A DNA stretch of 64,000 bases from Polyangiaceae bacterium (lineage in GTDB: Bacteria > Myxococcota_A > Polyangia > Polyangiales > Polyangiaceae). Of this stretch, positions 1 through 64,000 are shown piece by piece (the stretch's first letter is position 1; each line of letters begins with the position of its first letter). The stretch spans positions 17,735 to 81,734 of the forward strand of contig JAHBVX010000011.1 of NCBI GenBank assembly GCA_019637295.1, written 5' to 3'. Under the pieces are notes generated by a model. The model had not been told where the DNA came from, did not search any database, and was given only the letters and a program-made list of their open reading frames with translations. Position numbers and translations under genes: made by a program.

Positions 1-45
1 GGATTGCGCGCCGGTCCGCCCGGAAGTGTGCTACCGGACGCGCCC

Positions 46-1485
46 ATGCCGGGTCCGCGCGTCCGCTTTGCCCCGTCGCCCAGCGGCTACCTCCACATCG
101 GTGGCGCGCGCACGGCGCTGTTCAACTGGCTCTGGGCCAGGAGCCAGGGGGGCACCTTCGTGCTGCGCATCGAGGACTCGGACCAAGAGCGCTCCAGCCT
201 CGACTCGGTGCGCGCGATCCTGGACGCCATGCGCTGGCTGGGGCTCGACTGGGACGAGGGGCCCGAGGTGGGCGGAGGCTCGGGTCCCTATTTTCAGAGC
301 GAGCGCAAGGCGCGCTATCGCGAAGCGGCCGACACGCTGATCCGCTCGGGCCACGCCTTCCGCTGCTACTGCACCAAGGACGAGCTGGACCGAGCCCGCG
401 CCGACCTCAAGGCGCGGGATCCCAAGGCCCAGTTCGTCTACCCGGGCACTTGCCGGGACCGCCAGGGCGAGCCTGACCTGCCGTTCGTGGTGCGATTCCG
501 CGCTCCTCGCAGCGGCGCCACGGAGTTCGTCGACAAGGTGTTCGGCCCCGTCAGCACCCCGAACGACGTCCAGCAAGACTTCGTGATCGTGCGCAGTGAC
601 GGCTTCCCGCTCTACAACCTGGGCTGCGTGGTGGATGACCACGACATGGGCATCACCCTGGTGGCCCGCGGGCGAGACCACATCGGCAACACGCCCCAGC
701 AGGTCCTCCTGTACCAAGCCTTCGGCTGGAGCGTGCCCGAGCTGGCCCACCTGCCCATGATGCTCTCGCCGAAGGGCGAGAAGCTGAGCAAGCGTCACGC
801 CTCGGTCAGCGTCTCGGACTATCGGCAGCGGGGTTACACACCGATGGGCGTGCTCAACTATCTGGTGCGTTTCGGCTGGTCCCACGGGGATCAGGAGATC
901 TTCACTCGAGACGAGCTGGTGCGGCTCTTTTCCTGGGAGCGAGTGAACAAGAGCGACGGCAAGTTCGACGAGAAGAAGTTCGCGGACGTGGCCTTCGAGC
1001 AGCTCAAGCAGCCGCGCCTCATGCCGGACGACGAGTATCGTGCCGCGGTTCGCCCGTTCCTGGGCGAGCGTGGGCTCGACCCGGTGGACGACGAGCGCCT
1101 CGCGCGGGCGCTGCCTACCATCCGGGAGCGCGCCCACACGCTGGTCGAGGCCGCCCACGCGCTCGACTACTACTTCCGTGACCCACCCGAGCTCGACGAG
1201 GCCGCCCGGAGCAAGTGCCTGACCCCTCAGGCCGCCCCCCACCTGCAGGCTGTCGCCGAGTGGCTAGCGGCGGTGGAGCCCTTCGACGTGCCGACCCTCG
1301 ACGCGGGCTTCGCCGCCCTCGTCAAGCAGCGCGGGCTCGAGATGAAGCACGTGGCTCAGCCCGTCCGAGTCGCGCTCACCGGTCGCACCGCCAGCCCGCC
1401 CCTGTTCGAGGTGGCAGCGGTGCTCGGACGCCAATCGACCGTAGACCGCCTGCTTCGCGCCGCGGAGATCGCCCGCTCGGGCTAG
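46..1485 (+). CDS. gltX: glutamate--tRNA ligase
   Basis: ORF 4..1485. It has the class I aaRS HIGH motif (PSPSGYLHIGGART) and a KMSKS-type KLSKR, and looks GluRS-like along its whole length. I prefer the ATG at 46 over the in-frame TTG at 4. Confidence 0.93.
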   Translation: MPGPRVRFAPSPSGYLHIGGARTALFNWLWARSQGGTFVLRIEDSDQERSSLDSVRAILDAMRWLGLDWDEGPEVGGGSGPYFQSERKARYREAADTLIRSGHAFRCYCTKDELDRARADLKARDPKAQFVYPGTCRDRQGEPDLPFVVRFRAPRSGATEFVDKVFGPVSTPNDVQQDFVIVRSDGFPLYNLGCVVDDHDMGITLVARGRDHIGNTPQQVLLYQAFGWSVPELAHLPMMLSPKGEKLSKRHASVSVSDYRQRGYTPMGVLNYLVRFGWSHGDQEIFTRDELVRLFSWERVNKSDGKFDEKKFADVAFEQLKQPRLMPDDEYRAAVRPFLGERGLDPVDDERLARALPTIRERAHTLVEAAHALDYYFRDPPELDEAARSKCLTPQAAPHLQAVAEWLAAVEPFDVPTLDAGFAALVKQRGLEMKHVAQPVRVALTGRTASPPLFEVAAVLGRQSTVDRLLRAAEIARSG

Positions 1486-1497
1486 CCACCAGCCGCC

Positions 1498-2472
1498 ATG
1501 GACACGTGGACGTGGGCGAGCGCGCCGGAGCTTCTGCTCCCGCTGATGCGCCTGAAGAGCATCTCCTGGTTCGACTCCCTGCTCGGCTATCCGCCAATCA
1601 AGGCGCTGCTCCCGATCCCGATCCTGCTGGCGCTCGCGCCCGCCGTGTACTGGTTCTTCAAGGACACTTGGCGGGAGCTGGACCGGGAGGCGGCGGCCGC
1701 CCGGGCCGCGCGGGCCGACAGCGGCGAGCTCGATCTTCGGCCGGCGGCCTGCCTGACGATCGTGGCCGTGGTGCTCACTCTGCAGGAGTACTACGGGGGC
1801 CGGCAGTTCTACGACACCACCCTGAGGCCCTGGCTGGTAGAGCTGGATCGCGGGGGCGCGACGTGGCTGAAGCTCGATCGCTACGACGAGCTGTACGGCT
1901 ACAGCTGGTGGGCCTTCTCCCGCGCCCTCGGCTACGTGCTGGTGCCCCTGCCGCTGTGGAAGCTGATGTTTCCGAAGGACAGCCTGCTGGACATGGGCTT
2001 CCGGTTCAAAGGCCTGCTCAGCCACTTGTGGATCTACGGGCTGTGCCTGGCCGTCGTGGTCCCGGCGATGCTGATCGTCGCCTCCCAGCCGGACTTCGGC
2101 GGCTACTACCCGTTCTACAAGAACAGCTCGCGCAGCTGGTTCGATCTCATTTCCTGGGAAGTCGTGTACTTCATTCAGTTTTTGACACTGGAGATGTTCT
2201 TCCGGGGTTGGATGGTCGGCGCCCTGCGCAAGAGCCTCGGCTCGGGAGCCATCTTCGCCATGGCCGTTCCCTACTGCATGATCCACTACGGCAAGCCGTA
2301 CCTCGAGGCTCACGGCGCCATCGTCGCCGGCGTCGTGCTCGGCTCCCTCGCCATGAGGACCCGCAGCATCTACTCCGGCTTCCTGGTCCACATCACAGTC
2401 GCGCTGCTGATGGATCTGCTCGCCCTCTGGAAGCGGGACGCCCTGCCCACGACGTTTTGGGCGGCGAGCTGA
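1498..2472 (+). CDS. CPBP-family (CAAX/Abi-type) intramembrane protease, polytopic membrane protein
   Basis: 324-aa ORF with its ATG 12 nt after the gltX stop. It has several hydrophobic helices. CPBP-like motifs are LEMFFRGW (ExxxR with only one Glu), YCMIHYG (FxxxH-like) and FLVHITVALLMD (third His motif). Confidence 0.7.
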   Translation: MDTWTWASAPELLLPLMRLKSISWFDSLLGYPPIKALLPIPILLALAPAVYWFFKDTWRELDREAAAARAARADSGELDLRPAACLTIVAVVLTLQEYYGGRQFYDTTLRPWLVELDRGGATWLKLDRYDELYGYSWWAFSRALGYVLVPLPLWKLMFPKDSLLDMGFRFKGLLSHLWIYGLCLAVVVPAMLIVASQPDFGGYYPFYKNSSRSWFDLISWEVVYFIQFLTLEMFFRGWMVGALRKSLGSGAIFAMAVPYCMIHYGKPYLEAHGAIVAGVVLGSLAMRTRSIYSGFLVHITVALLMDLLALWKRDALPTTFWAAS

Positions 2473-2551
2473 AGTTTTTTCTCCGTTTCCCAGGCCGCGC
2501 GCGCTATTTCAGCGCCAGCCTTCGTCCCGGTGACCGAAAAAGGAGCGAGCG

Positions 2552-4474
2552 TTGAACGACTCGAACGACAGCGAACCGCTGTGGTCCGTCCAGAGGAGCG
2601 TGCAGCTCTACCAGATCAGCGGCTGGGGTGATCCGTACTTCACGGTCAACCTCGACGGCCAGGTCGTGGTGCGACCGGATCCGACCCGAGACACCACCGT
2701 CAACTTGTACGACCTCACGCAGGGGCTCAAGGATCGCGGTCTGGACTTGCCGCTGCTGATTCGCTTCTCCGACATCGTGGGCCACCGCATCCGCTGTCTG
2801 AACGAGGCGTTCCAGCAGGCGATCAAGGAGCATGACTACGCCGGCACCTACCGCGGCGTGTTTCCGGTCAAGGTCAATCAGCAGCGTCACCTCGTCGAGT
2901 CCATCGTGGAGGCCGGCCGGCCCTGGCAGTACGGGCTCGAGGCGGGCTCCAAGCCCGAGCTCTTGATCGCGCTCGCGGCGATGCAAGACGTCGGCGGCCT
3001 GATCATCTGCAACGGCTACAAGGATCAGCACTACATCGAGACCGCGCTCGTCGCGCAGAAGTTCGACAAGACGGTGATCGTGGTGCTCGAGCGCGCGGAC
3101 GAGCTCGACACGGTGCTGCGGGCCAGCGAGAAGCTCGGCATCAAGCCGATGCTCGGCGTACGCGCCAAGCTCACCGCCAAGGGCGTGGGGCGCTGGGCGG
3201 ACTCGGCCGGAGACCGCGCCAAGTTCGGACTATCCACCAGCGAGATGGTGGAGCTCGTGGATCGCCTGGCCGAGTGCGACATGCTCGACTCCCTGGTGCT
3301 GCTGCACTTCCACATCGGCAGCCAGATCTCGAGCATCATCCCGCTGAAGAACGCCATCCAAGAGGCCGCGAACATTTACGTGGAGCTGGCCAAGATGGGC
3401 TGCCGCATGGGCTACCTGGACGTGGGCGGGGGACTCGCCATCGACTATGACGGCTCCAAGACCGACTTCCACGCCTCCAAGAACTACGGCCTGCACGAGT
3501 ACGCCGCAGACATCGTCTCGCACGTACACGCGGCGTGCACCAAGTCCGACGTCGCCGTGCCCACGCTCGTGAGCGAGAGTGGGCGCGCGGTCGCTGCTCA
3601 CCACTCGGTGTTGGTCTTCGAGGTGGTGGGCACGAGCGAGGTGCGCTTCGGCGTGCCCCAGGAGCCTCCGCCCGAGGCGCATCGCCTGCTGAAGGACATG
3701 TTCGAGACCTACAAGGGCATCAGCAGCAAGAACGTGCAGGAGTCGTGGCACGACGCGAGCCAGGCCAAAGAGGAAGCGCAGAACCTCTTCAAGTACGGTT
3801 ACCTGGGGTTGCGCGAGCGCGCGCAGGCCGAGCGGCTGTTCTGGGCCTGCTGCGAGAAGATCCAGGAGCGGCTGCGCAAGCTCAAGTTCGTCCCCGAGGA
3901 GCTGTGGCACCTCGAGCAGACGCTGTCGGCCATCTACTACTGCAACTTCAGTCTGTTCCAGTCCGCCCCCGACATCTGGGCCATCGACCAGCTCTTCCCC
4001 ATCATCCCCATTCATCGCCTGACCGAGGAGCCGACGGTCACCGCGCGGCTGGCGGATCTGACCTGCGACAGTGACGGTATCATCGACCGCTTCATCGACG
4101 TCGAGGACGACAAGCACGTGCTCGAGGTCCACGAGTGGAAGAGGGGTGAGCGCTATTACCTAGGGATGTTCCTGAACGGCGCGTATCAGGAGATCCTCGG
4201 GGACTTGCACAACCTGTTCGGCGACACCAACGCGGTGCACCTGCGCCTGACGGACGACGACAACTACGAGGTGCGCCACGTCATCAAGGGTGACAGCATC
4301 GCCGAGGTCCTGCGCTACGTGGAGTACATCCCCGAAGACATGATCGAGGCGGTGCGACGCCAAGCGGAACGCGCGGTGTCCAGCGGGCGGCTGACCAACG
4401 AGCAGATGCGCACCATGATGGCCCACTACGAGTCCGCACTCCGGAGCTACACGTATCTGACCGAGAGCGAGTGA
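2552..4474 (+). CDS. speA: biosynthetic arginine decarboxylase
   Basis: 640-aa ORF with a SpeA-type sequence (YRGVFPVKVNQQRHLVESIV, HFHIGSQI, GYLDVGGGLAIDYDG). The TTG start at 2552 follows a strong AAAGGAG Shine-Dalgarno at a 6-nt spacer. Confidence 0.92.
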   Translation: MNDSNDSEPLWSVQRSVQLYQISGWGDPYFTVNLDGQVVVRPDPTRDTTVNLYDLTQGLKDRGLDLPLLIRFSDIVGHRIRCLNEAFQQAIKEHDYAGTYRGVFPVKVNQQRHLVESIVEAGRPWQYGLEAGSKPELLIALAAMQDVGGLIICNGYKDQHYIETALVAQKFDKTVIVVLERADELDTVLRASEKLGIKPMLGVRAKLTAKGVGRWADSAGDRAKFGLSTSEMVELVDRLAECDMLDSLVLLHFHIGSQISSIIPLKNAIQEAANIYVELAKMGCRMGYLDVGGGLAIDYDGSKTDFHASKNYGLHEYAADIVSHVHAACTKSDVAVPTLVSESGRAVAAHHSVLVFEVVGTSEVRFGVPQEPPPEAHRLLKDMFETYKGISSKNVQESWHDASQAKEEAQNLFKYGYLGLRERAQAERLFWACCEKIQERLRKLKFVPEELWHLEQTLSAIYYCNFSLFQSAPDIWAIDQLFPIIPIHRLTEEPTVTARLADLTCDSDGIIDRFIDVEDDKHVLEVHEWKRGERYYLGMFLNGAYQEILGDLHNLFGDTNAVHLRLTDDDNYEVRHVIKGDSIAEVLRYVEYIPEDMIEAVRRQAERAVSSGRLTNEQMRTMMAHYESALRSYTYLTESE

Positions 4475-4538
4475 GGGGCGCGTCTTCGGTGTTGGCCCGG
4501 CGCGGGAGCGACAGCGGTCCGCAGCCCGGGTGGGGGCG

Positions 4539-5978
4539 TCACTCCACGACGAACTCGACTCGCCGATTCTTGGACCGCGCCTCGTCGCTCGTGTCCTTCA
4601 CCAGTGGGCGGTCCGGTCCGTAGCCCTCGGCGCTCAGGCGGTTGGGCGCCACGCGGCCACGGTCGATCAAGTACTGACGGACGGCCTGCGCGCGCTGGCG
4701 AGAGAGCCTGCGGTTGACCTCCTTCGGGCCGGTATCGTCCGTGTGGCCTTCGACTCGTACCTTCACGTCCGCGTTGGCCTTGATCATCAGGGCCACCTGG
4801 TCGAGCAGCGAGTGGGACTCTTCCTTGATCTCGGCTTTGCCGTGCTCGAACGTGACCGCGTCCAGGATCTTGAACTGGCCATCTTCGTAGATCACGCGGG
4901 GATCGCCGCTGTCTGGGCAGCCGTCGTGGTCGTCCACGCCGTTGATGGTCTCCTTGGCATCCGGGCACAGATCGTAGCGATCCGGTACCCCGTCCCCGTC
5001 GCTGTCCAGGTCCTCCTCGGGGCAGCCGTCGGTGTCTCGGTCGCCGTCGCGGTCCTCGGGCACATCAGGACACTGGTCTTCGTCGTCGGGAATGCCATCG
5101 TTGTCGCGGTCATGGGCCGTGGGCCTGAAGCGTACGCCCGCGAACACACGGAAGGTGGGGACGCCGTAGCCCGGGATCAAGCCGACACCAGGGCCCGCGG
5201 TGAGCTCCCACTCGGGGGTCGGAGCGTGGCGCAGATAAGCGAAGCCCTCGAGCGGTAGCTCTTCCGCATCGCTCGAACGCAGGCCCACCCCGCCGTTGAG
5301 CTCCAAGCCGATCTCGGTGTTGCCGGTGATCCCCCCGAAGCGATAGCCGACCGCTGCTGCGTACGCCAGCTCGCTCCCGGCCTGGACGTTGCCAAAGTCC
5401 GCGTCTTCTCGGAACAGCACGCCGAGGTTGAAGCCGACGCGGATCCCGTTGATGAAGCGGTGGTCGAGGATGGCCTTGGGCAAGAGCTCGAAGCCGTCTC
5501 CCGTCCCGGAGAAGTCTCCGGTGTGCGTGGGAACGCGCACCTCCGCGGCCAAGGCGAGGCCAACGCTCTCCCGATCGTCGAGTAGTCGCAGCTTGGGTAC
5601 GACCCGCAGCTTGCCCAGTCCGGTGCTCGATGGATCCGCGTCCCCGCTCTGGAGCACGAACGCGGGCAGTCCGACGCCGATCGCCAAGGGACCGGTGAGC
5701 GTCACGGAGCCGAGGACGTCGACGCCCAGGCGACCGCCGACGAAGCTCGCGACGTAGTCGCCCGAACCGTCGACGACGACGAGGGGTCGGTAGGCGTAGT
5801 TGAGGAACAGCCCGAGCTCGAGCGGGTCCTGGCCGGGCCGCACCGCCGAGCCTTCTGCGTTCACGAACCCGTCGTGCGTGACGGCGGGCTGAAAACGTTC
5901 GGCGCTGACTTGCGCCATGGCGGGCGCGGAGAGCCCGAACAGCGATAGGAACAGGAGCGTCGCGTTGATGGGGCGCAT
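4539..5978 (-). CDS. OmpA-family outer-membrane protein with thrombospondin type-3-like Ca-binding repeats (TraB-like architecture)
   Basis: Signal peptide MRPINATLLFLSLFGLSAPAMAQ, followed by a beta-rich N-terminal half. Asp-rich repeats DRDNDGIPDDEDQCPDVPEDRDGDRDTDGCPEEDLDSDGDGVPDRYDLCPD come next. The C-terminal OmpA domain reads VRVEGHTDDTGPKEVNRRLSRQRAQAV...NRRVEFVV. Its start lies 16 nt downstream of the stop of the preceding gene. Confidence 0.88.
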   Translation of the reverse strand: MRPINATLLFLSLFGLSAPAMAQVSAERFQPAVTHDGFVNAEGSAVRPGQDPLELGLFLNYAYRPLVVVDGSGDYVASFVGGRLGVDVLGSVTLTGPLAIGVGLPAFVLQSGDADPSSTGLGKLRVVPKLRLLDDRESVGLALAAEVRVPTHTGDFSGTGDGFELLPKAILDHRFINGIRVGFNLGVLFREDADFGNVQAGSELAYAAAVGYRFGGITGNTEIGLELNGGVGLRSSDAEELPLEGFAYLRHAPTPEWELTAGPGVGLIPGYGVPTFRVFAGVRFRPTAHDRDNDGIPDDEDQCPDVPEDRDGDRDTDGCPEEDLDSDGDGVPDRYDLCPDAKETINGVDDHDGCPDSGDPRVIYEDGQFKILDAVTFEHGKAEIKEESHSLLDQVALMIKANADVKVRVEGHTDDTGPKEVNRRLSRQRAQAVRQYLIDRGRVAPNRLSAEGYGPDRPLVKDTSDEARSKNRRVEFVVE

Positions 5979-5994
5979 GGATCCTCGACCAGGT

Positions 5995-6116
5995 TCAGCG
6001 ACGGCGCGCGCGAGTGCGGCGACGCACCACGAGCGCCAGCCCCAACGCGACCATCAGCCCGAGGTGGCGGGCGGGTAGCCACGGAGCCTGCGCCGCACGG
6101 CAGGCGCACGCGCCTC
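5995..6116 (-). other. MYXO-CTERM-type C-terminal sorting tag (tag 1 of 5 in window)
   Basis: GGACACRAAQAPWLPARHLGLMVALGLALVVRRRTRARRR-stop. This is a Gly/Cys motif, a hydrophobic helix and an Arg cluster. Confidence 0.8.
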
Positions 6117-7194
6117 CCTGGATCTCGTCCTCGGGCCCGAGCGAGAGCCCGGCGCTGCCGGCGCTGCCGGTGCTGCCAATACAGCGGCCGTCGGGTCCAC
6201 AGCGCCGGCCAGCGCCGCACGAATCGTCGCTGTCGCAGTTGGCGCACTGTCCGCCGGCGCAGTAGCGCGTGGCGCAGTCGGCGCCTTCACTACAGGTGCC
6301 GCTCGGCACCAGCAGGCAGCGCCCCTCGCTGCAACGATGCCCGCTCGGGCAATCCGTGTCCAAGGCGCATGGCGGCGTCAGCACGCACTTGCCAGAGACG
6401 CATCGGCCGCCGTTCGGACACTGGGCATCACTGGAGCACGAGCCTGGTGGAACCGACAGGTCCGGTATCCCGTCCTTGTTCGAGTCGGCGGGAACGCACG
6501 GGCCAACCGTGCCCACCTCGAGATCCCCAGCGCCGAGGGCAGCGGTCTCGTTCGTGGTACGAAAGTACAGGTTGACGTCGCACGCCGGCGTGACCCCGAC
6601 TTGGGAAAGCGTCACCGAGAGCTGGATGTACCCGTGCGCATCCTCGCCAACCCGGATGGGGTCGAGGTGACTGCCGCTCTCGCCGCCGATCTGCGCCGGC
6701 GGCACGTTGACCGTCTGGAATCCGCCGGCCTGCCATGCCCACACGTTGGAGATGGAGCCATTGCCGCGGGCCGCGAGCACGTACTCGTAGCCCCCGTTGG
6801 AGGCGTCGGCGACGAACCGTGCGTCGATGTCCGTGGCCGCGGCGCTGCCGCCGGTCGAGGGGTTACGGTCGTTGTCGAGGAACACGTACGCCGTCACGTT
6901 GCCACCGGGACCGTTGGTGTCCGAGACGTACACGCGGGCCCAGAAGCGCGCGTTGTCAGCCATGGCGTAGGCGGTACGTATGTCGATCGCGCGTTCGGGG
7001 GGATTGAACTCGGCGAGGCCGTCGCCGGCGACGTCCTCCGCGCCCCAGGGCCAGCCTGGCTCCCCGGTCTTGTCGATGGCGACGAGCTCGGCCAGCGACG
7101 GCCCCTGCCGCCCCGGGCCCCAGGTCTGCCCCGAGGCCGGCGCGACTGCCAGGAGCAGCGTCGCAGCCGCGTACTTCGTGATCCCGAACCGCAT
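5995..7194 (-). CDS. secreted surface protein: N-terminal beta-rich domain, Cys-rich repeats, MYXO-CTERM tag (TraA-like architecture)
   Basis: Signal peptide MRFGITKYAAATLLLAVAPASGQ, then an uncharacterised domain of about 230 aa. Repeated C-x-x-D-x-x-C-P-x-G-x-x-C-x-x-G-x-C units follow (SSDAQCPNGGRCVSGKC, LDTDCPSGHRCSEGRC, EGADCATRYCAGGQC, DSDDSCGAGRRCGPDGRC). The C-terminus is GGACACRAAQ, a hydrophobic helix, then RRRTRARRR. Confidence 0.85.
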   Translation of the reverse strand: MRFGITKYAAATLLLAVAPASGQTWGPGRQGPSLAELVAIDKTGEPGWPWGAEDVAGDGLAEFNPPERAIDIRTAYAMADNARFWARVYVSDTNGPGGNVTAYVFLDNDRNPSTGGSAAATDIDARFVADASNGGYEYVLAARGNGSISNVWAWQAGGFQTVNVPPAQIGGESGSHLDPIRVGEDAHGYIQLSVTLSQVGVTPACDVNLYFRTTNETAALGAGDLEVGTVGPCVPADSNKDGIPDLSVPPGSCSSDAQCPNGGRCVSGKCVLTPPCALDTDCPSGHRCSEGRCLLVPSGTCSEGADCATRYCAGGQCANCDSDDSCGAGRRCGPDGRCIGSTGSAGSAGLSLGPEDEIQGGACACRAAQAPWLPARHLGLMVALGLALVVRRRTRARRR

Positions 7195-7324
7195 GCGGCG
7201 TCAGTGGCGTCTAGTCTGGCTCGTTATGACGGTCGGTCGAAAGCCGCCGCATCCCTCAGGCGTTTGCTGGACGTGGCCCGGACAAGCCCGTACGATCATC
7301 TACCGGGCTCTGGTCCCCCGTCCG

Positions 7325-7951
7325 ATGGTTCGCCGCTTCGCTCTCCGTCTGCTCGTCCCCGCTGGGGTCCTGGCGCTCATGAGCCAGAGCTCTACCGGTC
7401 GGGCCGACATCTACAAGACCGTGGACGCGGACGGCGTCATTTCCTTCACGAGCGCGCCCAAGGGCAAGGGAAGTGTGCTCGTCGCCAAGGGTCAGAAGAA
7501 GGACAAGCTGCCCGCGTTCATGCCCCAAGACACGTCCCCGGAGCGCTTCACGCGCTACGACGTGCACATCCGGCAGGCGGCCACGCTCTACCAGATACCC
7601 GAGGAGCTGGTGCGTGCCGTCATCAAGGTCGAGAGCGACTTCGACCCGCGCGCGGTGTCGAAGGCCAACGCGCGTGGGTTGATGCAGATGATCCCGGCCA
7701 CGGCGGAGCGCATGATGGTGACGGACGTGTTCGACCCAAGGCAGAACGTGTTCGGCGGCGTGCGCTATCTGCGCGTGCTCGCGAACTTGTTCAACGGCGA
7801 TCTCGAGCTGACGATCGCCGCCTACAACGCGGGTGAGGGTGCCGTCATGCGGCACGGCGGCATCCCACCCTACGAAGAGACACGCATGTACGTGGCCAAG
7901 GTGCTGACGTACTACCGGCACTACCGCGCGGTGAGCCTGACGGCTCGCTGA
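7325..7951 (+). CDS. lytic transglycosylase (DUF4124-like N-terminus plus SLT domain)
   Basis: In-frame ATG at 7325 within ORF 6980..7951 gives the signal-like MVRRFALRLLVPAGVLALMS. Next come IYKTVDADGVISFTS and the SLT catalytic region VIKVESDFDPRAVSKANARGLMQMIP...AAYNAGEGAV. Confidence 0.87.
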   Translation: MVRRFALRLLVPAGVLALMSQSSTGRADIYKTVDADGVISFTSAPKGKGSVLVAKGQKKDKLPAFMPQDTSPERFTRYDVHIRQAATLYQIPEELVRAVIKVESDFDPRAVSKANARGLMQMIPATAERMMVTDVFDPRQNVFGGVRYLRVLANLFNGDLELTIAAYNAGEGAVMRHGGIPPYEETRMYVAKVLTYYRHYRAVSLTAR

Positions 7952-7964
7952 GCGGCCTGGCGCG

Positions 7965-9014
7965 CTACCTCTTCGCCGGCGTGCGGGAGCGCCTCTTGGC
8001 GTAGCCCGCCAGGGCCTGCTCGAGTTCGTGCTGGACCCGCTCGACGAGCTCCGGCGGCTCGATGACCCGCGCCCGCGCTCCCCACTCGAGCACCCAGCTC
8101 GCGACGGGGTTGAGGTTGCCCACCGTCATCGTCAAGCGCACGCCGCCGCCGGCCACGGACGCCAGCTTCTGGGTCGCGTGCACCTTCCGCATGCGTACGT
8201 ACTCGGCGGCCTGGGCGTCGAAATCCACCACCACCTTGCGCTTCTTCTCGCTCTTCCACACCCCGAGCTCGCCCTGGAAGTACTCGCCCACGTCGAAGCT
8301 GGCGGGGAGCTCGAACCGCTCGGTGACGGAGCACTCGGTGTCGCGCATGCGGTCGAGGACGAACGTGCGGACTTCGCCCCGGGCGACGTGGTGACCGACG
8401 CAATAGATGGCATCCCGATGCAGCACCATCGCGTAGGGATGGAGCGTGATCCGCTCCTCCTGGGCGCGGCTGCTGCTGCGGTACGAGAGGGTGAGCGGGC
8501 GCAGATCGCTCACGGCCTGGAACAGGTCGTCGAGCTCCTCGGTCTTGTCGCCGTAGTTCTTGGGCGCGAAGGGCAGGTACAAGAAGCGGTCCTCGAGCCT
8601 GGCGTCCGCGAGCCCCGCGTTCGGCCCGCGGCCCGGGCGCTGCGCGAACGCGAGCAGCTTCTTGGTGGCCAGGTCGATCTCGTCGAACAGCGCCGAGCCT
8701 CGCATGGGCTCGAACAGCCGCCGAGCGGCGAGGATGGCATAGGCCTGGGTGCGCCTCAGCTCGACCTTGCGCGGGATCTCGCTCGCGCGGATGCGCCAGA
8801 GCAGCGCCCCGCCAGCGCGGGAGGGGGAGCTCTCGAGGTCCAGCTCCCGCTCCACCTCTTTGAGGTAGCGCCGCATCGTCCGGGGGCTGACCGAGATCGC
8901 GTCGGCCAGCTCGTACAGGGACACGCCCCTGGGGTGCTTGGTGAGCAGCTCGCGCAGTCGATCCAGGCGACGATGCTGCGTGAACCGACCTCGGGGCCGC
9001 CCAACCTTGGCCAT
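7965..9014 (-). CDS. WYL-domain transcriptional regulator (HTH + WYL + WCX, YafY/PafBC-like)
   Basis: Only the last 349 codons of the 1487-aa ORF 7965..12428 look real, starting at ATG 9014 (MAKVGRPRG...). HTH: VSLYELADAISVSPRTMRRYLKEVE. WYL core: ITLHPYAMVLHRDAIYCVGHHVARGEVRTFVLDRM. C-terminal WCX-like segment: VASWVLEWGARARVIEPPELVERV. Confidence 0.87.
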   Translation of the reverse strand: MAKVGRPRGRFTQHRRLDRLRELLTKHPRGVSLYELADAISVSPRTMRRYLKEVERELDLESSPSRAGGALLWRIRASEIPRKVELRRTQAYAILAARRLFEPMRGSALFDEIDLATKKLLAFAQRPGRGPNAGLADARLEDRFLYLPFAPKNYGDKTEELDDLFQAVSDLRPLTLSYRSSSRAQEERITLHPYAMVLHRDAIYCVGHHVARGEVRTFVLDRMRDTECSVTERFELPASFDVGEYFQGELGVWKSEKKRKVVVDFDAQAAEYVRMRKVHATQKLASVAGGGVRLTMTVGNLNPVASWVLEWGARARVIEPPELVERVQHELEQALAGYAKRRSRTPAKR

Positions 9015-9209
9015 CAGACGACTCGCTACGGTCGATCCCCGGCCCGAGTCAAGTCGGTGGGGCTCGGTGGCAAGGGCAGGCCCCCGAAGCTCCTTGAGGG
9101 CGCCCCGGTGGAGGTGTAGTCTTGATGGCGTGTGTGCTCGGGCCACCTTCCCTCGCGGACGGCTGGACGCCCACATGTGCGTGACGGCGGTCGCGCGGGA
9201 GCCTAGCCA
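9015..9209. promoter_or_regulatory. divergent intergenic region between the WYL regulator and the giant surface-protein cassette (presumed promoters/operator)
   Basis: 195-nt non-coding gap between two divergently oriented starts (9014 minus, 9210 plus). A GGGAG Shine-Dalgarno-like element sits about 9 nt before ATG 9210. No promoter hexamers could be assigned confidently. Confidence 0.35.
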
Positions 9210-12200
9210 ATGAACGAGAACCCATTCCTTCTCAGCCGGCTCGCAGCGCGTGCGGGCGCCGCAGCGTTGGTTGGTCTTGCCGCTCTTGCGGTAGCGGCGC
9301 GCCCCGCCTTGGCCCAGCCCTACGACTGCAACTCGCCCAACCCCGCGATGTGGCCGCCCCCGGCCAAGCCCTACTTCATGGTCGTGGTGGACACCTCGGG
9401 GAGCATGGCGGCGTGTACCAACCCACAGACGGCCTGGCCCCAGACCTGCGCGGACGTCGGCGGTGGCGTCAACAACTCGTGCGGCTGGCAGCCCTTGCGG
9501 GTGAACGACGCCAAGTGCGCGCTGCGGAACACCCTCTGGGCCTTCGCGGGCGAGGCGAACTTCGGGTTGGCGTCCTTCTCTCGCACCCTCACGGGCTGCC
9601 CCTCCGCGTGCAACTGGGGCCAGGTCTGGAACAGCACCTTCTGGTATCGCTACGCCTACAACGGCTGCGGCTTCGGGGGCACCGCCTGCGGCGGCGCCAA
9701 CATGCTGGTCGGCATGCAGCTGGATGCGACGCCGACGCCGCCCAGCAACGTCCCCTCCATGGTCGAGTACATGGATCACAACTGCGGCGACAACAAGGAG
9801 CTGTTCGCCTACGACGCCACGCCCATCGGCGCGTCGCTGCAGAACGTTCGGACCTATTTCCAGAGCGGGCTCCCCGGCTTCCCGTCGCCCCTCAACGCCC
9901 AAGATCCCGCCTGCCGCTCCCTGAACGTCATCCTGATGACGGACGGCGGCGAGACCTGCAGCGGTGACCCGGTCACCGCGGCTCAGCAGCTCTACACCGG
10001 CTTCACCAAGGACGGGATCTTCAGGCGCATTTACACTCACGTCATCGCCTTCAACGTGGATGCTCCAGCGGATCAAACCCTGCTGAACAACGTGCACAAG
10101 ATGGGCCAGTGCGGGACCACGACCGGGGCCTGCGCGAACGCCGTGAGCGCCATTCAGGCCAGCGACGAGGTGTCTCTGTCGCAGGCCTTCGCCACGATCA
10201 TCTCCGGCGCGGTGAAGCCGGAGACCTGCAACAACGCGGACGACAACTGCAACGGCTGCATCGACGAGGGCTACGCGCGGTACTGCAACGTGAAGCCCGC
10301 AGGGCAGTGCTGTACGTGGGGCAACCCGACGCAGCGCAACACCTGCCTGACGAACTACCAGAACTCGATCACGCCGAGCAACCCGCAGGGGAACGTGGCG
10401 CTCTTGCCGTGCACGACGGTGGCGCAGTCGCAGAACCCGGCGACGTGGCTGTGCTTCAACCCGGGCGAGCTGTGCGACGACGCGGACAACAACTGCAACG
10501 GGCAGACGGACGAGACCTTCAACAAGTGCGGCAACCCGCTGAAGTGCCCCGGTCCGGAGCTGTGCAACGGCGAGGACGACGACTGCGACGGCATCATCGA
10601 CAACGCGGCGGGCAGCGGCGTCCCCTACAGCGCGTGTCCCAACCAGTGCCAGCCGAGCGCGGAGATCTGCGACGGCTGCGACAACAACTGCAACGGGATC
10701 GCGGACGACGGGGTGGCGGACATCCCGTGCGGCTTCTCGCCGCCGGGCAACTGCGCGGGCGTGCGCACGTGCGTGAGCAAGGGGGTGGCGGTGCCGGTGG
10801 GCGGGTGCGTCGGGCCAACCGCGCCGAAGGGCTTCGGAGCGTGCTCGAACACGCCGCAGCCGGAGATCTGCGACGGGCTGGACAACAACTGTAACGGCAC
10901 GGTGGACGAGGGGATCGCGCCTGGGGCGTGCGAGATCCCTGGTCAGCCCGGGCTGAAGTACCAGGAAGACGGCTTCCCGCTGAGCCAGTGCAAGAAGGGG
11001 ATCTTGCCGTGCAACGGGACGTGCAGCGGTTGGACGGGACCGAGCGCGGAGATTTGCGACGGCATCGACAACGACTGCGACGGGATCGTGGACAACAACA
11101 TCCCGGGTCTGGGTCAGGAGTGCGGGCTGGCGACGGGCCAGTGCAGCAAGGGTCAGACGGCGTGCGTGGGCGGAGTGATCGTGTGCCAGGGCGGGACGCA
11201 GCCGCAGCCGGAGATCTGCGACGGCCTGGACAACGACTGCGACGGGACGACGGACAACGCGCCGATGGTGGACCAGCCGAGCAACCCGGGTTGCTGGAGC
11301 CTGCCGGCGACGGGGTGCAGTCCGACCTGCAGCCACCAGAACGTGTCGTGGTGTCCGCCGGCGGGCGGGACGTGCACGGGGACGGGTACGCTGAGCACGC
11401 CGTGCCAGACGGGTACGCTGGTGTGCGACGGAGCAAACCAGTGGAAGTGCCAGGGCGGAGTGGTGCCGACGGCGGAGGTGTGCGACGGGGTGGACAACAA
11501 CTGCAACAGCCAGGTGGACGAGAGCCTGGGCGCGCCGGTGGGCCAGTCCTGCGGGTCGAGCGTTGGGGAGTGCTCTCCGGGCGTGAACGTGTGCGTGAGC
11601 GGAGTGATCCAGTGCCAGGGCGGGCAAGGTCCGACGCCGGAGGTGTGTGACGGACTGGACAACGACTGCGATGGCGACATCGACAACGGCATCCCGCTGG
11701 GTGGGGCGTGCACGCCGGTGTACGACACGAACCTGTACCCCGGGGATCGGACGAAGGGCGTGTGCAAGCCGGGGGTGCTGGCGTGCGACGGGCAGGGCGG
11801 GACGGTGTGCGTTGGCGGCGTGGGCCCGAGCGCGGAGATCTGCGACGGAGTGGACAACGACTGCGACGGCCAGGTGGACGAGCCCGGGCCTGCCCCGGAC
11901 GGGATCAACGGGACGGAGGACCCGCTGCAGCCCGGGGTGAAGATCGGGGACGCTTGCGGGACGAGCGTTGGGGAGTGCAAGCCCGGGCAGTACGCCTGCG
12001 CGGGCGGGAAGTTCGTGTGCCTGGGCGGAGTGGGTCCGAACCCCGAGGTGTGCGACTGCCTGGACAACGACTGCGACGGCCAGGTGGACAACGAGCCGGC
12101 GGCGGGTTCGCTGTGCAGCACGGGCAAGACGTGTGTGGCGGTGGCTGGAGGGAACTGCCAGTGCGCGGAGCCGTGCGCGGGCGGAGAGTTCCCGTGCCCG

Positions 12201-13196
12201 ACGAGCTTCGAGTGCAAGAACGTGACGAAGAGCGGGACGGGTCAGGCCCTCGGTGACTACTGCGTGAACGACGGCTGCGGGGACTGCACGACGAAGACGG
12301 TGAAGGACCAGCAGACGGGGGTGACGCTGTGTGGTCCGGAGGGAACGGCGGGCAGCAAGCCCGAGTGCGTGTGCAAGGCGAACAAGTGCCAGCACCCGTG
12401 CGCGAACATCCAGTGCCCGACGGGTCAAGAGTGCGCGCTGCAGGGGTCGAGCGCTGGGACGTGCCAGCCGACGGGCAACTGCTTCTTCTTCGGCTGCGAC
12501 GCGGGCGAGGTGTGCAACGGCGGGGTGTGCGTGGCCGACCCGTGCACGCCGAACCCGTGCCAGGCGGACGAGGTGTGCAAGCCGAACGCGACCTTCAGCG
12601 AGCCACGCTGCGTGGGGTCGTGCGCGAGCGTGACGTGTCCGACTGGGCAGCAGTGCGTGGAGGGACAGTGCGAGGAGACGGGCTGCGCGCAGGGCTGCGC
12701 GCCGGGCGAGGTGTGCCAGCCCACGGGTGATGGCGGCTACGCTTGCGGCCCGAACCAGTGCGCGACGGACGCGGGTCAGCCGTGCAGCAACGGCGCGTGG
12801 TGCAACCCGGCGACGGGCGCGTGCGGCAACGAGCCCTGCGAGGGTGTGGTTTGCCCGGTCGCGCAGCTGTGCGCCGAGGGTCAGTGCATCTGGGCGCCCG
12901 AGGGCGGCGCGGGCACCGGCGGCAGCGGCACCGGCGGCAGCGGCACCGGCGGCAGCGGCACCGGCGGCGCCGGACCGGACGCGGGCCTGGGCGGCGGAAG
13001 TGGCGGAAACATCAGCGTTCCGACCACCGACCCCGAGCGCGGGGTCTGGGGCCTGGCCACCGGCGGCGGCGGCTGCGCCTGCCGCGCGGCCGGGACCGAC
13101 CGGCGCACGCCGCTCGGCGCGGCCTTGGCATTCGGCGCTCTGGCGGTCGCTCTTGGCTTCCGCCGGCGACGCCGAGGTGCTCTTCTAGGAGGCTGA
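9210..13196 (+). CDS. giant secreted surface protein, paralog A: VWA/MIDAS-like head, 11 CDGxDNDCDGxxDE metal-binding-type repeats, Cys-rich EGF-like stalk, (GTGGS)n linker, MYXO-CTERM
   Basis: 1328 aa with signal peptide ...LAALAVAARPALAQ. The head carries PYFMVVVDTSGSM (a DxSGS MIDAS motif) and NVILMTDGGETCSGD. The repeats include EICDGIDNDCDGIVDN and EVCDGLDNDCDGDIDNG. The C-terminus is GGGGCACRAAG...ALAVALGFRRRRRG. Confidence 0.9.
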   Translation: MNENPFLLSRLAARAGAAALVGLAALAVAARPALAQPYDCNSPNPAMWPPPAKPYFMVVVDTSGSMAACTNPQTAWPQTCADVGGGVNNSCGWQPLRVNDAKCALRNTLWAFAGEANFGLASFSRTLTGCPSACNWGQVWNSTFWYRYAYNGCGFGGTACGGANMLVGMQLDATPTPPSNVPSMVEYMDHNCGDNKELFAYDATPIGASLQNVRTYFQSGLPGFPSPLNAQDPACRSLNVILMTDGGETCSGDPVTAAQQLYTGFTKDGIFRRIYTHVIAFNVDAPADQTLLNNVHKMGQCGTTTGACANAVSAIQASDEVSLSQAFATIISGAVKPETCNNADDNCNGCIDEGYARYCNVKPAGQCCTWGNPTQRNTCLTNYQNSITPSNPQGNVALLPCTTVAQSQNPATWLCFNPGELCDDADNNCNGQTDETFNKCGNPLKCPGPELCNGEDDDCDGIIDNAAGSGVPYSACPNQCQPSAEICDGCDNNCNGIADDGVADIPCGFSPPGNCAGVRTCVSKGVAVPVGGCVGPTAPKGFGACSNTPQPEICDGLDNNCNGTVDEGIAPGACEIPGQPGLKYQEDGFPLSQCKKGILPCNGTCSGWTGPSAEICDGIDNDCDGIVDNNIPGLGQECGLATGQCSKGQTACVGGVIVCQGGTQPQPEICDGLDNDCDGTTDNAPMVDQPSNPGCWSLPATGCSPTCSHQNVSWCPPAGGTCTGTGTLSTPCQTGTLVCDGANQWKCQGGVVPTAEVCDGVDNNCNSQVDESLGAPVGQSCGSSVGECSPGVNVCVSGVIQCQGGQGPTPEVCDGLDNDCDGDIDNGIPLGGACTPVYDTNLYPGDRTKGVCKPGVLACDGQGGTVCVGGVGPSAEICDGVDNDCDGQVDEPGPAPDGINGTEDPLQPGVKIGDACGTSVGECKPGQYACAGGKFVCLGGVGPNPEVCDCLDNDCDGQVDNEPAAGSLCSTGKTCVAVAGGNCQCAEPCAGGEFPCPTSFECKNVTKSGTGQALGDYCVNDGCGDCTTKTVKDQQTGVTLCGPEGTAGSKPECVCKANKCQHPCANIQCPTGQECALQGSSAGTCQPTGNCFFFGCDAGEVCNGGVCVADPCTPNPCQADEVCKPNATFSEPRCVGSCASVTCPTGQQCVEGQCEETGCAQGCAPGEVCQPTGDGGYACGPNQCATDAGQPCSNGAWCNPATGACGNEPCEGVVCPVAQLCAEGQCIWAPEGGAGTGGSGTGGSGTGGSGTGGAGPDAGLGGGSGGNISVPTTDPERGVWGLATGGGGCACRAAGTDRRTPLGAALAFGALAVALGFRRRRRGALLGG
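10207..13177 (+). repeat. direct repeat copy 1 (about 2.97 kb, near-identical to 14367..17337)
   Basis: Line-by-line comparison at a constant 4160-nt offset. I saw substitutions only at 10226, 10268, 10271, 10314, 10466, 10637, 10640, 10644, 10646 and 13160. Alternate-frame ORFs in the track are identical between copies (for example 11153..12217 versus 15313..16377). Confidence 0.95.
12912..12968 (+). repeat. in-frame 15-nt tandem repeat ggcaccggcggcagc (about 3.8 units) encoding a (GTGGS)n linker
   Basis: Read directly: ggcaccggcggcagc x3, then ggcaccggcggcgcc. It translates to GTGGSGTGGSGTGGSGTGGA. Confidence 0.9.
13062..13196 (+). other. MYXO-CTERM-type sorting tag (tag 2 of 5)
   Basis: GGGGCACRAAGTDRRTPLGAALAFGALAVALGFRRRRRGALLGG-stop. 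Confidence 0.8.
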
Positions 13197-13216
13197 GGCT
13201 CTTTCTCGAACGGGAC

Positions 13217-16200
13217 ATGATGCAGAAGCACACAGTGCGAGCGACCAGTCGGCGCAGGCTCGGGTTCTGGGCGGCAGCAGCGGCCAGCGGGGTGGCAGCC
13301 TTGGCCCTGTGCAGCCCACGATCGGCCGCAGCGCAACCCTACGACTGCAACTCGCCCAACCCTGCGATGTGGCCGCCGCCGGCGAAGCCCTACTTCATGC
13401 TCCTGGTCGACACGTCGGGCAGCATGGTGGGGTGCACCAACCCCTCCACCTCGAACTACCAGTTTCCGAACTCGTGTCCCAGCACCGCGCCGCAGAACTC
13501 CTGCGGCATGGAGCCTACCCGCATCAACGACGCCAAGTGTGCGCTCCGGCAGACCGTGCAGGCGTTCGCCGGCGAGGTGAACTTCGGCCTGGCGACCTTC
13601 CCGGTCAACCTCGCGGGCTGCGGGAACGGAGCGTGCGTGGACACCTGCACGGCGGCCAGTGGCTCGTGCACGCTCTCCGGCGGCGTGGGTACCTCCGGCG
13701 AGTACCACGCCGGCAACGGCTGCTCGGTCACCGGCTACACGAACACGAGCGATGGCGCGAGCTGCGGCAACTTCCCGAGCTGCGGTCCCGCCGGTCCCGC
13801 CGCCCCCAACTTGGCCAAGGGCACCTGGCGCAACGGCGGCAAGATCGTGGTCGACATGCTGCGCGACACCACCCCCCCCGGAGCCAGCAACGTGGCCACC
13901 CTGCTCGAGTGGTTCGACGGCAACTGCAACAACAGCCGAGAGCTGTTCGCGATCGGGGGCACGCCCATCGGCGGGTCCCTGCGCACCATTCACCAGTACT
14001 TCCTCGCCGGTTGGAACTCCGGCTGGCACACGACGAACTACTGCGCCAGCGGGCTGTCCTACACGAGCCCCACCCCCATGGACCCCGCGGACCCGCAGTG
14101 CCGCAACTTGAACGTCATCCTGGTGACGGACGGCGACCCGAGCTGCGGAGACACCGTGGCCTCGTCCGTCAGCGCGGCGCAGGCGCTCTTCCAGCAGGGA
14201 GTCACCTTTGGGGGCAAGAACTTCCCCGTGCGGACCCACGTCATCAACTTCGCTGGTGGCGTCCAGTCCACCACGGACCAGATCGCGGCGGCGGGCGGCA
14301 CGGTGGCGTCACTCTCGGCCAACAACGAGGTCACCCTCGCGCAGGCGCTCTCGACGATCATCGCGAGCGCGGTGAAGCCGGAGACGTGCAACAACGCGGA
14401 CGACAACTGCAACGGCTGCATCGACGAAGGTTACGCGCGGTACTGCAACGTGAAGCCCGCAGGGCAGTGCTGTGCGTGGGGCAACCCGACGCAGCGCAAC
14501 ACCTGCCTGACGAACTACCAGAACTCGATCACGCCGAGCAACCCGCAGGGGAACGTGGCGCTCTTGCCGTGCACGACGGTGGCGCAGTCGCAGAACCCGG
14601 CGACGTGGCTGTGCTTCAACCCGGGGGAGCTGTGCGACGACGCGGACAACAACTGCAACGGGCAGACGGACGAGACCTTCAACAAGTGCGGCAACCCGCT
14701 GAAGTGCCCCGGTCCGGAGCTGTGCAACGGCGAGGACGACGACTGCGACGGCATCATCGACAACGCGGCGGGCAGCGGCGTCCCCTACAGCGCGTGCCCA
14801 AACAATTGCCAGCCGAGCGCGGAGATCTGCGACGGCTGCGACAACAACTGCAACGGGATCGCGGACGACGGGGTGGCGGACATCCCGTGCGGCTTCTCGC
14901 CGCCGGGCAACTGCGCGGGCGTGCGCACGTGCGTGAGCAAGGGGGTGGCGGTGCCGGTGGGCGGGTGCGTCGGGCCAACCGCGCCGAAGGGCTTCGGAGC
15001 GTGCTCGAACACGCCGCAGCCGGAGATCTGCGACGGGCTGGACAACAACTGTAACGGCACGGTGGACGAGGGGATCGCGCCTGGGGCGTGCGAGATCCCT
15101 GGTCAGCCCGGGCTGAAGTACCAGGAAGACGGCTTCCCGCTGAGCCAGTGCAAGAAGGGGATCTTGCCGTGCAACGGGACGTGCAGCGGTTGGACGGGAC
15201 CGAGCGCGGAGATTTGCGACGGCATCGACAACGACTGCGACGGGATCGTGGACAACAACATCCCGGGTCTGGGTCAGGAGTGCGGGCTGGCGACGGGCCA
15301 GTGCAGCAAGGGTCAGACGGCGTGCGTGGGCGGAGTGATCGTGTGCCAGGGCGGGACGCAGCCGCAGCCGGAGATCTGCGACGGCCTGGACAACGACTGC
15401 GACGGGACGACGGACAACGCGCCGATGGTGGACCAGCCGAGCAACCCGGGTTGCTGGAGCCTGCCGGCGACGGGGTGCAGTCCGACCTGCAGCCACCAGA
15501 ACGTGTCGTGGTGTCCGCCGGCGGGCGGGACGTGCACGGGGACGGGTACGCTGAGCACGCCGTGCCAGACGGGTACGCTGGTGTGCGACGGAGCAAACCA
15601 GTGGAAGTGCCAGGGCGGAGTGGTGCCGACGGCGGAGGTGTGCGACGGGGTGGACAACAACTGCAACAGCCAGGTGGACGAGAGCCTGGGCGCGCCGGTG
15701 GGCCAGTCCTGCGGGTCGAGCGTTGGGGAGTGCTCTCCGGGCGTGAACGTGTGCGTGAGCGGAGTGATCCAGTGCCAGGGCGGGCAAGGTCCGACGCCGG
15801 AGGTGTGTGACGGACTGGACAACGACTGCGATGGCGACATCGACAACGGCATCCCGCTGGGTGGGGCGTGCACGCCGGTGTACGACACGAACCTGTACCC
15901 CGGGGATCGGACGAAGGGCGTGTGCAAGCCGGGGGTGCTGGCGTGCGACGGGCAGGGCGGGACGGTGTGCGTTGGCGGCGTGGGCCCGAGCGCGGAGATC
16001 TGCGACGGAGTGGACAACGACTGCGACGGCCAGGTGGACGAGCCCGGGCCTGCCCCGGACGGGATCAACGGGACGGAGGACCCGCTGCAGCCCGGGGTGA
16101 AGATCGGGGACGCTTGCGGGACGAGCGTTGGGGAGTGCAAGCCCGGGCAGTACGCCTGCGCGGGCGGGAAGTTCGTGTGCCTGGGCGGAGTGGGTCCGAA

Positions 16201-17389
16201 CCCCGAGGTGTGCGACTGCCTGGACAACGACTGCGACGGCCAGGTGGACAACGAGCCGGCGGCGGGTTCGCTGTGCAGCACGGGCAAGACGTGTGTGGCG
16301 GTGGCTGGAGGGAACTGCCAGTGCGCGGAGCCGTGCGCGGGCGGAGAGTTCCCGTGCCCGACGAGCTTCGAGTGCAAGAACGTGACGAAGAGCGGGACGG
16401 GTCAGGCCCTCGGTGACTACTGCGTGAACGACGGCTGCGGGGACTGCACGACGAAGACGGTGAAGGACCAGCAGACGGGGGTGACGCTGTGTGGTCCGGA
16501 GGGAACGGCGGGCAGCAAGCCCGAGTGCGTGTGCAAGGCGAACAAGTGCCAGCACCCGTGCGCGAACATCCAGTGCCCGACGGGTCAAGAGTGCGCGCTG
16601 CAGGGGTCGAGCGCTGGGACGTGCCAGCCGACGGGCAACTGCTTCTTCTTCGGCTGCGACGCGGGCGAGGTGTGCAACGGCGGGGTGTGCGTGGCCGACC
16701 CGTGCACGCCGAACCCGTGCCAGGCGGACGAGGTGTGCAAGCCGAACGCGACCTTCAGCGAGCCACGCTGCGTGGGGTCGTGCGCGAGCGTGACGTGTCC
16801 GACTGGGCAGCAGTGCGTGGAGGGACAGTGCGAGGAGACGGGCTGCGCGCAGGGCTGCGCGCCGGGCGAGGTGTGCCAGCCCACGGGTGATGGCGGCTAC
16901 GCTTGCGGCCCGAACCAGTGCGCGACGGACGCGGGTCAGCCGTGCAGCAACGGCGCGTGGTGCAACCCGGCGACGGGCGCGTGCGGCAACGAGCCCTGCG
17001 AGGGTGTGGTTTGCCCGGTCGCGCAGCTGTGCGCCGAGGGTCAGTGCATCTGGGCGCCCGAGGGCGGCGCGGGCACCGGCGGCAGCGGCACCGGCGGCAG
17101 CGGCACCGGCGGCAGCGGCACCGGCGGCGCCGGACCGGACGCGGGCCTGGGCGGCGGAAGTGGCGGAAACATCAGCGTTCCGACCACCGACCCCGAGCGC
17201 GGGGTCTGGGGCCTGGCCACCGGCGGCGGCGGCTGCGCCTGCCGCGCGGCCGGGACCGACCGGCGCACGCCGCTCGGCGCGGCCTTGGCATTCGGCGCTC
17301 TGGCGGTCGCTCTTGGCTTGCGCCGGCGACGCCGAGGCCCCTCGAGAGACGAAACGGTCGACGGCATGACTGAAGGAGACGCGCGATGA
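13217..17389 (+). CDS. giant secreted surface protein, paralog B: divergent VWA/MIDAS-like head, with stalk and MYXO-CTERM almost identical to paralog A
   Basis: In-frame ATG at 13217 (MMQKHTVRATSRRRLGFWAAAAASGVAALALC...AAAQ) within ORF 12743..17389, giving 1390 aa. The head has PYFMLLVDTSGSM and NVILVTDGDPSCGD. From AVKPETCNNADDNCNG onward it matches paralog A. The C-terminus is GGGGCACRAAG...ALGLRRRRRG plus a 16-aa tail. Confidence 0.9.
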   Translation: MMQKHTVRATSRRRLGFWAAAAASGVAALALCSPRSAAAQPYDCNSPNPAMWPPPAKPYFMLLVDTSGSMVGCTNPSTSNYQFPNSCPSTAPQNSCGMEPTRINDAKCALRQTVQAFAGEVNFGLATFPVNLAGCGNGACVDTCTAASGSCTLSGGVGTSGEYHAGNGCSVTGYTNTSDGASCGNFPSCGPAGPAAPNLAKGTWRNGGKIVVDMLRDTTPPGASNVATLLEWFDGNCNNSRELFAIGGTPIGGSLRTIHQYFLAGWNSGWHTTNYCASGLSYTSPTPMDPADPQCRNLNVILVTDGDPSCGDTVASSVSAAQALFQQGVTFGGKNFPVRTHVINFAGGVQSTTDQIAAAGGTVASLSANNEVTLAQALSTIIASAVKPETCNNADDNCNGCIDEGYARYCNVKPAGQCCAWGNPTQRNTCLTNYQNSITPSNPQGNVALLPCTTVAQSQNPATWLCFNPGELCDDADNNCNGQTDETFNKCGNPLKCPGPELCNGEDDDCDGIIDNAAGSGVPYSACPNNCQPSAEICDGCDNNCNGIADDGVADIPCGFSPPGNCAGVRTCVSKGVAVPVGGCVGPTAPKGFGACSNTPQPEICDGLDNNCNGTVDEGIAPGACEIPGQPGLKYQEDGFPLSQCKKGILPCNGTCSGWTGPSAEICDGIDNDCDGIVDNNIPGLGQECGLATGQCSKGQTACVGGVIVCQGGTQPQPEICDGLDNDCDGTTDNAPMVDQPSNPGCWSLPATGCSPTCSHQNVSWCPPAGGTCTGTGTLSTPCQTGTLVCDGANQWKCQGGVVPTAEVCDGVDNNCNSQVDESLGAPVGQSCGSSVGECSPGVNVCVSGVIQCQGGQGPTPEVCDGLDNDCDGDIDNGIPLGGACTPVYDTNLYPGDRTKGVCKPGVLACDGQGGTVCVGGVGPSAEICDGVDNDCDGQVDEPGPAPDGINGTEDPLQPGVKIGDACGTSVGECKPGQYACAGGKFVCLGGVGPNPEVCDCLDNDCDGQVDNEPAAGSLCSTGKTCVAVAGGNCQCAEPCAGGEFPCPTSFECKNVTKSGTGQALGDYCVNDGCGDCTTKTVKDQQTGVTLCGPEGTAGSKPECVCKANKCQHPCANIQCPTGQECALQGSSAGTCQPTGNCFFFGCDAGEVCNGGVCVADPCTPNPCQADEVCKPNATFSEPRCVGSCASVTCPTGQQCVEGQCEETGCAQGCAPGEVCQPTGDGGYACGPNQCATDAGQPCSNGAWCNPATGACGNEPCEGVVCPVAQLCAEGQCIWAPEGGAGTGGSGTGGSGTGGSGTGGAGPDAGLGGGSGGNISVPTTDPERGVWGLATGGGGCACRAAGTDRRTPLGAALAFGALAVALGLRRRRRGPSRDETVDGMTEGDAR
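14367..17337 (+). repeat. direct repeat copy 2 (about 2.97 kb, near-identical to 10207..13177)
   Basis: Same comparison as copy 1. Identity begins at gcgcggtgaagccggagac and ends after gccgagg (17337). Confidence 0.95.
17072..17128 (+). repeat. same 15-nt tandem repeat in paralog B
   Basis: Identical sequence at a +4160 nt offset. Confidence 0.9.
17222..17389 (+). other. MYXO-CTERM-type sorting tag (tag 3 of 5) with an extra acidic tail
   Basis: GGGGCACRAAGTDRRTPLGAALAFGALAVALGLRRRRRGPSRDETVDGMTEGDAR-stop. Confidence 0.75.
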
Positions 17390-20300
17390 AGTGGCTAACA
17401 GCAGCCCTGGTCTCGAGTACGGTGCTCGCGTTGGCGGTAGCGCCGGCCTGCACGACCTCGAGCTTCTGCTTCGAGGATTGTGACGGTGACGGCGGCAAGG
17501 GGACCGGCGGCACAGGCGACGGAGGTCTGTGGGACGGCCAGGTCATCGACGGCGCGTCAGGCGACACGGGCGTCATCGGCATCGACACCGGCACGGGCGA
17601 CGCGTGCGTCGCGACGAACAACGGCGTCGAGATTTGTGATGGTATCGACAACGACTGCAACGGAGTCATCGACGACGGGTTCGACTTCACCAAGACCCAG
17701 AGCTGCGGCACCTGCGACAACAACTGCGCCCTGGGCGCGAGCGCCCCGGTGAACGTCGTGAACCCGAGCTGCGACCCACCGTCGACCACGGACGGCACCG
17801 TCGCGGGCACCTGCAAGTGGGAGAAGTGTGCCCAGGATTTCTACGATATCGACAAAGGCAAGCCGGGAGAGATCCTGGGCTGCGAGTATCAGTGCCCCTG
17901 GAACCCGGACGGTACGGTCACCGTGGACACCGGCGGGTCGGAGGGCTGCGGACGGGACGACGACTGCGACGGCTTGATCGACGAGGACCTGAACACCTGC
18001 GACGACATCGACAACTGCGGCAAGTGCGGCAAGCCCTGCGTCATCCCCAACGGGACGGCCAAGTGCACGACGACCGCGCAGCAGGGGCAGCAGTGTACCG
18101 AGGCCAACACCAAGTGCGAGATCGCGTCGTGTGACGCGGGCTACCACGACGCCGACAAGGCGGCGGGCAACGGCTGCGAGTACCAGTGCACACCCACCGG
18201 TCCCGAGATCTGCGACGGCATCGACAACGACTGCGACGGTAAGATCGACAACACCGACGACAGCCTCGAGGTCGACGACCCCAACGTCGGCCAGACCTGC
18301 CAGGGTGGGGTCAACGGCATCTGCGCCGACCCGGCCAACGCCGGCGTCAAGAAGTGCATCGGGGGCCAGATCAGCTGCTGCGACGTGGGCTCGAACAACG
18401 TCAGCTCCACCAACCCCAACCTGCCGGTCACCGGCCTCCGCAACGGCGTGTGTAGCGCTCCGACTGGCCCCAAGGTCATCAAGCCCGGGGACGTGCAGGA
18501 GACCTGCAACAACAAGGACGACGACTGCGACGGGGTCGTGGACGACTCACCCATCGACCAGGGCGGAACTTGTGGCAGCACCGTCGGCAGCTGCCAGGCC
18601 GGTACCCAGCAGTGTCAGAGTGGCGCGCTGGTGTGCGTGGGCAACACCGTTCCCGCTGCCGAAATCTGCAACGGCCAGGACAACAACTGCGACGGCGTGA
18701 TCGACGGCATCATGGTGACCCCGGTGGTCGCGTGCACCCAGGACGCGCAGTGTTCGGGCAGCGCCAGGTGCATGATCCGCTCGGGTCCCACGGACCGCGT
18801 GTGTGCGCTGCGGCCCACGGACGTGGGCACCACCTGCGACACCTTCCCACCGCCGCCCGCGGGTTACACCTCGCCCTGCCAGGCGGGCACGCTGGCCTGC
18901 GTGGGTGGCGTGAAGGTGTGTCAGGGCTCGATCAAGCCGAACGCCGTCTCCGACACCTGCGGCCAGGACACCAACTGCAACGGCGTGTACGAGGGACCGA
19001 CGCCGCAGCAGATGCAGACGGACGTCAAGAACTGCGGGAGTTGCGGCAACGACTGCGGCCAGATCTCGCCCGGCGGCCACGGCGTGTGGGCGTGTCAGGC
19101 CGGCCAGTGCGTGCGCACCGGCTGCGAGGCGAACTACATCAACTGCGACGGCAACAACAACGACTGCGAGCGCTTCTGCACCTTCGTGTCGGCGAACGAG
19201 CAGTGCAACGGCATCGACGACAACTGCAACTGCCAGGTGGACGAGAACATCACCGCCGTGCCCAGCCCGGTGTCCGTCTGCGGCGTCGCGGCGGCCGCGA
19301 ATGATCCTGGGTGCCTGCCCCGCCACCCCACGACCAACCCCACGGGTGTACAGGTCAGCTGCAACAACGGCGGTTGGCAGTGCTCGTTCACCAGCGGGTA
19401 CTGCTCGGGCAGTCCGCCGGACTGCTCCACCACCGTGGACACCTGCGACAACAAGGACAACAACTGCAACGGCGCCACGGACGAGAGCTTCAAGCCTCCG
19501 ATCTTGAATCAAGGTTACGTGGGCCAACAGTGCGCGAGCGACGACGGCCTCCCCGCGCCCGGCCACGGTCAGTGCCGGACTCAGGGACAGTTCGTGTGCA
19601 CGAGCGCTACCACGACCGGGTGCAACGCTACGAAGAACAACGCCGCCGCGGGCACGGAGCTGTGCGACGGAGTGGACAACGACTGCGACGGCCTAGTGGA
19701 CGAGCCCTTCACCAACAAGGGCACCAACACCACGCACTTCGTGCGGCCCGCGGTGACTCAGCTCGCGACCAACCTGTGGATGACGCAGTACGAGGTCAGC
19801 CGCCCGGGGGCCACCAACGTCAATCCGGGTAACGGCAACGGCTACCAGACCGCGGCACCGACGGGCGTCACGCTGGACCGGGTGCAGGGCTGCTCGGTCG
19901 CGGGTGTCATCCCCTGGTTCAACGTCACGCCGGTCGAGGCTCAACAGGTCTGCGCGGCGCGCGGAGGCCGGTTGTGCTCCACCGGGGAGTGGCAGACCGC
20001 GTGCCGGACGCCCAGCAACGCCTGCACCTGGGGCTACAACCCGCGCACGGGCTCTCCGGCTCCATGTACGCTGGCTGGGACGTATACAGCGGGCACGGGC
20101 CGAGTGTGCAACATCGGGCCCTTCGACTTCGACGGCAACCCGGTCAACGGAGTCACCAACGGCCTGTTGCCGACGGCGTCGGCGTCGCTGCAAAACTGCT
20201 GGGCGGACTGGGCCGGCAGCACCGGCAACACGGCGGCGTTCAACAACATCCGCGACATCACCGGCAACCTCGGCGAGATCGTCCAACACTCGGGCACGAA

Positions 20301-20469
20301 CTGCGGCGCCGTGAACAACACCTGCGTCTACAAGGTGATGGGTGGTGGGTTCAACACGGCGGCGGAGAGCGGCGCGACCTGCAACTTCACGTTCTACAGC
20401 GTCGACAAGGACTTCAAGCTCTACGACGCCGGCTTCCGCTGCTGCTTCACCAGCAACCCGACCCTCTGA
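17386..20469 (+). CDS. Cys-rich probable lipoprotein with about 10 CDGxDNDCDG-type repeats and a C-terminal FGE/SUMF1-like (C-type-lectin fold) domain
   Basis: 1027 aa. ATG 17386 overlaps the paralog B stop as ATGA. N-terminus MKWLTAALVSSTVLALAVAPAC. Repeats include EICDGIDNDCNGVIDDG, EICDGIDNDCDGKIDN and ELCDGVDNDCDGLVDEP. The last roughly 250 aa are FGE-sulfatase-like (LWMTQYEVSRPGA, VPWFNVTPVEAQQVCAARGGRLCSTGEWQTAC, ITGNLGEIV, GGGFN, DAGFRCCF). Confidence 0.85.
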   Translation: MKWLTAALVSSTVLALAVAPACTTSSFCFEDCDGDGGKGTGGTGDGGLWDGQVIDGASGDTGVIGIDTGTGDACVATNNGVEICDGIDNDCNGVIDDGFDFTKTQSCGTCDNNCALGASAPVNVVNPSCDPPSTTDGTVAGTCKWEKCAQDFYDIDKGKPGEILGCEYQCPWNPDGTVTVDTGGSEGCGRDDDCDGLIDEDLNTCDDIDNCGKCGKPCVIPNGTAKCTTTAQQGQQCTEANTKCEIASCDAGYHDADKAAGNGCEYQCTPTGPEICDGIDNDCDGKIDNTDDSLEVDDPNVGQTCQGGVNGICADPANAGVKKCIGGQISCCDVGSNNVSSTNPNLPVTGLRNGVCSAPTGPKVIKPGDVQETCNNKDDDCDGVVDDSPIDQGGTCGSTVGSCQAGTQQCQSGALVCVGNTVPAAEICNGQDNNCDGVIDGIMVTPVVACTQDAQCSGSARCMIRSGPTDRVCALRPTDVGTTCDTFPPPPAGYTSPCQAGTLACVGGVKVCQGSIKPNAVSDTCGQDTNCNGVYEGPTPQQMQTDVKNCGSCGNDCGQISPGGHGVWACQAGQCVRTGCEANYINCDGNNNDCERFCTFVSANEQCNGIDDNCNCQVDENITAVPSPVSVCGVAAAANDPGCLPRHPTTNPTGVQVSCNNGGWQCSFTSGYCSGSPPDCSTTVDTCDNKDNNCNGATDESFKPPILNQGYVGQQCASDDGLPAPGHGQCRTQGQFVCTSATTTGCNATKNNAAAGTELCDGVDNDCDGLVDEPFTNKGTNTTHFVRPAVTQLATNLWMTQYEVSRPGATNVNPGNGNGYQTAAPTGVTLDRVQGCSVAGVIPWFNVTPVEAQQVCAARGGRLCSTGEWQTACRTPSNACTWGYNPRTGSPAPCTLAGTYTAGTGRVCNIGPFDFDGNPVNGVTNGLLPTASASLQNCWADWAGSTGNTAAFNNIRDITGNLGEIVQHSGTNCGAVNNTCVYKVMGGGFNTAAESGATCNFTFYSVDKDFKLYDAGFRCCFTSNPTL

Positions 20470-20533
20470 CCCGATCGGGTCGAGCCTGCGGCACGAGTCC
20501 GGGGGGTTTCGCTCCCCGGCTCGCTCGGGCACC

Positions 20534-21568
20534 ATGGCGAGGATGTCGAAGCCGCGGAGGTCCGGATACCGGGTGCTGGCCCCAAAGGAGGTCCGCTCGG
20601 ACGACCGCGAGCTCGCGTACGAGGTGTTGGTGGGGCTGTCCGAGCACCCCAAGCGCTTACCGTCGCGGCTCTTCTATGACGACGAGGGTAGCCGACTGTT
20701 TCAGCGCATCATGGCGCTCGGCGAGTACTACCTGACGGACTGCGAGCGCGAGATCCTGGAAGCACACAAGGGAGACCTGGCGGACGTGGTCGCGGCCGAG
20801 CCCGTCAACGTGGTCGATCTCGGCGCCGGCGACGGAGAGAAGACCTTCATCCTGCTCGACCACCTGGGCAAGCGCAGCATCGAGCATCGCTACGTACCCA
20901 TCGACATCTCCGAGGGAGCGATGAGTGCGCTGGTGGAGCGCGTGACGGCGCGGCTGCCGCACCTGGACGTCGAGGGCATCATCGCGGAGTACTCGGATGG
21001 CCTCGAGGCGCTGGCCCAGGCCGAGTCCAGCCGTCGCAACTTGGTGCTGTTCTTGGGGTCCAACATCGGCAACTTCGATCGTGCCCGATCGCGCGCGTTC
21101 TTGCGCCGGCTGTGGAACGCGCTGAACCCCGGCGACTTGCTGCTGATCGGCTTCGATCTGAAGAAGGACATCGACCTGTTGCTCCGCGCGTACAACGACC
21201 GCGAGGGCGTGACCGCCGCGTTCAATCTGAACCTGCTCACGCGCCTGAACCGAACTCTGGGAGCGCAGTTCGACATCGACAAGTTTCGACACTTCGGCAC
21301 CTACGACGTGTTCAGCGGTGCCATGCAGAGCTATCTGGTGAGCCTCGAGCGCCAGTTGATCGAGATCAGCCAGCTGTCGCTGGCGTTCCAGTTCGAGCCT
21401 TGGGAGCCCATTCACACCGAGTACTCGTACAAGTACCTGCGCTCGGACGTGACCACCCTGGCCAAGGACACGGGTTTCTCGATCCAGGCGGAGTTCTTGG
21501 ATGACAAGCGCTGGTTTCTCGACTCGCTCTGGCGGGTGGAGAAGGCGCCCACGGCGATGCCGAGCTAG
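20534..21568 (+). CDS. EgtD-family SAM-dependent (histidine N-alpha-type) methyltransferase
   Basis: In-frame ATG at 20534 within ORF 20342..21568, giving 344 aa. Family motifs seen: LPSRLFYDDEGSRLFQRIMALGEYYLTDCEREIL, VDLGAGDGEKT, YVPIDISEGAM, FLGSNIGNF and IHTEYSYKY. Confidence 0.82.
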   Translation: MARMSKPRRSGYRVLAPKEVRSDDRELAYEVLVGLSEHPKRLPSRLFYDDEGSRLFQRIMALGEYYLTDCEREILEAHKGDLADVVAAEPVNVVDLGAGDGEKTFILLDHLGKRSIEHRYVPIDISEGAMSALVERVTARLPHLDVEGIIAEYSDGLEALAQAESSRRNLVLFLGSNIGNFDRARSRAFLRRLWNALNPGDLLLIGFDLKKDIDLLLRAYNDREGVTAAFNLNLLTRLNRTLGAQFDIDKFRHFGTYDVFSGAMQSYLVSLERQLIEISQLSLAFQFEPWEPIHTEYSYKYLRSDVTTLAKDTGFSIQAEFLDDKRWFLDSLWRVEKAPTAMPS

Positions 21569-21673
21569 TCGAGCCTCGGAGTACGGGCTTGCCGGTCCGA
21601 CGCGGCGGCGGTGAGGGGCGAATTCGGGCCGATCCTGGGCTCCCTTGGCCGCCATCGCTGCTAGGCTCGGCCA

Positions 21674-23473
21674 ATGGCACGGAAACTCGGCTCGGTTCTC
21701 GCGGCATCTTGCCTGACTCTGCTCGCTGGCAGCGCCAGCGCCCAGCAGCTTCGCTTCACCAAGACGACCACCGGAGGGCTCGCGGTCACCGGCAACACCC
21801 TCGGGCTCAGCAAGGCGCTCGACCAGAACGGCCCTGGCACGCGGGACTCCATCGGGACCTTCATCGCGCTCGATCCCACCAGCGTGGACAACGTCCCGCT
21901 GAGCTCATCCAACCCCTGGCCCGCGGGCACCACCTGGGACTGGACCAAGAACGGCTCGACCAACACGCTGTCCCTGCCTGCCGGCGCCACGGTCGAGTAC
22001 GCCGAGCTGATCTGGGCTGGGAGCTATCAGTACGTGACCGACGTCAGCGCGCACCTGGGCACAGCGGTGACGCTACGCGCGGGCGGCGCGTCGGTGTCGG
22101 TCCCCCCGAGCACTGCCACCGCGCTGACCATCGCCCAGCAGTCCACCACCGGGTTCTTCGCGAACTACTACATGCGCTCGGCGGATGTGACCAGCTTCGT
22201 CGCGTCTCAGGGAGCCGGGGCCTACACCGTCTCCGGCGTGCCCGCGACGGAGGACACCACCATCAACAGCCTCAACGCCGCGGGTTGGACGTTGGTCGTC
22301 GCCTACACCGCGAGCGCGTCGCCCGCGCGCAACATCAGCATCTTCGTGGGCGGCAGCTTCGTGGACGAGAACTCGCAGCAGGACTACACCTTCAGCGGCT
22401 TCTGCACTCCACCCGCTGGGCCGGTGGAGGGGACCGCGATCGTCACCGCCCTGGAGGGCGACGCGAACCTGACCGGGGATCAGCTGCTGATCGGCCAGAC
22501 CACCGGCGGCAGCTTCGTGAACCTCTCGGCCCCGAACAACCCGGCGAACAATTTCTTCGCGTCACAGATCAACGGAGCGAGCGGCCAGCTGGACACTGGC
22601 GGCAGCTTCGGCACCGTGAATCACGACGCCGCGGGCGGCGTGAACGTGTCCGGCGCTCGGCAGGGTTGGGACTTGACCACGGTGCAGCTCAGCTCTGCGG
22701 ACGGCAAGCTCGCCAACGGCCAGACGAGCGCCGTGCTGCGCAACATCACCACCGGTGACTCCTACGTGCCGGTGCTCGGCGCGTTCACCATCGACGTGAC
22801 CGCTCCCGACTTCTCCGACGGATCGTCGCTCCTCACCAGCACCCAAGTGGTCACGGACGGCGATACGTTCACCGTCACCGCGGTGATCAAGAACTCTGGC
22901 GACGTCCCCGCGGACATCGAGTTCGTGATGCCGCTCGACTCGGGCCTCTCGCTGGCGGGCTACACCACCGACGGCAACAGCGGTGACATCGGCGGTCAAG
23001 CGGTCAGCGGCGGGATGCTCTCCACGGGCGTCGCCGCCGGGACGATCGCCTCCGGCCAGTCGCGCACGGTGGTGCTCACCCTCGACGTCGTCGGGCCGCC
23101 CGCGACGGGCTCGGACTTCCCGGTGGAGGTATCCTGGAACTACAGCTACGTCAGCTGCGTCGGCCAGCCGGCGATCAGCGCGGTGTGGCCCATGCCGTCC
23201 GCCACGGTGAGCTACGAAGCAGCGGCTCCGGACGCGGGGGCTGGCGGCGCCGGCAACGCGGGCGGCGCCGGCGGCAGCGCCGGCGCGGGTGCGAGCGCGG
23301 CCAGCGGCGGCGCCGCCGCCACCGGCGGCGGCGGCAAGGGCGTCCCCGACTCGGGTGACGACGGCAGCTGCGCGTGCAGCGCGCCCGGCGCGGGTCGCTC
23401 GACCGGCGCGTCGCTCCTGGCAGGCTTGGGGATGTTGCTCGGCCTGTGGCGCACGCGCCGTCGTCGCGGGTGA
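21674..23473 (+). CDS. secreted surface protein with a DUF11-like repeat domain and MYXO-CTERM tag
   Basis: 599 aa with signal peptide MARKLGSVLAASCLTLLAGSASAQ. It has a DUF11-like segment (VTDGDTFTVTAVIKNSGDVPADIEFVMPLDSGLSL), an Ala/Gly-rich linker and the C-terminus DDGSCACSAPG...LLGLWRTRRRRG. Confidence 0.8.
   Translation: MARKLGSVLAASCLTLLAGSASAQQLRFTKTTTGGLAVTGNTLGLSKALDQNGPGTRDSIGTFIALDPTSVDNVPLSSSNPWPAGTTWDWTKNGSTNTLSLPAGATVEYAELIWAGSYQYVTDVSAHLGTAVTLRAGGASVSVPPSTATALTIAQQSTTGFFANYYMRSADVTSFVASQGAGAYTVSGVPATEDTTINSLNAAGWTLVVAYTASASPARNISIFVGGSFVDENSQQDYTFSGFCTPPAGPVEGTAIVTALEGDANLTGDQLLIGQTTGGSFVNLSAPNNPANNFFASQINGASGQLDTGGSFGTVNHDAAGGVNVSGARQGWDLTTVQLSSADGKLANGQTSAVLRNITTGDSYVPVLGAFTIDVTAPDFSDGSSLLTSTQVVTDGDTFTVTAVIKNSGDVPADIEFVMPLDSGLSLAGYTTDGNSGDIGGQAVSGGMLSTGVAAGTIASGQSRTVVLTLDVVGPPATGSDFPVEVSWNYSYVSCVGQPAISAVWPMPSATVSYEAAAPDAGAGGAGNAGGAGGSAGAGASAASGGAAATGGGGKGVPDSGDDGSCACSAPGAGRSTGASLLAGLGMLLGLWRTRRRRG
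23357..23473 (+). other. MYXO-CTERM-type sorting tag (tag 4 of 5)
   Basis: DDGSCACSAPGAGRSTGASLLAGLGMLLGLWRTRRRRG-stop. Confidence 0.8.
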
Positions 23474-23537
23474 GCGGCAGTCGCTCGGCGAGGCCTGCGC
23501 CTGTCCGAGGCGAGGGTAGCTGAGCCCGAGCGTCCGC

Positions 23538-24854
23538 TCAGCGGACGATGCGCTCGAGGAGCAGCGGACTGGGCTTCGGAGCGGTCTTGCCCAGACTGAA
23601 GCACGAGCGCACGCGCTCCACGAGCTTCGCGCCGTCCTTCTTGCTCTGCACGTGCAGCCACGCCAGGACCTCGCCGCGCTTCACGCGGTCCCCGGGCTTC
23701 TTGTCGAGCACGATGCCGACCCGGTGGTCGACCGCGTCTTCGGCGCGCAGGCGCCCCGCGCCCATGGCCACGCTGGTCAGGCCGAGCTCGAGCGCGTCGC
23801 AGCGGCTGACGTAGCCGCTCCCGGTCGCGGGGACGGGCACGCACAGCTTGGCGCTGGGCAGCCGAGTCGGATCCATCACGACCCGGGGATCGCCCCCTTG
23901 AGCCTCGACCATGCGGGCGAAGCGCCGAAGGCCCCGGCCGCTGGTGAGGGCCGCCTCGAGCATCCGCCTGGCCTCCGCTGCCCGTCGCGTCACGCCACCG
24001 ACCAGGAGCATCTCGGTTCCGAGCACCAGCGTCAGCTCGCGGGTGTCCTCTGGTCCCTCGTTCATGAGCACCTCGATGGCTTCGCGCGTCTCGAGGGCGT
24101 TGCCGATGGTGCGTCCGATGGGGACGTTCATGTCCGTGAGCAACGCGACCACACGCTTGCCGGCGCTCGAGCCGACTCGAACCATGGCGCGAGCCAGCTC
24201 GCGGGCCGCCTGTCGATCCTTCATGAACGCCCCGCGACCAACCTTGACGTCGAGCACGAGTCCGTCGATGCCCTCCGCCAGCTTCTTGCTCAAGATGCTG
24301 GCCACGATGAAGGGGATGAACTCGACCGTCCCGGTGACGTCGCGCAGCGCGTAGATGCGTCGATCCGCCGGCGCCAGCCGGGCGGTCTGCCCGATGATGC
24401 ACAGGCCGAGCTCGCGCACCTGCCTCTCGAAGCGCTTGGCGTCCAGATCCACGCGGTAGCCCGGGATGGCCTCGAGCTTGTCGAGGGTGCCCCCGGTGTG
24501 CCCGAGGCCCCGACCCGAGATCATCGGCACGCTGACGCCGCACTCGGCGACCAAAGGCGCGAGGCACAGGCTGATCTTGTCGCCCACGCCGCCGGTCGAG
24601 TGCTTGTCGACCTTGGGCGCGCGCACCGTCGGGAGGCGGAGAACGTCCCCGGAGTGGAGCATCGTCTCGGTCAGCGCCACGGTCTCCGCGTCCGTCATGC
24701 CGCGCAGGAAGGCCGCCATCAACCAGGCGCTCATCTGGTAGTCCGCCACCTGACCGCTCACATAGCCGTCCACCAGCGCCTGGATCTCCGCGCGGGTGAG
24801 CGCGTGTCCGTCACGCTTCTTGATGATCAGAGCGACCGGGTTGATGCTGGCCAT
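23538..24854 (-). CDS. deoA: thymidine/pyrimidine-nucleoside phosphorylase
   Basis: 438 aa. It has IIKKRDGHALTRAEIQALVDGYVSGQVADYQMSAWLMA, VDKHSTGGVGDK and a phosphorylase-type C-terminal domain. Confidence 0.9.
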   Translation of the reverse strand: MASINPVALIIKKRDGHALTRAEIQALVDGYVSGQVADYQMSAWLMAAFLRGMTDAETVALTETMLHSGDVLRLPTVRAPKVDKHSTGGVGDKISLCLAPLVAECGVSVPMISGRGLGHTGGTLDKLEAIPGYRVDLDAKRFERQVRELGLCIIGQTARLAPADRRIYALRDVTGTVEFIPFIVASILSKKLAEGIDGLVLDVKVGRGAFMKDRQAARELARAMVRVGSSAGKRVVALLTDMNVPIGRTIGNALETREAIEVLMNEGPEDTRELTLVLGTEMLLVGGVTRRAAEARRMLEAALTSGRGLRRFARMVEAQGGDPRVVMDPTRLPSAKLCVPVPATGSGYVSRCDALELGLTSVAMGAGRLRAEDAVDHRVGIVLDKKPGDRVKRGEVLAWLHVQSKKDGAKLVERVRSCFSLGKTAPKPSPLLLERIVR

Positions 24855-24925
24855 GGCGACGCGAGCTTAGCCCGACTCGCCGGGAGCACCCAGACCCGAC
24901 CCGCCGCCGCCGCGCCGGGCCGGCA

Positions 24926-24978
24926 GCACAAAACACGAAGGCCCGAGCCTGTCGGCCCCCCGGGCACCCGAAGGTGCC
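24926..24978 (-). terminator. candidate intrinsic terminator downstream of the metalloprotease gene
   Basis: On the minus strand after the stop at 24993-24995 there is a perfect GGCACC-TTCG-GGTGCC hairpin (24963-24978). A second, imperfect hairpin follows (24940-24957, 6 bp with one bulge) and is followed by TTCGTGTTTTGTG. Confidence 0.35.
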
Positions 24979-24992
24979 GGACGTTGCGCTAC

Positions 24993-27900
24993 CTAGTCGA
25001 GGTCGATGCTGCCCCAGCCGTTGAACGGGCCGTAACCGACCATGTTCGCGAGCTGAACGGAGGCGTCGAGCAGGCCGACGAAGTTGCGGTACTGGTTCAG
25101 GTAGTACGCGCTGCGTAGGATGGGCTGGTCGTTGGCGTCCAGCAGGACGGTGACCTGCCCGAAGCTGTCCAGCGTGGGGTTGTTCGGGCCGCCCTGAACC
25201 TCGTAGGCGCGAGCGAGGATGAGGTTCGCGGTGCGCAGCATGCGCGAGCCGATCCCCTTGTCCACGGTCCTGCCGTCCACCACGTCGTCGCCGTACTTGC
25301 GAGCGATGTAGGTGAAGCCGCTCTCCGGGTTGTAGAAGCGCGCCTGCTGGGCGGTCGGGACGTTGAACTCACCGAACTGGCCGTCGACCCAGATGCGCAT
25401 CTTGTTGGACAGGTTCAGGTCGCCGTTCAGCCGCGCGAAGATGTGCCCGAAGATGAGCGTGCCGACCTGCTGCTTGTAGCCCACGTTCGGGAACAGCAGC
25501 CGGGCGCCCGCCGGGCGGGTCGGGTTGTCGCCGAACAGGTTCGTGATCTGCACCGGCGCCGTCGAGATGGCGCTGCCGCCCTGGACGAAGGGCGCGATGG
25601 TCTCGAAGTCACCCGACAGCACGCCGCCCAGCAGGCGGTCGATGGCATCGGGCATGTCGGTGCGGAAGTTCACGTTCACGTTGCGGCCGTCGAGGTAGTT
25701 CTCGCGCGAGATGGTGAAGAACACCGCTCGGCCGTCGGTCAGGGCGCGGGAGGCGTCCGACTTCTCGAACGTGTAGCCCGCGTGGTTGACGTAGCTCTGG
25801 TAGTCCCAGGAGCCGCCGCCGTAGGGACCCTGCTCGAAGTCGGGGTCGATGTAGCGCCCGGTGGAGGCGTCCACCAACAGGCTCTTGGACCCGGCGTTGC
25901 CGCAGTCCGAGTCGAGCAGCGCCCGAACCTGACCCGGACCGACCTCGCACGGACCGTACGAGCCGATCTGGGGCATGAGGAAGGCCCGAACGATGGCGTT
26001 GAAGATGTCGTTCGAGGCCATGGCCTGAGGACGGTTCCAGTCGTCCGAGTCACCCAGGATCTTGTAGATGCCGCGGTTGATCTCGTCCACCTGCTTGGGC
26101 GAGTAGCCCTGGCTGACCGCGAAGGGCTCGTCCGGCGACACCAGGGCGCCGAGGCGGCCCACGTCGATGGCCATGCTCCAGTGGAACGCGCGCAGGCGCT
26201 CGTAGAAACCACGCGAGATGCGCGAGGGGATGCTGAAGTACGCCCAGTCGCGGCTCTGGCGCCGGAAGTAGGTGAAGGGGTACTGGTAGTCGAACTTCTC
26301 GATGGTCGACTTGGTGACCTCGTAGATGTCCGCGCCGGCGTCGGACGGGTTCGTGTGGGGGTACGAGTTGCTCGTCACACCCCAGCGGTAGGGCCAGCGA
26401 ACCGCGCCGGGAGCCGTGCGGGCGTCGGGACGCACGCGCCACTTGAGCAGATCATCGGACACGCTGGCGGTGCCCGGCTTGCCGTTCTCGAAGTCGTACC
26501 AGGACGCGTAGTCCTTGGGCGGGGCCGCGCACACCTTGCCGTGCACGATGCGCCACTGCGCCGTCTCGCGCTCGTCTCCGGTCGCGTCACGGCAGCGGGC
26601 GGGATCGAACGCCTTGAGGCGACGGGCCTGCTCCGTGTAGTGCATGCCCTGCAGGAAGGCGTTCTGGAAGCCGAGCGCCGAGGCGGGCACGGTTGGACCG
26701 CCGGTGACCGGGATGGGCTTGTTCAGATCAGGGTTGGCCCACACCACCAAGTTGTCCTCGGTCAGCTGAGTCCAGTTGCGGTACGCGAACGGCAACGTCT
26801 CGGCGTCGGAATAGTGGTCCGGATCGAACACCTGCAGGACGCGGCCATACAGCACGTTCATGGCGAGCATGTCGTACTGACCCAGACCCACGGTCTCGAA
26901 GAACCGCTCGTTCTGGTACTCCATGGTGGAGGTGTGGGCGAAGTAGCTGATGCCGGGGCGCGACTCGGCGCCCTGGCCGAGTTCGTCGTCCGTCTCCGGA
27001 TCGAGGTAGCGCGGGCCCATGCAGTTGTTGCCGTCTGCCTGCGGGTTGCCCTGGCAGTTCTGCGCCGAGCCGCCGGTGCCCTCGCCCGTCAGCGCCGACT
27101 CGTTCGTGCGGAGCTGCCAGTACTGGGGCAGGAAGTTCAGGCTGTCGTAGGACGACGCGAACTGGTGGAGCATACCCAGGGAGTGACCGACCTCGTGCAG
27201 CTGGATGCCCTTGTAGGTCTCCTTCCAGAGCTCGGTGTAGATGAGCTCGGCGCGCTTTTTCGACAGCGTGAGGGCGTCCGCCTCGCCGTACTCCGGCATG
27301 TTCGCCTTGATGTTCGCGTCGCTGTACTTCTCGTAGAAGAAGCGGGACACGCCCTGCACGTCGATGTTGCCCACGTTCTCCGCGTAGATGTCCGGGAAGC
27401 ACACGCCCCGGGCCGCCATGCGCAGATCGATGAGCTGCTGCAGGTACTCCGTGCGGGCGTGATCCATGCCGCGCAGCGGCGAGACCACGTCCATCACCTC
27501 GCTCAGGTCGGTAGTCTTCGGGTTCATGCCGGCGGCGTCCAGCACCCAGTTCGGGGTGACCATCTGCGCCTCGTACACCGAGCCCCGCACCTTCTCGGCG
27601 ATGGCGTCGTACTCGAGATGGGAGGTCGAGGCCGGACCGAGGCCCGCCATCGTCTGCGACGCCATGCGCGTCAGCTCCTCGAGCTTCTGCGAGGGCTTGT
27701 CACCCTTGAGGGGAGCGCCCGCGACCTGCTGAGCGGCGTGGGTCGGGTTGATCGAGTCCACCCGGCGGTTCAGCTCCTCCTTCGTGAAGGTGTCAGGTAC
27801 CCGCCCGTCCTGCAGCCGGCGCTGATACAGCTCGGCGGGGGTGCCGTTGGTGATGTCCTCGAAGGTCAGCTCGCCGTTGGCGACCATGATGATGTCGCGC

Positions 27901-29723
27901 ACCATGGCGGCGGCGTAGGTGGCGGAGCGGCCCATGGTGGTGGCCGACGCGCCCACGATCATGCCGCTGAGGGGATCGGCGTTCCAGTTGGCGATGCCGC
28001 CCCAGGGAGCGCGGGAGGCGTAGGGCCAGTAGTACAGGAAGTTGTGGCGCAGATCGCCAACGCGAGCCTTGTACCCAGGCTTGCCGCAACTAGGGTGATC
28101 GTAGTCGCGCACGGGGTTGTGGCAGGCGACCAGGACGTCGTCCTCGAGGCCGTCGGGGCCGCCGAGCTTGGGCTTCTCGATCAGCCAGGCGCCGTAGGAG
28201 ACCATCTCGTGGCTCTGGCTCAGGTCGCCGGCCTCGAAGTACAGCGACTTGCACTGCTCGCGATTGCCGAACTCGGTGCGCCGGCACTCGACCTCACGGG
28301 CCTTGGCCACGCTGAAGCGCATGAGCTGGTTCCAGCTCTCGATCATGTCCTCGGTGGTGCCTGACGAGATGCGCTGGCCGTTGCCGTCCACCGGATCGGT
28401 GAGCTCGGCGGGCGTCTCGCCGTTCATCCAGTAGCCCACCGTCTTGATGCGGCGGTTGCGCACTGGAATGGTGCACCAGCTCTTGGCGCTGCACTGCGCG
28501 CCGTTGGTGAGCGCGCGCTCGGTGACCCGGCCGTCCTGGCCGACCACAGAGCTGAGGGCCGAGCACTGCACGTTCGTGCCCGGTCGGTCCCCGATCTCCG
28601 AGGTGATCTCCGGATTGCACGGAATGGTGCAGGACTTGGCGCCCCCGCCGTTGGGCACCAGGATGCAAGCGCCGCCGCCGCACTGGTCGTCGCTCTGGCA
28701 CGAGCCACGCAGCTGGTGGGCCTGCTGCCAAATGTTGTGGGCGTGCGCCTTGCGGCTCATGCCGGGATCCGTGTAGCCGTACTGCGGGTCCCACTCCACC
28801 CGGGGCGGCGTGACGATGCCCATCGTGTAGCTGCTGCCGAGACCGCCGGGGTTGCCGATGATGTCGAGGTTCGCGTAGGTGTTCTCGAGGGGCTCGTAGT
28901 CGTCCGCCGAGGGGACGCTCTGCACCTTCCAGAATGAGCTGCGCACCACGGCCTCCTGCTTGTCGCAGGAGTTGACCGCGGAGCCGGTGTACAGGCCCAT
29001 GATCAAGCAGGTGGGTACGTTCATGCCCCACATGCGCATGGAGTCGGGCTCGACCCAGAACTTGTTCGTGATGTCGAAGTAGCCCTGCTCCGGCACGAAG
29101 TTCGGTCGATCCGGGTGGTTCGGATCGTTCACGTAGTAGGCGACGGGGGTGACCTTGATGTCGCCGAAGATGCGACCGAGGAACATGTCGAACCACAGCG
29201 GGCTGTCGACGATGTTGATCGACCAGTCCACGCGGAAGTGGGTACGCTGGTTCCACACGCGGTCGGAGGTGTTCTCTTCGATGATGTTCAGGTCTTCGCC
29301 GGTCTGCGGGTTGTACGCCCGCTTGACGTCGAAATGCTTGGTGATGGGGTAGGCGGCCACGATCAAGCCGTCCGGCGCCTTCTTGCCGACGGGACCCTTG
29401 CCATCCGCGCCGTCGGAGACCTCGTAGGCGCGACGCGCCACGAGCAGGTTCTCGGTGATCTCGAAGCGGATGCGATCGACCGCGCTCCAGGAGCCGATGC
29501 CGACCATGGACTGCGCCTCGGAGCCGTCCACCACGAAGTTCCTCCAGAAGAACTCGGGGTCGTCGGACGGATCGGCGAGCTTGCCGACGAAGAAGTCCTT
29601 GGACAGCGCGTCGGACTGGACGCGGTTGATCGGGTCGCGCTCTTCGGCGCAGCCCACCGCATTCAGCGCGATGAGTGAAAGGCCCATGCCCAGCCTTCTC
29701 GTCCACTTCAGGTCCATGCCCAT
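24993..29723 (-). CDS. giant (1576 aa) secreted zinc metalloprotease, probable lipoprotein
   Basis: ATG 29723 follows AAGGAG. N-terminus MGMDLKWTRRLGMGLSLIALNAVGCAEE (lipobox-like). The zinc site is IQLHEVGHSLGMLHQF (HExxH). The rest is a long, non-repetitive, coding-like sequence. Confidence 0.82.
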   Translation of the reverse strand: MGMDLKWTRRLGMGLSLIALNAVGCAEERDPINRVQSDALSKDFFVGKLADPSDDPEFFWRNFVVDGSEAQSMVGIGSWSAVDRIRFEITENLLVARRAYEVSDGADGKGPVGKKAPDGLIVAAYPITKHFDVKRAYNPQTGEDLNIIEENTSDRVWNQRTHFRVDWSINIVDSPLWFDMFLGRIFGDIKVTPVAYYVNDPNHPDRPNFVPEQGYFDITNKFWVEPDSMRMWGMNVPTCLIMGLYTGSAVNSCDKQEAVVRSSFWKVQSVPSADDYEPLENTYANLDIIGNPGGLGSSYTMGIVTPPRVEWDPQYGYTDPGMSRKAHAHNIWQQAHQLRGSCQSDDQCGGGACILVPNGGGAKSCTIPCNPEITSEIGDRPGTNVQCSALSSVVGQDGRVTERALTNGAQCSAKSWCTIPVRNRRIKTVGYWMNGETPAELTDPVDGNGQRISSGTTEDMIESWNQLMRFSVAKAREVECRRTEFGNREQCKSLYFEAGDLSQSHEMVSYGAWLIEKPKLGGPDGLEDDVLVACHNPVRDYDHPSCGKPGYKARVGDLRHNFLYYWPYASRAPWGGIANWNADPLSGMIVGASATTMGRSATYAAAMVRDIIMVANGELTFEDITNGTPAELYQRRLQDGRVPDTFTKEELNRRVDSINPTHAAQQVAGAPLKGDKPSQKLEELTRMASQTMAGLGPASTSHLEYDAIAEKVRGSVYEAQMVTPNWVLDAAGMNPKTTDLSEVMDVVSPLRGMDHARTEYLQQLIDLRMAARGVCFPDIYAENVGNIDVQGVSRFFYEKYSDANIKANMPEYGEADALTLSKKRAELIYTELWKETYKGIQLHEVGHSLGMLHQFASSYDSLNFLPQYWQLRTNESALTGEGTGGSAQNCQGNPQADGNNCMGPRYLDPETDDELGQGAESRPGISYFAHTSTMEYQNERFFETVGLGQYDMLAMNVLYGRVLQVFDPDHYSDAETLPFAYRNWTQLTEDNLVVWANPDLNKPIPVTGGPTVPASALGFQNAFLQGMHYTEQARRLKAFDPARCRDATGDERETAQWRIVHGKVCAAPPKDYASWYDFENGKPGTASVSDDLLKWRVRPDARTAPGAVRWPYRWGVTSNSYPHTNPSDAGADIYEVTKSTIEKFDYQYPFTYFRRQSRDWAYFSIPSRISRGFYERLRAFHWSMAIDVGRLGALVSPDEPFAVSQGYSPKQVDEINRGIYKILGDSDDWNRPQAMASNDIFNAIVRAFLMPQIGSYGPCEVGPGQVRALLDSDCGNAGSKSLLVDASTGRYIDPDFEQGPYGGGSWDYQSYVNHAGYTFEKSDASRALTDGRAVFFTISRENYLDGRNVNVNFRTDMPDAIDRLLGGVLSGDFETIAPFVQGGSAISTAPVQITNLFGDNPTRPAGARLLFPNVGYKQQVGTLIFGHIFARLNGDLNLSNKMRIWVDGQFGEFNVPTAQQARFYNPESGFTYIARKYGDDVVDGRTVDKGIGSRMLRTANLILARAYEVQGGPNNPTLDSFGQVTVLLDANDQPILRSAYYLNQYRNFVGLLDASVQLANMVGYGPFNGWGSIDLD

Positions 29724-29954
29724 CTCCTTACCTCTCACTTTCTCACCGCTGTTTCGAAGCGCGCGCCCCCGCTGCGCGCGCTCCTCGACAAAAGTCTGAA
29801 CCGACGCCACTCAAGCAAGAGCCGAGCCAGGGAGTTGCGAGCGCTAAACCTGCAACAAATGGCGTGGGCCGTGCCGGGTGGGAAGGCGGCGCGGACGGTA
29901 ACCGTTAGAAGGCTAACTCGCAACGACAATGTAGCCGCGCGATGACGCGACGCG

Positions 29955-31244
29955 TTATCGGCTCGTGCGCGTGCTGACTGCTCGGGCGTGAGCCTCGAGA
30001 CCCTCGGCGCGGGCGAAGGCCTCGATGGCGGGCCCCTGAGCCGCGAGCGCCTGGGCCGAGTACTCGATGACCGAGCTCCGAGACACGAAGTCGTACACGC
30101 CCAACGGAGACGCATAGCGCGCGGCCCCGCCCGTGGGCAGGACGTGGGACGGGCCGGCGACGTAGTCTCCGGCAGCCTCGGGGGTGCAGGGCCCGACGAA
30201 CACCGCCCCGGCCCGCAACACCCGCCCCGCGAGTTCCCGCGGCTCGCCGACATGCAGGGCGACGTGCTCGGCCGCGAGCTGGTTGGCCAGCTGGACCAAG
30301 CGCGCTCGGTCGGCGACCAGCAGGGCCAGCCCGCGCTCGCGAAGCGAGGTCTCCGCGATGGCGTGGCGCGGCAACGTCGCCAGCTGCTGGCCGAGCGCCA
30401 CGACCACGCGCTCGACCAGGCTCGGATCCGTCGAGAGCAAGATGGGGTAGGCGGCCTCGTCGTGCTCCGCTTGGGACAGCAGATCGGCGGCCACCCAGTC
30501 GCCGCGGGCGGTGTGGTCCGCGATCACGAGGATCTCGCTCGGACCGGCGATGCTGTCGATGTCGACCTCTCCGAACACCAGCCGCTTGGCCGCCGCCACG
30601 TAGAGGTTGCCGGGCCCCACGATCTTGTCGACGCGTGCCACCGACTCGGTCCCGTAGGCCAGCGCGGCGATCGCCTGCGCGCCCCCCGCGTTCAAGAGCT
30701 CCGTGACGCCGGACAGGTGACAGGCCGCGCGCACCTCGGGCGAGGCGTCCGGCGTGGCCACGACAATCTGCTCCACGCCGGCGACCCGGGCGACCAGCGC
30801 GCTCATCAGCACGCTCGAGGGGTAGCGCGCCTTGCCGCCGGGCACGTACACGCCGACTCGGCCAAGGGGTAGCACGCGGCTCGCCAGCCGCACGCCCTCG
30901 GCGTCCAGCTCGAAGCCCTCGAGTCCCACTCGCTGCGCCTCATGGTAGCGCGTGATGCGATCCCGAGCCAAAACCAGGGCTTCATGCACCTCGGGCGGCA
31001 GCTCGGCCAGCGCCGCCTCGCCGCCGTAGTCGCGCTCGACGAGCGGGTCCGGGGAGCGGCCCTCGAAGCGCTGCACCAGCTCTCGAACCGCCCGGTCGCC
31101 GCCCTGACGAACCGCCGCCAGGATCTGCCGGACGGCGGGCTCGACCTGGCTGTGGTCGCTGTCGCCGCGGCGGACGAGGCCAGCGAGGGCCGCCTCGAAG
31201 TCGCGTGACCCGTCAGTGAAGACGCGCAGCAGGGGCTCGGTCAC
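29955..31244 (-). CDS. hisD: histidinol dehydrogenase
   Basis: GTG 31244 overlaps the upstream gene's stop as GTGA, giving 429 aa. HisD-type sequence: GVYVPGGKARYPSSVLM, PSEILVIAD, SQAEHDE and the C-terminal LEAHARAV. Confidence 0.9.
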   Translation of the reverse strand: MTEPLLRVFTDGSRDFEAALAGLVRRGDSDHSQVEPAVRQILAAVRQGGDRAVRELVQRFEGRSPDPLVERDYGGEAALAELPPEVHEALVLARDRITRYHEAQRVGLEGFELDAEGVRLASRVLPLGRVGVYVPGGKARYPSSVLMSALVARVAGVEQIVVATPDASPEVRAACHLSGVTELLNAGGAQAIAALAYGTESVARVDKIVGPGNLYVAAAKRLVFGEVDIDSIAGPSEILVIADHTARGDWVAADLLSQAEHDEAAYPILLSTDPSLVERVVVALGQQLATLPRHAIAETSLRERGLALLVADRARLVQLANQLAAEHVALHVGEPRELAGRVLRAGAVFVGPCTPEAAGDYVAGPSHVLPTGGAARYASPLGVYDFVSRSSVIEYSAQALAAQGPAIEAFARAEGLEAHARAVSTRTSR

Positions 31245-31849
31245 GTCCAGTGTCCGGCCTTCAGCGCTGCCGGGTCGTACTGTCGGATCTTGGGACCGAA
31301 GGTGTCTCGGAAGACTTGCTCGTCGTCCATGTCGAGATCCTCCTCCGCGAAGCCGTCGGCGACTTCCATGCCCAGCGCCAGAATCCGGATGAACAACGCG
31401 AAGCTCGACGCGCACAGGCGAGGCTTCCAGTTGTCCGTGCCGCTCATGGCGGAATACACCGGACAGTCCCCCTCGGCGTCCGGGCTCGAGACGTCCAGAA
31501 AGTACGGGTCGCCCAGCAGGGCGCTGTGCCCAACGATGATCCAGCTCGGTCTCCAGCCCGGCGCCGTTGGCTTTTGGACCAACGCCCCCGCGTCATCGAG
31601 GCAAAACCCGCGTTGCTCGTCCAGCAGCCTGGCCGACGGCACCAGCCTCACGCGCTCCGACGGGGTGCGGGTCTCCACGTCCACGGGATCCGCGTGGAGC
31701 AAGAACTCTCGATACCGCCGCGGGATGCGCAGGCTGGCCTTGAGCCTGTCCACGAGCTCCGGGTCGGCCTTGCCGAACGTCACCGGCACGGCGCGCTGCT
31801 CGAAGACACCCTTCAGGGAAGACACCGCTTCGGCCAGATCGCTATCCAC
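31241..31849 (-). CDS. SMI1/KNR4 (SUKH-1) family protein
   Basis: ORF 31241..31897. I prefer GTG 31849, which follows GGAGG at a 7-nt spacer, over the TTG at 31897. SUKH-like LRIPRRYREFLLHADP and a C-terminal Trp/Cys region are present. The family call is tentative. Confidence 0.55.
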   Translation of the reverse strand: MDSDLAEAVSSLKGVFEQRAVPVTFGKADPELVDRLKASLRIPRRYREFLLHADPVDVETRTPSERVRLVPSARLLDEQRGFCLDDAGALVQKPTAPGWRPSWIIVGHSALLGDPYFLDVSSPDAEGDCPVYSAMSGTDNWKPRLCASSFALFIRILALGMEVADGFAEEDLDMDDEQVFRDTFGPKIRQYDPAALKAGHWT

Positions 31850-31963
31850 GTCGCTACCTCCGCCCGAGCCCTTGGCGGGCCGGCACGTCAAGTCCAAGTA
31901 GGCCGGCCGAGCTTAGCCCAAGCGAGGCGCCACGCGAGCCCCGATCTGTCGGTTCGAGCCGGT

Positions 31964-32989
31964 TCAAGCTCGGGCATCGCGGCGACGCCGGTTGCGTCCG
32001 GCTCGGTGTCGCGCCGCCAGCGCCACGTAGTCCGGGGCGGGGGCCGCGGGGTGCGGGGTCGGGACGGCGCTCGCGACCGCCTCGGCCAACAGCGGACCGA
32101 GCCGGGAGAGCTCCGAGGGCGCGACCGAGCGGCCCTCGCGCAACATCTGGTCCGAGGCGGCGGCCAGCTCCGCCACCAGAGCCCCCCGGGCGTGGCCCCG
32201 GCGGACCAGGTCCCGGTAGCTGCGCGCCAGGGCGTCGGCGTCGAAGCGGTGCTCACGGACCAGCTCGGAGGCCACTCGCAGGATGCTCTCCGGACTGACC
32301 AGGCCGTCCTCGCCGAGCACCAGCGCGGCTTGGAAGTAGTTGAAGAACGGCACCACTCGGGCGCCGTACTCGTCGAAGCGGCTCGGCGGTGACTGTCGGT
32401 CGAGGTGGATCAGGATGCGGCGCACGATCGGGGCCCGCACCAGTCGATCGAACGCATCCAGGCAAAGGCGCGCCTGATCCGCATACAGGTGTCCCTTGTG
32501 GAGCACGCGCACGAGCTCGGAGCGAGTCACGTTGCCGGCGCACACGTCCGCGTACAAGGAGTACACGAAGGCGTCCGCCTCGGCGTCGTCTCCCACCAGG
32601 ATTTCGCTGCAGCTCACCGCGCCGTCCCGCCGTTGATCCGCCACGCGGGCTGCGAGCAGCATGGGCAGCTTGTAGCCGAGCTGGTCCTTCAGCGCGCGGA
32701 AACGCAGGCGCACGATGTTGCTCAGGTTCGGCTTGAGCGTGAGCTCGTCCCAACGCACGCGATCGATGAGCAGCTTCTCTTCCAACCGTCCCCGCATCTG
32801 GCGCGGACTGCCGCTCAGGATGTGGACCCGGGCGCCGGCTTGGGACAACTCCCGGAGCAGGGCCGCCGCGCCGGGCACGCTGCGCTTGCGGTCAGGGCGC
32901 TCGACGGCGGTGCGCACGAGATCGCGCAACGTATCGAACTCGGTGCGCAAATAGGTCTTGTCCAAGTCCCACCGCGCGATGAGCTTCAC
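31964..32989 (-). CDS. HAD-superfamily hydrolase-like protein
   Basis: ORF 31964..33034. The start at GTG 32989 places the DxDxT motif (WDLDKTYL) about 8 residues from the N-terminus, as is typical for HAD enzymes, and removes the overlap with the kinase gene. The alternative start is GTG 33034. Confidence 0.55.
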   Translation of the reverse strand: MKLIARWDLDKTYLRTEFDTLRDLVRTAVERPDRKRSVPGAAALLRELSQAGARVHILSGSPRQMRGRLEEKLLIDRVRWDELTLKPNLSNIVRLRFRALKDQLGYKLPMLLAARVADQRRDGAVSCSEILVGDDAEADAFVYSLYADVCAGNVTRSELVRVLHKGHLYADQARLCLDAFDRLVRAPIVRRILIHLDRQSPPSRFDEYGARVVPFFNYFQAALVLGEDGLVSPESILRVASELVREHRFDADALARSYRDLVRRGHARGALVAELAAASDQMLREGRSVAPSELSRLGPLLAEAVASAVPTPHPAAPAPDYVALAARHRAGRNRRRRDARA

Positions 32990-33017
32990 GCTGGCAGACC
33001 TCGACTCGCCGCTCGGA

Positions 33018-35687
33018 TCAGGAGGCCCAGGCACGGCGCGTGTCCGTCAGCGTGTCGACCAGATCATGCGCGCCGGACTCGCGAGCCGTCTCGATGGCTT
33101 GCTCGATGTAGCCCAGGGCCTCTCGCTCGCGGTGACGCCCGTGAGCGATGTCGGCCAACCCGCCCAGCACCTTGGCCCGATCCGTACCGCTCGGGCCGGC
33201 GTAGTCGAGCGCCTCGCGGAGCACTCCCTCGGCGTCCGCGAAGTTCCCGGCGCGGGTCAGGGCCGTCCCCAGCTTGCGCGCGAAGATGAGCACGGCGCGC
33301 ATGGGATCGTCGAGCTCGCCCCGCGCGATCTCGCGCCGCGCGATCTCGAGCCCACGGCGCAGCGACTCGACTTCGGTGAGCACGTCCCCGCGGCTCGCCG
33401 CGCGGTCCGCGACCTGCTCCAGCAGCAGCAGCGCTTGAAAGGAGTCCTGCGCCTCGTAGGCGTGGTGAGCCTTGGCCTCGAGGGGTGCGCCGACGTCATC
33501 GCACACGCGCAAGGCCTTGGCGTGCAGCTCGCGCCGAACTGCGGCAGGCAACCCCGCGAGTACGAGCTCGCGCAGCAACGGGTGTGACGTGGACACGCCG
33601 TCTCCCTCGAGCCGGACCATCCCCGCAGCCTCCAGGGCATCGAGCGCGCTGGGCACGTCCGTGTTGGCGGGCAAGAGCTCGCCGATGATGCCCGGCCGGG
33701 TCTTGTCGCCCAGCACCGCCAACGCCTGCAGCACGCGCCGTGGTTCCGGCTCGAGCATGTCGAGCCGCAGCGCGACGAGGTCGCCGAGGCGAGCGGGCGC
33801 GTCGTTGCCGCCGTCGATGGCGAAGCGGGTGAGCTGCTCCACGTAGAGCGGCAAGACGCCGCGACCGGAGTCTTCGTCGTCCACCACGGGCGCACCCGGG
33901 ACCCGGCGCAAGAGCCGCGAGAGGGCTGGGGGCGGGAGCCCAGCGAGCATCCTCGCGGCGTGGCTGGCGCCCCAACCCGACTCGAAGCCCGGCACGTGGC
34001 TACACACCATCAGCAGGGGTACCTCGGGTGGCTCGCCGATGGCGTCCGCGAACGCGAAGCGACTCGGCGGATCGACCCGATGCAGCTCGTCGATCGCCAG
34101 GATGATTCGGTGGGCAGCGTGGTCCTCGCTCGCACGGCGGATGGCGTGACGTAGCGCCTCCGCCACCGAGTAGCGTCGCTCCGTCGGGCTGCGCTCGCCG
34201 TTCTTCTTGCCGCCGCTCGACACGTCGTCGAGGCCTTGCTTCGCGTCGGCCGAAGCGCTCGCGAATCGGAGGGCCGCCTCCTTGCCGTCCGCGACGCCGA
34301 GCAGCGCGAAGATGGCCTGGCGCACGCTGTGGTACGCGGCCTCCGACCAGTACGGATCCGGTTGGACCCAGACGAAGACGTCTCCGTCGGTGACCGCCCG
34401 ATTGGCGAACTCTTGCAGCAGCCTGGACTTGCCGCTGCCCAGCTCGCCGACGATCCGCGCGCCCGCCGCGGTGGTGCCGCCCACCTGCTGGCGTCGGTCC
34501 TCGAGCCACGCCAGGTCGTCGTCCCGGCCCAGGAAGGGCAGCGGAAACTGCGAGGCGTCGGGCGCTTGGGTGACCGCGGGCAGGCGCGCCCCGCACTCGC
34601 AACAGAACCGAGCTTGGGGCACGACCATGCTGCAGCTACCGCACACCGTGGTGGCGCCGGGCACGAGCGACATGGGTGGCAGCGAGCTCGAGCGCTCGGG
34701 GGGCAGACTGACAGCGAGCTCGAGCGCGTGCTTGAGCGCGTCTGCGAACTCGAGCGCGTCCTGGTAGCGCGCTGCTGCGTCCTTCTGCAGCGCCTTCAGG
34801 CACACCTCCGCGATCGAGTCGGGGATGTTTCGCTCCGGCGCGACCTGCCTCGGGTCGGGCACCGGAATGGACAGGTGCATCATCACCACCTGGGTGGGAT
34901 TGTCTGCTTCGAACGGCAGCCGGCTGGTGAGGAGCTGAAACAGCATCACGCCCACGGCGTACAGGTCGCTGCGCCCATCGATGGGATCGCCGCGGCCCTG
35001 CTCGGGCGCCATGTAGTCTGGCGTGCCGCACACGATGCCGGGGCTGGTCACGTTCGTGGCTTGTTCGTCCTGCTTCAGCTTGGCTAGGCCGAAGTCCACC
35101 ACCTTGACGAAGTCGCCCCCTCGCCGCAGCGGCTCGATGATCACGTTCTCGGGCTTGAGATCCCGATGCACGATGCCCAGGTCGTGCGCTTCCCCGAGGG
35201 CCGCGAGCACCTGCCTGAGGACGTCGACGATGCGGGTGAACGGAAGCGGCCCTTCCTCCCAGGCGACCCGGGCCAAGTCCTGCCCCCGCAGGAACTCCAT
35301 CACCAAGTAGGGCTGGCCGTCGTCCGTGCGCCCGAAGTCGAACACGGAGATGGAGTTGGGGTGATTGAGCTGGCTGGCCGCCCGCGCCTCGGTCATGAAG
35401 CGAACCGCGGAGTTCTCGTCCGCGAGCAGGTGCGGGTGGATCACCTTCACGGCGACGGTGCGGCCCAGCACGCTCTGCTCGGCGCGATAGACCCTGCCCA
35501 TGCCGCCGACGCTGATCAGGTCCAGGACGTGGTAGCCGCCCGGCAGGGAGCGGCCGATCAGCTTGTCCTCGGTCGCGCGGCCCACCGTACCGACGGGAAA
35601 ACCACACGCGGGACAATAGTGGTGTTCCGTCGAGCAGCTCGTCTCGCACTGCGGACACGGGCGCATGATGGGGGCGGAGCTGGCCAT
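33018..35687 (-). CDS. Ser/Thr protein kinase fused to a P-loop ATPase and TPR-like C-terminus, with an N-terminal zinc ribbon
   Basis: Zinc ribbon CPQCETSCSTEHHYCPACG. Kinase motifs GGMGRVYRAEQ, VAVKVI, HRDLKPENV, DFGLA and YMAPEQ. A second Cys cluster is CGSCSMVVPQARFCCECG. Walker A is GELGSGKSRLL, followed by a helical repeat C-terminus. The start is uncertain (ATG 35687, 35708 or 35666). Confidence 0.88.
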   Translation of the reverse strand: MASSAPIMRPCPQCETSCSTEHHYCPACGFPVGTVGRATEDKLIGRSLPGGYHVLDLISVGGMGRVYRAEQSVLGRTVAVKVIHPHLLADENSAVRFMTEARAASQLNHPNSISVFDFGRTDDGQPYLVMEFLRGQDLARVAWEEGPLPFTRIVDVLRQVLAALGEAHDLGIVHRDLKPENVIIEPLRRGGDFVKVVDFGLAKLKQDEQATNVTSPGIVCGTPDYMAPEQGRGDPIDGRSDLYAVGVMLFQLLTSRLPFEADNPTQVVMMHLSIPVPDPRQVAPERNIPDSIAEVCLKALQKDAAARYQDALEFADALKHALELAVSLPPERSSSLPPMSLVPGATTVCGSCSMVVPQARFCCECGARLPAVTQAPDASQFPLPFLGRDDDLAWLEDRRQQVGGTTAAGARIVGELGSGKSRLLQEFANRAVTDGDVFVWVQPDPYWSEAAYHSVRQAIFALLGVADGKEAALRFASASADAKQGLDDVSSGGKKNGERSPTERRYSVAEALRHAIRRASEDHAAHRIILAIDELHRVDPPSRFAFADAIGEPPEVPLLMVCSHVPGFESGWGASHAARMLAGLPPPALSRLLRRVPGAPVVDDEDSGRGVLPLYVEQLTRFAIDGGNDAPARLGDLVALRLDMLEPEPRRVLQALAVLGDKTRPGIIGELLPANTDVPSALDALEAAGMVRLEGDGVSTSHPLLRELVLAGLPAAVRRELHAKALRVCDDVGAPLEAKAHHAYEAQDSFQALLLLEQVADRAASRGDVLTEVESLRRGLEIARREIARGELDDPMRAVLIFARKLGTALTRAGNFADAEGVLREALDYAGPSGTDRAKVLGGLADIAHGRHREREALGYIEQAIETARESGAHDLVDTLTDTRRAWAS

Positions 35688-35839
35688 CGGGGAGTCTCGC
35701 CGGCCCATGGGCCAGCGGGGCACAGTATCGGCCGCTTCTGCGCCAAAGGGAAGGCCCGCTGCAGGGGGCGGGGCGAGGCCGCGGTGGCGAGCCTCACGCA
35801 CTTAGCCCAAATCGAGCGCTTGCATTAGACTGCCCCGTG

Positions 35840-36853
35840 ATGTCTGCGGTGCGCGTCCCCCTAGGCGAAATGTTGGTCGCCGCGCAGGTGATCACGCGCG
35901 AGCAGCTCGAGGAGGTTCTCGGCCTGCAGAAGCAGGATGGACGACGCCTCGGCACCCTGCTCGTGGAGTCGGGAGTGGTGACGGAGACGCAGGTGACGCA
36001 GATTCTGAGTCAGCAGCTCAGCGTCCCCTGGGTATCCCTCTATCACATCGACTTCTCTCGACAATTGCTGGACCTCGTGCCGCGCGAGCTGGCCGAGCGA
36101 CACTGTCTGGTGCCCATCTTCGTGCGCCGAGTCCGGGGTCAGGGCAACACGCTGTACGTGGCGATGGACGATCCCGCCAACCTGCAGGCTCAAGAGGAGG
36201 TCTCTGGCTACGCCGGGCTGCCTGTGCGCGCGATGATCGCGCCGCCTTCGGACGTTCGCTCGGCCATCCGGGTCTACTATGGTGGGGTCGAGGCCGAGGT
36301 GGAGCTCGCCGAGCCGCCCGGCGCGCCCGAGCCGCCCGCGCCGCGATCCGAGCCACCGGCGGCGGCCCCGGCCTCGTCAGCGGAGGCCGCGCCCATCGCT
36401 CCCGCGTCGGGCCAGACCGCCGTCGCGCCGGCGAGCGCCGCGCCCGCGCCCGCCCTCGAGGTGTCCGACTCGGAGCCGCAGCAGGCCGCGACTCGAGTGC
36501 GCCGGGAGACGCCACCGCCCGAGAGCGGACCGATCTCGGCTCACGAGGTGCGCATGCCTCGACCCATCAAGGGCGGAGCCAAGCGGCTCGTCACCTTGAC
36601 GCTGCTCGACGGGACGCAGATCAACCTGCCCGCGCGCGGCAGCGCCGCTCCCAAGCCGGCGAGCGAGGGCGACCCCCTCACCGCGCGAGACATGGTCGCC
36701 GCCCTGCGCGCGGTAGCGCACGGCGCGGACGCGACGGAGGTGCTTGGCGAAAACGTGCGCTGGGAGGCCATGTTCGCCGCCCTGCTCAGCCTCCTGCTCA
36801 AGAAGCACTTGATCGCCGACTGGGAGTTCGTGGACGAGTACAAGAAGTTCTGA
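35840..36853 (+). CDS. stand-alone MshEN/T2SSE_N-domain protein (predicted c-di-GMP receptor) with a Pro/Ala-rich linker and a small C-terminal domain
   Basis: 337 aa from ATG 35840 (GTG at 35837 is also possible). The N-terminal about 110 aa match the GspE/PilB N-terminal domain (LYHIDFSRQLLDLVPRELAERHCLVPIF...LYVAMDDPAN). No ATPase domain follows. Confidence 0.8.
   Translation: MSAVRVPLGEMLVAAQVITREQLEEVLGLQKQDGRRLGTLLVESGVVTETQVTQILSQQLSVPWVSLYHIDFSRQLLDLVPRELAERHCLVPIFVRRVRGQGNTLYVAMDDPANLQAQEEVSGYAGLPVRAMIAPPSDVRSAIRVYYGGVEAEVELAEPPGAPEPPAPRSEPPAAAPASSAEAAPIAPASGQTAVAPASAAPAPALEVSDSEPQQAATRVRRETPPPESGPISAHEVRMPRPIKGGAKRLVTLTLLDGTQINLPARGSAAPKPASEGDPLTARDMVAALRAVAHGADATEVLGENVRWEAMFAALLSLLLKKHLIADWEFVDEYKKF
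35858..36016 (+). other. tandem 24-residue MshEN-type c-di-GMP-binding motifs separated by a 5-residue spacer
   Basis: PLGEMLVAAQVITREQLEEVLGLQ - KQDGR - RLGTLLVESGVVTETQVTQILSQQ. The second copy fits RLGxx(L/V/I)(L/V/I)xxG(L/V/I)(L/V/I)xxxxLxxxLxxQ with one conservative change (V for L). Confidence 0.7.
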
Positions 36854-36858
36854 CCGGG

Positions 36859-38016
36859 TCAGCGGATGGCACCGGCGCTTCGCAAGGCCGCGATCTGCTC
36901 CGGCGTGAAGTCTGCGCCTCGCAGGATCGCGTCGCTGTGCTGCCCGTGGGTGGGGGCACCGGTGGCATCGATCGCGGCATCCGTGACCGGCGTTCGGTAG
37001 TAGCTGACGCGTCGACCATCGACGTCGCCGTCGAAGAACGCTCCCCGCGCGACCAGGTGCGCATCATCGCGCAGCTCCTCGGGGCGGAGGACCGGCTCCA
37101 CGCAGCAATCGTGCTCCCGGTTGAAGGCCTCCCACTCGGCGCGGGTACGCGAGCGAAACACCTCGCGATAGCGCGCGACCAGCTCGGCTTGGTGCGGCCC
37201 CGGCATCAGCGACGTCAGGTCGGCGGGGAGGCCCGTGGCCTCGCACAGCCGCAGCAAGAACTTGGGTTCGAGCGACCCTACGGTCACGAACTCGCCGTCC
37301 CGCGTCTCGTACGTGCCATAGGGTGCGATGCCCCCCGTGAGCAGCTCGCCGCCTCGCGTTGGTAGCTCGCCGCCGAGCAGCTTGGACAGCGCCACCGTCG
37401 CGAACGGGATCACCGAGTCGACCATGGCGATGTCCAAGATCTTCCCGCGCCCCGTGCGCTCGCGCTCCATCAACGCCCCGAGGATGGCCACCACCGACCA
37501 CAAGCCACCCGACACGTCGGCGAGCTGGAAGGCAGGGACGGCGGGCGGGCCGTCGGCGGGGCCCTGCAAGCCCAGCACACCCGCGCGTGCGAGGTAGTTC
37601 AGATCATGTCCGGCGCGATCCCGCAGCGGTCCCGTCTGGCCGTAGCCCGTGAGGGCGCACACCACCAGGCGTGGGTTCTCAGCGAGCAGCGCATCGTGTC
37701 CCAAGCCGAGTCGAGCCAGCACTCCAGGTCGGAACTGCTCGAACACCACGTCGTAGCTGCGGACCAACTTGCGGAAGGCGTCGGCGCCGGCGGGGTTCTT
37801 CAGGTCCAGTCCCAGGCTGCGTTTGCCGCGGTTGAGCGCGTGAAACGCCGCGCTCTGGTCATGGACCAGCGGAGGGGTGTGCCGGAGGTAGTCCCCCATG
37901 CCGAGGTCCTCCACCTTGTCCACGCTCGCGCCGAGGTCCGCGAGCACCAAGGTCGCGAAGGGGCCTGGCAGGAGGCGCGTCAGATCGAGGACGCGCACTC
38001 CGCCGAGCGCGCTCAC
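36859..38016 (-). CDS. CaiB/BaiF family III CoA-transferase (alpha-methylacyl-CoA racemase-like)
   Basis: GTG 38016 overlaps the accC-like stop as GTGA, giving 385 aa. N-terminus LGGVRVLDLTRLLPGPFATLVLADLGASVDKVE, and the sequence is family III CoA-transferase-like throughout. Confidence 0.85.
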   Translation of the reverse strand: MSALGGVRVLDLTRLLPGPFATLVLADLGASVDKVEDLGMGDYLRHTPPLVHDQSAAFHALNRGKRSLGLDLKNPAGADAFRKLVRSYDVVFEQFRPGVLARLGLGHDALLAENPRLVVCALTGYGQTGPLRDRAGHDLNYLARAGVLGLQGPADGPPAVPAFQLADVSGGLWSVVAILGALMERERTGRGKILDIAMVDSVIPFATVALSKLLGGELPTRGGELLTGGIAPYGTYETRDGEFVTVGSLEPKFLLRLCEATGLPADLTSLMPGPHQAELVARYREVFRSRTRAEWEAFNREHDCCVEPVLRPEELRDDAHLVARGAFFDGDVDGRRVSYYRTPVTDAAIDATGAPTHGQHSDAILRGADFTPEQIAALRSAGAIR

Positions 38017-39533
38017 GCTCCACCTCGGCTCGCGCGCCCGAGACGCGCCCGGTGGGCATGGACCCAGGGCGCGAGCGCGTGACCGTTCGCTGCCGGCGCC
38101 GCCGGCTGTGAGCTCACCGCGCGGTGGTGGGCGAGGGCGGCCAGCGCCGAGGCGAGCTGCTCCTTGCTCGGCTCGTGGCCGGAGGCGGCGGAGAGCAGCT
38201 CGTCCTTGTGACGGTCGATGAACCCCGTATCGTAGCGGCCCGCCGCGAACTCGGGCTGCGTCATCAGTCGCTCGTGGAACGCGAGGTTGGTCCGGATCCC
38301 GCCCACGACGTACTCGCCGAGGGCGCGTCGCATCCGAGCCAGCGCCAGCGCGCGCGTGGGCGCCCAGGTGGAGAGCTTCGAGACGAGCGGGTCGTAGTAG
38401 CTCGAGATCGTGCAGCCGGCGTAGGCGCCGCCGTCGTCCCGCACTCCGGGCCCGCTCGGGGTGCGCAGGGTGTGGATGACGCCGGGGCTCGGCAAGAACC
38501 CAGTGGCGGGGTCCTCGGCGTAGATCCGACACTCGATGGCTGCACCACGGCGGACGACGTCCGATTGTCCATAGCCCAGGGCTTCCCCGTTCGCGATCCG
38601 CACCATCTCGCGCACCAAGTCGATGCCCGTGACGAGCTCCGTGATCGGATGCTCGACCTGCAAGCGCGTATTCATCTCCAGGAAGTAGAAGGACTGGTCC
38701 TCTGCGAGCAGGAACTCGAAGGTACCGGCGGAGAAGTAGCCGACCGCTTGGGCGCCTTTGACCGCGAGCTCGCCCATCTTGCGCACGGTCTCGTCATCGA
38801 TGGCCGGGCAAGGGGTCTCCTCGACGACCTTCTGATGGCGACGCTGGATGCTGCAGTCGCGCTCGAACAGGTGGACGACGTTGCCCTGACGATCTCCGAG
38901 CACCTGGATCTCGACGTGACGAGGCTTGAGGATCGCCTTCTCGATGTACACCGTCTCGTCGCCAAAGCTCTTCCGGGCCTCGCTGCGCGCGCGGTCGAGG
39001 GCGGCTTCGAGCTCCGCCGCGGCTTGCACCAGTCGCATGCCCTTGCCCCCGCCGCCGGCGGTCGCCTTGAGCATGACGGGATAGCCGATGCGGGCCGCCG
39101 TCGCGCGTGCCTCGTCGAGGGTGCCAGCGCCGCCTCCGGGCACGACGGGCACGCCGGCCGCCGCCATCTTCTCGCGGGCGGCGGTCTTGAGGCCCATCGC
39201 CCGCATGGCGCTCGCGGGGGGCCCGATGAAGGTGATCCCCGCGGCCTCGCAGGCTTCGGGCAACGCCGGGTTCTCGGACAGGAAACCGTAGCCTGGGTGC
39301 AGCGCGTCACAGCCCGAGCGGCGCGCCACGTCGATCAGCCGCTCGACCCGCAGGTAACTCTCCGCCGCCGGCGCCGGGCCGATCTCGTACGCCTCGTCGG
39401 CCACCCTCACGTGCAGGGCGTCGCGATCCGCCTCGCTGTAGACCGCGACTGGCGAGACATCCATCTCGCGCAGCGTCCGCGCGACGCGCACCGCGATCTC
39501 TCCTCGATTGGCGATCAGCACCTTCTTGAACAT
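38013..39533 (-). CDS. accC: biotin carboxylase (acetyl/acyl-CoA carboxylase subunit) with a C-terminal extension of about 55 aa
   Basis: ATG 39533 gives MFKKVLIANRGEIAVRVARTLREMDV. It has an ATP-grasp region (MLKATAGGGGKGMRLV) and EMNTRLQVEHPITE. Length is 506 aa. Confidence 0.88.
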   Translation of the reverse strand: MFKKVLIANRGEIAVRVARTLREMDVSPVAVYSEADRDALHVRVADEAYEIGPAPAAESYLRVERLIDVARRSGCDALHPGYGFLSENPALPEACEAAGITFIGPPASAMRAMGLKTAAREKMAAAGVPVVPGGGAGTLDEARATAARIGYPVMLKATAGGGGKGMRLVQAAAELEAALDRARSEARKSFGDETVYIEKAILKPRHVEIQVLGDRQGNVVHLFERDCSIQRRHQKVVEETPCPAIDDETVRKMGELAVKGAQAVGYFSAGTFEFLLAEDQSFYFLEMNTRLQVEHPITELVTGIDLVREMVRIANGEALGYGQSDVVRRGAAIECRIYAEDPATGFLPSPGVIHTLRTPSGPGVRDDGGAYAGCTISSYYDPLVSKLSTWAPTRALALARMRRALGEYVVGGIRTNLAFHERLMTQPEFAAGRYDTGFIDRHKDELLSAASGHEPSKEQLASALAALAHHRAVSSQPAAPAANGHALAPWVHAHRARLGRASRGGA

Positions 39534-39622
39534 CGACGGCGGCCATAGCCCGAGACGGGTGCAGCGGGAAGGGAGCGGGCCCCGAGTTGCCTCCGGCGCG
39601 CGGACCGGACACAATCCCTGCC

Positions 39623-40381
39623 ATGCGTCCCGTTCTTTTCTTGGGGTTGTGCGTGCTCACGGCTTGTGGCGGCGACACCGGTGGTGCCGCGTCCGGCGGG
39701 GGAGGCAGCGGAGGCGGCGGGACCGACGGCGGAAGTGTCGGGGGCGCTGGTAGCGGCGGAGCAGGGGGTGGCAGCGGGGGCAGCGCCGCGGGAGCCGGTG
39801 CAGGCGGAAGCGCGGGAGCTGCCTCTGGAGGCAGCGCCGGCACAGCCGGTTCCGGCGGCGCAGGGAGCTCGCCGGAGTGCACCCAGGCCTCCGACTGCAA
39901 GCTGTTTCAGGACTGCTGCTCCTGCCAGGCGGTGCCCAGCGCCGAGCAGCCGCCCATGTGCAAGATGGCGTGCACCACCGAACGCTGCGACGCCCTCGGC
40001 GCCTCGGCCAAGGACGTCACCTGCGTCGCCGGGCGTTGCGTCATGGGCTTCGAGTGTGATCCGAAGGACGTGACGTGCAAGATCGCGGTGCCCCAGTGCC
40101 CGCCGGGCCAGGTGCCCGAAGTGTCGGGCAGTTGTTACACGCAGCAGTGTGTACCGGCAGACGAGTGCCGTAGCGTCGCCAGCTGCGCGGATTGCGCTCA
40201 GACCGATGCGTGCGTCTCCTACGTGGCGCAGCTCGGTCCGCAGCATCACTGCGTCAGCGTGCCGTCGTGCGGAGCCGCGAGCTGTGCGTGCTTGGGTCCG
40301 ACGGTTTGCGTAGGCGTGTTCAATGCGTGCAGCGACCAGTCGGGCGTCGAGGGCGTCACTTGCGGCTGCCCGACCTGTTGA
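39623..40381 (+). CDS. lipoprotein with a Gly/Ser/Ala-rich linker and a Cys-rich C-terminal domain
   Basis: ATG 39623 gives MRPVLFLGLCVLTACGG (canonical lipobox LTAC). A low-complexity G/S/A linker of about 75 aa follows, then about 150 aa with many Cys residues. Confidence 0.75.
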   Translation: MRPVLFLGLCVLTACGGDTGGAASGGGGSGGGGTDGGSVGGAGSGGAGGGSGGSAAGAGAGGSAGAASGGSAGTAGSGGAGSSPECTQASDCKLFQDCCSCQAVPSAEQPPMCKMACTTERCDALGASAKDVTCVAGRCVMGFECDPKDVTCKIAVPQCPPGQVPEVSGSCYTQQCVPADECRSVASCADCAQTDACVSYVAQLGPQHHCVSVPSCGAASCACLGPTVCVGVFNACSDQSGVEGVTCGCPTC

Positions 40382-40411
40382 TGCGTCGCGGGCGTTGGCC
40401 CTGAAGCCGAG

Positions 40412-41338
40412 TCAAGCAGTCAGTGCGCGGAACAGCGTCGTCGACGCGTAGCGTTCTCCCGTGTCGCAGAGCACGACCACCACGCGTTTGCCGGCGAACT
40501 CGCCCCGCTGGCACACGTCGATGGTCGCCGCCAGCGCGGCTCCGCTCGAAATGCCCGCCAGGATCCCTTCGCTTCGGGCCAGCCGCCGCGCGGCGCCGAG
40601 CGCCGCTTGCTCGTCGATCACACACAGCTCGTCGATCAGCGAGGTGTCGAGCACTCGCGGCACGAAGCCGGCCCCGATGCCCTGGATGTTGTGGCCCCGC
40701 GCGGCGCCACCCGAGAGTACGGCCGCGCCCTCGGGCTCGACGCCGATCACGCGCACATGAGGCGCGCGAGCCTTGAGCACACGGCCGACGCCCGTGATCG
40801 TCCCGCCGGTGCCGATGCCCGCCACGAAGGCATCGACGCGACCGTCCAGATCCCGCCACAGCTCCTCGGCGGTCGTGCGCTCGTGCACGCGGGGGTTCTC
40901 GGGATTGTCGAACTGTCTCAGCAAGACTGCGCCCGGAGTCGAAGCTCCCAGCACCTCGGCTTGTTCCACGGCGCTTCGCATCAGCGTGCCCGGGGTGAGC
41001 AGCACCTCTGCGCCGTACGCGCGCAGCAGCGCCACCCGCTCCTGGCTCATGGCCTCGGGCATCGTGAGGATCAGGCGGTAGCCCCGCGCCGCGGCCAGCA
41101 TCGCCAGCGCGATGCCCGTGTTGCCGCTGGTGGGCTCGATCAGCGTGGCGCCCGGGGCGAGCTGGCCCGAGCGTTCGGCCTCCTCGACCATGGCTCGTGC
41201 GATGCGATCCTTGACGCTACCGGCGGGATTCTGGCTCTCGAGCTTGGCGAGCAGCTCCACGCCCAGCTCGCGCGACAAGCGTTCGAGCTTCACGAGCGGG
41301 GTCTCGCCGATGACGTCTACGATGCCGGAGTAGAGCAT
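40412..41338 (-). CDS. cysK: cysteine synthase (O-acetylserine sulfhydrylase)
   Basis: ATG 41338 gives MLYSGIVDVIGETPLVKL. The PLP-lysine motif is NPAGSVKDR, and TSGNTGIALAM is present. Length is 308 aa. Confidence 0.9.
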   Translation of the reverse strand: MLYSGIVDVIGETPLVKLERLSRELGVELLAKLESQNPAGSVKDRIARAMVEEAERSGQLAPGATLIEPTSGNTGIALAMLAAARGYRLILTMPEAMSQERVALLRAYGAEVLLTPGTLMRSAVEQAEVLGASTPGAVLLRQFDNPENPRVHERTTAEELWRDLDGRVDAFVAGIGTGGTITGVGRVLKARAPHVRVIGVEPEGAAVLSGGAARGHNIQGIGAGFVPRVLDTSLIDELCVIDEQAALGAARRLARSEGILAGISSGAALAATIDVCQRGEFAGKRVVVVLCDTGERYASTTLFRALTA

Positions 41339-41394
41339 CACACCTGCCGCCTCTGTACCACGACTGGATGGTGGGGGGGGCCGGCCGCCGGTCC

Positions 41395-42267
41395 TCACCC
41401 GAACTGGCGCAGCAGGTCGTAGAGGATGGCCAGCACCGTGACCGCGATGAGCAGGAAGAGGCCGCTGCGGAGCCACCTGGCAGGCAGTCGCGCCGTCGCC
41501 AGGGCACCGAGCTGCGCGCTGACGCTCGCGCCGATGGCGAGCACCATCGCAGCGCCGAGGTGGACGTGGCCTTGGCGCGCGTGGGCGTAGGTCGCGGTGG
41601 CACTGGTCACCAGCAACACGAGCAGGCCGGTTCCCGCGGCTTGACGGATCGGGAATCCGAAGCCGTAGAGCAGGGCGGGCATCAAGGCGACTCCGCCGCC
41701 GACGCCGAGCAAACCGCTCAGGTAGCCGAGCCCGAGCCCGACGTAGGCGACGACCGGCGCCGAGACCCGTGAGAGCGGCACCGCCGGGAGGTCCACGTAG
41801 GGCGGGAGCCGAACGCGCGCGAGGGGTCCGCGTCGTACGTAGCCGAGCACCTCGACGCCGTCCTTGGCGCGCTTGCCGAGGCCAAGCGCCGAGCCGACCA
41901 GGAACACGATGTACGCGGTGTAGAGCACGACGACGACCAGCGGGAGCCGGCGACCGAGCAGTTCGACGTCTCCGTGCAGCGCAAGCACCTGCACCGTGCG
42001 CGCGCCCGCCACGGCTCCGAGCGCGCTCGGCACGAGCATCAGCAGGTCGAAGCGGAGCTCGCCTTGTTTCAGCCGGCGGTGGCGGAGCAGGCTGACCGTA
42101 GCCGTGCCGACCATCTGACAGAGTCCGCAGCCGATGGCGACGGGCAACGGGAAGCCGAGCACGACGGTGAGCAACGGCGTGAGGAGAAACCCGCCGCCCA
42201 CGCCGAACAGACCCGCCACGAAGCCCACGCCGACGCCAAACAGCGCCAGGGCCAGCAGACTCACCAT
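41395..42267 (-). CDS. TauE/SafE (DUF81) family sulfite/anion exporter-like membrane protein
   Basis: ATG 42267 gives MVSLLALALFGVGVGFVAGLFGVGGGFLLTPLL. A second GVGGG repeat lies in the C-terminal half, and the protein is polytopic. A TTG at 42285 is an alternative start. Confidence 0.8.
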   Translation of the reverse strand: MVSLLALALFGVGVGFVAGLFGVGGGFLLTPLLTVVLGFPLPVAIGCGLCQMVGTATVSLLRHRRLKQGELRFDLLMLVPSALGAVAGARTVQVLALHGDVELLGRRLPLVVVVLYTAYIVFLVGSALGLGKRAKDGVEVLGYVRRGPLARVRLPPYVDLPAVPLSRVSAPVVAYVGLGLGYLSGLLGVGGGVALMPALLYGFGFPIRQAAGTGLLVLLVTSATATYAHARQGHVHLGAAMVLAIGASVSAQLGALATARLPARWLRSGLFLLIAVTVLAILYDLLRQFG

Positions 42268-42294
42268 GTGTCCGTCGACGTCCAACGTCTTGGC

Positions 42295-42444
42295 TCAGAT
42301 CGAGTAGTCAATCGGAGGCGGAACCGCCTGCGACGCTCGCCGCCGCAGGCGCGCTTGCCACCAGTCGAAGGCGCGAAACATCAGCACGCCCCAGCCGAAC
42401 GGGACGAGCACGCAGGCGAGCGCGTACGCGACTGTCGAGCTCAT
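42295..42444 (-). CDS. possible 49-aa small membrane protein upstream of the TauE-like gene (too short for the ORF track)
   Basis: My own translation is MSSTVAYALACVLVPFGWGVLMFRAFDWWQARLRRRASQAVPPPIDYSI. It has a strong G/C bias at third positions, a GGGGGAG Shine-Dalgarno a few nt before the ATG, and one hydrophobic helix. Confidence 0.45.
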   Translation of the reverse strand: MSSTVAYALACVLVPFGWGVLMFRAFDWWQARLRRRASQAVPPPIDYSI

Positions 42445-42551
42445 GGCTCCCCCTGCCGAGCGGCCTCGAGGTGCTGCATTCTGCTCGGAGTTTACGCGCG
42501 GACGAGGCCCGGGCGAAATCCCGCGCCAGCTTTGCTATAAGCCGCGCCGAA

Positions 42552-43901
42552 ATGTCCCAGGAGGTCGTGATTGGCGTCGCGGAGCTCGACCGCCGCCTCA
42601 GGCGGGCGGTGGAGCAAGCCTCCGGCCGAGAGTGGGTCGAGGGCGAGGTGGGTTCGCTCCGGCTCGCGCCCAGCGGTCACGCCTACTTCACCCTGAAGGA
42701 CGAGGCCGAGGACGCGGTGATCGACTGCGTGGCGTACCGCAACACGGCGTTAGGCGTCCGGCGCCACCTCTCGGACGGCGCCAAGGTCCAGGTGTTCGGT
42801 CGAGCGACGGTCTGGGCCCCGCGCGGCAGGCTCCAGCTCGTCGTCGATCGCGTCCGCCCGGTCGGCCGCGGCGCCTTGCTCGAGGCGCTCGAGCGCCTGA
42901 AGCAGCAGCTCGCCCAGGAAGGTTTGTTCGACACGGCGCGGAAGCGTCCGCTGCCGGCGTCGCCACGGGTCGTCGGCGTGGTCACCAGCGGTCATGGCGC
43001 GGCCTTCGCGGACGTGCGGACGGTCGCGTTCCGTCGCGGCGGGGTTCGGCTCGTGCTCGCGCCGGCGCTCGTGCAAGGCGAGGGCGCCGCCGAGAGCATC
43101 GTCCGCGCGCTCGATCTGATCGAGCGCTACCCAGGACTCGACGTGCTCATCGTCGGGCGCGGCGGAGGGTCCACGGAGGACCTGATGGCGTTCAACGACG
43201 AACGAGTGGTGCGGCGTGTGGCCGGCGCCACGGTCCCGGTGGTCAGCGCCGTGGGCCACGAAATCGACGTCACGCTCTGTGATCTCGTCGCTGACGTGCG
43301 CGCGGCGACGCCGTCGCAGGCTGCCGAGCTCGTGATACCCGACGCGTCGTCGCGACTCGCGGCGCTGAAGGTCGCGCGTGGGCAGCTGCTGCGCGCCTGG
43401 CTGGCGGGCCTCGGCGTTCGCCGCTCCACGCTGGTGAACTTGCGCCTGAGGCTCTCGGACCCGCGCTTCCTGCTGGCCGAGCGGCAACAGTCACTGGACG
43501 AATTCCGTCATCGCCTCGAACGCGCTCACCGGGCTGGGCTCGCTCGCCGCCGCGGGCGGCTCTCGGCAGCAGAGTCGAAGCTCCTCGCTCGTCACCCGCG
43601 TACCGTGCTGGCTGCGGGACGGGGACGCATCGGTCCCCTCGCAGAGCGGTTGCGGTCACTCATGACCTTGCACCTGGCCGGGCACGGTGCGCGGCTGAGG
43701 GAGCGCCGGGTTGGACTCGAAGCGCTCTCTCCGCTCGCCATCCTGGAGCGCGGCTACGCCATCGTGACTCGGTCCGATGGTCGAGCGCTCACCCGCAGCG
43801 ACGACGCGCGCTCGGGCGAGCGGCTCGGTGTGCGCTTGCACCAAGGTCACCTCGGTGTCGAGGTAGTCGAGGTGCTCGTCGACGACGAGGGCGGCACGTG
43901 A
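42552..43901 (+). CDS. xseA: exodeoxyribonuclease VII large subunit
   Basis: ATG 42552 gives MSQEVVIGVAELDRRLRRAVE. It has an OB-fold with SGHAYFTLKD and the catalytic region VVTSGHGAAFADV...RGGGSTEDLMAFNDE. Length is 449 aa. Confidence 0.9.
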   Translation: MSQEVVIGVAELDRRLRRAVEQASGREWVEGEVGSLRLAPSGHAYFTLKDEAEDAVIDCVAYRNTALGVRRHLSDGAKVQVFGRATVWAPRGRLQLVVDRVRPVGRGALLEALERLKQQLAQEGLFDTARKRPLPASPRVVGVVTSGHGAAFADVRTVAFRRGGVRLVLAPALVQGEGAAESIVRALDLIERYPGLDVLIVGRGGGSTEDLMAFNDERVVRRVAGATVPVVSAVGHEIDVTLCDLVADVRAATPSQAAELVIPDASSRLAALKVARGQLLRAWLAGLGVRRSTLVNLRLRLSDPRFLLAERQQSLDEFRHRLERAHRAGLARRRGRLSAAESKLLARHPRTVLAAGRGRIGPLAERLRSLMTLHLAGHGARLRERRVGLEALSPLAILERGYAIVTRSDGRALTRSDDARSGERLGVRLHQGHLGVEVVEVLVDDEGGT

Positions 43902-44743
43902 GCTGCGACCGAGTGGCGCTGATCGGGCATCCGGTTGCGCATTCACTTTCCCCCGCGCTACATGCCGCGGCCTACGAGGCGCTCGGGCTTCACATGCACT
44001 ACGAGCTCGTGGACTGTCCCGACGAGGCGTCGGTGCACGCGGCGGTCGACGCGCTGCGCGGCGGCCACTACCTCGGGCTGAACGTCACGCTGCCCTGGAA
44101 ACGAACCGCGCTCTCTCTCGCTGACGAGCTTGGACCGTCGGCCCGTCGCGTGGGCGCCGCCAACGTGCTGGCACGAGACGGTGAGCGCGTGCTGGCGCAC
44201 AACACGGATCTGCTGGCGCTGGTCGAGCGCCTGCGGGTCCACGGCATCGGCCGCGGACCCGCGCTCGTGCTCGGCGGCGGCGGGGCGGCGCTGGCGGCCA
44301 CGGCGGCCCTGACGGAGCTGGGAGCCACGCCCTGGGTGCTCGCGCGGCGCTTCGTCGAGCGCGGCGCGCGCGCTCTCTTCGCGCCGCTCGGAGCCAGCGC
44401 GATCGCGCCAGGCGCGGCGCTCGACCCCGGGGCGCCGTTTCGGGTCGTCGTTCAGGCCACCAGCGCCGGAATGTCCGGAAGGAGCCCGGGCGAGGACATT
44501 CTGGGCTGGATCGACTGGGACCAGGTGGAGCCCGACGCATTGTGCCTGGACGTGGTGTATGTTCCCGCGCGTACCCCGTTCCTGGAGGTGGCACGGGGGC
44601 GCGGGAGGCGCAGCGAAGGTGGGCTCGAGATGTTGATCGGTCAGGCAGCGCATTCCGTCGCGCTCTGGACGGGGCGGACGCCGCCCGTCGAGGCCATGCG
44701 CCGCGCCGCGCACGTCGCCCTGGGCCCGGAGGCCGAGTCGTGA
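43898..44743 (+). CDS. aroE: shikimate dehydrogenase
   Basis: GTG 43898 overlaps the xseA stop as GTGA. Motifs are VALIGHPVAHSLSPALHAAAY, GLNVTLPWK and GGGGAALA (Rossmann). Confidence 0.85.
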   Translation: MSCDRVALIGHPVAHSLSPALHAAAYEALGLHMHYELVDCPDEASVHAAVDALRGGHYLGLNVTLPWKRTALSLADELGPSARRVGAANVLARDGERVLAHNTDLLALVERLRVHGIGRGPALVLGGGGAALAATAALTELGATPWVLARRFVERGARALFAPLGASAIAPGAALDPGAPFRVVVQATSAGMSGRSPGEDILGWIDWDQVEPDALCLDVVYVPARTPFLEVARGRGRRSEGGLEMLIGQAAHSVALWTGRTPPVEAMRRAAHVALGPEAES

Positions 44744-46725
44744 GCGAGTCGACGGACCGCATCGAGCCGTGGCCCGTGGTGCACACGGCTGGCGATCTGG
44801 ACCGCTCGCTGCGGGAGTGGCTGCACACCAACGGCACCGGGGCGTACGCGATGAGCACCCTCGCCTTGATGCACACCCGCCGTGAGCACGGCATGCTGGT
44901 CGTGACGCTCGAGCCGCCGCTCGGTCGCTACGTCGTGCTCAGTCACGCGGAGACCCAAGTGACCATCGGCGCACGAACCCATCGTTTGTCGACCCACCAG
45001 TTCCCCGACGTCGCCCCCACTCCGGGCTATCGACTGCTCCACAGCTATGCCCAAGATCCATTGCCACGCTGGCGTTTCAAGCTGGGCAAGCACTTCTTCG
45101 ACCGCACGATCTGCCTCGCGCGCAACAAGAACGTCCTCGTGATCCGCTACGAGTGGCACGGCAAGGCCCCTGTGCTCTTGAACGTGAGACCCTTGTTGCC
45201 GGTTCGGCGCGCCTGCGAGCTCACGCACGAGCACGGCGCCATGGTACAGCGCGTGACGCTGCGCTCCGGTGAGGTGGAGATCCAACCGGTGCCTCACGTG
45301 CCACCCGTCGTGTTCGGTCATCGTGGCATGTTCATGGGTTCGCCGGACTGGTGGCGGCGGTTCGAGTACACCCACGACCGCGCGCAGTTTCGCGAGTGTG
45401 AGGAGGACCTGTGGACCCCGGGTACCTTCGAGCTGCGCGTTCGCCCCGGTGAGCCCTGCTACTTGGTCACGGCGCTCGGTGAGCTGCCGGAGGAGTCCCC
45501 CTCGGAGCTGATGGCGGAGGCCCGGGAGCACCTGCTCTCCCTCGATCCCGGGCCCGCGCACGCCCCGGTGGTGCGGCAGCTCTCGGTGGCGGCGGACTCG
45601 TTCTTGGCCCGGAGCGAGTCAGGCACGTACGTGATCGCCGGCTACCCCGCGCTCGAGGTTCCGACGCGGGATCACCTGATCAGCCTGCCCGGGCTGACGC
45701 TCTGCCGCGGGCGCACCCAGGACGCAGCGGCGCTGCTCTGCACCGCCGCCAGCGAGCTCCACGCTGGCCTGTTGCCGAACTTCCTGCGCACGTCGAGCGC
45801 AGCGCTGCATCCCTGCCCGGACGCCACCTTGTGGCTGTTCGAGGCCACCAAGCAGTTCGTTGCCCACGCCGGGGTCGATCACCCCGCGCTGAGAGCGACG
45901 CTGCTTCCTGCGCTCGTGCGCGCGTTCGTCCGCATGTCCAGACCCCGCGGGCAGTGGGCGTGGTGTACCCGCGAGGGACTGCTCGTCACCGACCATCCCG
46001 ACCAGCCCGCAACCTGGATGGACGCCGTGTATGAAGGGCGGGCCGTCACGCCGCGTCGCGGCGTCGCCGTCGAACACCAAGCGCTGTGGTGCAGCGCCGG
46101 CGCGCTGCTGGCCCAGCTCGCCGACGCATACGAGATGGGCGCCCTGGCGGACACGGCACGGCAGGTCGCGGACCTCGCGGCCGAGGCCTTCCGGGGGCGC
46201 TTCTGGTGTAACGAAACCGAGTATCCCTTCGACTGCATCAGCCCGGAGGGCGACACCGCCGAAGCTTGGGCCGATCCGGCCATTCGACCCAACGCGCTCG
46301 TAGCCGTCGCCGTGGCGCCCGCGCTGTTCGAGCCCTGGCAGGCCCGCTCGATCCTGACGCGAGCCCGGGACGAGCTGGTGACGCCGCGAGGCCTGCGCAG
46401 TCTGTCGCCGAGGGATCCAGGCTACCAGGGCGTCTACTCGGGCACGCCCGAGGAGCTCGAGACTCAATACCACCAGGGTACCGTGTGGAGCTTCCTGCTC
46501 GGGTCCTATGCGCGCGCGGCGGCCGCTCAGCACTCGGACGACAGCGCGCTGCTGCGCGAGCTGAGCGAGCTGCTCACGTCACTGGTAGCGGACTCCCCGA
46601 GCCTCGGACACGTGGCGCAGCTGAGCGATGGCGAGCCGCCTTACCGCACGCGCGGGGCTCCCGCGCAGGCGTGGAGCGTGGCAGAGCTGTTGCGCGGGCT
46701 CACTTGGGAACTCGGAGTGACGTAG
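44740..46725 (+). CDS. glycogen debranching enzyme-like protein (bacterial GDE N-terminal domain plus amylo-alpha-1,6-glucosidase)
   Basis: GTG 44740 overlaps the aroE stop as GTGA, giving 661 aa. It has REWLHTNGTGAYAMSTLALMHTRREHGMLV and the C-terminal (alpha/alpha)6-type TWMDAVYEGRAVTPRRG...YHQGTVWSFLLG. Confidence 0.8.
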   Translation: MSESTDRIEPWPVVHTAGDLDRSLREWLHTNGTGAYAMSTLALMHTRREHGMLVVTLEPPLGRYVVLSHAETQVTIGARTHRLSTHQFPDVAPTPGYRLLHSYAQDPLPRWRFKLGKHFFDRTICLARNKNVLVIRYEWHGKAPVLLNVRPLLPVRRACELTHEHGAMVQRVTLRSGEVEIQPVPHVPPVVFGHRGMFMGSPDWWRRFEYTHDRAQFRECEEDLWTPGTFELRVRPGEPCYLVTALGELPEESPSELMAEAREHLLSLDPGPAHAPVVRQLSVAADSFLARSESGTYVIAGYPALEVPTRDHLISLPGLTLCRGRTQDAAALLCTAASELHAGLLPNFLRTSSAALHPCPDATLWLFEATKQFVAHAGVDHPALRATLLPALVRAFVRMSRPRGQWAWCTREGLLVTDHPDQPATWMDAVYEGRAVTPRRGVAVEHQALWCSAGALLAQLADAYEMGALADTARQVADLAAEAFRGRFWCNETEYPFDCISPEGDTAEAWADPAIRPNALVAVAVAPALFEPWQARSILTRARDELVTPRGLRSLSPRDPGYQGVYSGTPEELETQYHQGTVWSFLLGSYARAAAAQHSDDSALLRELSELLTSLVADSPSLGHVAQLSDGEPPYRTRGAPAQAWSVAELLRGLTWELGVT

Positions 46726-47655
46726 ATGGCGTCGCGTGACCTGTCGATGCTCGGCTACCGGCGCATCGTCATGCTGCTCGTGGCGTTGGTCATCGTGCCG
46801 ACGGCGCTGATGCTTGCCGCAGGCGCCGTGCTGCTCATCCTGGGCGAAGCGAAGGTCAACCTGCTCATGGGGATCCTGATCATCGCGCTGTCCGGGGCTT
46901 CCGTCACCGGCGTCATCTTGGTGTGGGTCTTCGTGCGGCGTGAGGCCAACCTCTCTCGCCTGCAGAGCGACTTCGTGTCGAAGGTCAGCCACGAGCTCCG
47001 AACGCCGCTGACCTCGATCCGACTGTTCACCGAGACCCTCGCGCTACGTCGGGGCGACACCGCGGCGGAGGACAAGTGCATCGAAGGGCTCGCCAAGGAG
47101 AGCGTGCGCCTTCAGGAGCTCATCGACCGGCTGCTGGACTGGGGGCGCATGGAGAGCGGCCACCGTGAGTTTCGTCTCACCCCGGTCGACGCGCGCCGGG
47201 TGGTGGAGGACGCCGCCGACGCGTTCGCCCCCGTGGGCGAGCGCCGTCGAACCGAGCTGACCGTGGACCTACCGAGCGACCCGGCCATGATCCGGGCAGA
47301 TCGGGCCGCGCTGCTCGACGCCCTGTTCAACCTGCTCACCAACGCCCACAAGTACGGCGGGGATCCGCCGCGCATCCGGGTCACCGTGACGAGCACGCCC
47401 CAAGCGGTTCGGATCGCCGTCTCCGACGACGGGCCGGGCATCGCGCCCGCGGAACACCAGCGGATATTCCAGAAGTTCTACCGCGTGGATGACCGCTTGT
47501 CGCGGGAACGCGAGGGGTCCGGTCTCGGCCTCGCCATCGTCAACCACGTGGTGCGCGCACACCGTGGCCACGTCGAACTGGACAGCGCGCCGGGCGAGGG
47601 TAGTACCTTCACCCTGGTGCTTCCCCGCCATACGGAGGAGGGCGAGGATGACTGA
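46726..47655 (+). CDS. sensor histidine kinase with two TM helices and essentially no extracytoplasmic loop (intramembrane-sensing type)
   Basis: The ATG follows the preceding TAG directly. TM helices are IVMLLVALVIVPTALMLAAGAVLLILG and LLMGILIIALSGASVTGVILVWVFV. The H-box is FVSKVSHELRTPLTSI, with N/G boxes LLTNAHKYG, DDGPGI and GSGLGLAIV. Confidence 0.88.
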   Translation: MASRDLSMLGYRRIVMLLVALVIVPTALMLAAGAVLLILGEAKVNLLMGILIIALSGASVTGVILVWVFVRREANLSRLQSDFVSKVSHELRTPLTSIRLFTETLALRRGDTAAEDKCIEGLAKESVRLQELIDRLLDWGRMESGHREFRLTPVDARRVVEDAADAFAPVGERRRTELTVDLPSDPAMIRADRAALLDALFNLLTNAHKYGGDPPRIRVTVTSTPQAVRIAVSDDGPGIAPAEHQRIFQKFYRVDDRLSREREGSGLGLAIVNHVVRAHRGHVELDSAPGEGSTFTLVLPRHTEEGEDD

Positions 47656-48349
47656 GGTCAAGCGTCGCATCCTGATCGTCGAAGACGACGAGAGCATCAC
47701 CCTGGGTCTGCAGATGAACCTGGAGGCCGAGGGCTACGAGGTCGTGGTCGCCGCGGACGGCGACGCAGGGCTCGAGGCGGCGCAGGCGCACGACTTCGCG
47801 CTGGTAGTGCTCGACGTCATGCTGCCCCGGATGAACGGCTTCGAGGTCGTTCGTCGACTTCGCGCCGAGGGGCATCGGGTGCCCGTCGTCATGCTCAGCG
47901 CGCGAGGGGCCGAGATGGACAAGGTCATGGGTCTCGAACTCGGCGCGGAGGACTACATCACCAAGCCCTTCAGCTTGGCGGAGTTCTTGGCGCGCGTCCG
48001 CGCCGTGCTGCGGCGTGACGCCATCGCGCGCTCACCGGAGGCGCGGGTGATCGCCGCCGGGGCTCTGCAGATCGACGCCGAGACCCGCGAGGTGCGACGC
48101 AACGGCGAGTTGGTGGACTTGACAGCCACCGAGTTCGACCTGCTGATGTGCCTGGCCAGAGCGGGAGGCAAGGTGCTCTCGCGTGACGAGATCCTGTCGC
48201 AGGTGTGGGGGCCGGGGCATCACGGTACGCTGCGGACGATCGACAACTTCGTGCTGCAGCTCCGCAGCAAGCTCGAGGTAGACCCGAGCGCGCCGCGCCA
48301 CCTGGTCACGGTGCGCGGCGTCGGGTATCGGTTCTTGCCGTCGTCGTGA
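47648..48349 (+). CDS. OmpR-family response regulator
   Basis: ATG 47648 overlaps the kinase 3' end by 8 nt. The receiver domain has RILIVEDDES...LDVMLPRMNGF, and a winged-helix C-terminus has LTATEFDLLMCLA...VRGVGYRF. Confidence 0.9.
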   Translation: MTEVKRRILIVEDDESITLGLQMNLEAEGYEVVVAADGDAGLEAAQAHDFALVVLDVMLPRMNGFEVVRRLRAEGHRVPVVMLSARGAEMDKVMGLELGAEDYITKPFSLAEFLARVRAVLRRDAIARSPEARVIAAGALQIDAETREVRRNGELVDLTATEFDLLMCLARAGGKVLSRDEILSQVWGPGHHGTLRTIDNFVLQLRSKLEVDPSAPRHLVTVRGVGYRFLPSS

Positions 48350-48352
48350 GGT

Positions 48353-49207
48353 TCAGTTGTACCAGGTGCACTGACCGGAGACACAACCGCAACCCTTGAC
48401 GGCGGGCGCGCTGCACTCGCAGGTGCTGATGCCGCTGGATACCGCGGGATTGAAGCAGAGCTCTCCGCCGCAGCCGCCGGACGTGCAGTCCGCGTCGGAG
48501 CTGCAGGCGTCGTTGCTGTTCTTGACGCACGCGCCGCTGGCGGGGACGCGCTCGTCATCGCCGCAGGCGAGCTCGATGCAAGCGCCGCCGGGCTCCGTAC
48601 AAATTCCGCAGCTCGCGTTGCAGCACTCCTGCCCGGCGGTACACACGTTCTTTCCGCAGACCTCGCCCGCGCTCTCACACTGAGCGTACGCCTTCTGACA
48701 GTCTTCGAGGCTGGCGAACAGGCTGGGGCAGTCACTGCCTGCGCAGGAGCAGCCGCCGAGGGGTTCGCAGGTCTCGCCGGTCCAGCGATAGCCGAGCATC
48801 ATGTCGCACTGGCCCATCGCCCTGGCGTTTTGTCCCTCACAAGCGTCGCTGCACTCGACCTGGATGCAGGCGCCGCCCGGGTCGACGCAGATCCCGCAGC
48901 TCGCGTTGCAGCACTCCTGACCGACTCCGCAGGTGACGCTGCCGCACGCCACGCCTGCGCCGCCGCCGTCCTGGGCTGGCTCGCACACCAGCTCGATGCA
49001 AGCGCCGCCCTTGGGCGCGCAGATGCCGCAGCTCTCGTTGCAGCAGAACTCGCCTGCCTGGCAGCTGTTGCTGCCGCACGGCTGGCTATCCGAGCCGATG
49101 GGGACCTCGCTCGACGAGCAGCCACCGCCCTTGGCGCCGGCCAGGAGCGGGACCGCGAACATCACACCGAGACCGAGAGATCGCTTGAAGAAAGCTGCTA
49201 GTCGCAT
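48353..49207 (-). CDS. secreted Cys-rich modular protein (three 8-Cys modules plus two further Cys-rich domains)
   Basis: Signal-like MRLAAFFKRSLGLGVMFAVPLLAGA. The three modules are CGSNSCQAGEFCCNESCGICAPKGGACIELVC, CGSVTCGVGQECCNASCGICVDPGGACIQVEC and CGKNVCTAGQECCNASCGICTEPGGACIELAC. The C-terminal Cys cluster is CSSDADCTSGGCGGELCF...CECS...GCGCVSGQCTWY. Confidence 0.78.
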   Translation of the reverse strand: MRLAAFFKRSLGLGVMFAVPLLAGAKGGGCSSSEVPIGSDSQPCGSNSCQAGEFCCNESCGICAPKGGACIELVCEPAQDGGGAGVACGSVTCGVGQECCNASCGICVDPGGACIQVECSDACEGQNARAMGQCDMMLGYRWTGETCEPLGGCSCAGSDCPSLFASLEDCQKAYAQCESAGEVCGKNVCTAGQECCNASCGICTEPGGACIELACGDDERVPASGACVKNSNDACSSDADCTSGGCGGELCFNPAVSSGISTCECSAPAVKGCGCVSGQCTWYN

Positions 49208-49283
49208 CACGAAAGACCCTCCTGCTTGGTCGATGTAGGTGAGTGTCCGAGCGGGTGGCTGTCCGTCACGAAATCGACGCGGC

Positions 49284-50027
49284 TCAGCGACACGAGGCGC
49301 TCACTCGCGCCCGCAGCGGCGAGGAGGGGTGAGCCTCGAGGAACTTCTCCGCCAGCCGTCTCGCCTGATCACGCTGCCCCGCCGCACACGTCCCGAGGAC
49401 GCGGGCTGCCTCGCGCTCGGGTGTCAACGCGCCACCCGGGAAGGTGCGCTCGTGCTGGTCGAGCGCAGCGAGGGCCGTGCCGGGGCGTCCCGCAGCGAGC
49501 TCGCGTTGTGCGTGGCTGAGCAGCTTGGACTCGCGCTCCAGCTCATCCGCCGCGCGCGCGGCGGGTGGGATGGCTGACGCGGTGGAGGCGCGTTGCGGGC
49601 GCCGCTCAGGAGCTCGGGGGGACTGCTCGACAGCAGGGGGAGTGTCCGCGGCTGCCGTCGCCCCGGGAGTGGGGGCCGAGCTGGGCTCTGCGACGGGGAG
49701 CGGAGCCGGGGGAGCGACGTTCGTGGCGGTCGAGCGCGACGGATGCTCCGCCGGCTCGGCTGACATCGCCGCCGGCAGCGCCACCAGCAGCCCTACACCC
49801 ACGCCTCCCGCCAGCCAGGTCAGCAGGCTGCCGACCGTCGCACCGCCCGCGCCCACGCCCGCGCTCGCCGCGGCGCCCGCGGCGGTCGTGCTGGACGCCA
49901 ACACCGCGCTGGTGCCGAGGGCGCTGACCAGGGCGCGGCGGACTCGGGCTCGGTCCGCTGGGCTCGGTCCGTCGTGCTGGCTGCCCAGCTCGATCAGGCT
50001 GCGGGCCGCGTCGCTGAGCTCCTTCAC
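49284..50027 (-). CDS. putative anti-sigma factor (single-pass membrane protein)
   Basis: GTG 50027 overlaps the ECF sigma stop as GTGA. It has a short cytoplasmic N-terminus, a TM segment (LLTWLAGGVGVGLLVALPAAM), a Pro/Ala-rich spacer and a helical C-terminal domain. The call rests on position and topology only. Confidence 0.5.
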   Translation of the reverse strand: MKELSDAARSLIELGSQHDGPSPADRARVRRALVSALGTSAVLASSTTAAGAAASAGVGAGGATVGSLLTWLAGGVGVGLLVALPAAMSAEPAEHPSRSTATNVAPPAPLPVAEPSSAPTPGATAAADTPPAVEQSPRAPERRPQRASTASAIPPAARAADELERESKLLSHAQRELAAGRPGTALAALDQHERTFPGGALTPEREAARVLGTCAAGQRDQARRLAEKFLEAHPSSPLRARVSASCR

Positions 50028-50584
50028 GGTCTGCTCCGAGCGCGCAGGCGCGCTAGCGTGGCGTCGAAGTCTCGTCGCGCCGCCCGCAAGCGCGAGTACA
50101 CCGTGTTCAAGTTGACACCGAGCGCATCGGAGACCTCCGGCGCGCTCATCTGCTCGAGATCCATCATCACGAACACCACGCGACGGTCGTGCTCCAGGGA
50201 CTCGAGGATGGCGTGCAAGAGCCGCACCGCGTGGGCGCGCGCGGTCGCGTCCTCGGGCCCCAGCGCGTCCGGATCCCAGAGGCCTTCGGGCAGGGGCTCG
50301 CCAGCCCGCTTGCCGGCGCTGCGGCGATGGCGCTGCGCCACGCGGAGCGCGATCCCGAACAGCCAGGTCCGCAGCGTGGACCGCGCCTCGAACTCGGCCA
50401 GACGCCGGTGGACGACCACGAACACGTCCTGTGCCGCGTCGTCGAGCGCCGACTCGGGTACGCCCAGCCGCCGCAGGCTGCGCCAGACGAAGTCGAAGTG
50501 GTCGTCATAGAGGACATCGAACGCGGGGACCGGCGAGCAGTCCGGCTGGGGAGGCGCGGGCCTCGCCGCGGCCAGACTGGTCAT
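50024..50584 (-). CDS. ECF (group 4) RNA polymerase sigma factor
   Basis: ATG 50584 within the longer ORF 50024..51511, giving 186 aa. The sigma-70 region 2 is FDFVWRSLRRLGVPESALDDAAQDVFVVVHRRL, and region 4 is LEQMSAPEVSDALGVNLNTVYSRLRAAR. Confidence 0.88.
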   Translation of the reverse strand: MTSLAAARPAPPQPDCSPVPAFDVLYDDHFDFVWRSLRRLGVPESALDDAAQDVFVVVHRRLAEFEARSTLRTWLFGIALRVAQRHRRSAGKRAGEPLPEGLWDPDALGPEDATARAHAVRLLHAILESLEHDRRVVFVMMDLEQMSAPEVSDALGVNLNTVYSRLRAARRDFDATLARLRARSRP

Positions 50585-50616
50585 CTCGGGTGAGTGCCCC
50601 GAGCCCAGGCGTTCCG

Positions 50617-51618
50617 TCACGGAAAGCGTACCTCCGCGCCAATCGCCGCCCGGCCGCCCGCGCGTGCGGGCCGGTGAACGACTCCCACGTTCTCGAGCAC
50701 GAACTCCGGTCGCCCCACGGGGACGACGAGCTCCGCGCCGACCCACACCCCGAGCCCGTCCGTCAGCGCCTCGACCCCGCGCAGCCCGGCCAGCCCGGCG
50801 ACCCAGAGCGCCGACCCGGAGCCGGGCTCCGTTACCCCGAAACCGGCTCCCGACAGCCGTCCCACCTCGACGCCAAGGCAAGGTGCGAGCAGCACCGGCG
50901 CCGCCGCCACGTCGTGGCAAGCCGACAGCCCCCCGGTCGTGAGGGTGAAGGCGCCGCCCCGCCCGCCGCCCACTTCCGTTCGCTGCTCGAGCAGCACGGT
51001 CAATCGCGCCTCCAAGGTCGTGCCCCCCAGCGCGGCTCCCACGCTGCCGGCGATCCCCGGCGCCGGCGTGGGGAGCGCGCCGACATCGCCGGCGACCCCC
51101 AGCCCCAGCCGTGCTGCCCAGCGCGACTCGCGGGCTCCCTCGGCGGGTCGTGGCCCCCGGGGCGGCGCCACGGGCGCCGCGGGCGCCGCGGCCGGTGGTG
51201 TGCTGTCCAAGGCGGCAGGCTCGGGCGTCGGCTCCGGGGGAGCGGGCTCCGGCGCTGTCACTGCGGGGTTGACGGCGAGGGCCAACAGCAGGGCAGCCGG
51301 CTGCGCGAGCTCCTCGCACTGCCCGGCGCGCAGGCGCCTCCGCCCAGTCCCGTCGCTCGTCACCGTCTCCAGCTCCAGCTCGAACTCCCCCTCGGCCGCT
51401 CGGATGCGTCCGCGCGCGAGGATGCGCTGTTCCGACTCCGTCTGACCCAGCAGCGCGGCCGCCCGGGACAGCACGTCCTGTCGGGTCGGGCAGCCGTCCG
51501 GCGCCGACCACTCGAGCTCGATGGGCTCACCGGCGCGAGCGGGCCCGGCGGTCAGCCACGCGCCCGCTAGCAGCCCAAAGCAGCGAGTGAGACGGTGCAT
51601 GTCGGCTCGTCGAAGCAT
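50617..51618 (-). CDS. secreted hypothetical protein, first gene of the ECF sigma operon
   Basis: 333-aa ORF with good GC3 bias. The signal-like N-terminus is MHRLTRCFGLLAGAWLTAGPARAGE (ATG 51600 is an alternative start). A Pro/Ala linker is followed by a Gly/Ala/Val-rich C-terminal half. No family recognised. Confidence 0.6.
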   Translation of the reverse strand: MLRRADMHRLTRCFGLLAGAWLTAGPARAGEPIELEWSAPDGCPTRQDVLSRAAALLGQTESEQRILARGRIRAAEGEFELELETVTSDGTGRRRLRAGQCEELAQPAALLLALAVNPAVTAPEPAPPEPTPEPAALDSTPPAAAPAAPVAPPRGPRPAEGARESRWAARLGLGVAGDVGALPTPAPGIAGSVGAALGGTTLEARLTVLLEQRTEVGGGRGGAFTLTTGGLSACHDVAAAPVLLAPCLGVEVGRLSGAGFGVTEPGSGSALWVAGLAGLRGVEALTDGLGVWVGAELVVPVGRPEFVLENVGVVHRPARAGGRAAIGAEVRFP

Positions 51619-51790
51619 GTGCCATGCCGTGGTGTGGGCGACAATGACCTGGCCGATTCCGGGTGGCGAGCCTCACCGCCGTGGCACAGTCCCGGACAGA
51701 GTTGGCGCGGCAACCGCGATCCGCTTGGTGCGCGGCGTTTTGGCCTGCTCCCGGGGTGACCCGCCAAAAAGGTGGTAAGAGGGGCCCGAC

Positions 51791-52258
51791 GTGGACCAGA
51801 ACCTCCTCCGCTCCTACTTCGCGACCGTCTACGAGTTGCCAGTCGAGACGGGTCTGCTGCGCGGCTCGATGGATGGCGAGATCGTGCACGATCCGTCCAA
51901 GCTCCCCGAGCTGTTGCAGAAGAGCTTCGCGGTGCTGACGGCCTACAACCCGCGATCGATGCTCCTACCCCGGCGCGTGAACGAGGGGCGTCACCAGGTG
52001 ATGCGCGACTTGCTCATCCTCGGCTGCTACCGGGTCGAACACTGCGTGGGCTACGACGAAGAGCCCGAGGGGGTGTGGCGTGAGCCCGCCTGGCTCGTGC
52101 ACGGCATCGATCGCGACGAGGCGATCTACTTTGGGCGGACCTTTCGCCAGAACACGATCTTGTACTGCCGCGACGCGCGCCCGGAGCTGATCGTGACCGA
52201 CCCCACCTGTGACGAGGTCGGCAAGACCTACCCCGGAAACTGGCGCGTTCGGCAGTAA
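51791..52258 (+). CDS. DUF3293-like protein
   Basis: 155 aa. The GTG start follows AAGAGGGG. DUF3293-like FAVLTAYNPRS...N...WREPAWLVHGI...FGRTFRQNTILY is present. Confidence 0.55.
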   Translation: MDQNLLRSYFATVYELPVETGLLRGSMDGEIVHDPSKLPELLQKSFAVLTAYNPRSMLLPRRVNEGRHQVMRDLLILGCYRVEHCVGYDEEPEGVWREPAWLVHGIDRDEAIYFGRTFRQNTILYCRDARPELIVTDPTCDEVGKTYPGNWRVRQ

Positions 52259-52330
52259 GCCGGCTGCAAACTCGCGCCGCACCCGATTCGGATTGCGATT
52301 TCGGGCGGCCGGGGCCATGTACTGCCGGCA

Positions 52331-53332
52331 ATGCGTAGTCAGTTCGACGACGACGGACCCCGTCCGGACGTCACAGAGGTCGTGGGTCAGGTCTCCGAGG
52401 CGGTGCGTCGCAACCTCAAGAACCTCGGTCCCATCGTGTTTGGTGTCGTGGTCTTGATCCTCGCGGCGACGGGCATCTACAGCGTCGGCCCAGGCGAGCA
52501 AGGGGTCGTGCGGACCTTCGGTCGGGAGTCGGGCAAGACCGGGCCGGGGCTGCACTACCGCCTCCCGTTCGTACAGAAGGTGGACGTGGTCAACGTCGAG
52601 CAAATCCGCCGCATCGAGGTCGGGTTTCGCGCCGAACAACGCGTCCAGCACGAGGGGCTCATGCTCACCGGCGACGAGAACATCGTGGAGGCGCAGTTCA
52701 TCGTGCAGTACCGCGTGACGGATCCCAGCAAGTTCCTGTTCCGGATCTCGGATCCCGAGGAAGCGTTGCGCGCCACCGCCGAGGTCGCGCTGCGCAGCAT
52801 GGTCGGGCGCACGACCATCGACGAGGTGATCACGGTTGGCCGCGAGAAGGTGCAGAGCGACACGCGCACCTGGCTCCAGCAGTTGATGGACAGCTACGAG
52901 AGTGGCCTGAGCATCACAGAGGTCAAGCTGCAGGCCGTGGACGCGCCGGACGAGGTGAAGGACGCCTTTCACGACGTGGTCCGCGCCCGCGAAGAAAAGG
53001 AGAAGGTCATCAACCAGGCCCGCGGTTACCAGGCCGACCTGATCCCTCGAGCCCGCGGCGAGGCACGCAAGATGGAGCGCGAGGCCGAAGGTTACAAGGA
53101 GCAGCGGGTGCTGCAGGCCAAGGGTGACGCGCAGCGTTTCGACTCGGTCTACGCGGAATACAAGAAGGCGGAACGGGTGACTCGGGAACGCCTATACCTC
53201 GAGACGATGGAGCGGATCCTGAGCAAGATCGACAAGAAGACGGTGGTCGATCGGGATCTCTCCCGGAGCGCGCTGCCGCTCCTGCAACTTGGACCGGCCG
53301 GGCAGGGTCCCGCCGTGGGAGGTGCGCGATGA
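52331..53332 (+). CDS. hflK: FtsH protease modulator HflK (SPFH/band-7)
   Basis: It has an N-terminal TM helix and an SPFH domain (GPGEQGVVRTFGR...LTGDENIVEAQFIVQYRV). It pairs with hflC through an ATGA overlap. Confidence 0.88.
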   Translation: MRSQFDDDGPRPDVTEVVGQVSEAVRRNLKNLGPIVFGVVVLILAATGIYSVGPGEQGVVRTFGRESGKTGPGLHYRLPFVQKVDVVNVEQIRRIEVGFRAEQRVQHEGLMLTGDENIVEAQFIVQYRVTDPSKFLFRISDPEEALRATAEVALRSMVGRTTIDEVITVGREKVQSDTRTWLQQLMDSYESGLSITEVKLQAVDAPDEVKDAFHDVVRAREEKEKVINQARGYQADLIPRARGEARKMEREAEGYKEQRVLQAKGDAQRFDSVYAEYKKAERVTRERLYLETMERILSKIDKKTVVDRDLSRSALPLLQLGPAGQGPAVGGAR

Positions 53333-54180
53333 AATCCAGTATCGTGTTCGGGCTGATACTCGCGCTATTCGTCGGGTTCTCCAGCATCTTCGTCGTGGAC
53401 GAAGGCGAGCTGGCGATCGTGACGCAGTTCGGTGAGTACAAGCGTACGGCGGATTCGCCGGGGCTCTACTTCAAGACGCCCTTCGTACAGACCGTCACCC
53501 GCATGGAACGCCGCATCATGGGCAGCGACACGCCGCCCGCGGAGTACTTGACGCTGGACAAGAAGCGCCTGGTTGCGGACCCCGTCACCCGGTGGCGCGT
53601 GGTCGAACCCCTCAGCTTCTACAAGACGGTGCACGACGAGGTGGGCGCCAAGGCCCGGCTGGACGACATCATCAACTCCGAGATGCGTCGCGAGCTCGCC
53701 AGCCACAACTTCGGCGACATCATCGGCAACGCGCGCGATCCGATGATGCAGCGGGTGGCCGCCGCCGTTCGCGAACAGACCAAGGAGTTCGGCATCGAGG
53801 TCGTGGACGTCCGCATCAAGCGGGCGGACTTGCCGAAAGAGGTGCAAGAGAGCGTGTTTGCTCGCATGCGCGCGGAGCGCGATCGGGTGGCCAAGCAGTA
53901 CCGCTCGGAGGGCGAGGAAGAGGCGCAGAAGATCCGCGCGGACACGGACAAGGAGAAGACCATCCTGATCGCGCAGGCCTACGAGACTGCTCAGAAGGCT
54001 CGCGGCGAGGGCGATGCAGAGAGCACGAGCGTGTACGCGGAGGCGTACGGCAAGGATCCGGAGTTCTACGCCTTCATTCGCAGCCTCGACGCCTATGAGA
54101 AGTCGCTCGGCGACCAGACCTCACTGGTGCTGTCCTCGGGCTCGGATCTGTTCCAGTACCTGTCGAAGGCCCGCAGGTAG
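53329..54180 (+). CDS. hflC: FtsH protease modulator HflC (SPFH/band-7)
   Basis: It has an N-terminal TM helix and an SPFH domain (VDEGELAIVTQFGE...), plus RAERDRVAKQYRSEGEEEAQKIRADTDKE. Confidence 0.88.
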   Translation: MKSSIVFGLILALFVGFSSIFVVDEGELAIVTQFGEYKRTADSPGLYFKTPFVQTVTRMERRIMGSDTPPAEYLTLDKKRLVADPVTRWRVVEPLSFYKTVHDEVGAKARLDDIINSEMRRELASHNFGDIIGNARDPMMQRVAAAVREQTKEFGIEVVDVRIKRADLPKEVQESVFARMRAERDRVAKQYRSEGEEEAQKIRADTDKEKTILIAQAYETAQKARGEGDAESTSVYAEAYGKDPEFYAFIRSLDAYEKSLGDQTSLVLSSGSDLFQYLSKARR

Positions 54181-54214
54181 ACAGCGACCCGGCAGGCGCT
54201 CGCTCGTGCGGGCG

Positions 54215-54838
54215 TCAGATCGCGCCGCGGCGCGCCCTCGCCGGGCGCACGTAGGGCTGCTCGACCACCAGCGAGTACCACTCGCCGCGGCGCCAGAAGC
54301 GGCCCGAGATCTCGGCCGCGCCGCGGGCGCGGGCGCCGATCACCAACCCCACGACCTCGCCCGCGCTGGTGGCGGGCCGTCCGCCGGCGTGGGTCAGGAT
54401 GTCGCCGTCAATCAAGCCGATGCCCAGCGCGCTCACCCCGGTCATCGCCAGCCCGGCCGGGCGCTCCGCGCGGGCCTGCACCGGAATGGCGGCGGGGCGC
54501 ACCCCAGCGCTGGCCAGCGCCAGCACGCGGTCCGCACGCACTCGGATGCCCTTGGTTGGCGCGCTCGGCGCGCCCTTCGGGCGAGGCGTGGTCAGGACCG
54601 TCGGCGGCGGCGTCGAGAGTCCATCCGTCGTCATCGCGCTCGCGGCCGGCTCGGCGCTCGGCTCCACGAAGACGTCCGGCGGCGCTGGCGGTGGCGGCAC
54701 TAGCCAGGCGCTGCTCTTGGCCAGCTCCCGGCCGAGCTGCTGCGCCACGCGCTCCGCGAGAGCAGCGCCGAGCGCGGCTGCCAGCGGCAGCGTGAGCAGC
54801 AGCGGTAGTCCCAGGGCGGCAGCGCGCATCGCGCCCAT
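54215..54838 (-). CDS. membrane-anchored protein with a Pro-rich spacer and a PDZ-like C-terminal region
   Basis: ATG 54838 or 54829 gives MGAMRAAALGLPLLLTLPLAAALGAALA. The PDZ-like segment is GLAMTGVSALGIGLIDGDILTHAGGRPATSAGEVVGLV. The family call is weak. Confidence 0.45.
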   Translation of the reverse strand: MGAMRAAALGLPLLLTLPLAAALGAALAERVAQQLGRELAKSSAWLVPPPPAPPDVFVEPSAEPAASAMTTDGLSTPPPTVLTTPRPKGAPSAPTKGIRVRADRVLALASAGVRPAAIPVQARAERPAGLAMTGVSALGIGLIDGDILTHAGGRPATSAGEVVGLVIGARARGAAEISGRFWRRGEWYSLVVEQPYVRPARARRGAI

Positions 54839-54880
54839 TGTACGCACCCGGCCCGCGACGGGAAGAGGCATACTCGGGTC

Positions 54881-55450
54881 ATGCGCGTGACGCCGACCGC
54901 CATCAAGGATGTCTGGTTGGTGCAGTGCGTCCGCCACGGCGACGAGCGCGGCTACTTCCTGGAGACCTTTCGCCAAGAAGTGCTCGCGGCGGCCGGATTG
55001 GACTTCGGGTTCGTGCAGGACAACGAGTCACTCTCGCCCGAGGTGGGCACGGTCCGCGGACTGCACTTCCAGGTCCCGCCCAGGCCTCAGGGCAAGCTCG
55101 TGCGCGTGGTCCGCGGCGCGGTGCTCGACGTCGCCGTCGACGTGCGCTCTGGCAGCCCCAGCTACGGCCAGCACGTCGCGGTGGAGCTGAGCGCGGAGGC
55201 GTGCAACCAGCTGTGGGTGCCTCCCGGCTTCGCGCACGGCATCTGCACGCTGCTGCCGGACACCATCCTGGCGTACAAGGTGACCAGCTACTGGTCAGCG
55301 GAGCACGAGCGGTTCTTGCGCTGGAACGATCCGGCGCTCGGGATCGACTGGCCGGTCTCGGCTGACCGCGCCGTCCTGAACGCGCGGGATCGAAGCGCCC
55401 CGTGCCTCTCGGAGCTGGAGCCCTGGCCTCAAGCGAACCTGAAGTCGTAG
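54881..55450 (+). CDS. rfbC: dTDP-4-dehydrorhamnose 3,5-epimerase
   Basis: 189 aa with [43 protein letters not shown] and PPGFAHG. The 3' end overlaps the convergent gene by 22 nt. Confidence 0.9.
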
Positions 55451-57684
55451 CGCTTCACCGCGGAGTACTGGGGCGGCCAGTCGCTCGGGAACCCGAGCGC
55501 CGAGGCCGCGTGTCGCGTCCAGTACGGGTCGTACAGGTGAGCGCGGGCGAGCACGCACACGTCGGCGCGCTCGGCAGCGATGATGCTATTGGCGTCCCCG
55601 TAGCTCTGGATGTTGCCTACGGTCATGGTGGGCACCTGGGCCTCCAGCCGCACCAGTTCCGAGAAGGGCGTCTGGAACAGGCGGCCGTAGCGGGGTCGCT
55701 GCTCGGCGACGGTCTGGCCTGCGGAGACGTCCACGATGTCCACGCCGTGCTCGCGAAACGCCCGCGCGATGCCGACGACGTCATCGAGGGTCGTGCCGCC
55801 GTCCAGCCAATCACACGCGGAGATGCGCACGCTCATCGGCCGCTCTGCAGGCCAGATGGCGCGCACGGCGGTGAATACCTCCAGCGGATAGCGCAGTCGG
55901 TTCGCCAGTGAGCCACCGTACTCGTCGTCGCGCTGGTTCGTCAGCGGCGACAAGAAGCTGGCCAGCAGGTAGCCATGGGCGCAGTGCAGCTCGAGCGCGT
56001 CGAAGCCCGCCTCGATGGCCAGCTCCGCGGCGCGTACGTGGTCGTCCAGCACTCGGGCGCGATCGGCGGCGTCCATCGCCTTGGGCACCTGACCGTGTGG
56101 CAAGTAGGGCAGCGGTGAGGCGGAGAGCAGCGGCCAGTTGCCTTCGGCTAGCGGCTGGTCGGGCCCCTCCCACAGTCTCTGAGTGCTGCCCTTGCGTCCC
56201 GCGTGCCCGAGCTGCAGCGCGATCTTGCTGCTCGAGAAGCGGTGTACGAACTCGGTGATCCGCCGCCACGCCGCCACGTGCTCCGGGCGATACATACCGG
56301 CGCATCCCGGGCTGATGCGTCCCTCCGCCGAGACATCGGTCATCTCGGCGATCACCAGCCCCGCGCCGCCCACGGCGCGGCTGCCGAGGTGCACGAGGTG
56401 CCAGTCGTTCACGGTACCATCCTCCGCCGAGTACATGCACATGGGCGAGACCGCGATCCGGTTCTCGAGCACCATGTCCCTCAGCTTGAAGGGAGTGAAG
56501 ATCGGCGGCGGCGCCGGAGCCCGTGGTAGCGCTCGGCCTGACTGCAGCTCGGCCTTGCCCGCCACGTTCTGGTCCACCCGGTCCGCCAGCGCCGGATCCC
56601 TGAGCTTCAGGTTCTCGTGGGTGACCCGCAGGCTGCGAGTCAGCATGCTGAAGGTGAACGTCAGCGCATCCAGCGGCAAATAGCGCTCCGTGTTCTCGAA
56701 CCAGCCGAGGCTCACCTCCGCCGCGCGTTGGATGCTCTCCACCGCCGAGCGCCGCTCTGCTTCGTACGCCGCGAGGGCGTCGGGGACCCTCGGGTGAGCG
56801 AGTAGCGCGTCGCGCAGCGCAATCGAGTCCTCCATGGCGAGCTTGGTCCCGGAGCCGATCGAGAAGTGCGCCGTGTGGGCCGCATCCCCGAGCAGCACGA
56901 CGTTGTCGAAGTGCCAGTGCGCGTTCTTCACGGTCGGAAACTGGCGCCAGATGCTGCGATTGGCGAGCAGGCGATGCCCGCCGAGGCGGTGGGCGAAGAG
57001 GCGCTCGCAGTACTCGAGTGTGTCCTGCTCGCTCGCCGTGTCCAGGCCCGCAGCGCGCCAGGTCTGCTCCGTGCACTCGACGATGAAGGTGCTCGTCCCC
57101 GCCTCGTAGCGGTAGGCGTGAACGCGGAACAAGCCATGCGCGTTCTGCTCGAAGTAGAACGTGAAAGCATCGAAGGGAAACGTCGTTCCCAGCCACACGA
57201 AGCGGTTCGGGCGGAAGTCCACGTCTGGTTCGAAGCGAGCCTGGTGAGCGTCACGTATCGCGGAGTTGACGCCATCGCAGGCGACGATCAAGTCCGCCCC
57301 GCTGAACTCGCCCAGCTCGGGCCCTGCTTCGCGGCCAAACTGCACGTCGACCGAGAGCTCCAGGCAGCGCTCGGTCAAGATCTCGAGCAGCGTGCGCCGG
57401 CTGAGGCCCGAGAATCCGTGGCCCGTCGAGCGGATGACTTCGCCGTGGATGAACGTATCGATGTCGTCCCAGTGGGCGAGCTCGCGCGTGATGCGCGCGT
57501 AGCTCTCGGGGTCTTCCGTCGCCAGGTTGCCCATGGTGGCGTCGCTGAAGACCACGCCGAAGCCGAAGGTCTCACCGCGGCCGTGCCGCTCGTACACTTG
57601 CACCGCCGCGTCGGGACGCGCCTTCTTCATCAGCAGCGCGAAATAGAGGCCTGCGGGTCCGCCGCCGATACACACGATTTTCAT
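55429..57684 (-). CDS. fused FAD-dependent monooxygenase / Old-Yellow-Enzyme-type flavin oxidoreductase (salicylyl-CoA 5-hydroxylase-like)
   Basis: 751 aa. N-terminus [21 protein letters not shown] (GxGxxG) with a monooxygenase body. The C-terminal half is OYE-like ([43 protein letters not shown]). Confidence 0.8.
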
Positions 57685-57876
57685 GGCTCACCTACCGAGG
57701 GGCTGGCGCAGGCGCGCGAGTCCGCGCTCCGTTTTACTCACCGCGCGTCGCCGCGAGCAACGGCGCCGGGCTGGGGAAGCCCGCGAAAAATCCGCGCGGG
57801 GCGGGAAAGACCGGTCGCGCGTCTCGACGCGGCGCGGCTTGACGACGAGCCGCTGCTGTCCCAGAACGAGGGGACC

Positions 57877-58095
57877 ATGCCGTTCTCCAAGCTCATCCCT
57901 TCGGCCCTCGTCGCCTGCGGCCTGCTGCTCTCGGGCCCCGCCTTCGCGGTCGCTTCGGACGCCTCCACCCTGTGCGGTGGCGGCAAGAAGGGCCAAGACG
58001 ACAAGGACAAGGATCGCAAGAATCCTCAGCCCGCCTGCGGCGACATGAAGAAGCCGAAGGACGACGACGACAAGAAGAAGAAGAATCCCGCCTGA
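57877..58095 (+). CDS. small secreted Lys/Asp-rich peptide (72 aa)
   Basis: In-frame ATG 57877 inside the spurious ORF 56866..58095 gives MPFSKLIPSALVACGLLLSGPAFAVA (signal peptide). Two similar units follow: CGGGKKGQDDKDKDRKNPQPA and CGDMKKPKDDDDKKKKNPA. Confidence 0.5.
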   Translation: MPFSKLIPSALVACGLLLSGPAFAVASDASTLCGGGKKGQDDKDKDRKNPQPACGDMKKPKDDDDKKKKNPA

Positions 58096-58126
58096 CGCGG
58101 CGCCGTCATCGACGGCGGGCGTCCCA

Positions 58127-58250
58127 TCACCGAACGCGGGCGCGCCGCCGTCGCCGCGTCGCGCCGACCGCGGTCAGCAACAACACCAGCGTCGCGCTTT
58201 CTCCGCCGCCGCCTCGCGTGCGACAGCCGCACCCGCTGTCCGAGCCACCC
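58127..58250 (-). other. MYXO-CTERM-type sorting tag (tag 5 of 5)
   Basis: GGSDSGCGCRTRGGGGESATLVLLLTAVGATRRRRRARVR-stop. Confidence 0.78.
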
Positions 58251-60439
58251 TTCGCGCCCGCCGCACCAGCTGCGGCGCTCGTGTTGCCGGCGCCGCCCGA
58301 GCTCGAGCCGGCGCCCGACCCGCCAGAGCCGCTCGCCGCTCCGCTCCCCGAGCCGGCCGCGCCGCCGGCGCCGGCGTCCGGCGTGCTCGGTTCGAAGGTG
58401 AGCTCGAGCTTCAGATCGAACGAGAGATCCGACGAAGTGGCGTTTGCTTGTTTGACCAGCGCGGTCACGACGTTCTGTCCGCTCACGAACACGCTGCTCG
58501 GCACGGGCGTGCTCGATAGTTCGTTGTCCTGCGACGCGGCGCTCGCGTAGGTCCCGAACTCGAGGCCAGCCACGTACTTGGAGAGGACCTCGCTGCCATT
58601 GATGAACACGACCACGCCGTCGTCGTGGATGACCTCGAGCGCCGCGCTCTCGATCGCGCCTTGCAGGGAGATCGTCTTGCGAAAGTAGGTGGTCGCGACG
58701 TTGGGTGACCCCTGGTAGATGACCGTCGCTTCGTCGCCGTCGCCATAGCCGAGCTCGGCCTTGCCGGACGCCCAGCCGCTGTCATCGAAGGCCGCGGTGG
58801 TGACCGTCGGCCCGGGGTCAGGACCCTGGTCGAGGTATCTCCACTCGTCCCCGAAGGGGATCACCGTCTGCGGTCCCACGTTGCCGATGGTGAAGCCTGC
58901 GTTGCTCTCGTCTTCGATGCTGGCTTGCGCCGTGGAGCGCACGCGCACGAGCGCGCGATCCGTGGTCACGTTCGGCACCGTCCAGGTGAACTGCCCGGTG
59001 TTGGCGACGCCCGTGGCGATGGTGGCCCAGGAGCTTCCGTCGTTCGCCGAGTACGCGAGGTCGACCTGGGGTATCGTCCCGACCGTCGCCCAGCGGATGT
59101 CGAAGGCCTCCCCCGGCTCGAGCGTCTCGCCGCCGTCGGGCTCGGCGATGACCAGCGCGTTGCCCTTCACCAGCGTGAACCGGTCGGTGATCTGACCGTC
59201 GTGTCGGATGTTGAACAGGCTCAGGCGGTTGTCCTGTACGTCCAGGATGCAGGAGCCATGCTGCTTCTCGCTGAAGTACATCAGCGGGTGGTTCGCCGGC
59301 CCGGAGATGCCAGCGCCGCCGTGTCCAGCGACGACGTAGACCGCGCCCGCGTTCGCCGTCGTGGTCGCGGGCTTCTGGTAGGGACCGCTGCCGAGGGGCC
59401 TGCCGTCGCCGCTGTCCTTGAGCTTGCCGGCCGCCGTGGATGGCGTCTCATAGGCGCCATCGATCAGGTAGGAGCGTTCGTAGATGTGCGAGTGCCCCGC
59501 CAGCACCACATCCACGCCGCCGGCCTCGAGGATGGGCAGCGCGTTCTCGCGCATTTGGCGCAGCTGCGTCTCGGTGTCCGAGTCGTGGCTGCCCTTGGTG
59601 TAGGGCGGGTGGTGCCAAAAAGCCACGACCCAAGGCTGCGTCGTGGCGGCGATGTCGTTCTTGGCCCAAGTCAGCATCGCGCCGTTCGGCGAGCGATCCG
59701 TGTCGTGCGAGTCGAGCACGATGAAGTGTACGTTGGCGAAGTCGAACGAGTAGTAGGCCTCCGTCCCGCTCGGCAAACCTCCGGCCTCGCCGGCCTTGGG
59801 CAGCACGTAGGCCGTGTAGTACGGGCCCGTCTGCGTGCCCGAGTCGGAGGTGGCACCTTCGTGGTTGCCCATCGTGGGCCAAGTGACGGTGTTTCGCAGG
59901 ACGGTCGGGTACACCCCGAAGAAGCGAGCCGTAAACTCGCTGGTCGTCCCGGTGTTGTACGCCATGTCCCCGAGGTGCAGGAACAGGTGTGGGCGGTAGC
60001 GCCCGACATGCGCGAGCATCGCGTTCTGCACGTTGGCTTGCGGTGTTCCTCCCGTGCCAGAGTCCCCCACGACCCAGGCTCGGAACTTCTTCGTGGTACC
60101 GGCCGTAGGTGCCGTCTCGAACCAGTGCTCCGAGTCGCCACCCGCCAGCGTCACGCCGCTCGTGCCCACGCTGTAGTAGTAGCGCGTGTTCGGTGTGAGC
60201 CCGGTGATCTTCACCTCGTGCTGCGTGCCCGCCGCGGCAGTGGCGGTCTGAGTCAGGCTCGTCGGGCTCGAGCCGTAGCGCACCACGCTCTCGCTCGCCT
60301 GCGTCGTGGTCCACACCAGGATCACCGAGCTGGGCGTCGATTGTTGCAGGTAGGGGCTCCGCTCCAAGGTCTGGGCCCACGCCGGGCTCCCGAGCGTCAG
60401 ACCCAGTGCCGTCGCGGCCAGCCAGACCCTGGGCTTCAT
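58127..60439 (-). CDS. purple-acid-phosphatase-like metallophosphoesterase with extra beta-rich domains and a MYXO-CTERM tag
   Basis: ATG 60439 within ORF 58127..61603, giving 770 aa. Signal peptide MKPRVWLAATALGLTLGSPAWAQ, then an FN3-like N-domain (VRYG...HEVKITGLTPNTRYYYSV). Metallophosphoesterase motifs are VVGDSGTG, HLGDMAYN, MGNHE, AFWHHPPY and LAGHSHIYERS. The C-terminus is DSGCGCRTRGGGGESATLVLLLTAVGATRRRRRARVR. Confidence 0.87.
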   Translation of the reverse strand: MKPRVWLAATALGLTLGSPAWAQTLERSPYLQQSTPSSVILVWTTTQASESVVRYGSSPTSLTQTATAAAGTQHEVKITGLTPNTRYYYSVGTSGVTLAGGDSEHWFETAPTAGTTKKFRAWVVGDSGTGGTPQANVQNAMLAHVGRYRPHLFLHLGDMAYNTGTTSEFTARFFGVYPTVLRNTVTWPTMGNHEGATSDSGTQTGPYYTAYVLPKAGEAGGLPSGTEAYYSFDFANVHFIVLDSHDTDRSPNGAMLTWAKNDIAATTQPWVVAFWHHPPYTKGSHDSDTETQLRQMRENALPILEAGGVDVVLAGHSHIYERSYLIDGAYETPSTAAGKLKDSGDGRPLGSGPYQKPATTTANAGAVYVVAGHGGAGISGPANHPLMYFSEKQHGSCILDVQDNRLSLFNIRHDGQITDRFTLVKGNALVIAEPDGGETLEPGEAFDIRWATVGTIPQVDLAYSANDGSSWATIATGVANTGQFTWTVPNVTTDRALVRVRSTAQASIEDESNAGFTIGNVGPQTVIPFGDEWRYLDQGPDPGPTVTTAAFDDSGWASGKAELGYGDGDEATVIYQGSPNVATTYFRKTISLQGAIESAALEVIHDDGVVVFINGSEVLSKYVAGLEFGTYASAASQDNELSSTPVPSSVFVSGQNVVTALVKQANATSSDLSFDLKLELTFEPSTPDAGAGGAAGSGSGAASGSGGSGAGSSSGGAGNTSAAAGAAGAKGGSDSGCGCRTRGGGGESATLVLLLTAVGATRRRRRARVR

Positions 60440-61338
60440 CCGCCACCTTCCGGGCTCGACAGTTCCCGAACGAGCGCTCGGGCGGGTTCGTACTTGGGGC
60501 TGAGCCTCAGCGCGTGGCGCGCGGCCCGCAGCGCCTCGTCGCGGCGCGCGAGCGCGGCGAGCGCGCGTGCGCGTGCGGTGTGGTGCAGGGCCGTGGAGCG
60601 CGCCCGCAGCACCACGTCGAGCTCGGCGAGGGCCGAGCTGCGATCCGCACGCGCGGGCCCTGGCCGACCCGCCTGCTCGTGGATCTCGGCGCGCAGCAAC
60701 AGGTACTCGGCGCGCACGCCGGCGCTGGCGACCAGCGCGCTCGCGTGAGTCAGGGCCGAGTCGAGCTGACCGCGGGCGCGCTCGACGCGAATGAGCGCCA
60801 GGCGGATGACCACCGCTCCGTGAGCTCGCTCCAGGCCGTCCAGATAACCTCGCGCGGCGCGCTCCAGGTTGCCTCGCTGTTCGTCGAGCTGTCCCCGCGC
60901 CAGAATGAGCTCGGGAGACGGCGCCAGCGCGACGGCCCGATCGTAGTCGCGCCACGCCTCCTCCGGGCGCCGAAGCGCAAGCAGGAGCTCCGCGCGAGTG
61001 CGCAGCGCGAGCACGGACGGCGCTCCACTGCTCGAGTAGCGGTCCAGGTCGAGCAGCGCGCGCTTCGCGTCGCCGCGGTCGCGCCAGAGCTGTGCGCGCT
61101 CGAGGTACAGCGCGCGGGATGTGGGCTCGAGTCGCTCCACCGTCTGCAGTTCGCGTGCAGCCTGACCCAGCCTTCCTAGGCGGCGAAGCACCGAGGCCCG
61201 CTCCAGTCGCAGGGCGGGGTCGCTCGGGCGCTCGGCGATGGCGCGCCCGAGCCGCTCGAGATCCGCGCTCGGCCCCGCATGCGCGCTCGCGCCGGCTGCC
61301 AGCGTGATGATCGCGAGCCCGAGCAATGCCGATCGCAC
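60436..61338 (-). CDS. secreted TPR-repeat protein
   Basis: 300 aa with signal peptide MRSALLGLAIITLAAGASAHA. It has repeated 34-residue helical units (RLERASVLRRLGRLGQAARELQTVERLEP, YLERAQLWRDRGDAKRALLDLD and others). Its stop overlaps the phosphoesterase start as ATGA. Confidence 0.8.
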   Translation of the reverse strand: MRSALLGLAIITLAAGASAHAGPSADLERLGRAIAERPSDPALRLERASVLRRLGRLGQAARELQTVERLEPTSRALYLERAQLWRDRGDAKRALLDLDRYSSSGAPSVLALRTRAELLLALRRPEEAWRDYDRAVALAPSPELILARGQLDEQRGNLERAARGYLDGLERAHGAVVIRLALIRVERARGQLDSALTHASALVASAGVRAEYLLLRAEIHEQAGRPGPARADRSSALAELDVVLRARSTALHHTARARALAALARRDEALRAARHALRLSPKYEPARALVRELSSPEGGG

Positions 61339-61410
61339 GAGCGCAGTGTACCAGCGATTCGAGCCTGCGTCTCGGACGGCGATCTGGCGGCATTGGGAGG
61401 GCGCTGGGGC

Positions 61411-64000
61411 TCATGCCATGGGCCCAGCCACCCCCGCGAGCAGGTCCGCTAGCACCCGGCGCTCGTCGGCGTCGGTCACGTGCTCGAGCGCGGCGTTCTT
61501 CTCCGCCACGACCGCCGCCACCAGGAGCGACAGAGCGCCGCGATCCCGAGCGGCGCGCGCCAGCAAGGCTCGCACCTCCACGCTGGCGCCGAAGGTGACG
61601 CATCGGGTCCTCCGATCGTAGGCTATGGCTTCGTTCGACGACTCGAGCCCCAGCTTCACGGCACTCGAGCCGACGCCTCCCAGCGCGACACGCAGCGCGT
61701 CGAGTCCGGCACGCTCATCGTCGCTCGGCCGAGACGCTCGCTCATCTTCCCCGCTGCGACCGAAGAGGCGGCTCAGCCACCCGCGACGCGCCGGGGGCGG
61801 CGCCTCAGCGTGCGCCAGCCCCACTGGATCGGCGCCAAGCTCACGGAGCAACCCGGGAGCCCGCTCCCGCAGCACCTCGACCAGGCTGCCCGTCCGGGGC
61901 AGCACGAAGGTCCCCAGCGCGAGGGGGAACTCGCCGTCGGCGCTGCTGTGCGCGCAGGCCACCCACACGCAGCCGTGCCTGTGGACCTCTTCGATGACCG
62001 CGCTCGCCGGCAGTGAGTGACCGAGCGCGTCGACTGCGTGCAGGTCCGGCGTTGGCGCGCCGAGTAGAGCCAGCGTCCAGTCCATGCGCTCAAGGGCCTC
62101 CGGCGGCGCATGGGGTCGCGCGGCCTCGGTCAGGTTCTGACAGGCGTGCAGCAGGAAGTCGTCCAGCGCGGCGGCATGCGTGGTGACGTCACCGGCGACG
62201 AGCAGGTGGCCGGCGATGGGAATGCGCGCGTCGATCGCGGCATGGACGACCGAGCGACTCGCGGCGTGCAGTTCGGCCTTGCTGCTCGTGTCGACGACCA
62301 GGGAAGCGTCGCCGCCGGGCGCGGGAAGCCACAGCCAGCCGGCGATACGGAGCCCGGTCAGTCGCGCCAGACCGAACTCTGCTGCCAGAGTTGGACCCTC
62401 GGGTGCCAACGCGGTGCGCAGGGCCAGCTCGGCGGCGCTCCAGACGTCGCGCACCGCGCGATCGGCGTGTGGGCGACTCGCTGGCCTCCGGAAGCTCGAG
62501 TCAGGTCGCACCCGCGGGTCGTCGACCGCGGCCAAGAGGGGCCACGGCAGCTCGGGAGTGAGCTGACACAGCGGCCTCCGGCCCACGCTGAGCGCGATGC
62601 TCGAGCCCCGGCCATCGGCCAGCGCTGGGCGGATGATGCCGATCTCGCCCGGCTGCTGCTGGTCGCTCGCGGGCACGACGAGCATGCACTCTGCCCGCTG
62701 CTCGGTCGAGAGCCTGATGTCCTCCAGCGGCGGCTGCTGGCGGCGCTCGTCGTCCTCGCGCTCGCGCAGCAGTTGGCGGGTCGCGCGCGCGAGCTCGACA
62801 GCGCCCTTCAGCGCCTCGGCTTCGCTCTCGGTCAAGCGCAGGACCGGTCGTCGACGCTGGCGCGTGGGGTAGGGCGGTTCGAGCTCCGTCCAGCGCCACT
62901 TGCCGTCGAGCAGAGCCTCGAGCGAGTGCCAGCCGCCCTCGATGTCGGGGAACAGCGGTAGCCCGCTGAGCTTCTTGCCGATTCCTTGTCGGCCCGCGCG
63001 CTGGCTGACCAGCTCACGCAAGGCGGCGCGTGCTCGTTCGGGTGGGTCGGCCTCTTGACGCACGAGGCGCACCAGATGGTCGAGCAGCGAACGAGTGACT
63101 CGCCGCGTCAGCTCTGTACGAAACGCTTCGCCCACATCCGTGGACTCGACCCGCGCGACGATGCTCAGCGCCAGCGGCCCCTGGATTGGAAAGCGCGCGG
63201 AGCCGCCGTCGAGGGTCAGCACGGTCAGCGAAGGCGAGTCGCCTGTCGCTAGTTCGGCCTCACCCTCGGCCTGCTCCTCGCCGAGCTGCGCGAGAGTCCT
63301 CCGCAGTCTCGGATCGATGGCCTCCCCCAGCAAGCGAGCGGGAGCGAGCGGGAGCGAGCCGCCACGCGCGCGTTGAAGGGTGTCGAGGGCGTCGGTCACG
63401 TCGCGCAGGACGAAGCCGAGCGCTGCCAGGAGCCGGCCGAGGGCAGCTCCGACGGGAGAGTCGAGCAAGAGCAGCACGGGCTCGTCCAGATCCGAGCGCA
63501 CCGACCCCGCGCGCCAGCTGTGCCAGCGCATGCGCGAGGTCCACAGCTGCCCGCTCGCGCGGACCAGGGCTGGGAGGGCGCTCGGAGCGCCCTGCGCCGT
63601 TGGCCACGCGAGGGTGGGCGCCTGCAGCTCGACCGCGAGGGTGTGCGCGCCATCGGCGGCGAGCAGCGCGGCGGCCAGTGCGGTCAAGCGGCGGTCGGCG
63701 CTCCAGCCGGCGGGGTCGCGCTTCAGTCCCTGAGAGACCAGCGTGAGGCTCGCCGCCTCGATGACCTTGCGCAAGAAGGGGTAGCCCTCGACGCGCAGCC
63801 CGCCGTTCGCCGCCACTAGCTGCTCATCCGACAGCTCCGCGCGCCCCACGACGTTTCCGGGCAGCTCGGGCCCCTCCAGCAGACACAGCTCGTGACCCTC
63901 GATCTGTACGACGACGCGCGCCGCCTCGGGCGACGCGGCGCTCGGTAGGCGCAGAGAGACGACGACACGAGTGCCATGAGCGGTGCCTGCCTTGCGAGCG
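61411..64000 (-). CDS. large uncharacterised protein, 5'-truncated by the window edge (more than 860 aa visible)
   Basis: The track gives ORF 61411..63849. I checked the same minus frame from 63850 to 64000 and found no stop, so the gene very probably starts beyond the window. GC3 bias is strong and I recognise no motifs. Confidence 0.7.
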   Translation of the reverse strand, partial: ARKAGTAHGTRVVVSLRLPSAASPEAARVVVQIEGHELCLLEGPELPGNVVGRAELSDEQLVAANGGLRVEGYPFLRKVIEAASLTLVSQGLKRDPAGWSADRRLTALAAALLAADGAHTLAVELQAPTLAWPTAQGAPSALPALVRASGQLWTSRMRWHSWRAGSVRSDLDEPVLLLLDSPVGAALGRLLAALGFVLRDVTDALDTLQRARGGSLPLAPARLLGEAIDPRLRRTLAQLGEEQAEGEAELATGDSPSLTVLTLDGGSARFPIQGPLALSIVARVESTDVGEAFRTELTRRVTRSLLDHLVRLVRQEADPPERARAALRELVSQRAGRQGIGKKLSGLPLFPDIEGGWHSLEALLDGKWRWTELEPPYPTRQRRRPVLRLTESEAEALKGAVELARATRQLLREREDDERRQQPPLEDIRLSTEQRAECMLVVPASDQQQPGEIGIIRPALADGRGSSIALSVGRRPLCQLTPELPWPLLAAVDDPRVRPDSSFRRPASRPHADRAVRDVWSAAELALRTALAPEGPTLAAEFGLARLTGLRIAGWLWLPAPGGDASLVVDTSSKAELHAASRSVVHAAIDARIPIAGHLLVAGDVTTHAAALDDFLLHACQNLTEAARPHAPPEALERMDWTLALLGAPTPDLHAVDALGHSLPASAVIEEVHRHGCVWVACAHSSADGEFPLALGTFVLPRTGSLVEVLRERAPGLLRELGADPVGLAHAEAPPPARRGWLSRLFGRSGEDERASRPSDDERAGLDALRVALGGVGSSAVKLGLESSNEAIAYDRRTRCVTFGASVEVRALLARAARDRGALSLLVAAVVAEKNAALEHVTDADERRVLADLLAGVAGPMA

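Follow-up and report, generated by a model that had tools for sequence, protein, structure and literature searches.

In this study, we analyzed two adjacent giant genes, A and B, whose tails of about 3 kb are nearly identical whereas their heads are strongly diverged, and asked how such a pair could have arisen and been maintained. Both genes lie in a 64-kb stretch of DNA, here called the window. Taken together, the data make it very probable that A and B are ancient tandem paralogues, and that their tails evolve in concert through recurrent gene conversion. The host is a Polyangiaceae MAG, a soil or wastewater myxobacterium.

Architecture of genes A and B and their neighborhood

Gene A (9210..13196, plus strand; 1328 aa, MBX3130588.1, KF718_27970), recognized from its open reading frame and translation, and gene B (13217..17389, plus strand; 1390 aa, MBX3130589.1, KF718_27975) encode proteins identical to P0012 and P0013, respectively. 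The order in gene A is a signal peptide, an A-type von Willebrand A (vWA) head, a Cys-rich MopE stalk, a GGSGT linker and a MYXO-CTERM-like anchor; gene B has the same architecture with a B-type vWA head. The two genes are in tandem on the same strand, the ATG of gene B lying 20 nt past the gene A stop, and the stop of gene B overlaps the start of gene C (ATGA; 17386..20469, plus strand, 1027 aa). A-B-C is probably one operon. Gene C contains MopE repeats (PF11617, 50.6 bits) and a C-terminal domain with a weak likeness to FGE-sulfatase (16-19 bits, under the cut-off), and, according to the synteny analysis, most related loci likewise have it after the giant gene or genes. Divergent from the gene pair is an HTH_11-WYL-WCX transcription regulator (7965..9014, minus strand; Pfam WYL 63 bits, WCX 62 bits and HTH_11 30 bits, with which Logan gene calls agree), which was also located directly upstream of the pair in most related loci (L003, L005, L006, L019, L066, L065 and L040).

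Head A (9315..10206, plus strand) is unique to gene A and is a vWA domain with Cys-rich insertions, whereas head B (13331..14366, plus strand) is a vWA domain whose type differs from that of head A and diverged anciently, and its Cys-rich insertions are longer, as judged from the head alignment, tree and identity matrix. No Pfam VWA family was matched by A or B at E <= 0.01, and a profile search against PDB sequences gave no match either; the domain is recognizable solely by fold and motif. The AlphaFold2 model of head A (pLDDT 73.8, pTM 0.77) had 111 Foldseek matches in the PDB at E <= 0.001, and those listed were nearly all vWA-containing chains, including PitA (E 7.5e-8), SpaC, integrin I-domains, factor B and TRAP; the integrin alpha2 I-domain reached a target-normalized TM score of 0.74. 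The MIDAS pattern D-x-S-x-S...T...D corresponds to D61, S63, S65, T204 and D245, all of which align at conserved positions when heads are compared, and the DTSGSM motif is present in the translations of both heads. It belongs to a conserved block, C-x-SP-x-P-x-x-WP...PYFM..DTSGSM, on the 5' side of the head. The vWA head with its MIDAS metal site is likely to be the ligand-binding part. As had been noticed from the DNA alone, the two heads are strongly diverged, with ~52% aa identity over aligned columns, large indels and a nucleotide mismatch of about 45%.

Each stalk comprises ~990 aa of MopE repeats (motif type C-D-G-x-D-N-D-C-D-G) with 112 cysteines, and PF11617 matched it in seven stretches with 145 bits in A and 133 bits in B (Pfam gathering cut-off, 27 bits). 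It is followed by the GGSGT linker, a 15-nt tandem repeat of 4.4 copies detected by Tandem Repeats Finder in gene A (12903..12968, plus strand) and present in equal copy number in gene B (17063-17128). The C-terminal ends are tripartite (...GGGGCACRAAG...PLGAALAFGALAVALGF-RRRRR), and they agree with the definition of MYXO-CTERM, which asks for a signature motif around an invariant Cys, a helix that spans the membrane and a cluster rich in Arg (PMC11980579 and a bioRxiv preprint). TIGR03901 aligned with aa 1286-1322 of A (13065..13175, plus strand; GGGGCAC motif, hydrophobic helix, RRRRR) and aa 1337-1373 of B (17225..17335, plus strand), with scores of 19.6 and 19.1 bits, respectively, just below the curated cut-off of 20. 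The relatives are Polyangiaceae, and a Myxococcota genome is part of the same definition. In Myxococcus, a signal of this kind is lipidated, and a CPBP myxosortase cuts it, so that proteins become anchored on the cell surface (PMC11980579). The window also encodes a CPBP/Rce1-like protease (1498-2472; PF02517), at best a candidate MrtC/MrtX orthologue, whose top NCBIfam match was the archaeomyxosortase MrtA (84 bits; cut-off, 200 bits). Judging from this architecture, the products of A and B would be Sec-exported proteins displayed on the surface, and they may serve as adhesins or receptors.

Extent of the repeat and the assembly question

The repeat copies at 10207..13177 (plus strand; encoding the gene A stalk with 11 MopE-like units and 112 Cys, and the anchor) and 14367..17337 (plus strand; the gene B stalk and anchor) were compared at a fixed offset of 4160. 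The ten differences that the sequence-only reading had counted proved to be all there are, at 10226, 10268, 10271, 10314, 10466, 10637, 10640, 10644, 10646 and 13160 of the A copy, and the core between the last two (10647-13159, 2513 nt; 14807-17319 in copy 2) is free of mismatches, as that reading had also stated. BLASTN identity was 99.66% for an alignment of 2971 nt and 99.2% when the ragged 5' edge was added (3021 nt). Beyond the tract, fixed-offset identity falls to ~25-50%, and this is the sole long repeat in the window. Six of the differences are synonymous, and the others cause T369A, Q479N (2 nt) and F1317L. An even spread of the differences was excluded, since at least nine of the ten fall in the first 440 nt (P = 3e-7) and a gap of at least 2513 nt appeared in none of 200,000 simulated runs; their clustering is therefore not due to chance. 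At the DNA level, each tail contains 11 MopE units, and these internal units are only 60-84% alike. Thus, homogenization takes place between the genes, in register, and not among units.

The sequence-only reading had warned that so long a repeat is prone to assembly error, and this caution stands. Logan short-read contigs cannot cross the repeat. Four such contigs, assembled independently from different SRA runs (SRR25057012, SRR29773752, SRR29773753 and SRR29149424), are 99.99-100% identical to the window, and every one of them ends at 10256, the end of the last 31-mer holding the A-specific base 10226. With 31-base words, which we assume Logan uses, an assembly graph should branch exactly there if the downstream sequence is present twice, and the shared break is what would be expected from a real repeat. 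It could nevertheless be that the perfect identity of the 2.5-kb core was inflated by repeat collapse. Both genes would then exist with tails that truly differ by ~1-3% throughout, the core having been collapsed and traversed twice or homogenized by polishing, and the surviving differences would be those that reads could link to unique flanks. We regard this as unlikely, but as an explanation that deserves some weight. No difference in the window is farther than 440 nt from the 5' flank or 17 nt from the 3' flank, those in L003 (binned with CONCOCT from a single, probably short-read SRA run) fall within about 110 nt, and several loci on very long contigs as well as a finished genome carry differences inside the tail. 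However, the last 440 nt should be equally phaseable, yet contain one difference against nine in the first 440 nt (Poisson P = 0.0012), which implies that divergence is truly uneven. In addition, difference-free cores of 1.2-1.8 kb were also found in L005 and L006, which lie on contigs of 3.48 Mb and 0.9 Mb, respectively. Moreover, collapse requires very high similarity in the first place, so that near-identity of the tails and their concerted evolution would survive even this artefact.

Tails and heads in related genomes

Comparison with relatives had been suggested as a way to see whether the tails are more similar within than between genomes. In the alignment matrix for five genomes with syntenic Polyangiaceae loci (the window, L003, L005, L006 and L019), tails are 95.4-99.4% identical at the nucleotide level within genomes and 61-84% between them; self-BLASTN within the four relatives gave 99.0%, 97.6%, 98.6% and 95.6%, respectively. 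Two further genomes, including the finished one of Chondromyces crocatus, have mosaic tails that are ~91% identical. On the other hand, the tails of L040 and L002 are just 74-81% identical within the genome, so homogenization is not universal. Two scans of JGI metagenomes for tail patterns found none.

The heads showed the opposite pattern. They group by type across genomes in the head tree and identity matrix: head A of the window is 84-86% identical (aa) to heads of L003 and L004, and head B 66-68% to heads of L003 and L005, whereas heads inside one genome share 44-53% aa identity. Likewise, dN is 0.47-0.55 between paralogous heads and 0.10-0.27 between orthologous ones. Because heads group by type while tails resemble each other within genomes, the duplication is old and the tails evolve in concert; orthology-consistent heads further indicate that the duplication predates speciation. 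The earlier proposal had left a choice between recent or ongoing gene conversion and a very recent partial duplication. The comparative data favor the former, as an ongoing process acting on an old duplication, and disfavor the latter. An old whole-gene duplication that simply diverged had already been doubted, and dS is 0.009 between the tails of the window (0.009-0.073 among paralogous tails overall) and 1.23 between the orthologous tails of the window and L003.

The same values effectively refuted purifying selection as the only force keeping the stalks identical without recombination, an idea to which we assign a negligible probability. The stalk is under structural constraint: its length is conserved, no species lacks any of the 112 Cys, and 111 Cys columns do not vary. 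However, synonymous sites of the paralogues are identical as well, and the stalk protein is merely 57-88% identical between species.

Taken alone, the window could be explained by a single recent event, either a partial duplication or one long conversion that replaced one tail, plus a few later mutations. Such an explanation is improbable in view of the other genomes. First, at least four other species carry near-identical tracts with equal boundaries, and between these species the tails diverge by 16-39%. Second, identity within genomes is graded, from 99.7% through 91% to 74%. Third, even in the window, nine differences in 440 nt beside 2.5 kb without any require at least two events of different extent. 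Finally, mosaic patterns point to many partial events: the closest pair changes along the tail in the three-gene array of L066, the longest identical run in C. crocatus is 356 nt against 67 expected, and identity is patchy in the L019 tail, which together speak for partial conversion on several occasions. For mosaicism in the window, the clustering of differences at the 5' edge is the only evidence. That this cluster marks a tract boundary, as first suspected from its position, fits all five genomes, in which the tract always starts at the head/stalk junction; tract boundaries are common to them, and differences lie mostly at one or both edges.

The repeat had also been predicted to be a substrate for recombination, which is plausible; relatives vary both in gene number (two or three giant genes) and in the head type found at each position. 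This variation raises another explanation, a recent whole-gene duplication in each lineage followed by the swapping in of a foreign head cassette, with recombination via the conserved N-terminal block and the stalk junction. In its favor, close relatives differ in the type of head at a given position: head types are (A,B) in L003 and (C,B) in L005 while the tails are 82% identical, L007 (B',C) and L019 (B',D) differ in one head, L006 has the reversed order (C,B'), and the block 5' of the head is conserved. However, each lineage would need its own source of heads and no reservoir was seen within 10 kb; neither the mosaic tails among the three copies of L066 nor the orthologous A and B heads in equal order in the window and L003 would be explained. 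We therefore consider it improbable as a full account. More likely, head replacement acts on top of conversion, for example by unequal crossing-over and differential loss from larger arrays.

Proposed process and comparison with known systems

Under recurrent gene conversion, the heads would have remained different since before the Polyangiaceae species in our set split, whereas the DNA for stalk and anchor would have been overwritten repeatedly, copy to copy, by homologous, non-reciprocal recombination between direct repeats, presumably of the RecA type. As a result of such overwriting, the two tails would evolve as one sequence. At the 5' end, conversion may stop because the heads have diverged too far to offer usable homology, because presumed selection preserves their difference, or for both reasons. 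At the 3' end, it may be stopped by the position-specific gene ends, A leading into the region where B begins and B overlapping the start of C. Differences would persist mainly at tract edges because fewer conversion events reach them.

A wider reading, which we offer only as a speculation with little confidence, is that stalk identity is selected rather than a neutral by-product and that Polyangiaceae have in this locus a modular system of surface recognition with 'one stalk, interchangeable heads'. If so, the homogenized 3-kb tails would form a recombination platform on which vWA head cassettes, of which there are at least four types, could be acquired, deleted, put in a new order or swapped among array positions and among strains. 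The same stalk would be required in both proteins for equal reach, co-assembly or a common partner such as gene C, the whole system would be under the conserved WYL regulator, and the locus would be a vWA-based counterpart of polymorphic TraA recognition.

Similar proteins are known from Myxococcus xanthus. TraA, whose stalk is proposed to display its head at the cell surface (PMC3325183; PMC11980579), likewise combines a signal peptide, an N-terminal recognition domain, a long Cys-rich repeat stalk and a MYXO-CTERM anchor. However, TraA has a variable PA14-like head and TIGR04201 repeats, neither of which was reported for A or B by profile searches, in contrast with the vWA head and PF11617 repeats here, and its partner is the OmpA-like TraB and not a second copy of itself. 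The resemblance is one of architecture only. [quoted passage not shown] By description, they resemble A and B as Cys-rich myxobacterial vWA/MIDAS proteins, but their domains are ordered differently, and they are lipoproteins of the outer membrane, lipidated at the N terminus, that belong to the gliding machinery; no glt genes were noted in the 64-kb window.

Gene conversion of this sort is itself a known process, which is described here in a previously unstudied protein family. In Helicobacter pylori, the outer-membrane adhesin paralogues babA, babB and babC have homologous 5' and 3' regions around a divergent ligand-binding middle, and intragenomic gene conversion among them yields chimeras (PMC4552749). 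Homologous flanks, a divergent, probably ligand-binding part and, on our reading, intragenomic conversion are common to both systems. However, the bab loci are dispersed whereas A and B are in tandem, and bab conversion alters expression and phase variation, whereas the A/B locus showed neither a CT-repeat switch nor a chimeric head. The paralogous surface-adhesin genes ligA and ligB of Leptospira, which are in tandem on some chromosomes, are near-identical over ~2.1 kb and unique in the rest, and gene conversion, aided by the tandem arrangement, has been proposed as the cause of the identical segment (PMC7821625). They resemble A and B as an adhesin-type pair with a long near-identical segment and a gene-specific remainder. 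In lig, however, the identical part is the 5' end with the promoter and the C-terminal part is unique, whereas here the N-terminal head is unique and the stalk and anchor are common; the lig fold is Big_2, whereas A and B combine vWA with MopE repeats; and for A and B, the pattern was recorded in several species.

Two adjacent giant genes and their common tail

Comparison at a fixed offset of 4160 nt between 10207-13177 and 14367-17337 revealed exactly ten mismatches, located in the first copy at 10226, 10268, 10271, 10314, 10466, 10637, 10640, 10644, 10646 and 13160, and none at all between 10647 and 13159. The sequence-only reading, which had described a near-perfect direct repeat of about 3 kb with clustered differences, was right in every detail, and BLASTN of the stretch against itself agreed (99.66% across 2971 nt). 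Beyond the tract, identity at the same offset was 25-50%, and no other long repeat was found in the 64 kb window. The uneven spread of the differences is not due to chance (at least nine of ten within the first 440 nt, P = 3e-7).

The repeat lies in two genes on the same strand, called by GC3-based ORF selection in a genome of ~69% G+C: gene A (9210-13196, + strand, 1328 aa) and gene B (13217-17389, + strand, 1390 aa), whose ATG is 20 nt past the A stop. Their products are identical to MBX3130588.1 (KF718_27970) and MBX3130589.1 (KF718_27975), respectively, both labelled 'hypothetical protein' by NCBI, from a 241 kb contig of a Polyangiaceae MAG. Each protein begins with a signal peptide, followed by a unique head of ~300-350 aa, a stalk of ~990 aa built of MopE-type repeats (PF11617, 145 and 133 bits; 11 units at the DNA level), and a C-terminus consisting of GGGGCAC, a hydrophobic helix and RRRRR, on which the MYXO-CTERM model TIGR03901 scored 19.6 and 19.1 bits (cut-off 20). 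The stalk is joined to the anchor by a GGSGT linker, the product of a 15-nt tandem repeat (GGCGGCAGCGGCACC x4.4; 12903-12968 and 17063-17128); its copy number is equal in A and B, and it could be a slippage-prone length variable. The repeat span is the stalk and anchor of both genes (the tail), starting 8 nt 5' of a conserved KPETCNN junction motif and ending inside the Arg cluster, 19 nt ahead of the A stop. Since the offset moves the frame by 2, as the frames of A and B do, the two copies share a reading register. Six of the ten differences are synonymous, and the remainder produce T369A, Q479N and F1317L.

The heads are strongly diverged, as had been noted earlier: ~52% of aligned residues are common, and large Cys-rich insertions differ. 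No VWA domain was matched in them by Pfam or NCBIfam sequence models, and a head profile search against PDB sequences gave no match; because sequence models miss the domain, the fold was established via AlphaFold2 and Foldseek. The model of head A (pLDDT 73.8, pTM 0.77) had 111 PDB matches at E <= 0.001, with target-normalised TM up to 0.74; among them were vWA domains from pilus-tip adhesins, integrins (I-domains), complement factor B and TRAP. The MIDAS residues D-x-S-x-S...T...D were kept in head alignments. Thus, according to the predicted structure, the heads are von Willebrand A domains.

With regard to possible assembly error, four short-read contigs in Logan, each from a different SRA run, were 99.99-100% identical to the window and all stopped at 10256, the end of the last 31-mer holding base 10226, which is specific to A; the copies next differ at 10268. 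Assuming a 31-base-word assembly graph for Logan, the 31-mers between these two bases are common to both copies, so the graph must branch at 10256. These independent contigs bear on the 5' repeat edge rather than the 3' boundary; exact-protein look-ups of A, the identical protein P0012, B, the downstream gene C and a 32-aa 3' fragment of B returned no contigs. Each head reads in frame into a tail, and other genomes, one of them finished, have this arrangement in synteny. Taken together with the contig ends, this shows that the two-copy structure is real. The earlier warning of assembly error therefore does not apply to copy number but still applies to the flawless match of the 2.5 kb core, as collapse during assembly would give the same pattern; indeed, in the window and in the homologous locus L003 (probably short-read assembly), differences were only near unique flanks. 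However, a uniformly diverged core is hard to reconcile with the 3' 440 nt, which are equally phaseable yet contain one difference against nine in the 5' 440 nt (P = 0.0012), or with difference-free cores of 1.2-1.8 kb in L005 (3.48 Mb contig) and L006 (0.9 Mb contig).

Concerted evolution of tails and separate history of heads

A head-based scan of GTDB species representatives, using a four-sequence alignment, identified 44 loci, nearly all of which were labelled Polyangiaceae or other Myxococcota. A tail-based protein search revealed that the full-length architecture (~1300-1400 aa) is common in Polyangiaceae, with members in the cultured Chondromyces crocatus, Polyangium species and a Minicystis MAG, where they are named 'MopE-related protein' or 'VWFA domain-containing protein'. 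Most related loci have the same gene order: CPBP protease, speA, SLT, WYL regulator (minus strand), giant gene(s) and gene C. In several public MAGs the giant genes were split into two to five calls or contained in-frame stops or frameshifts (L001 10037-15083, L002 3000-16900, L019 ~14300-18330), so protein databases under-represent the full-length family; these breaks may be sequencing or assembly errors in a Cys-rich, GC-rich repeat, or real pseudogenes. The repeat poses a risk to MAG assembly and polishing and to gene calling.

Nine genomes possessed two or three giant genes in tandem, including the three-gene array of L066 (GCA_016706225.1, 6174-18142; 1276, 1317 and 1385 aa) with equivalent synteny. 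Tail identity within a genome was 99.7% in the window, 99.0% over 3022 nt in L003, 98.6% in L006, 97.6% in L005, 95.6% in L019, 91.1% over 5.5 kb (tail plus C-like gene) in the finished C. crocatus genome (L065), 90-92% among the three genes of L066, 75-81% in L002 and 74% in L040. When eleven tails were placed in one alignment, identity was 95.4-99.4% within genomes versus 61-84% between genomes, which confirmed the expectation that stalks should be more similar within than between genomes. The heads had a different history. At the amino acid level, head A of the window had 84-86% identity to the head in first position in L003 and L004 and 67% to L001, and head B had 66-68% identity to the head in second position in L003 and L005; heads sharing a genome were only 44-53% identical. 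Nei-Gojobori estimates gave paralogous tail dS of 0.009 (window), 0.013, 0.073 and 0.047 and an orthologous tail dS of 1.23 (window versus L003), and head dN was 0.47-0.55 between paralogues versus 0.10-0.27 between orthologues.

Tails that are alike within genomes and heads that are alike across genomes, together with these dS and dN values, indicate that the duplication is older than the species split. The tails have been homogenised recently and separately in each lineage. Purifying selection cannot explain the tail identity, because synonymous sites were homogenised as well. Between species, the stalk protein is 57-88% identical, and all 112 of 112 cysteines and the overall length are kept. 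Gene conversion or a very recent partial duplication had been proposed for the repeat; conversion is supported and appears recurrent, and recent duplication is disfavoured, as the heads and dS place the duplication before the species split. Our results support a sharper version of the conversion reading, in which an ancient duplication has been followed by concerted evolution of the stalk over the long term. The predicted ligand-binding heads became distinct before the species separated and have remained so, and the 3 kb of stalk DNA is near-identical in each genome, providing a clean multi-species bacterial case of concerted evolution resolved at the protein-domain level.

Probable conversion tracts and array variation

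In the five strongly homogenised genomes, the tract runs from the head/stalk junction to ~2.9 kb further on, just past the membrane helix. Differences were mostly near one or both tract edges with long difference-free cores between them, except in L019, which was patchy throughout. The suggestion that the 5' difference cluster marks a tract boundary fits this pattern. The 3' limit is explained by the gene in position 2 having its own conserved, position-specific 3' extension (...EGD(A/R)(R/S)*), which overlaps the start of gene C. Along the L066 tail the closest pair changed, being copies 2 and 3 at ~200-500, copies 1 and 3 at ~1400-1500 and ~2000-2600, and copies 1 and 2 at ~1500-1600, and the longest identical run in C. 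crocatus was 356 nt versus ~67 expected by permutation. These findings indicate multiple partial conversion events. Homogenisation among internal stalk repeats was ruled out, as the units are merely 60-84% alike; exchange is thus strictly in register between genes. The best reading is that non-reciprocal homologous recombination recurs between the direct repeats, and we infer recombination machinery behind the conversion. The limits of the exchange would be set by the heads, where homology is lost, by the position-specific 3' ends and, probably, by selection that keeps the heads from being homogenised. GC-biased conversion was not supported, since tail versus head GC3 had no consistent direction in four genomes. 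Two scans of JGI metagenomes for recombinant haplotypes or other strains, using tail patterns with variable sites masked, gave 0 matches. An N-terminal block (QPYDCNSPNPAMWPPPAKPYFM..DTSGSM; 9315-9407 and 13334-13426) matches at 84 of 93 nt between A and B, slightly above the 77-78 of 93 that each of them has with its orthologue in L003, and is strongly conserved in every genome compared; it might be a small second conversion patch, or merely reflect strong conservation.

Arrays contained two or three giant genes, or giant genes alternating with C-like genes. The head type found at one position also varied among close relatives: the pair is (A,B) in L003 and (C,B) in L005, two loci whose tails share 82% identity, and the order is (B',C) in L007, (B',D) in L019 and (C,B') in L006 (head type C is distinct from gene C). 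Such variation would fit unequal crossing-over and differential loss via the homogenised tails, in line with the proposal that the repeat is a substrate for deletion or expansion, for which it is a likely place.

Genomic neighbourhood and comparison with known systems

Gene C (17386-20469, + strand) encodes a protein with MopE repeats, whose C-terminal domain, ending in ...CCFTSNPTL, is weakly FGE-sulfatase-like. The start of gene C overlaps the B stop (ATGA), and the gene is probably translationally coupled to B. In most related loci it lies downstream of the giant gene(s), and in C. crocatus and L040 it alternates with them. Directly after it is an EgtD-like histidine-specific methyltransferase gene (20342-21568, + strand; PF10017, 335 bits); the C-terminal domain of gene C has a weak likeness to the FGE/EgtB fold, and a link to ergothioneine-type chemistry is possible. 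Further downstream are a 599-aa MYXO-CTERM protein (21674-23473, + strand; TIGR03901 20.9 bits, above cut-off) with no Pfam domain and a 1605-aa ORF (24993-29810, - strand) of very high GC3 (0.93) unmatched in Pfam and NCBIfam. Upstream, a 399-aa protein with Myxo_Cys_RPT repeats (5995-7194, - strand; TIGR04201, the TraA-type Cys-rich repeat) adjoins an OmpA-family gene (4539-5978, - strand).

An HTH_11-WYL-WCX regulator (7965-9014, - strand) is divergent from gene A, and in most related loci, C. crocatus among them, it adjoins the giant genes. WYL regulators are mostly discussed alongside defence or DNA-damage systems; here the neighbours are surface-protein genes. A defence-system reading was rejected, as PADLOC matched the WYL protein only and none of A, B and C. 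A CPBP/Rce1-like intramembrane protease (1498-2472, + strand) is encoded ~7 kb upstream of the gene pair, flanked by gltX and speA. In NCBIfam it came closest to archaeomyxosortase MrtA (84 bits; cut-off 200), and it is syntenic in L003, L005, L006 and L019, with a cut Rce1-like gene at the equivalent site in L066. It is a candidate myxosortase (MrtC/MrtX type).

The literature searched contained nothing relevant on concerted evolution in myxobacteria or on this family, which we define as widespread, unstudied, integrin-like putative surface proteins of Polyangiaceae with a vWA head, a 112-Cys stalk and a MYXO-CTERM-like anchor, and for which Chondromyces crocatus Cm c5 (CP012159.1, ~5.197-5.221 Mb) offers a culturable representative. 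The plan of A and B is that of Myxococcus xanthus TraA, which has a recognition head, a rigid Cys-rich stalk and a MYXO-CTERM anchor (PMC3325183). A and B lack the PA14 domain and the TIGR04201 repeats, so homology to TraA is unsupported. Sorting of MYXO-CTERM proteins to the cell surface is carried out by myxosortase, a CPBP protease (PMC11980579), and the known myxobacterial surface adhesins CglB and CglD resemble A and B, by features alone, in combining vWA/MIDAS with Cys-rich parts. Based on the TraA plan, MYXO-CTERM sorting and the CglB/CglD precedent, A and B would be two surface adhesins or receptors of different ligand specificities on one stalk type. Partial identity of paralogous adhesin genes is likewise kept by gene conversion in Leptospira ligA/ligB, where the tandem placement of the genes on some chromosomes is proposed to aid conversion (PMC7821625), and in the Helicobacter pylori bab genes (PMC4552749). 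A and B extend this phenomenon to an uncharacterised Polyangiaceae family, and what is unusual in their case is the documentation in several species and the sharp domain-level boundary.

Follow-up and report, generated by a model that had tools for sequence, protein, structure and literature searches.

Myxobacterial genomes encode dozens of MYXO-CTERM surface proteins, of which TraA is, to our knowledge, the only one that is understood. TraA of Myxococcus xanthus combines a head, a Cys-rich stalk and a MYXO-CTERM tag and shares one operon with TraB, its obligatory envelope partner (PMC3325183, PMC11980579), and MYXO-CTERM proteins have been described as being sorted to the cell surface (PMC11980579). 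The second kind of described protein that bears on the present locus uses the fold of the formylglycine-generating enzyme (FGE) without catalysis. The pFGE/SUMF2 protein (PDB 1Y4J) of eukaryotes, about 300 aa long and soluble in the ER lumen, has no catalytic Cys pair but retains a calcium-binding GN..E block and the GFRC end. PorK/GldK (PDB 9MZU, 9OTS) is a lipoprotein of the Bacteroidota type IX secretion system (T9SS), a system described as restricted to the Bacteroidetes-Chlorobi-Fibrobacteres group, and its FGE-fold core, which carries insertion domains and is devoid of the two catalytic Cys, is structural and works with a fixed partner, PorN, in periplasmic rings (PMC12421860). The Tsi3-type T6SS immunity proteins are envelope FGE-like proteins, also without the catalytic Cys, that bind another protein (bioRxiv 10.1101/2021.05.21.445229), and Mtd (PDB 1YU0-1YU4) and TvpA (2Y3C) have FGE-type CLec folds that are, in the known cases, purely ligand-binding and located at the tip of an elongated protein, with the last ~40 residues being diversified by a retroelement.

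The gene considered here, gene C, lies in a window of 64,000 nucleotides (the whole stretch of DNA that was analysed) from a Polyangiaceae bacterium (assembly GCA_019637295.1, contig JAHBVX010000011.1), directly behind two genes for giant proteins, A and B. The features referred to below are as follows, in coordinates of the window:

9210..13196, forward strand: giant A, the other giant of this run with a VWA/MIDAS head and a MYXO-CTERM tag (TIGR03901, 19.6 bits)
13217..17389, forward strand: giant B, with signal peptide, VWA/MIDAS head, MopE stalk and MYXO-CTERM, the directly coupled partner of C
17373..17378, forward strand: Shine-Dalgarno-like AAGGAG, lying 7 nt upstream of the gene C start and still inside the 3' end of giant B
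17386..17389, forward strand: ATGA overlap of the giant B stop and the gene C start, read from the sequence as a putative site of translational coupling
17386..20469, forward strand: gene C, an open reading frame of 1027 aa
17386..17451, forward strand: predicted lipoprotein signal peptide of C, residues 1-22, with lipobox A-P-A-C, Cys22 and Thr at +2
17452..17604, forward strand: Gly/Asp/Thr-rich flexible tether, residues 23-73, of low conservation and with pLDDT <50
17605..19737, forward strand: disulfide-rich stalk, residues 74-784, with 8 CxxxDxDC repeats of MopE type and other Cys modules between them
19738..20466, forward strand: domain of FGE-sulfatase (C-type-lectin-like) fold, residues ~785-1027, in which the catalytic Cys pair is missing

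This arrangement is reminiscent of TraA/TraB in that a head-stalk-MYXO-CTERM protein with a Cys-rich stalk is encoded together with an envelope partner, but the giants carry VWA/MIDAS heads (in giant B a MIDAS motif DTSGSM and a weak VWA_2 match of 16 bits) in place of the PA14-type head, and the partner is a predicted stalked FGE-like lipoprotein in place of the OmpA-domain TraB, to which no sequence homology of C was seen. In public annotation all 120 homologues of C are described merely as "MopE-related" or hypothetical. From the evidence set out below it is reasonably probable that Polyangia-type myxobacteria possess a conserved cell-envelope module of two proteins, the second of which is the product of gene C.

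The observation on gene C made in the initial annotation is real, and the overlap of its start with the stop of paralog B is confirmed in the sequence, the ATG occupying 17386-17388 and the TGA 17387-17389. A GGAG or GAGG is found at the position equivalent to the AAGGAG in 12 related giant/C junctions, and the -4 ATGA overlap itself recurs in 11 of 13 split giant/C junctions of relatives (those named with it are L001-L003, L046 and L048-L051, while L004 has GTGATG), which argues that it is not a chance feature. A giant and a C homologue are adjacent in every one of the 13 neighbourhoods that were read (the window, L001-L005, L046-L051 and L053), mostly with the ATGA overlap, and the coupling is maintained in several families of the order, with one to three giants per C. 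Gene C is single-copy in its own genome, and the C-terminal domain was found in 61 of 151 sampled genomes. In an order-wide comparison an A-type head lay at most 14 kb away on the same strand at 45 of 106 matches to the C domain. The other 61, scored with a single-sequence head query, have none nearby, so some members of the family may work without a giant; four of these 61 loci (two in G112, one in G058 and one in G033) do contain MIDAS giants by motif, and these false negatives mean that the head detection is insensitive. The gene order is reversed in five loci.

In 20 genomes, which is about a fifth of cases, the giant and C form one stop-less reading frame, an example being the 1294-aa open reading frame of L055, and on the tree of the domain these in-frame forms are scattered among the split ones. 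These cases were considered as Rosetta-stone domain fusions, a reading that was rejected on the ground that each of the 20 junctions still has an internal MYXO-CTERM and, behind it, a lipobox signal. The retention of both sorting signals supports coupled production and not a single mature chain. Together with the 13 neighbourhoods, the stop-less frames give strong support at the genetic level to the proposal of the initial annotation that C is a partner of the VWA giants. As production of C seems never to be separated from that of a giant surface adhesin, both probably belong to one cell-surface binding system, a so far uncharacterised one of soil myxobacteria.

The two proteins carry different sorting signals. 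The MYXO-CTERM tag is present on giants A and B and on a 599-aa neighbour, but a search for MYXO-CTERM (TIGR03901) gave no NCBIfam match in C, although giant A has one, and C ends in its FGE-like domain (...GFRCCFTSNPTL) and not in such a tag. As had been proposed earlier, the N-terminus of C (MKWLTAALVSSTVLALAVAPAC) is lipoprotein-like instead: the signal sequence MKWLTAALVSSTVLALAVAPA precedes the lipobox Cys22, which all 43 aligned orthologues share, and a lipobox-like signal is found in at least 99 of the 120 homologues, with mostly T, Q, D, S or N at +2. The A-P-A-C lipobox of C is atypical at positions -3 and -2. From these features C is a predicted outer-membrane lipoprotein of the Sec/lipobox type, and we infer that its signal is processed by Lgt and LspA, i.e. 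that the protein would be lipidated. The tether that follows is the least conserved region of C (35-60% identity), and in the full-length model pLDDT is below 50 over the whole of residues 1-73.

The stalk is the largest part of this Cys-rich protein (91 Cys, 8.9%). Its relation to MopE is seen in a PF11617 match over 4 stretches (E=2.3e-13; 50.6 bits, cut-off 27). The count of about 10 CDGxDNDCDG-type repeats given in the initial annotation is fair, with 8 CxxxDxDC[DN] units being found by regular expression and about 3 more being degenerate. Nearly all stalk Cys are invariant in an alignment of 43 orthologues, and in the full-length model pLDDT reaches 80-95 across residues 200-480; a fold search of the stalk model against the PDB gave no match. 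Purifying selection is even along the whole length of gene C, and both stalk and C-terminal domain are 55-80% identical among relatives. Between C and A/B the stalks share only 29% identity, and gene conversion between them was rejected on this ground.

The C-terminal region of about 245 residues is supported, by sequence profiles and structure models, as a divergent domain of the FGE-sulfatase/C-type-lectin fold. Four motifs of C, WMTQYEV (residue 798), GEWQTAC (867), GGGFN (986) and GFRCCF (1016), align with the FGE family blocks YEV.., TEAEWE.., GGS.. and GFRC. The HMM search bears out this assignment in part: the single sequence stays just under the PF03781 gathering cut-off of 23.3 bits (16.2 bits with the full-length sequence; 21.5 bits and E=2e-4 with the isolated domain, which aligns to model positions 91-253 of 255), so that the fold call needs profile or transitive evidence, and such evidence is at hand in the domains of more distant relatives, of which 10 of 10 tested pass the cut-off with 28.7-67.2 bits. 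In the same way, a single-sequence search of the domain against PDB sequences returned only noise (a lipoxygenase, E=1.6), and a profile of close orthologues alone (A1) returned only CarF at E=0.066. The profile that includes the distant relatives (A2), which were needed to reach FGE matches, finds pFGE/SUMF2 (1y4j) best at E=3.2e-12, then human FGE at E=2e-9, and also CalU17, CarF, S. coelicolor FGE, PorK (E=7e-5) and T. curvata FGE. Consistent with that, Foldseek searches with the structure models, which are of moderate confidence (pLDDT 64 and 74), gave only FGE, pFGE, CarF, Mtd, TvpA and EgtB as top matches, with probabilities of 0.97-0.99 for FGE, pFGE and Mtd and TM values of about 0.40-0.46 (~0.45 to FGE). 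The FGE/C-type-lectin-like end that had been read from the sequence is thereby upheld, and the fold is newly assigned to a domain left blank by public annotation.

Within this fold, the catalytic Cys of FGE are missing, and its structural disulfide and calcium-ligand positions are kept. The Cu(I)-binding active-site pair of human FGE, C336/C341, aligns with residues 990-998 of C (NTAAESGAT), and no Cys was found between GGxF and the conserved Cys (Cys999 in C) in any of 112 relatives. The earlier call for a check of the catalytic Cys and copper ligands is thus answered with their absence from the whole family, and C, judged by its sequence, cannot have formylglycine-generating activity. The [CS]xPxR sulfatase motif was not found in 9 giants or 4 C homologues, and there is no sulfatase gene among the neighbours scanned around C. 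Together, the missing Cys and the lack of CxPxR in the partners indicate that C is not a sulfatase maturase, and a docking site of sulfatase-motif type in the giants was rejected on the same search of the 9 giants. By alignment, the structural disulfides are preserved, Cys856-Cys1019 corresponding to human C218-C365 and Cys873-Cys999 to C235-C346, and so are the calcium-ligand positions N909 (human N259), N925 (D273), D957 (N293) and E964 (E300), together with G960 (G296); the human residues are taken by us to be disulfides and calcium ligands as in Dierks et al. 2005. These positions of C are invariant or nearly so in the 43 orthologues, and Glu803, Ser805, Arg806, Asn909, Asp957 and Glu964 are invariant across the family. 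With the catalytic pair lost throughout the family, a module for binding or structure is more likely than a maturase, as the initial annotation had anticipated.

In these respects the domain resembles pFGE, with which it shares the fold, the missing catalytic pair, the GN..E block and the GFRC end. It differs from it by the 700-residue Cys-rich stalk and the lipid anchor predicted for C, by a shortened N-terminal subdomain, and by several extra disulfides (Cys836, 864, 880, 894, 908, 938, 1020). With PorK/GldK, C would share the principle of a lipoprotein with a dead FGE fold, a likeness in working principle only: PorK has no MopE stalk, the partner of C is a VWA/MYXO-CTERM giant, and no PorN or other T9SS genes were found among the neighbours scanned. 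Tsi3 differs in being a small, single-domain protein paired with a T6SS effector, a context not present at C. In contrast to the diversified ends of Mtd and TvpA, the last residues of C belong to the best conserved stretches of the protein. No retroelement genes were noted among the open reading frames next to the cassette.

The best reading of these data is that C is an obligate, stoichiometric surface partner of the giants with a lectin-like binding domain, of which we infer both the interaction and the ligand. In this model, the giant and C would be made in equal amounts through translational coupling by the Shine-Dalgarno-like element and the ATGA overlap, giving two separately lipid-anchored proteins, the giant held by its C-terminus and C by its N-terminus, each of which would present a binding domain of its own kind on the tip of a rigid stalk. 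The FGE-like domain, catalytically dead and stabilised by calcium, may then bind either the MIDAS head or a ligand that it shares with this head, a role comparable to those of pFGE, PorK and Tsi3, whose FGE folds are likewise non-catalytic. In the genome of the window a single C would serve both giants A and B.

An alternative model, in which C faces the periplasm and assists the biogenesis of the giants or scaffolds them, its FGE-like domain docking the giant during export or anchoring, would account for the strict genetic coupling and 1:1 production and for the presence of one C for one to three giants, and it finds precedent in the profile match to the lipoprotein PorK, whose non-catalytic FGE fold forms a structural ring (PMC12421860), and in the requirement of TraB for TraA function. 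It is nevertheless unlikely, given that a rigid stalk of ~700 residues with ~45 disulfides, built of the giants' own repeat type, is hard to fit into the periplasm and so suggests display at a distance, that this stalk is as well conserved as the domain, and that C has no homology to known export components.

Still less probable is that C is an independent lectin-like adhesin, which shares an operon with the giants and has no functional dependence on them. The 61 domain matches without a detected A-type head, the five loci of reversed order and the failure of the C stalk to be homogenised with those of A and B would agree with such independence, but the first of these is weakened by the insensitive head detection, and the start/stop overlap is kept across families. 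Moreover, unless coupled production is selected for, the repeated and reversible merging into one frame with both sorting signals kept would be difficult to account for. Finally, that the domain is an enzyme with another active site, of EgtB/OvoA type or PvdO-like, modifying the giant or an external substrate within the oxidising cell envelope, is the most improbable of the alternatives, for while EgtB, OvsA, SenA and CalU17 are among the fold and profile matches and many residues are invariant, those that are Asp, Asn or Glu fall on structural calcium sites in the alignment, a Pfam search found no DinB domain in C, an EgtB-like His triad and the copper-ligand Cys are absent, pFGE, which is non-catalytic, is the best match by sequence, and a true EgtB (564 bits, cut-off 360) is encoded on a different contig.

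It should be noted that the gene after C scores as a genuine egtD (304.5 bits, cut-off 290.9). A scan for promoters and terminators around the 3' end of C gave no signal between the two genes. The egtD gene adjoins C in the window and in L001 and is absent there in L002-L005, and an ergothioneine-type pathway combining egtD with the FGE-like domain was rejected, given this absence and the genuine EgtB elsewhere.

A bolder extension of the surface-partner model, which we regard as doubtful, would make the giant and C two halves of one surface device, in which the VWA/MIDAS head and the dead FGE-like domain, on the tips of stalks with opposite anchoring, bind each other or a shared ligand, possibly in trans between cells, and which in about a fifth of relatives would be made as one membrane polyprotein, with the hairpin of back-to-back MYXO-CTERM helix and lipoprotein signal peptide being cut by myxosortase on one side and by signal peptidase II on the other. 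As far as we found, no such hairpin-polyprotein route has been described for bacteria, a literature search on MopE/MYXO-CTERM pairs and on internal lipoprotein signals in polyproteins having returned nothing relevant. The stop-less variants would amount to a natural experiment on the way in which two lipid-anchoring pathways can act on one precursor. More generally, the giant and C would constitute a second conserved two-gene surface module, widespread in one order, and C would be a further example of an FGE fold put to non-catalytic use, of which more and more are being described. Among the relatives, Polyangium aurulentum (L004), which is cultivable, carries two tandem giant/C pairs.

The open reading frame downstream of the giants A and B, gene C, is a genuine gene with a third-position G+C content of 0.91, as usual for the genes of the window (~69% G+C), and it is present once in the window's own genome.

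17386..20469, + strand: gene C, open reading frame of 1027 residues

Its start ATG overlaps the stop TGA of giant B at 17386-17389 (ATGA), as the initial annotation had it, and an AAGGAG lies 7 nt 5' of the start, within the 3' end of giant B. The protein opens with a signal peptide closing with A-P-A-C22, followed by a Gly/Asp/Thr-rich segment (residues 23-73) that the full-length model leaves disordered (pLDDT below 50) and that shows the lowest conservation anywhere in C. The majority of its 91 cysteines fall within residues 74-784. Eight clear and about three degenerate MopE-type CxxxDxDC[DN] units were counted, in agreement with the roughly ten repeats claimed earlier, and PF11617 is matched at 50.6 bits (cut-off 27). 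The lipoprotein-like N-terminus proposed in place of a MYXO-CTERM tag is likewise borne out: Cys22 is unchanged across 43 aligned orthologues, a hydrophobic stretch and then a lipobox-like motif occur in at least 99 of 120 homologues, and the tag present in giants A and B is absent from C. In M. xanthus, the identity of residue +2 of lipoproteins bears on their release from the inner membrane; in the C homologues T, Q, D, S and N predominate at this position and K is rare, which suggests that C would be released.

Conservation of the stalk equals that of the end domain, and the stalk shares 29% identity with that of A and B, with no homogenisation between them; this marks it as a specific structure rather than a duplicate of theirs. 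It was modelled with confidence (pLDDT 80-95), and a fold search with the full-length model (pLDDT 74) returned no PDB structural match for it. Three "MopE repeat - CGxCxxxC - ... - GCEYxC" modules, missing from giants A and B, occur in this region (17605-19737, residues 74-784).

The C-terminal domain, for which an FGE/C-type-lectin-like fold had been put forward, is strongly conserved and is a member of the FGE-sulfatase/C-type-lectin-like superfamily, because its distant relatives pass the Pfam model, a profile matches solved structures and two structure models agree in their fold matches. As a single sequence it fell short in the HMM search, with 16.2 bits for the whole protein and 21.5 bits (E=2e-4, model positions 91-253 of 255) for the last 250 residues alone, narrowly missing the cut-off of 23.3 bits; with relatives included, the assignment held. 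All ten remoter relatives tested, which match the window domain at E-values from 1e-8 to 1e-19, exceed the Pfam cut-off, and a profile of such relatives and the window domain matches pFGE/SUMF2, the paralogue of formylglycine-generating enzyme (FGE), at E=3.2e-12 and human FGE at 2e-9, as well as CalU17, CarF, bacterial FGEs and, at 7e-5, the T9SS lipoprotein PorK. The AlphaFold model of the domain (pLDDT 64, pTM 0.69) is of moderate confidence, and so is the full-length model; their PDB matches are limited to FGE, pFGE, CarF, Mtd, TvpA and EgtB (for the domain, probability ≤0.99, TM ~0.45). A word-indexed search with the domain matched 250 proteins (best E-value 1e-137), every one of them encoded in genomes or metagenomes of Polyangiaceae or Sorangiineae type, and exhaustive phmmer matched 408 among 1.8 billion representatives; PF11617 is the sole annotation of all 120 C homologues listed.

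The catalytic residues bear out the doubt expressed earlier that C is a sulfatase maturase. Human FGE C336 and C341, the catalytic copper-binding cysteines, align with residues 990-998 of C (NTAAESGAT), and no Cys lies between the GGxF and C.F blocks in any of the 112 family members in which both could be located. C856, C1019, C873 and C999 are invariant and align with human C218, C365, C235 and C346, which form the structural disulfides C218-C365 and C235-C346 of human FGE; N909, N925, D957, G960 and E964, invariant or nearly so, align with human N259, D273, N293, G296 and E300, the two calcium sites being N259/D273 and N293/G296/E300. These roles are reportedly described in the 2005 FGE structure papers; the human numbering was worked out from the printed profile alignment. 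The top-scoring solved relative, pFGE, is itself non-catalytic, and the [CS]xPxR sulfatase motif is absent from nine giants and four C homologues. Judged by these alignments, the domain is evidently not an FGE enzyme, its active site being dead and its structural sites kept.

The partnership of C with the giants stands at the gene level. A C homologue adjoins a giant (signal peptide, MIDAS DxSGSM, MopE repeats, MYXO-CTERM) in every neighbourhood read, namely the window, L001, L002, L003, L004, L005, G130 (two loci), G138, G073 and, from the more distant family f17, G112 (two tandem pairs), G058 and G033, with one to three giants per C. The giants' heads are probably VWA, to judge by their MIDAS motif together with a VWA_2 match that is weak (16 bits). 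The ATGA overlap is identical to that of the window in 11 of 13 split junctions, with GGAG or GAGG 7-9 nt upstream, and the remaining two, both from Polyangium, read GTGATG. Of 151 genomes sampled evenly across the order, 61 carry the domain (E≤1e-20) and 7 carry close orthologues (>300 bits); for 45 of 106 domain matches an A-type head lies on the same strand no more than 14 kb away, an underestimate, as G112, G058 and G033 escaped the head query, which used a single sequence. The domain is rare outside the order, the phylum-wide sample holding it in 16 of 251 genomes, only 9 of them outside. Polyangium aurulentum CP079217 (L004:1-12784) carries two tandem pairs, whose C copies are both of 927 aa with an identical N-terminus, MSAFAKFGWLATVAGIVLAAAGSGC, and an identical GTGATG junction, suggesting that the whole pair was duplicated recently in this cultivable species. 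Five loci show the reversed order, with the C homologue first and the MIDAS/MYXO-CTERM giant second:

L060:3390-9160
L061:2702-8508
G074:C3
G081:C40
G130:C1:100389-102151

In 20 linked cases, drawn from as many genomes of the order, the giant head and C share one open frame with no stop codon.

L054-L059, L062-L075: stop-less loci, frames of 1,217-3,438 codons (e.g. L055:1067-4951, L059:1134-4904)

All 20 junctions hold a complete internal MYXO-CTERM (GGC.C, hydrophobic helix, then RRRR), followed 16-50 residues on, in frame, by a lipoprotein signal peptide, lipobox Cys and DVDPFC-type start of mature C. Domain fusion was rejected on these grounds; these are therefore two genes joined without a stop, both sorting signals being retained, and the Arg-rich tail of the first also serves as positive n-region for the second. 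Split and in-frame forms are intermixed in the tree of the C-terminal domain, where well-supported branches force at least five changes, one example being the sister pair of split G050 and in-frame G014 (support 100/99). This interleaving, with both signals kept, speaks for selection that keeps the production of two proteins, each with its own anchor, equimolar and tightly coupled; it is not evidence of a single mature chain. The stop-less frames predict a polyprotein in the membrane whose two-helix hairpin would be cut from either side; myxosortase and signal peptidase II may do the cutting, or C may also start internally.

The architecture of C, its dead active site, its retained structural sites and its conserved translational coupling to the giant are established. 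In the model proposed here, both proteins would be lipid-anchored, C by its N-terminus and the giant by its C-terminus, where the MYXO-CTERM/myxosortase route anchors (PMC11980579). Each would carry a distal binding domain on a long rigid stalk, VWA/MIDAS in the giant and an FGE-like lectin in C, the latter binding a ligand or the partner's head. By sequence, pFGE and FGE are closest to C. In working principle, C resembles PorK/GldK, where a lipoprotein whose FGE fold is dead has a fixed partner, and Mtd/TvpA, where a CLec fold serves as the binding domain at the tip; giant and C together resemble TraA/TraB, a MYXO-CTERM receptor whose partner is encoded in its operon. The strongest rival, though an improbable one, is a periplasmic role in scaffolding or biogenesis, PorK- or TraB-like. 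Mere co-location is distinctly unlikely, and an enzyme of unrecognised kind slightly more so. None of these known systems unites a MopE stalk, lipid anchor, dead FGE fold and coupled VWA/MYXO-CTERM giant, and no account of the C family was found in the literature searched.

Further genes of the window are as follows.

20534-21568, + strand: egtD, 64 nt 3' of C (TIGR03438, 304.5 bits; cut-off 290.9)
1498-2472, + strand: Rce1-like CPBP intramembrane protease (PF02517), ~7 kb upstream
24993-29810, - strand: 1605-aa ORF, strong coding bias, no Pfam match at E≤0.001
21674-23473, + strand: 599-aa protein with signal peptide and MYXO-CTERM (TIGR03901, 20.9 bits)

The egtD product is, by its score, assigned as a true L-histidine methyltransferase (EgtD). 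The gene adjoins C only in the window and L001, the closest relative, and is missing in L002-L005; this neighbourhood not being kept, and EgtB of the genome lying on another contig (G000:C19:413056-414261, 564 bits), it was ruled out as part of the C system. The best NCBIfam matches of the Rce1-like protease are sorting-type CPBP enzymes (MrtA at 84 bits, under the cut-off of 200), and it might serve the MYXO-CTERM giants as an enzyme of the myxosortase type; L003 repeats the window order of Rce1-like protease, arginine decarboxylase, SLT, WYL, giant and C. No Pfam domain was matched in the first ~560 residues of the 599-aa protein, and a comparable 600-aa gene lies 3' of the giant and C pair in L004.
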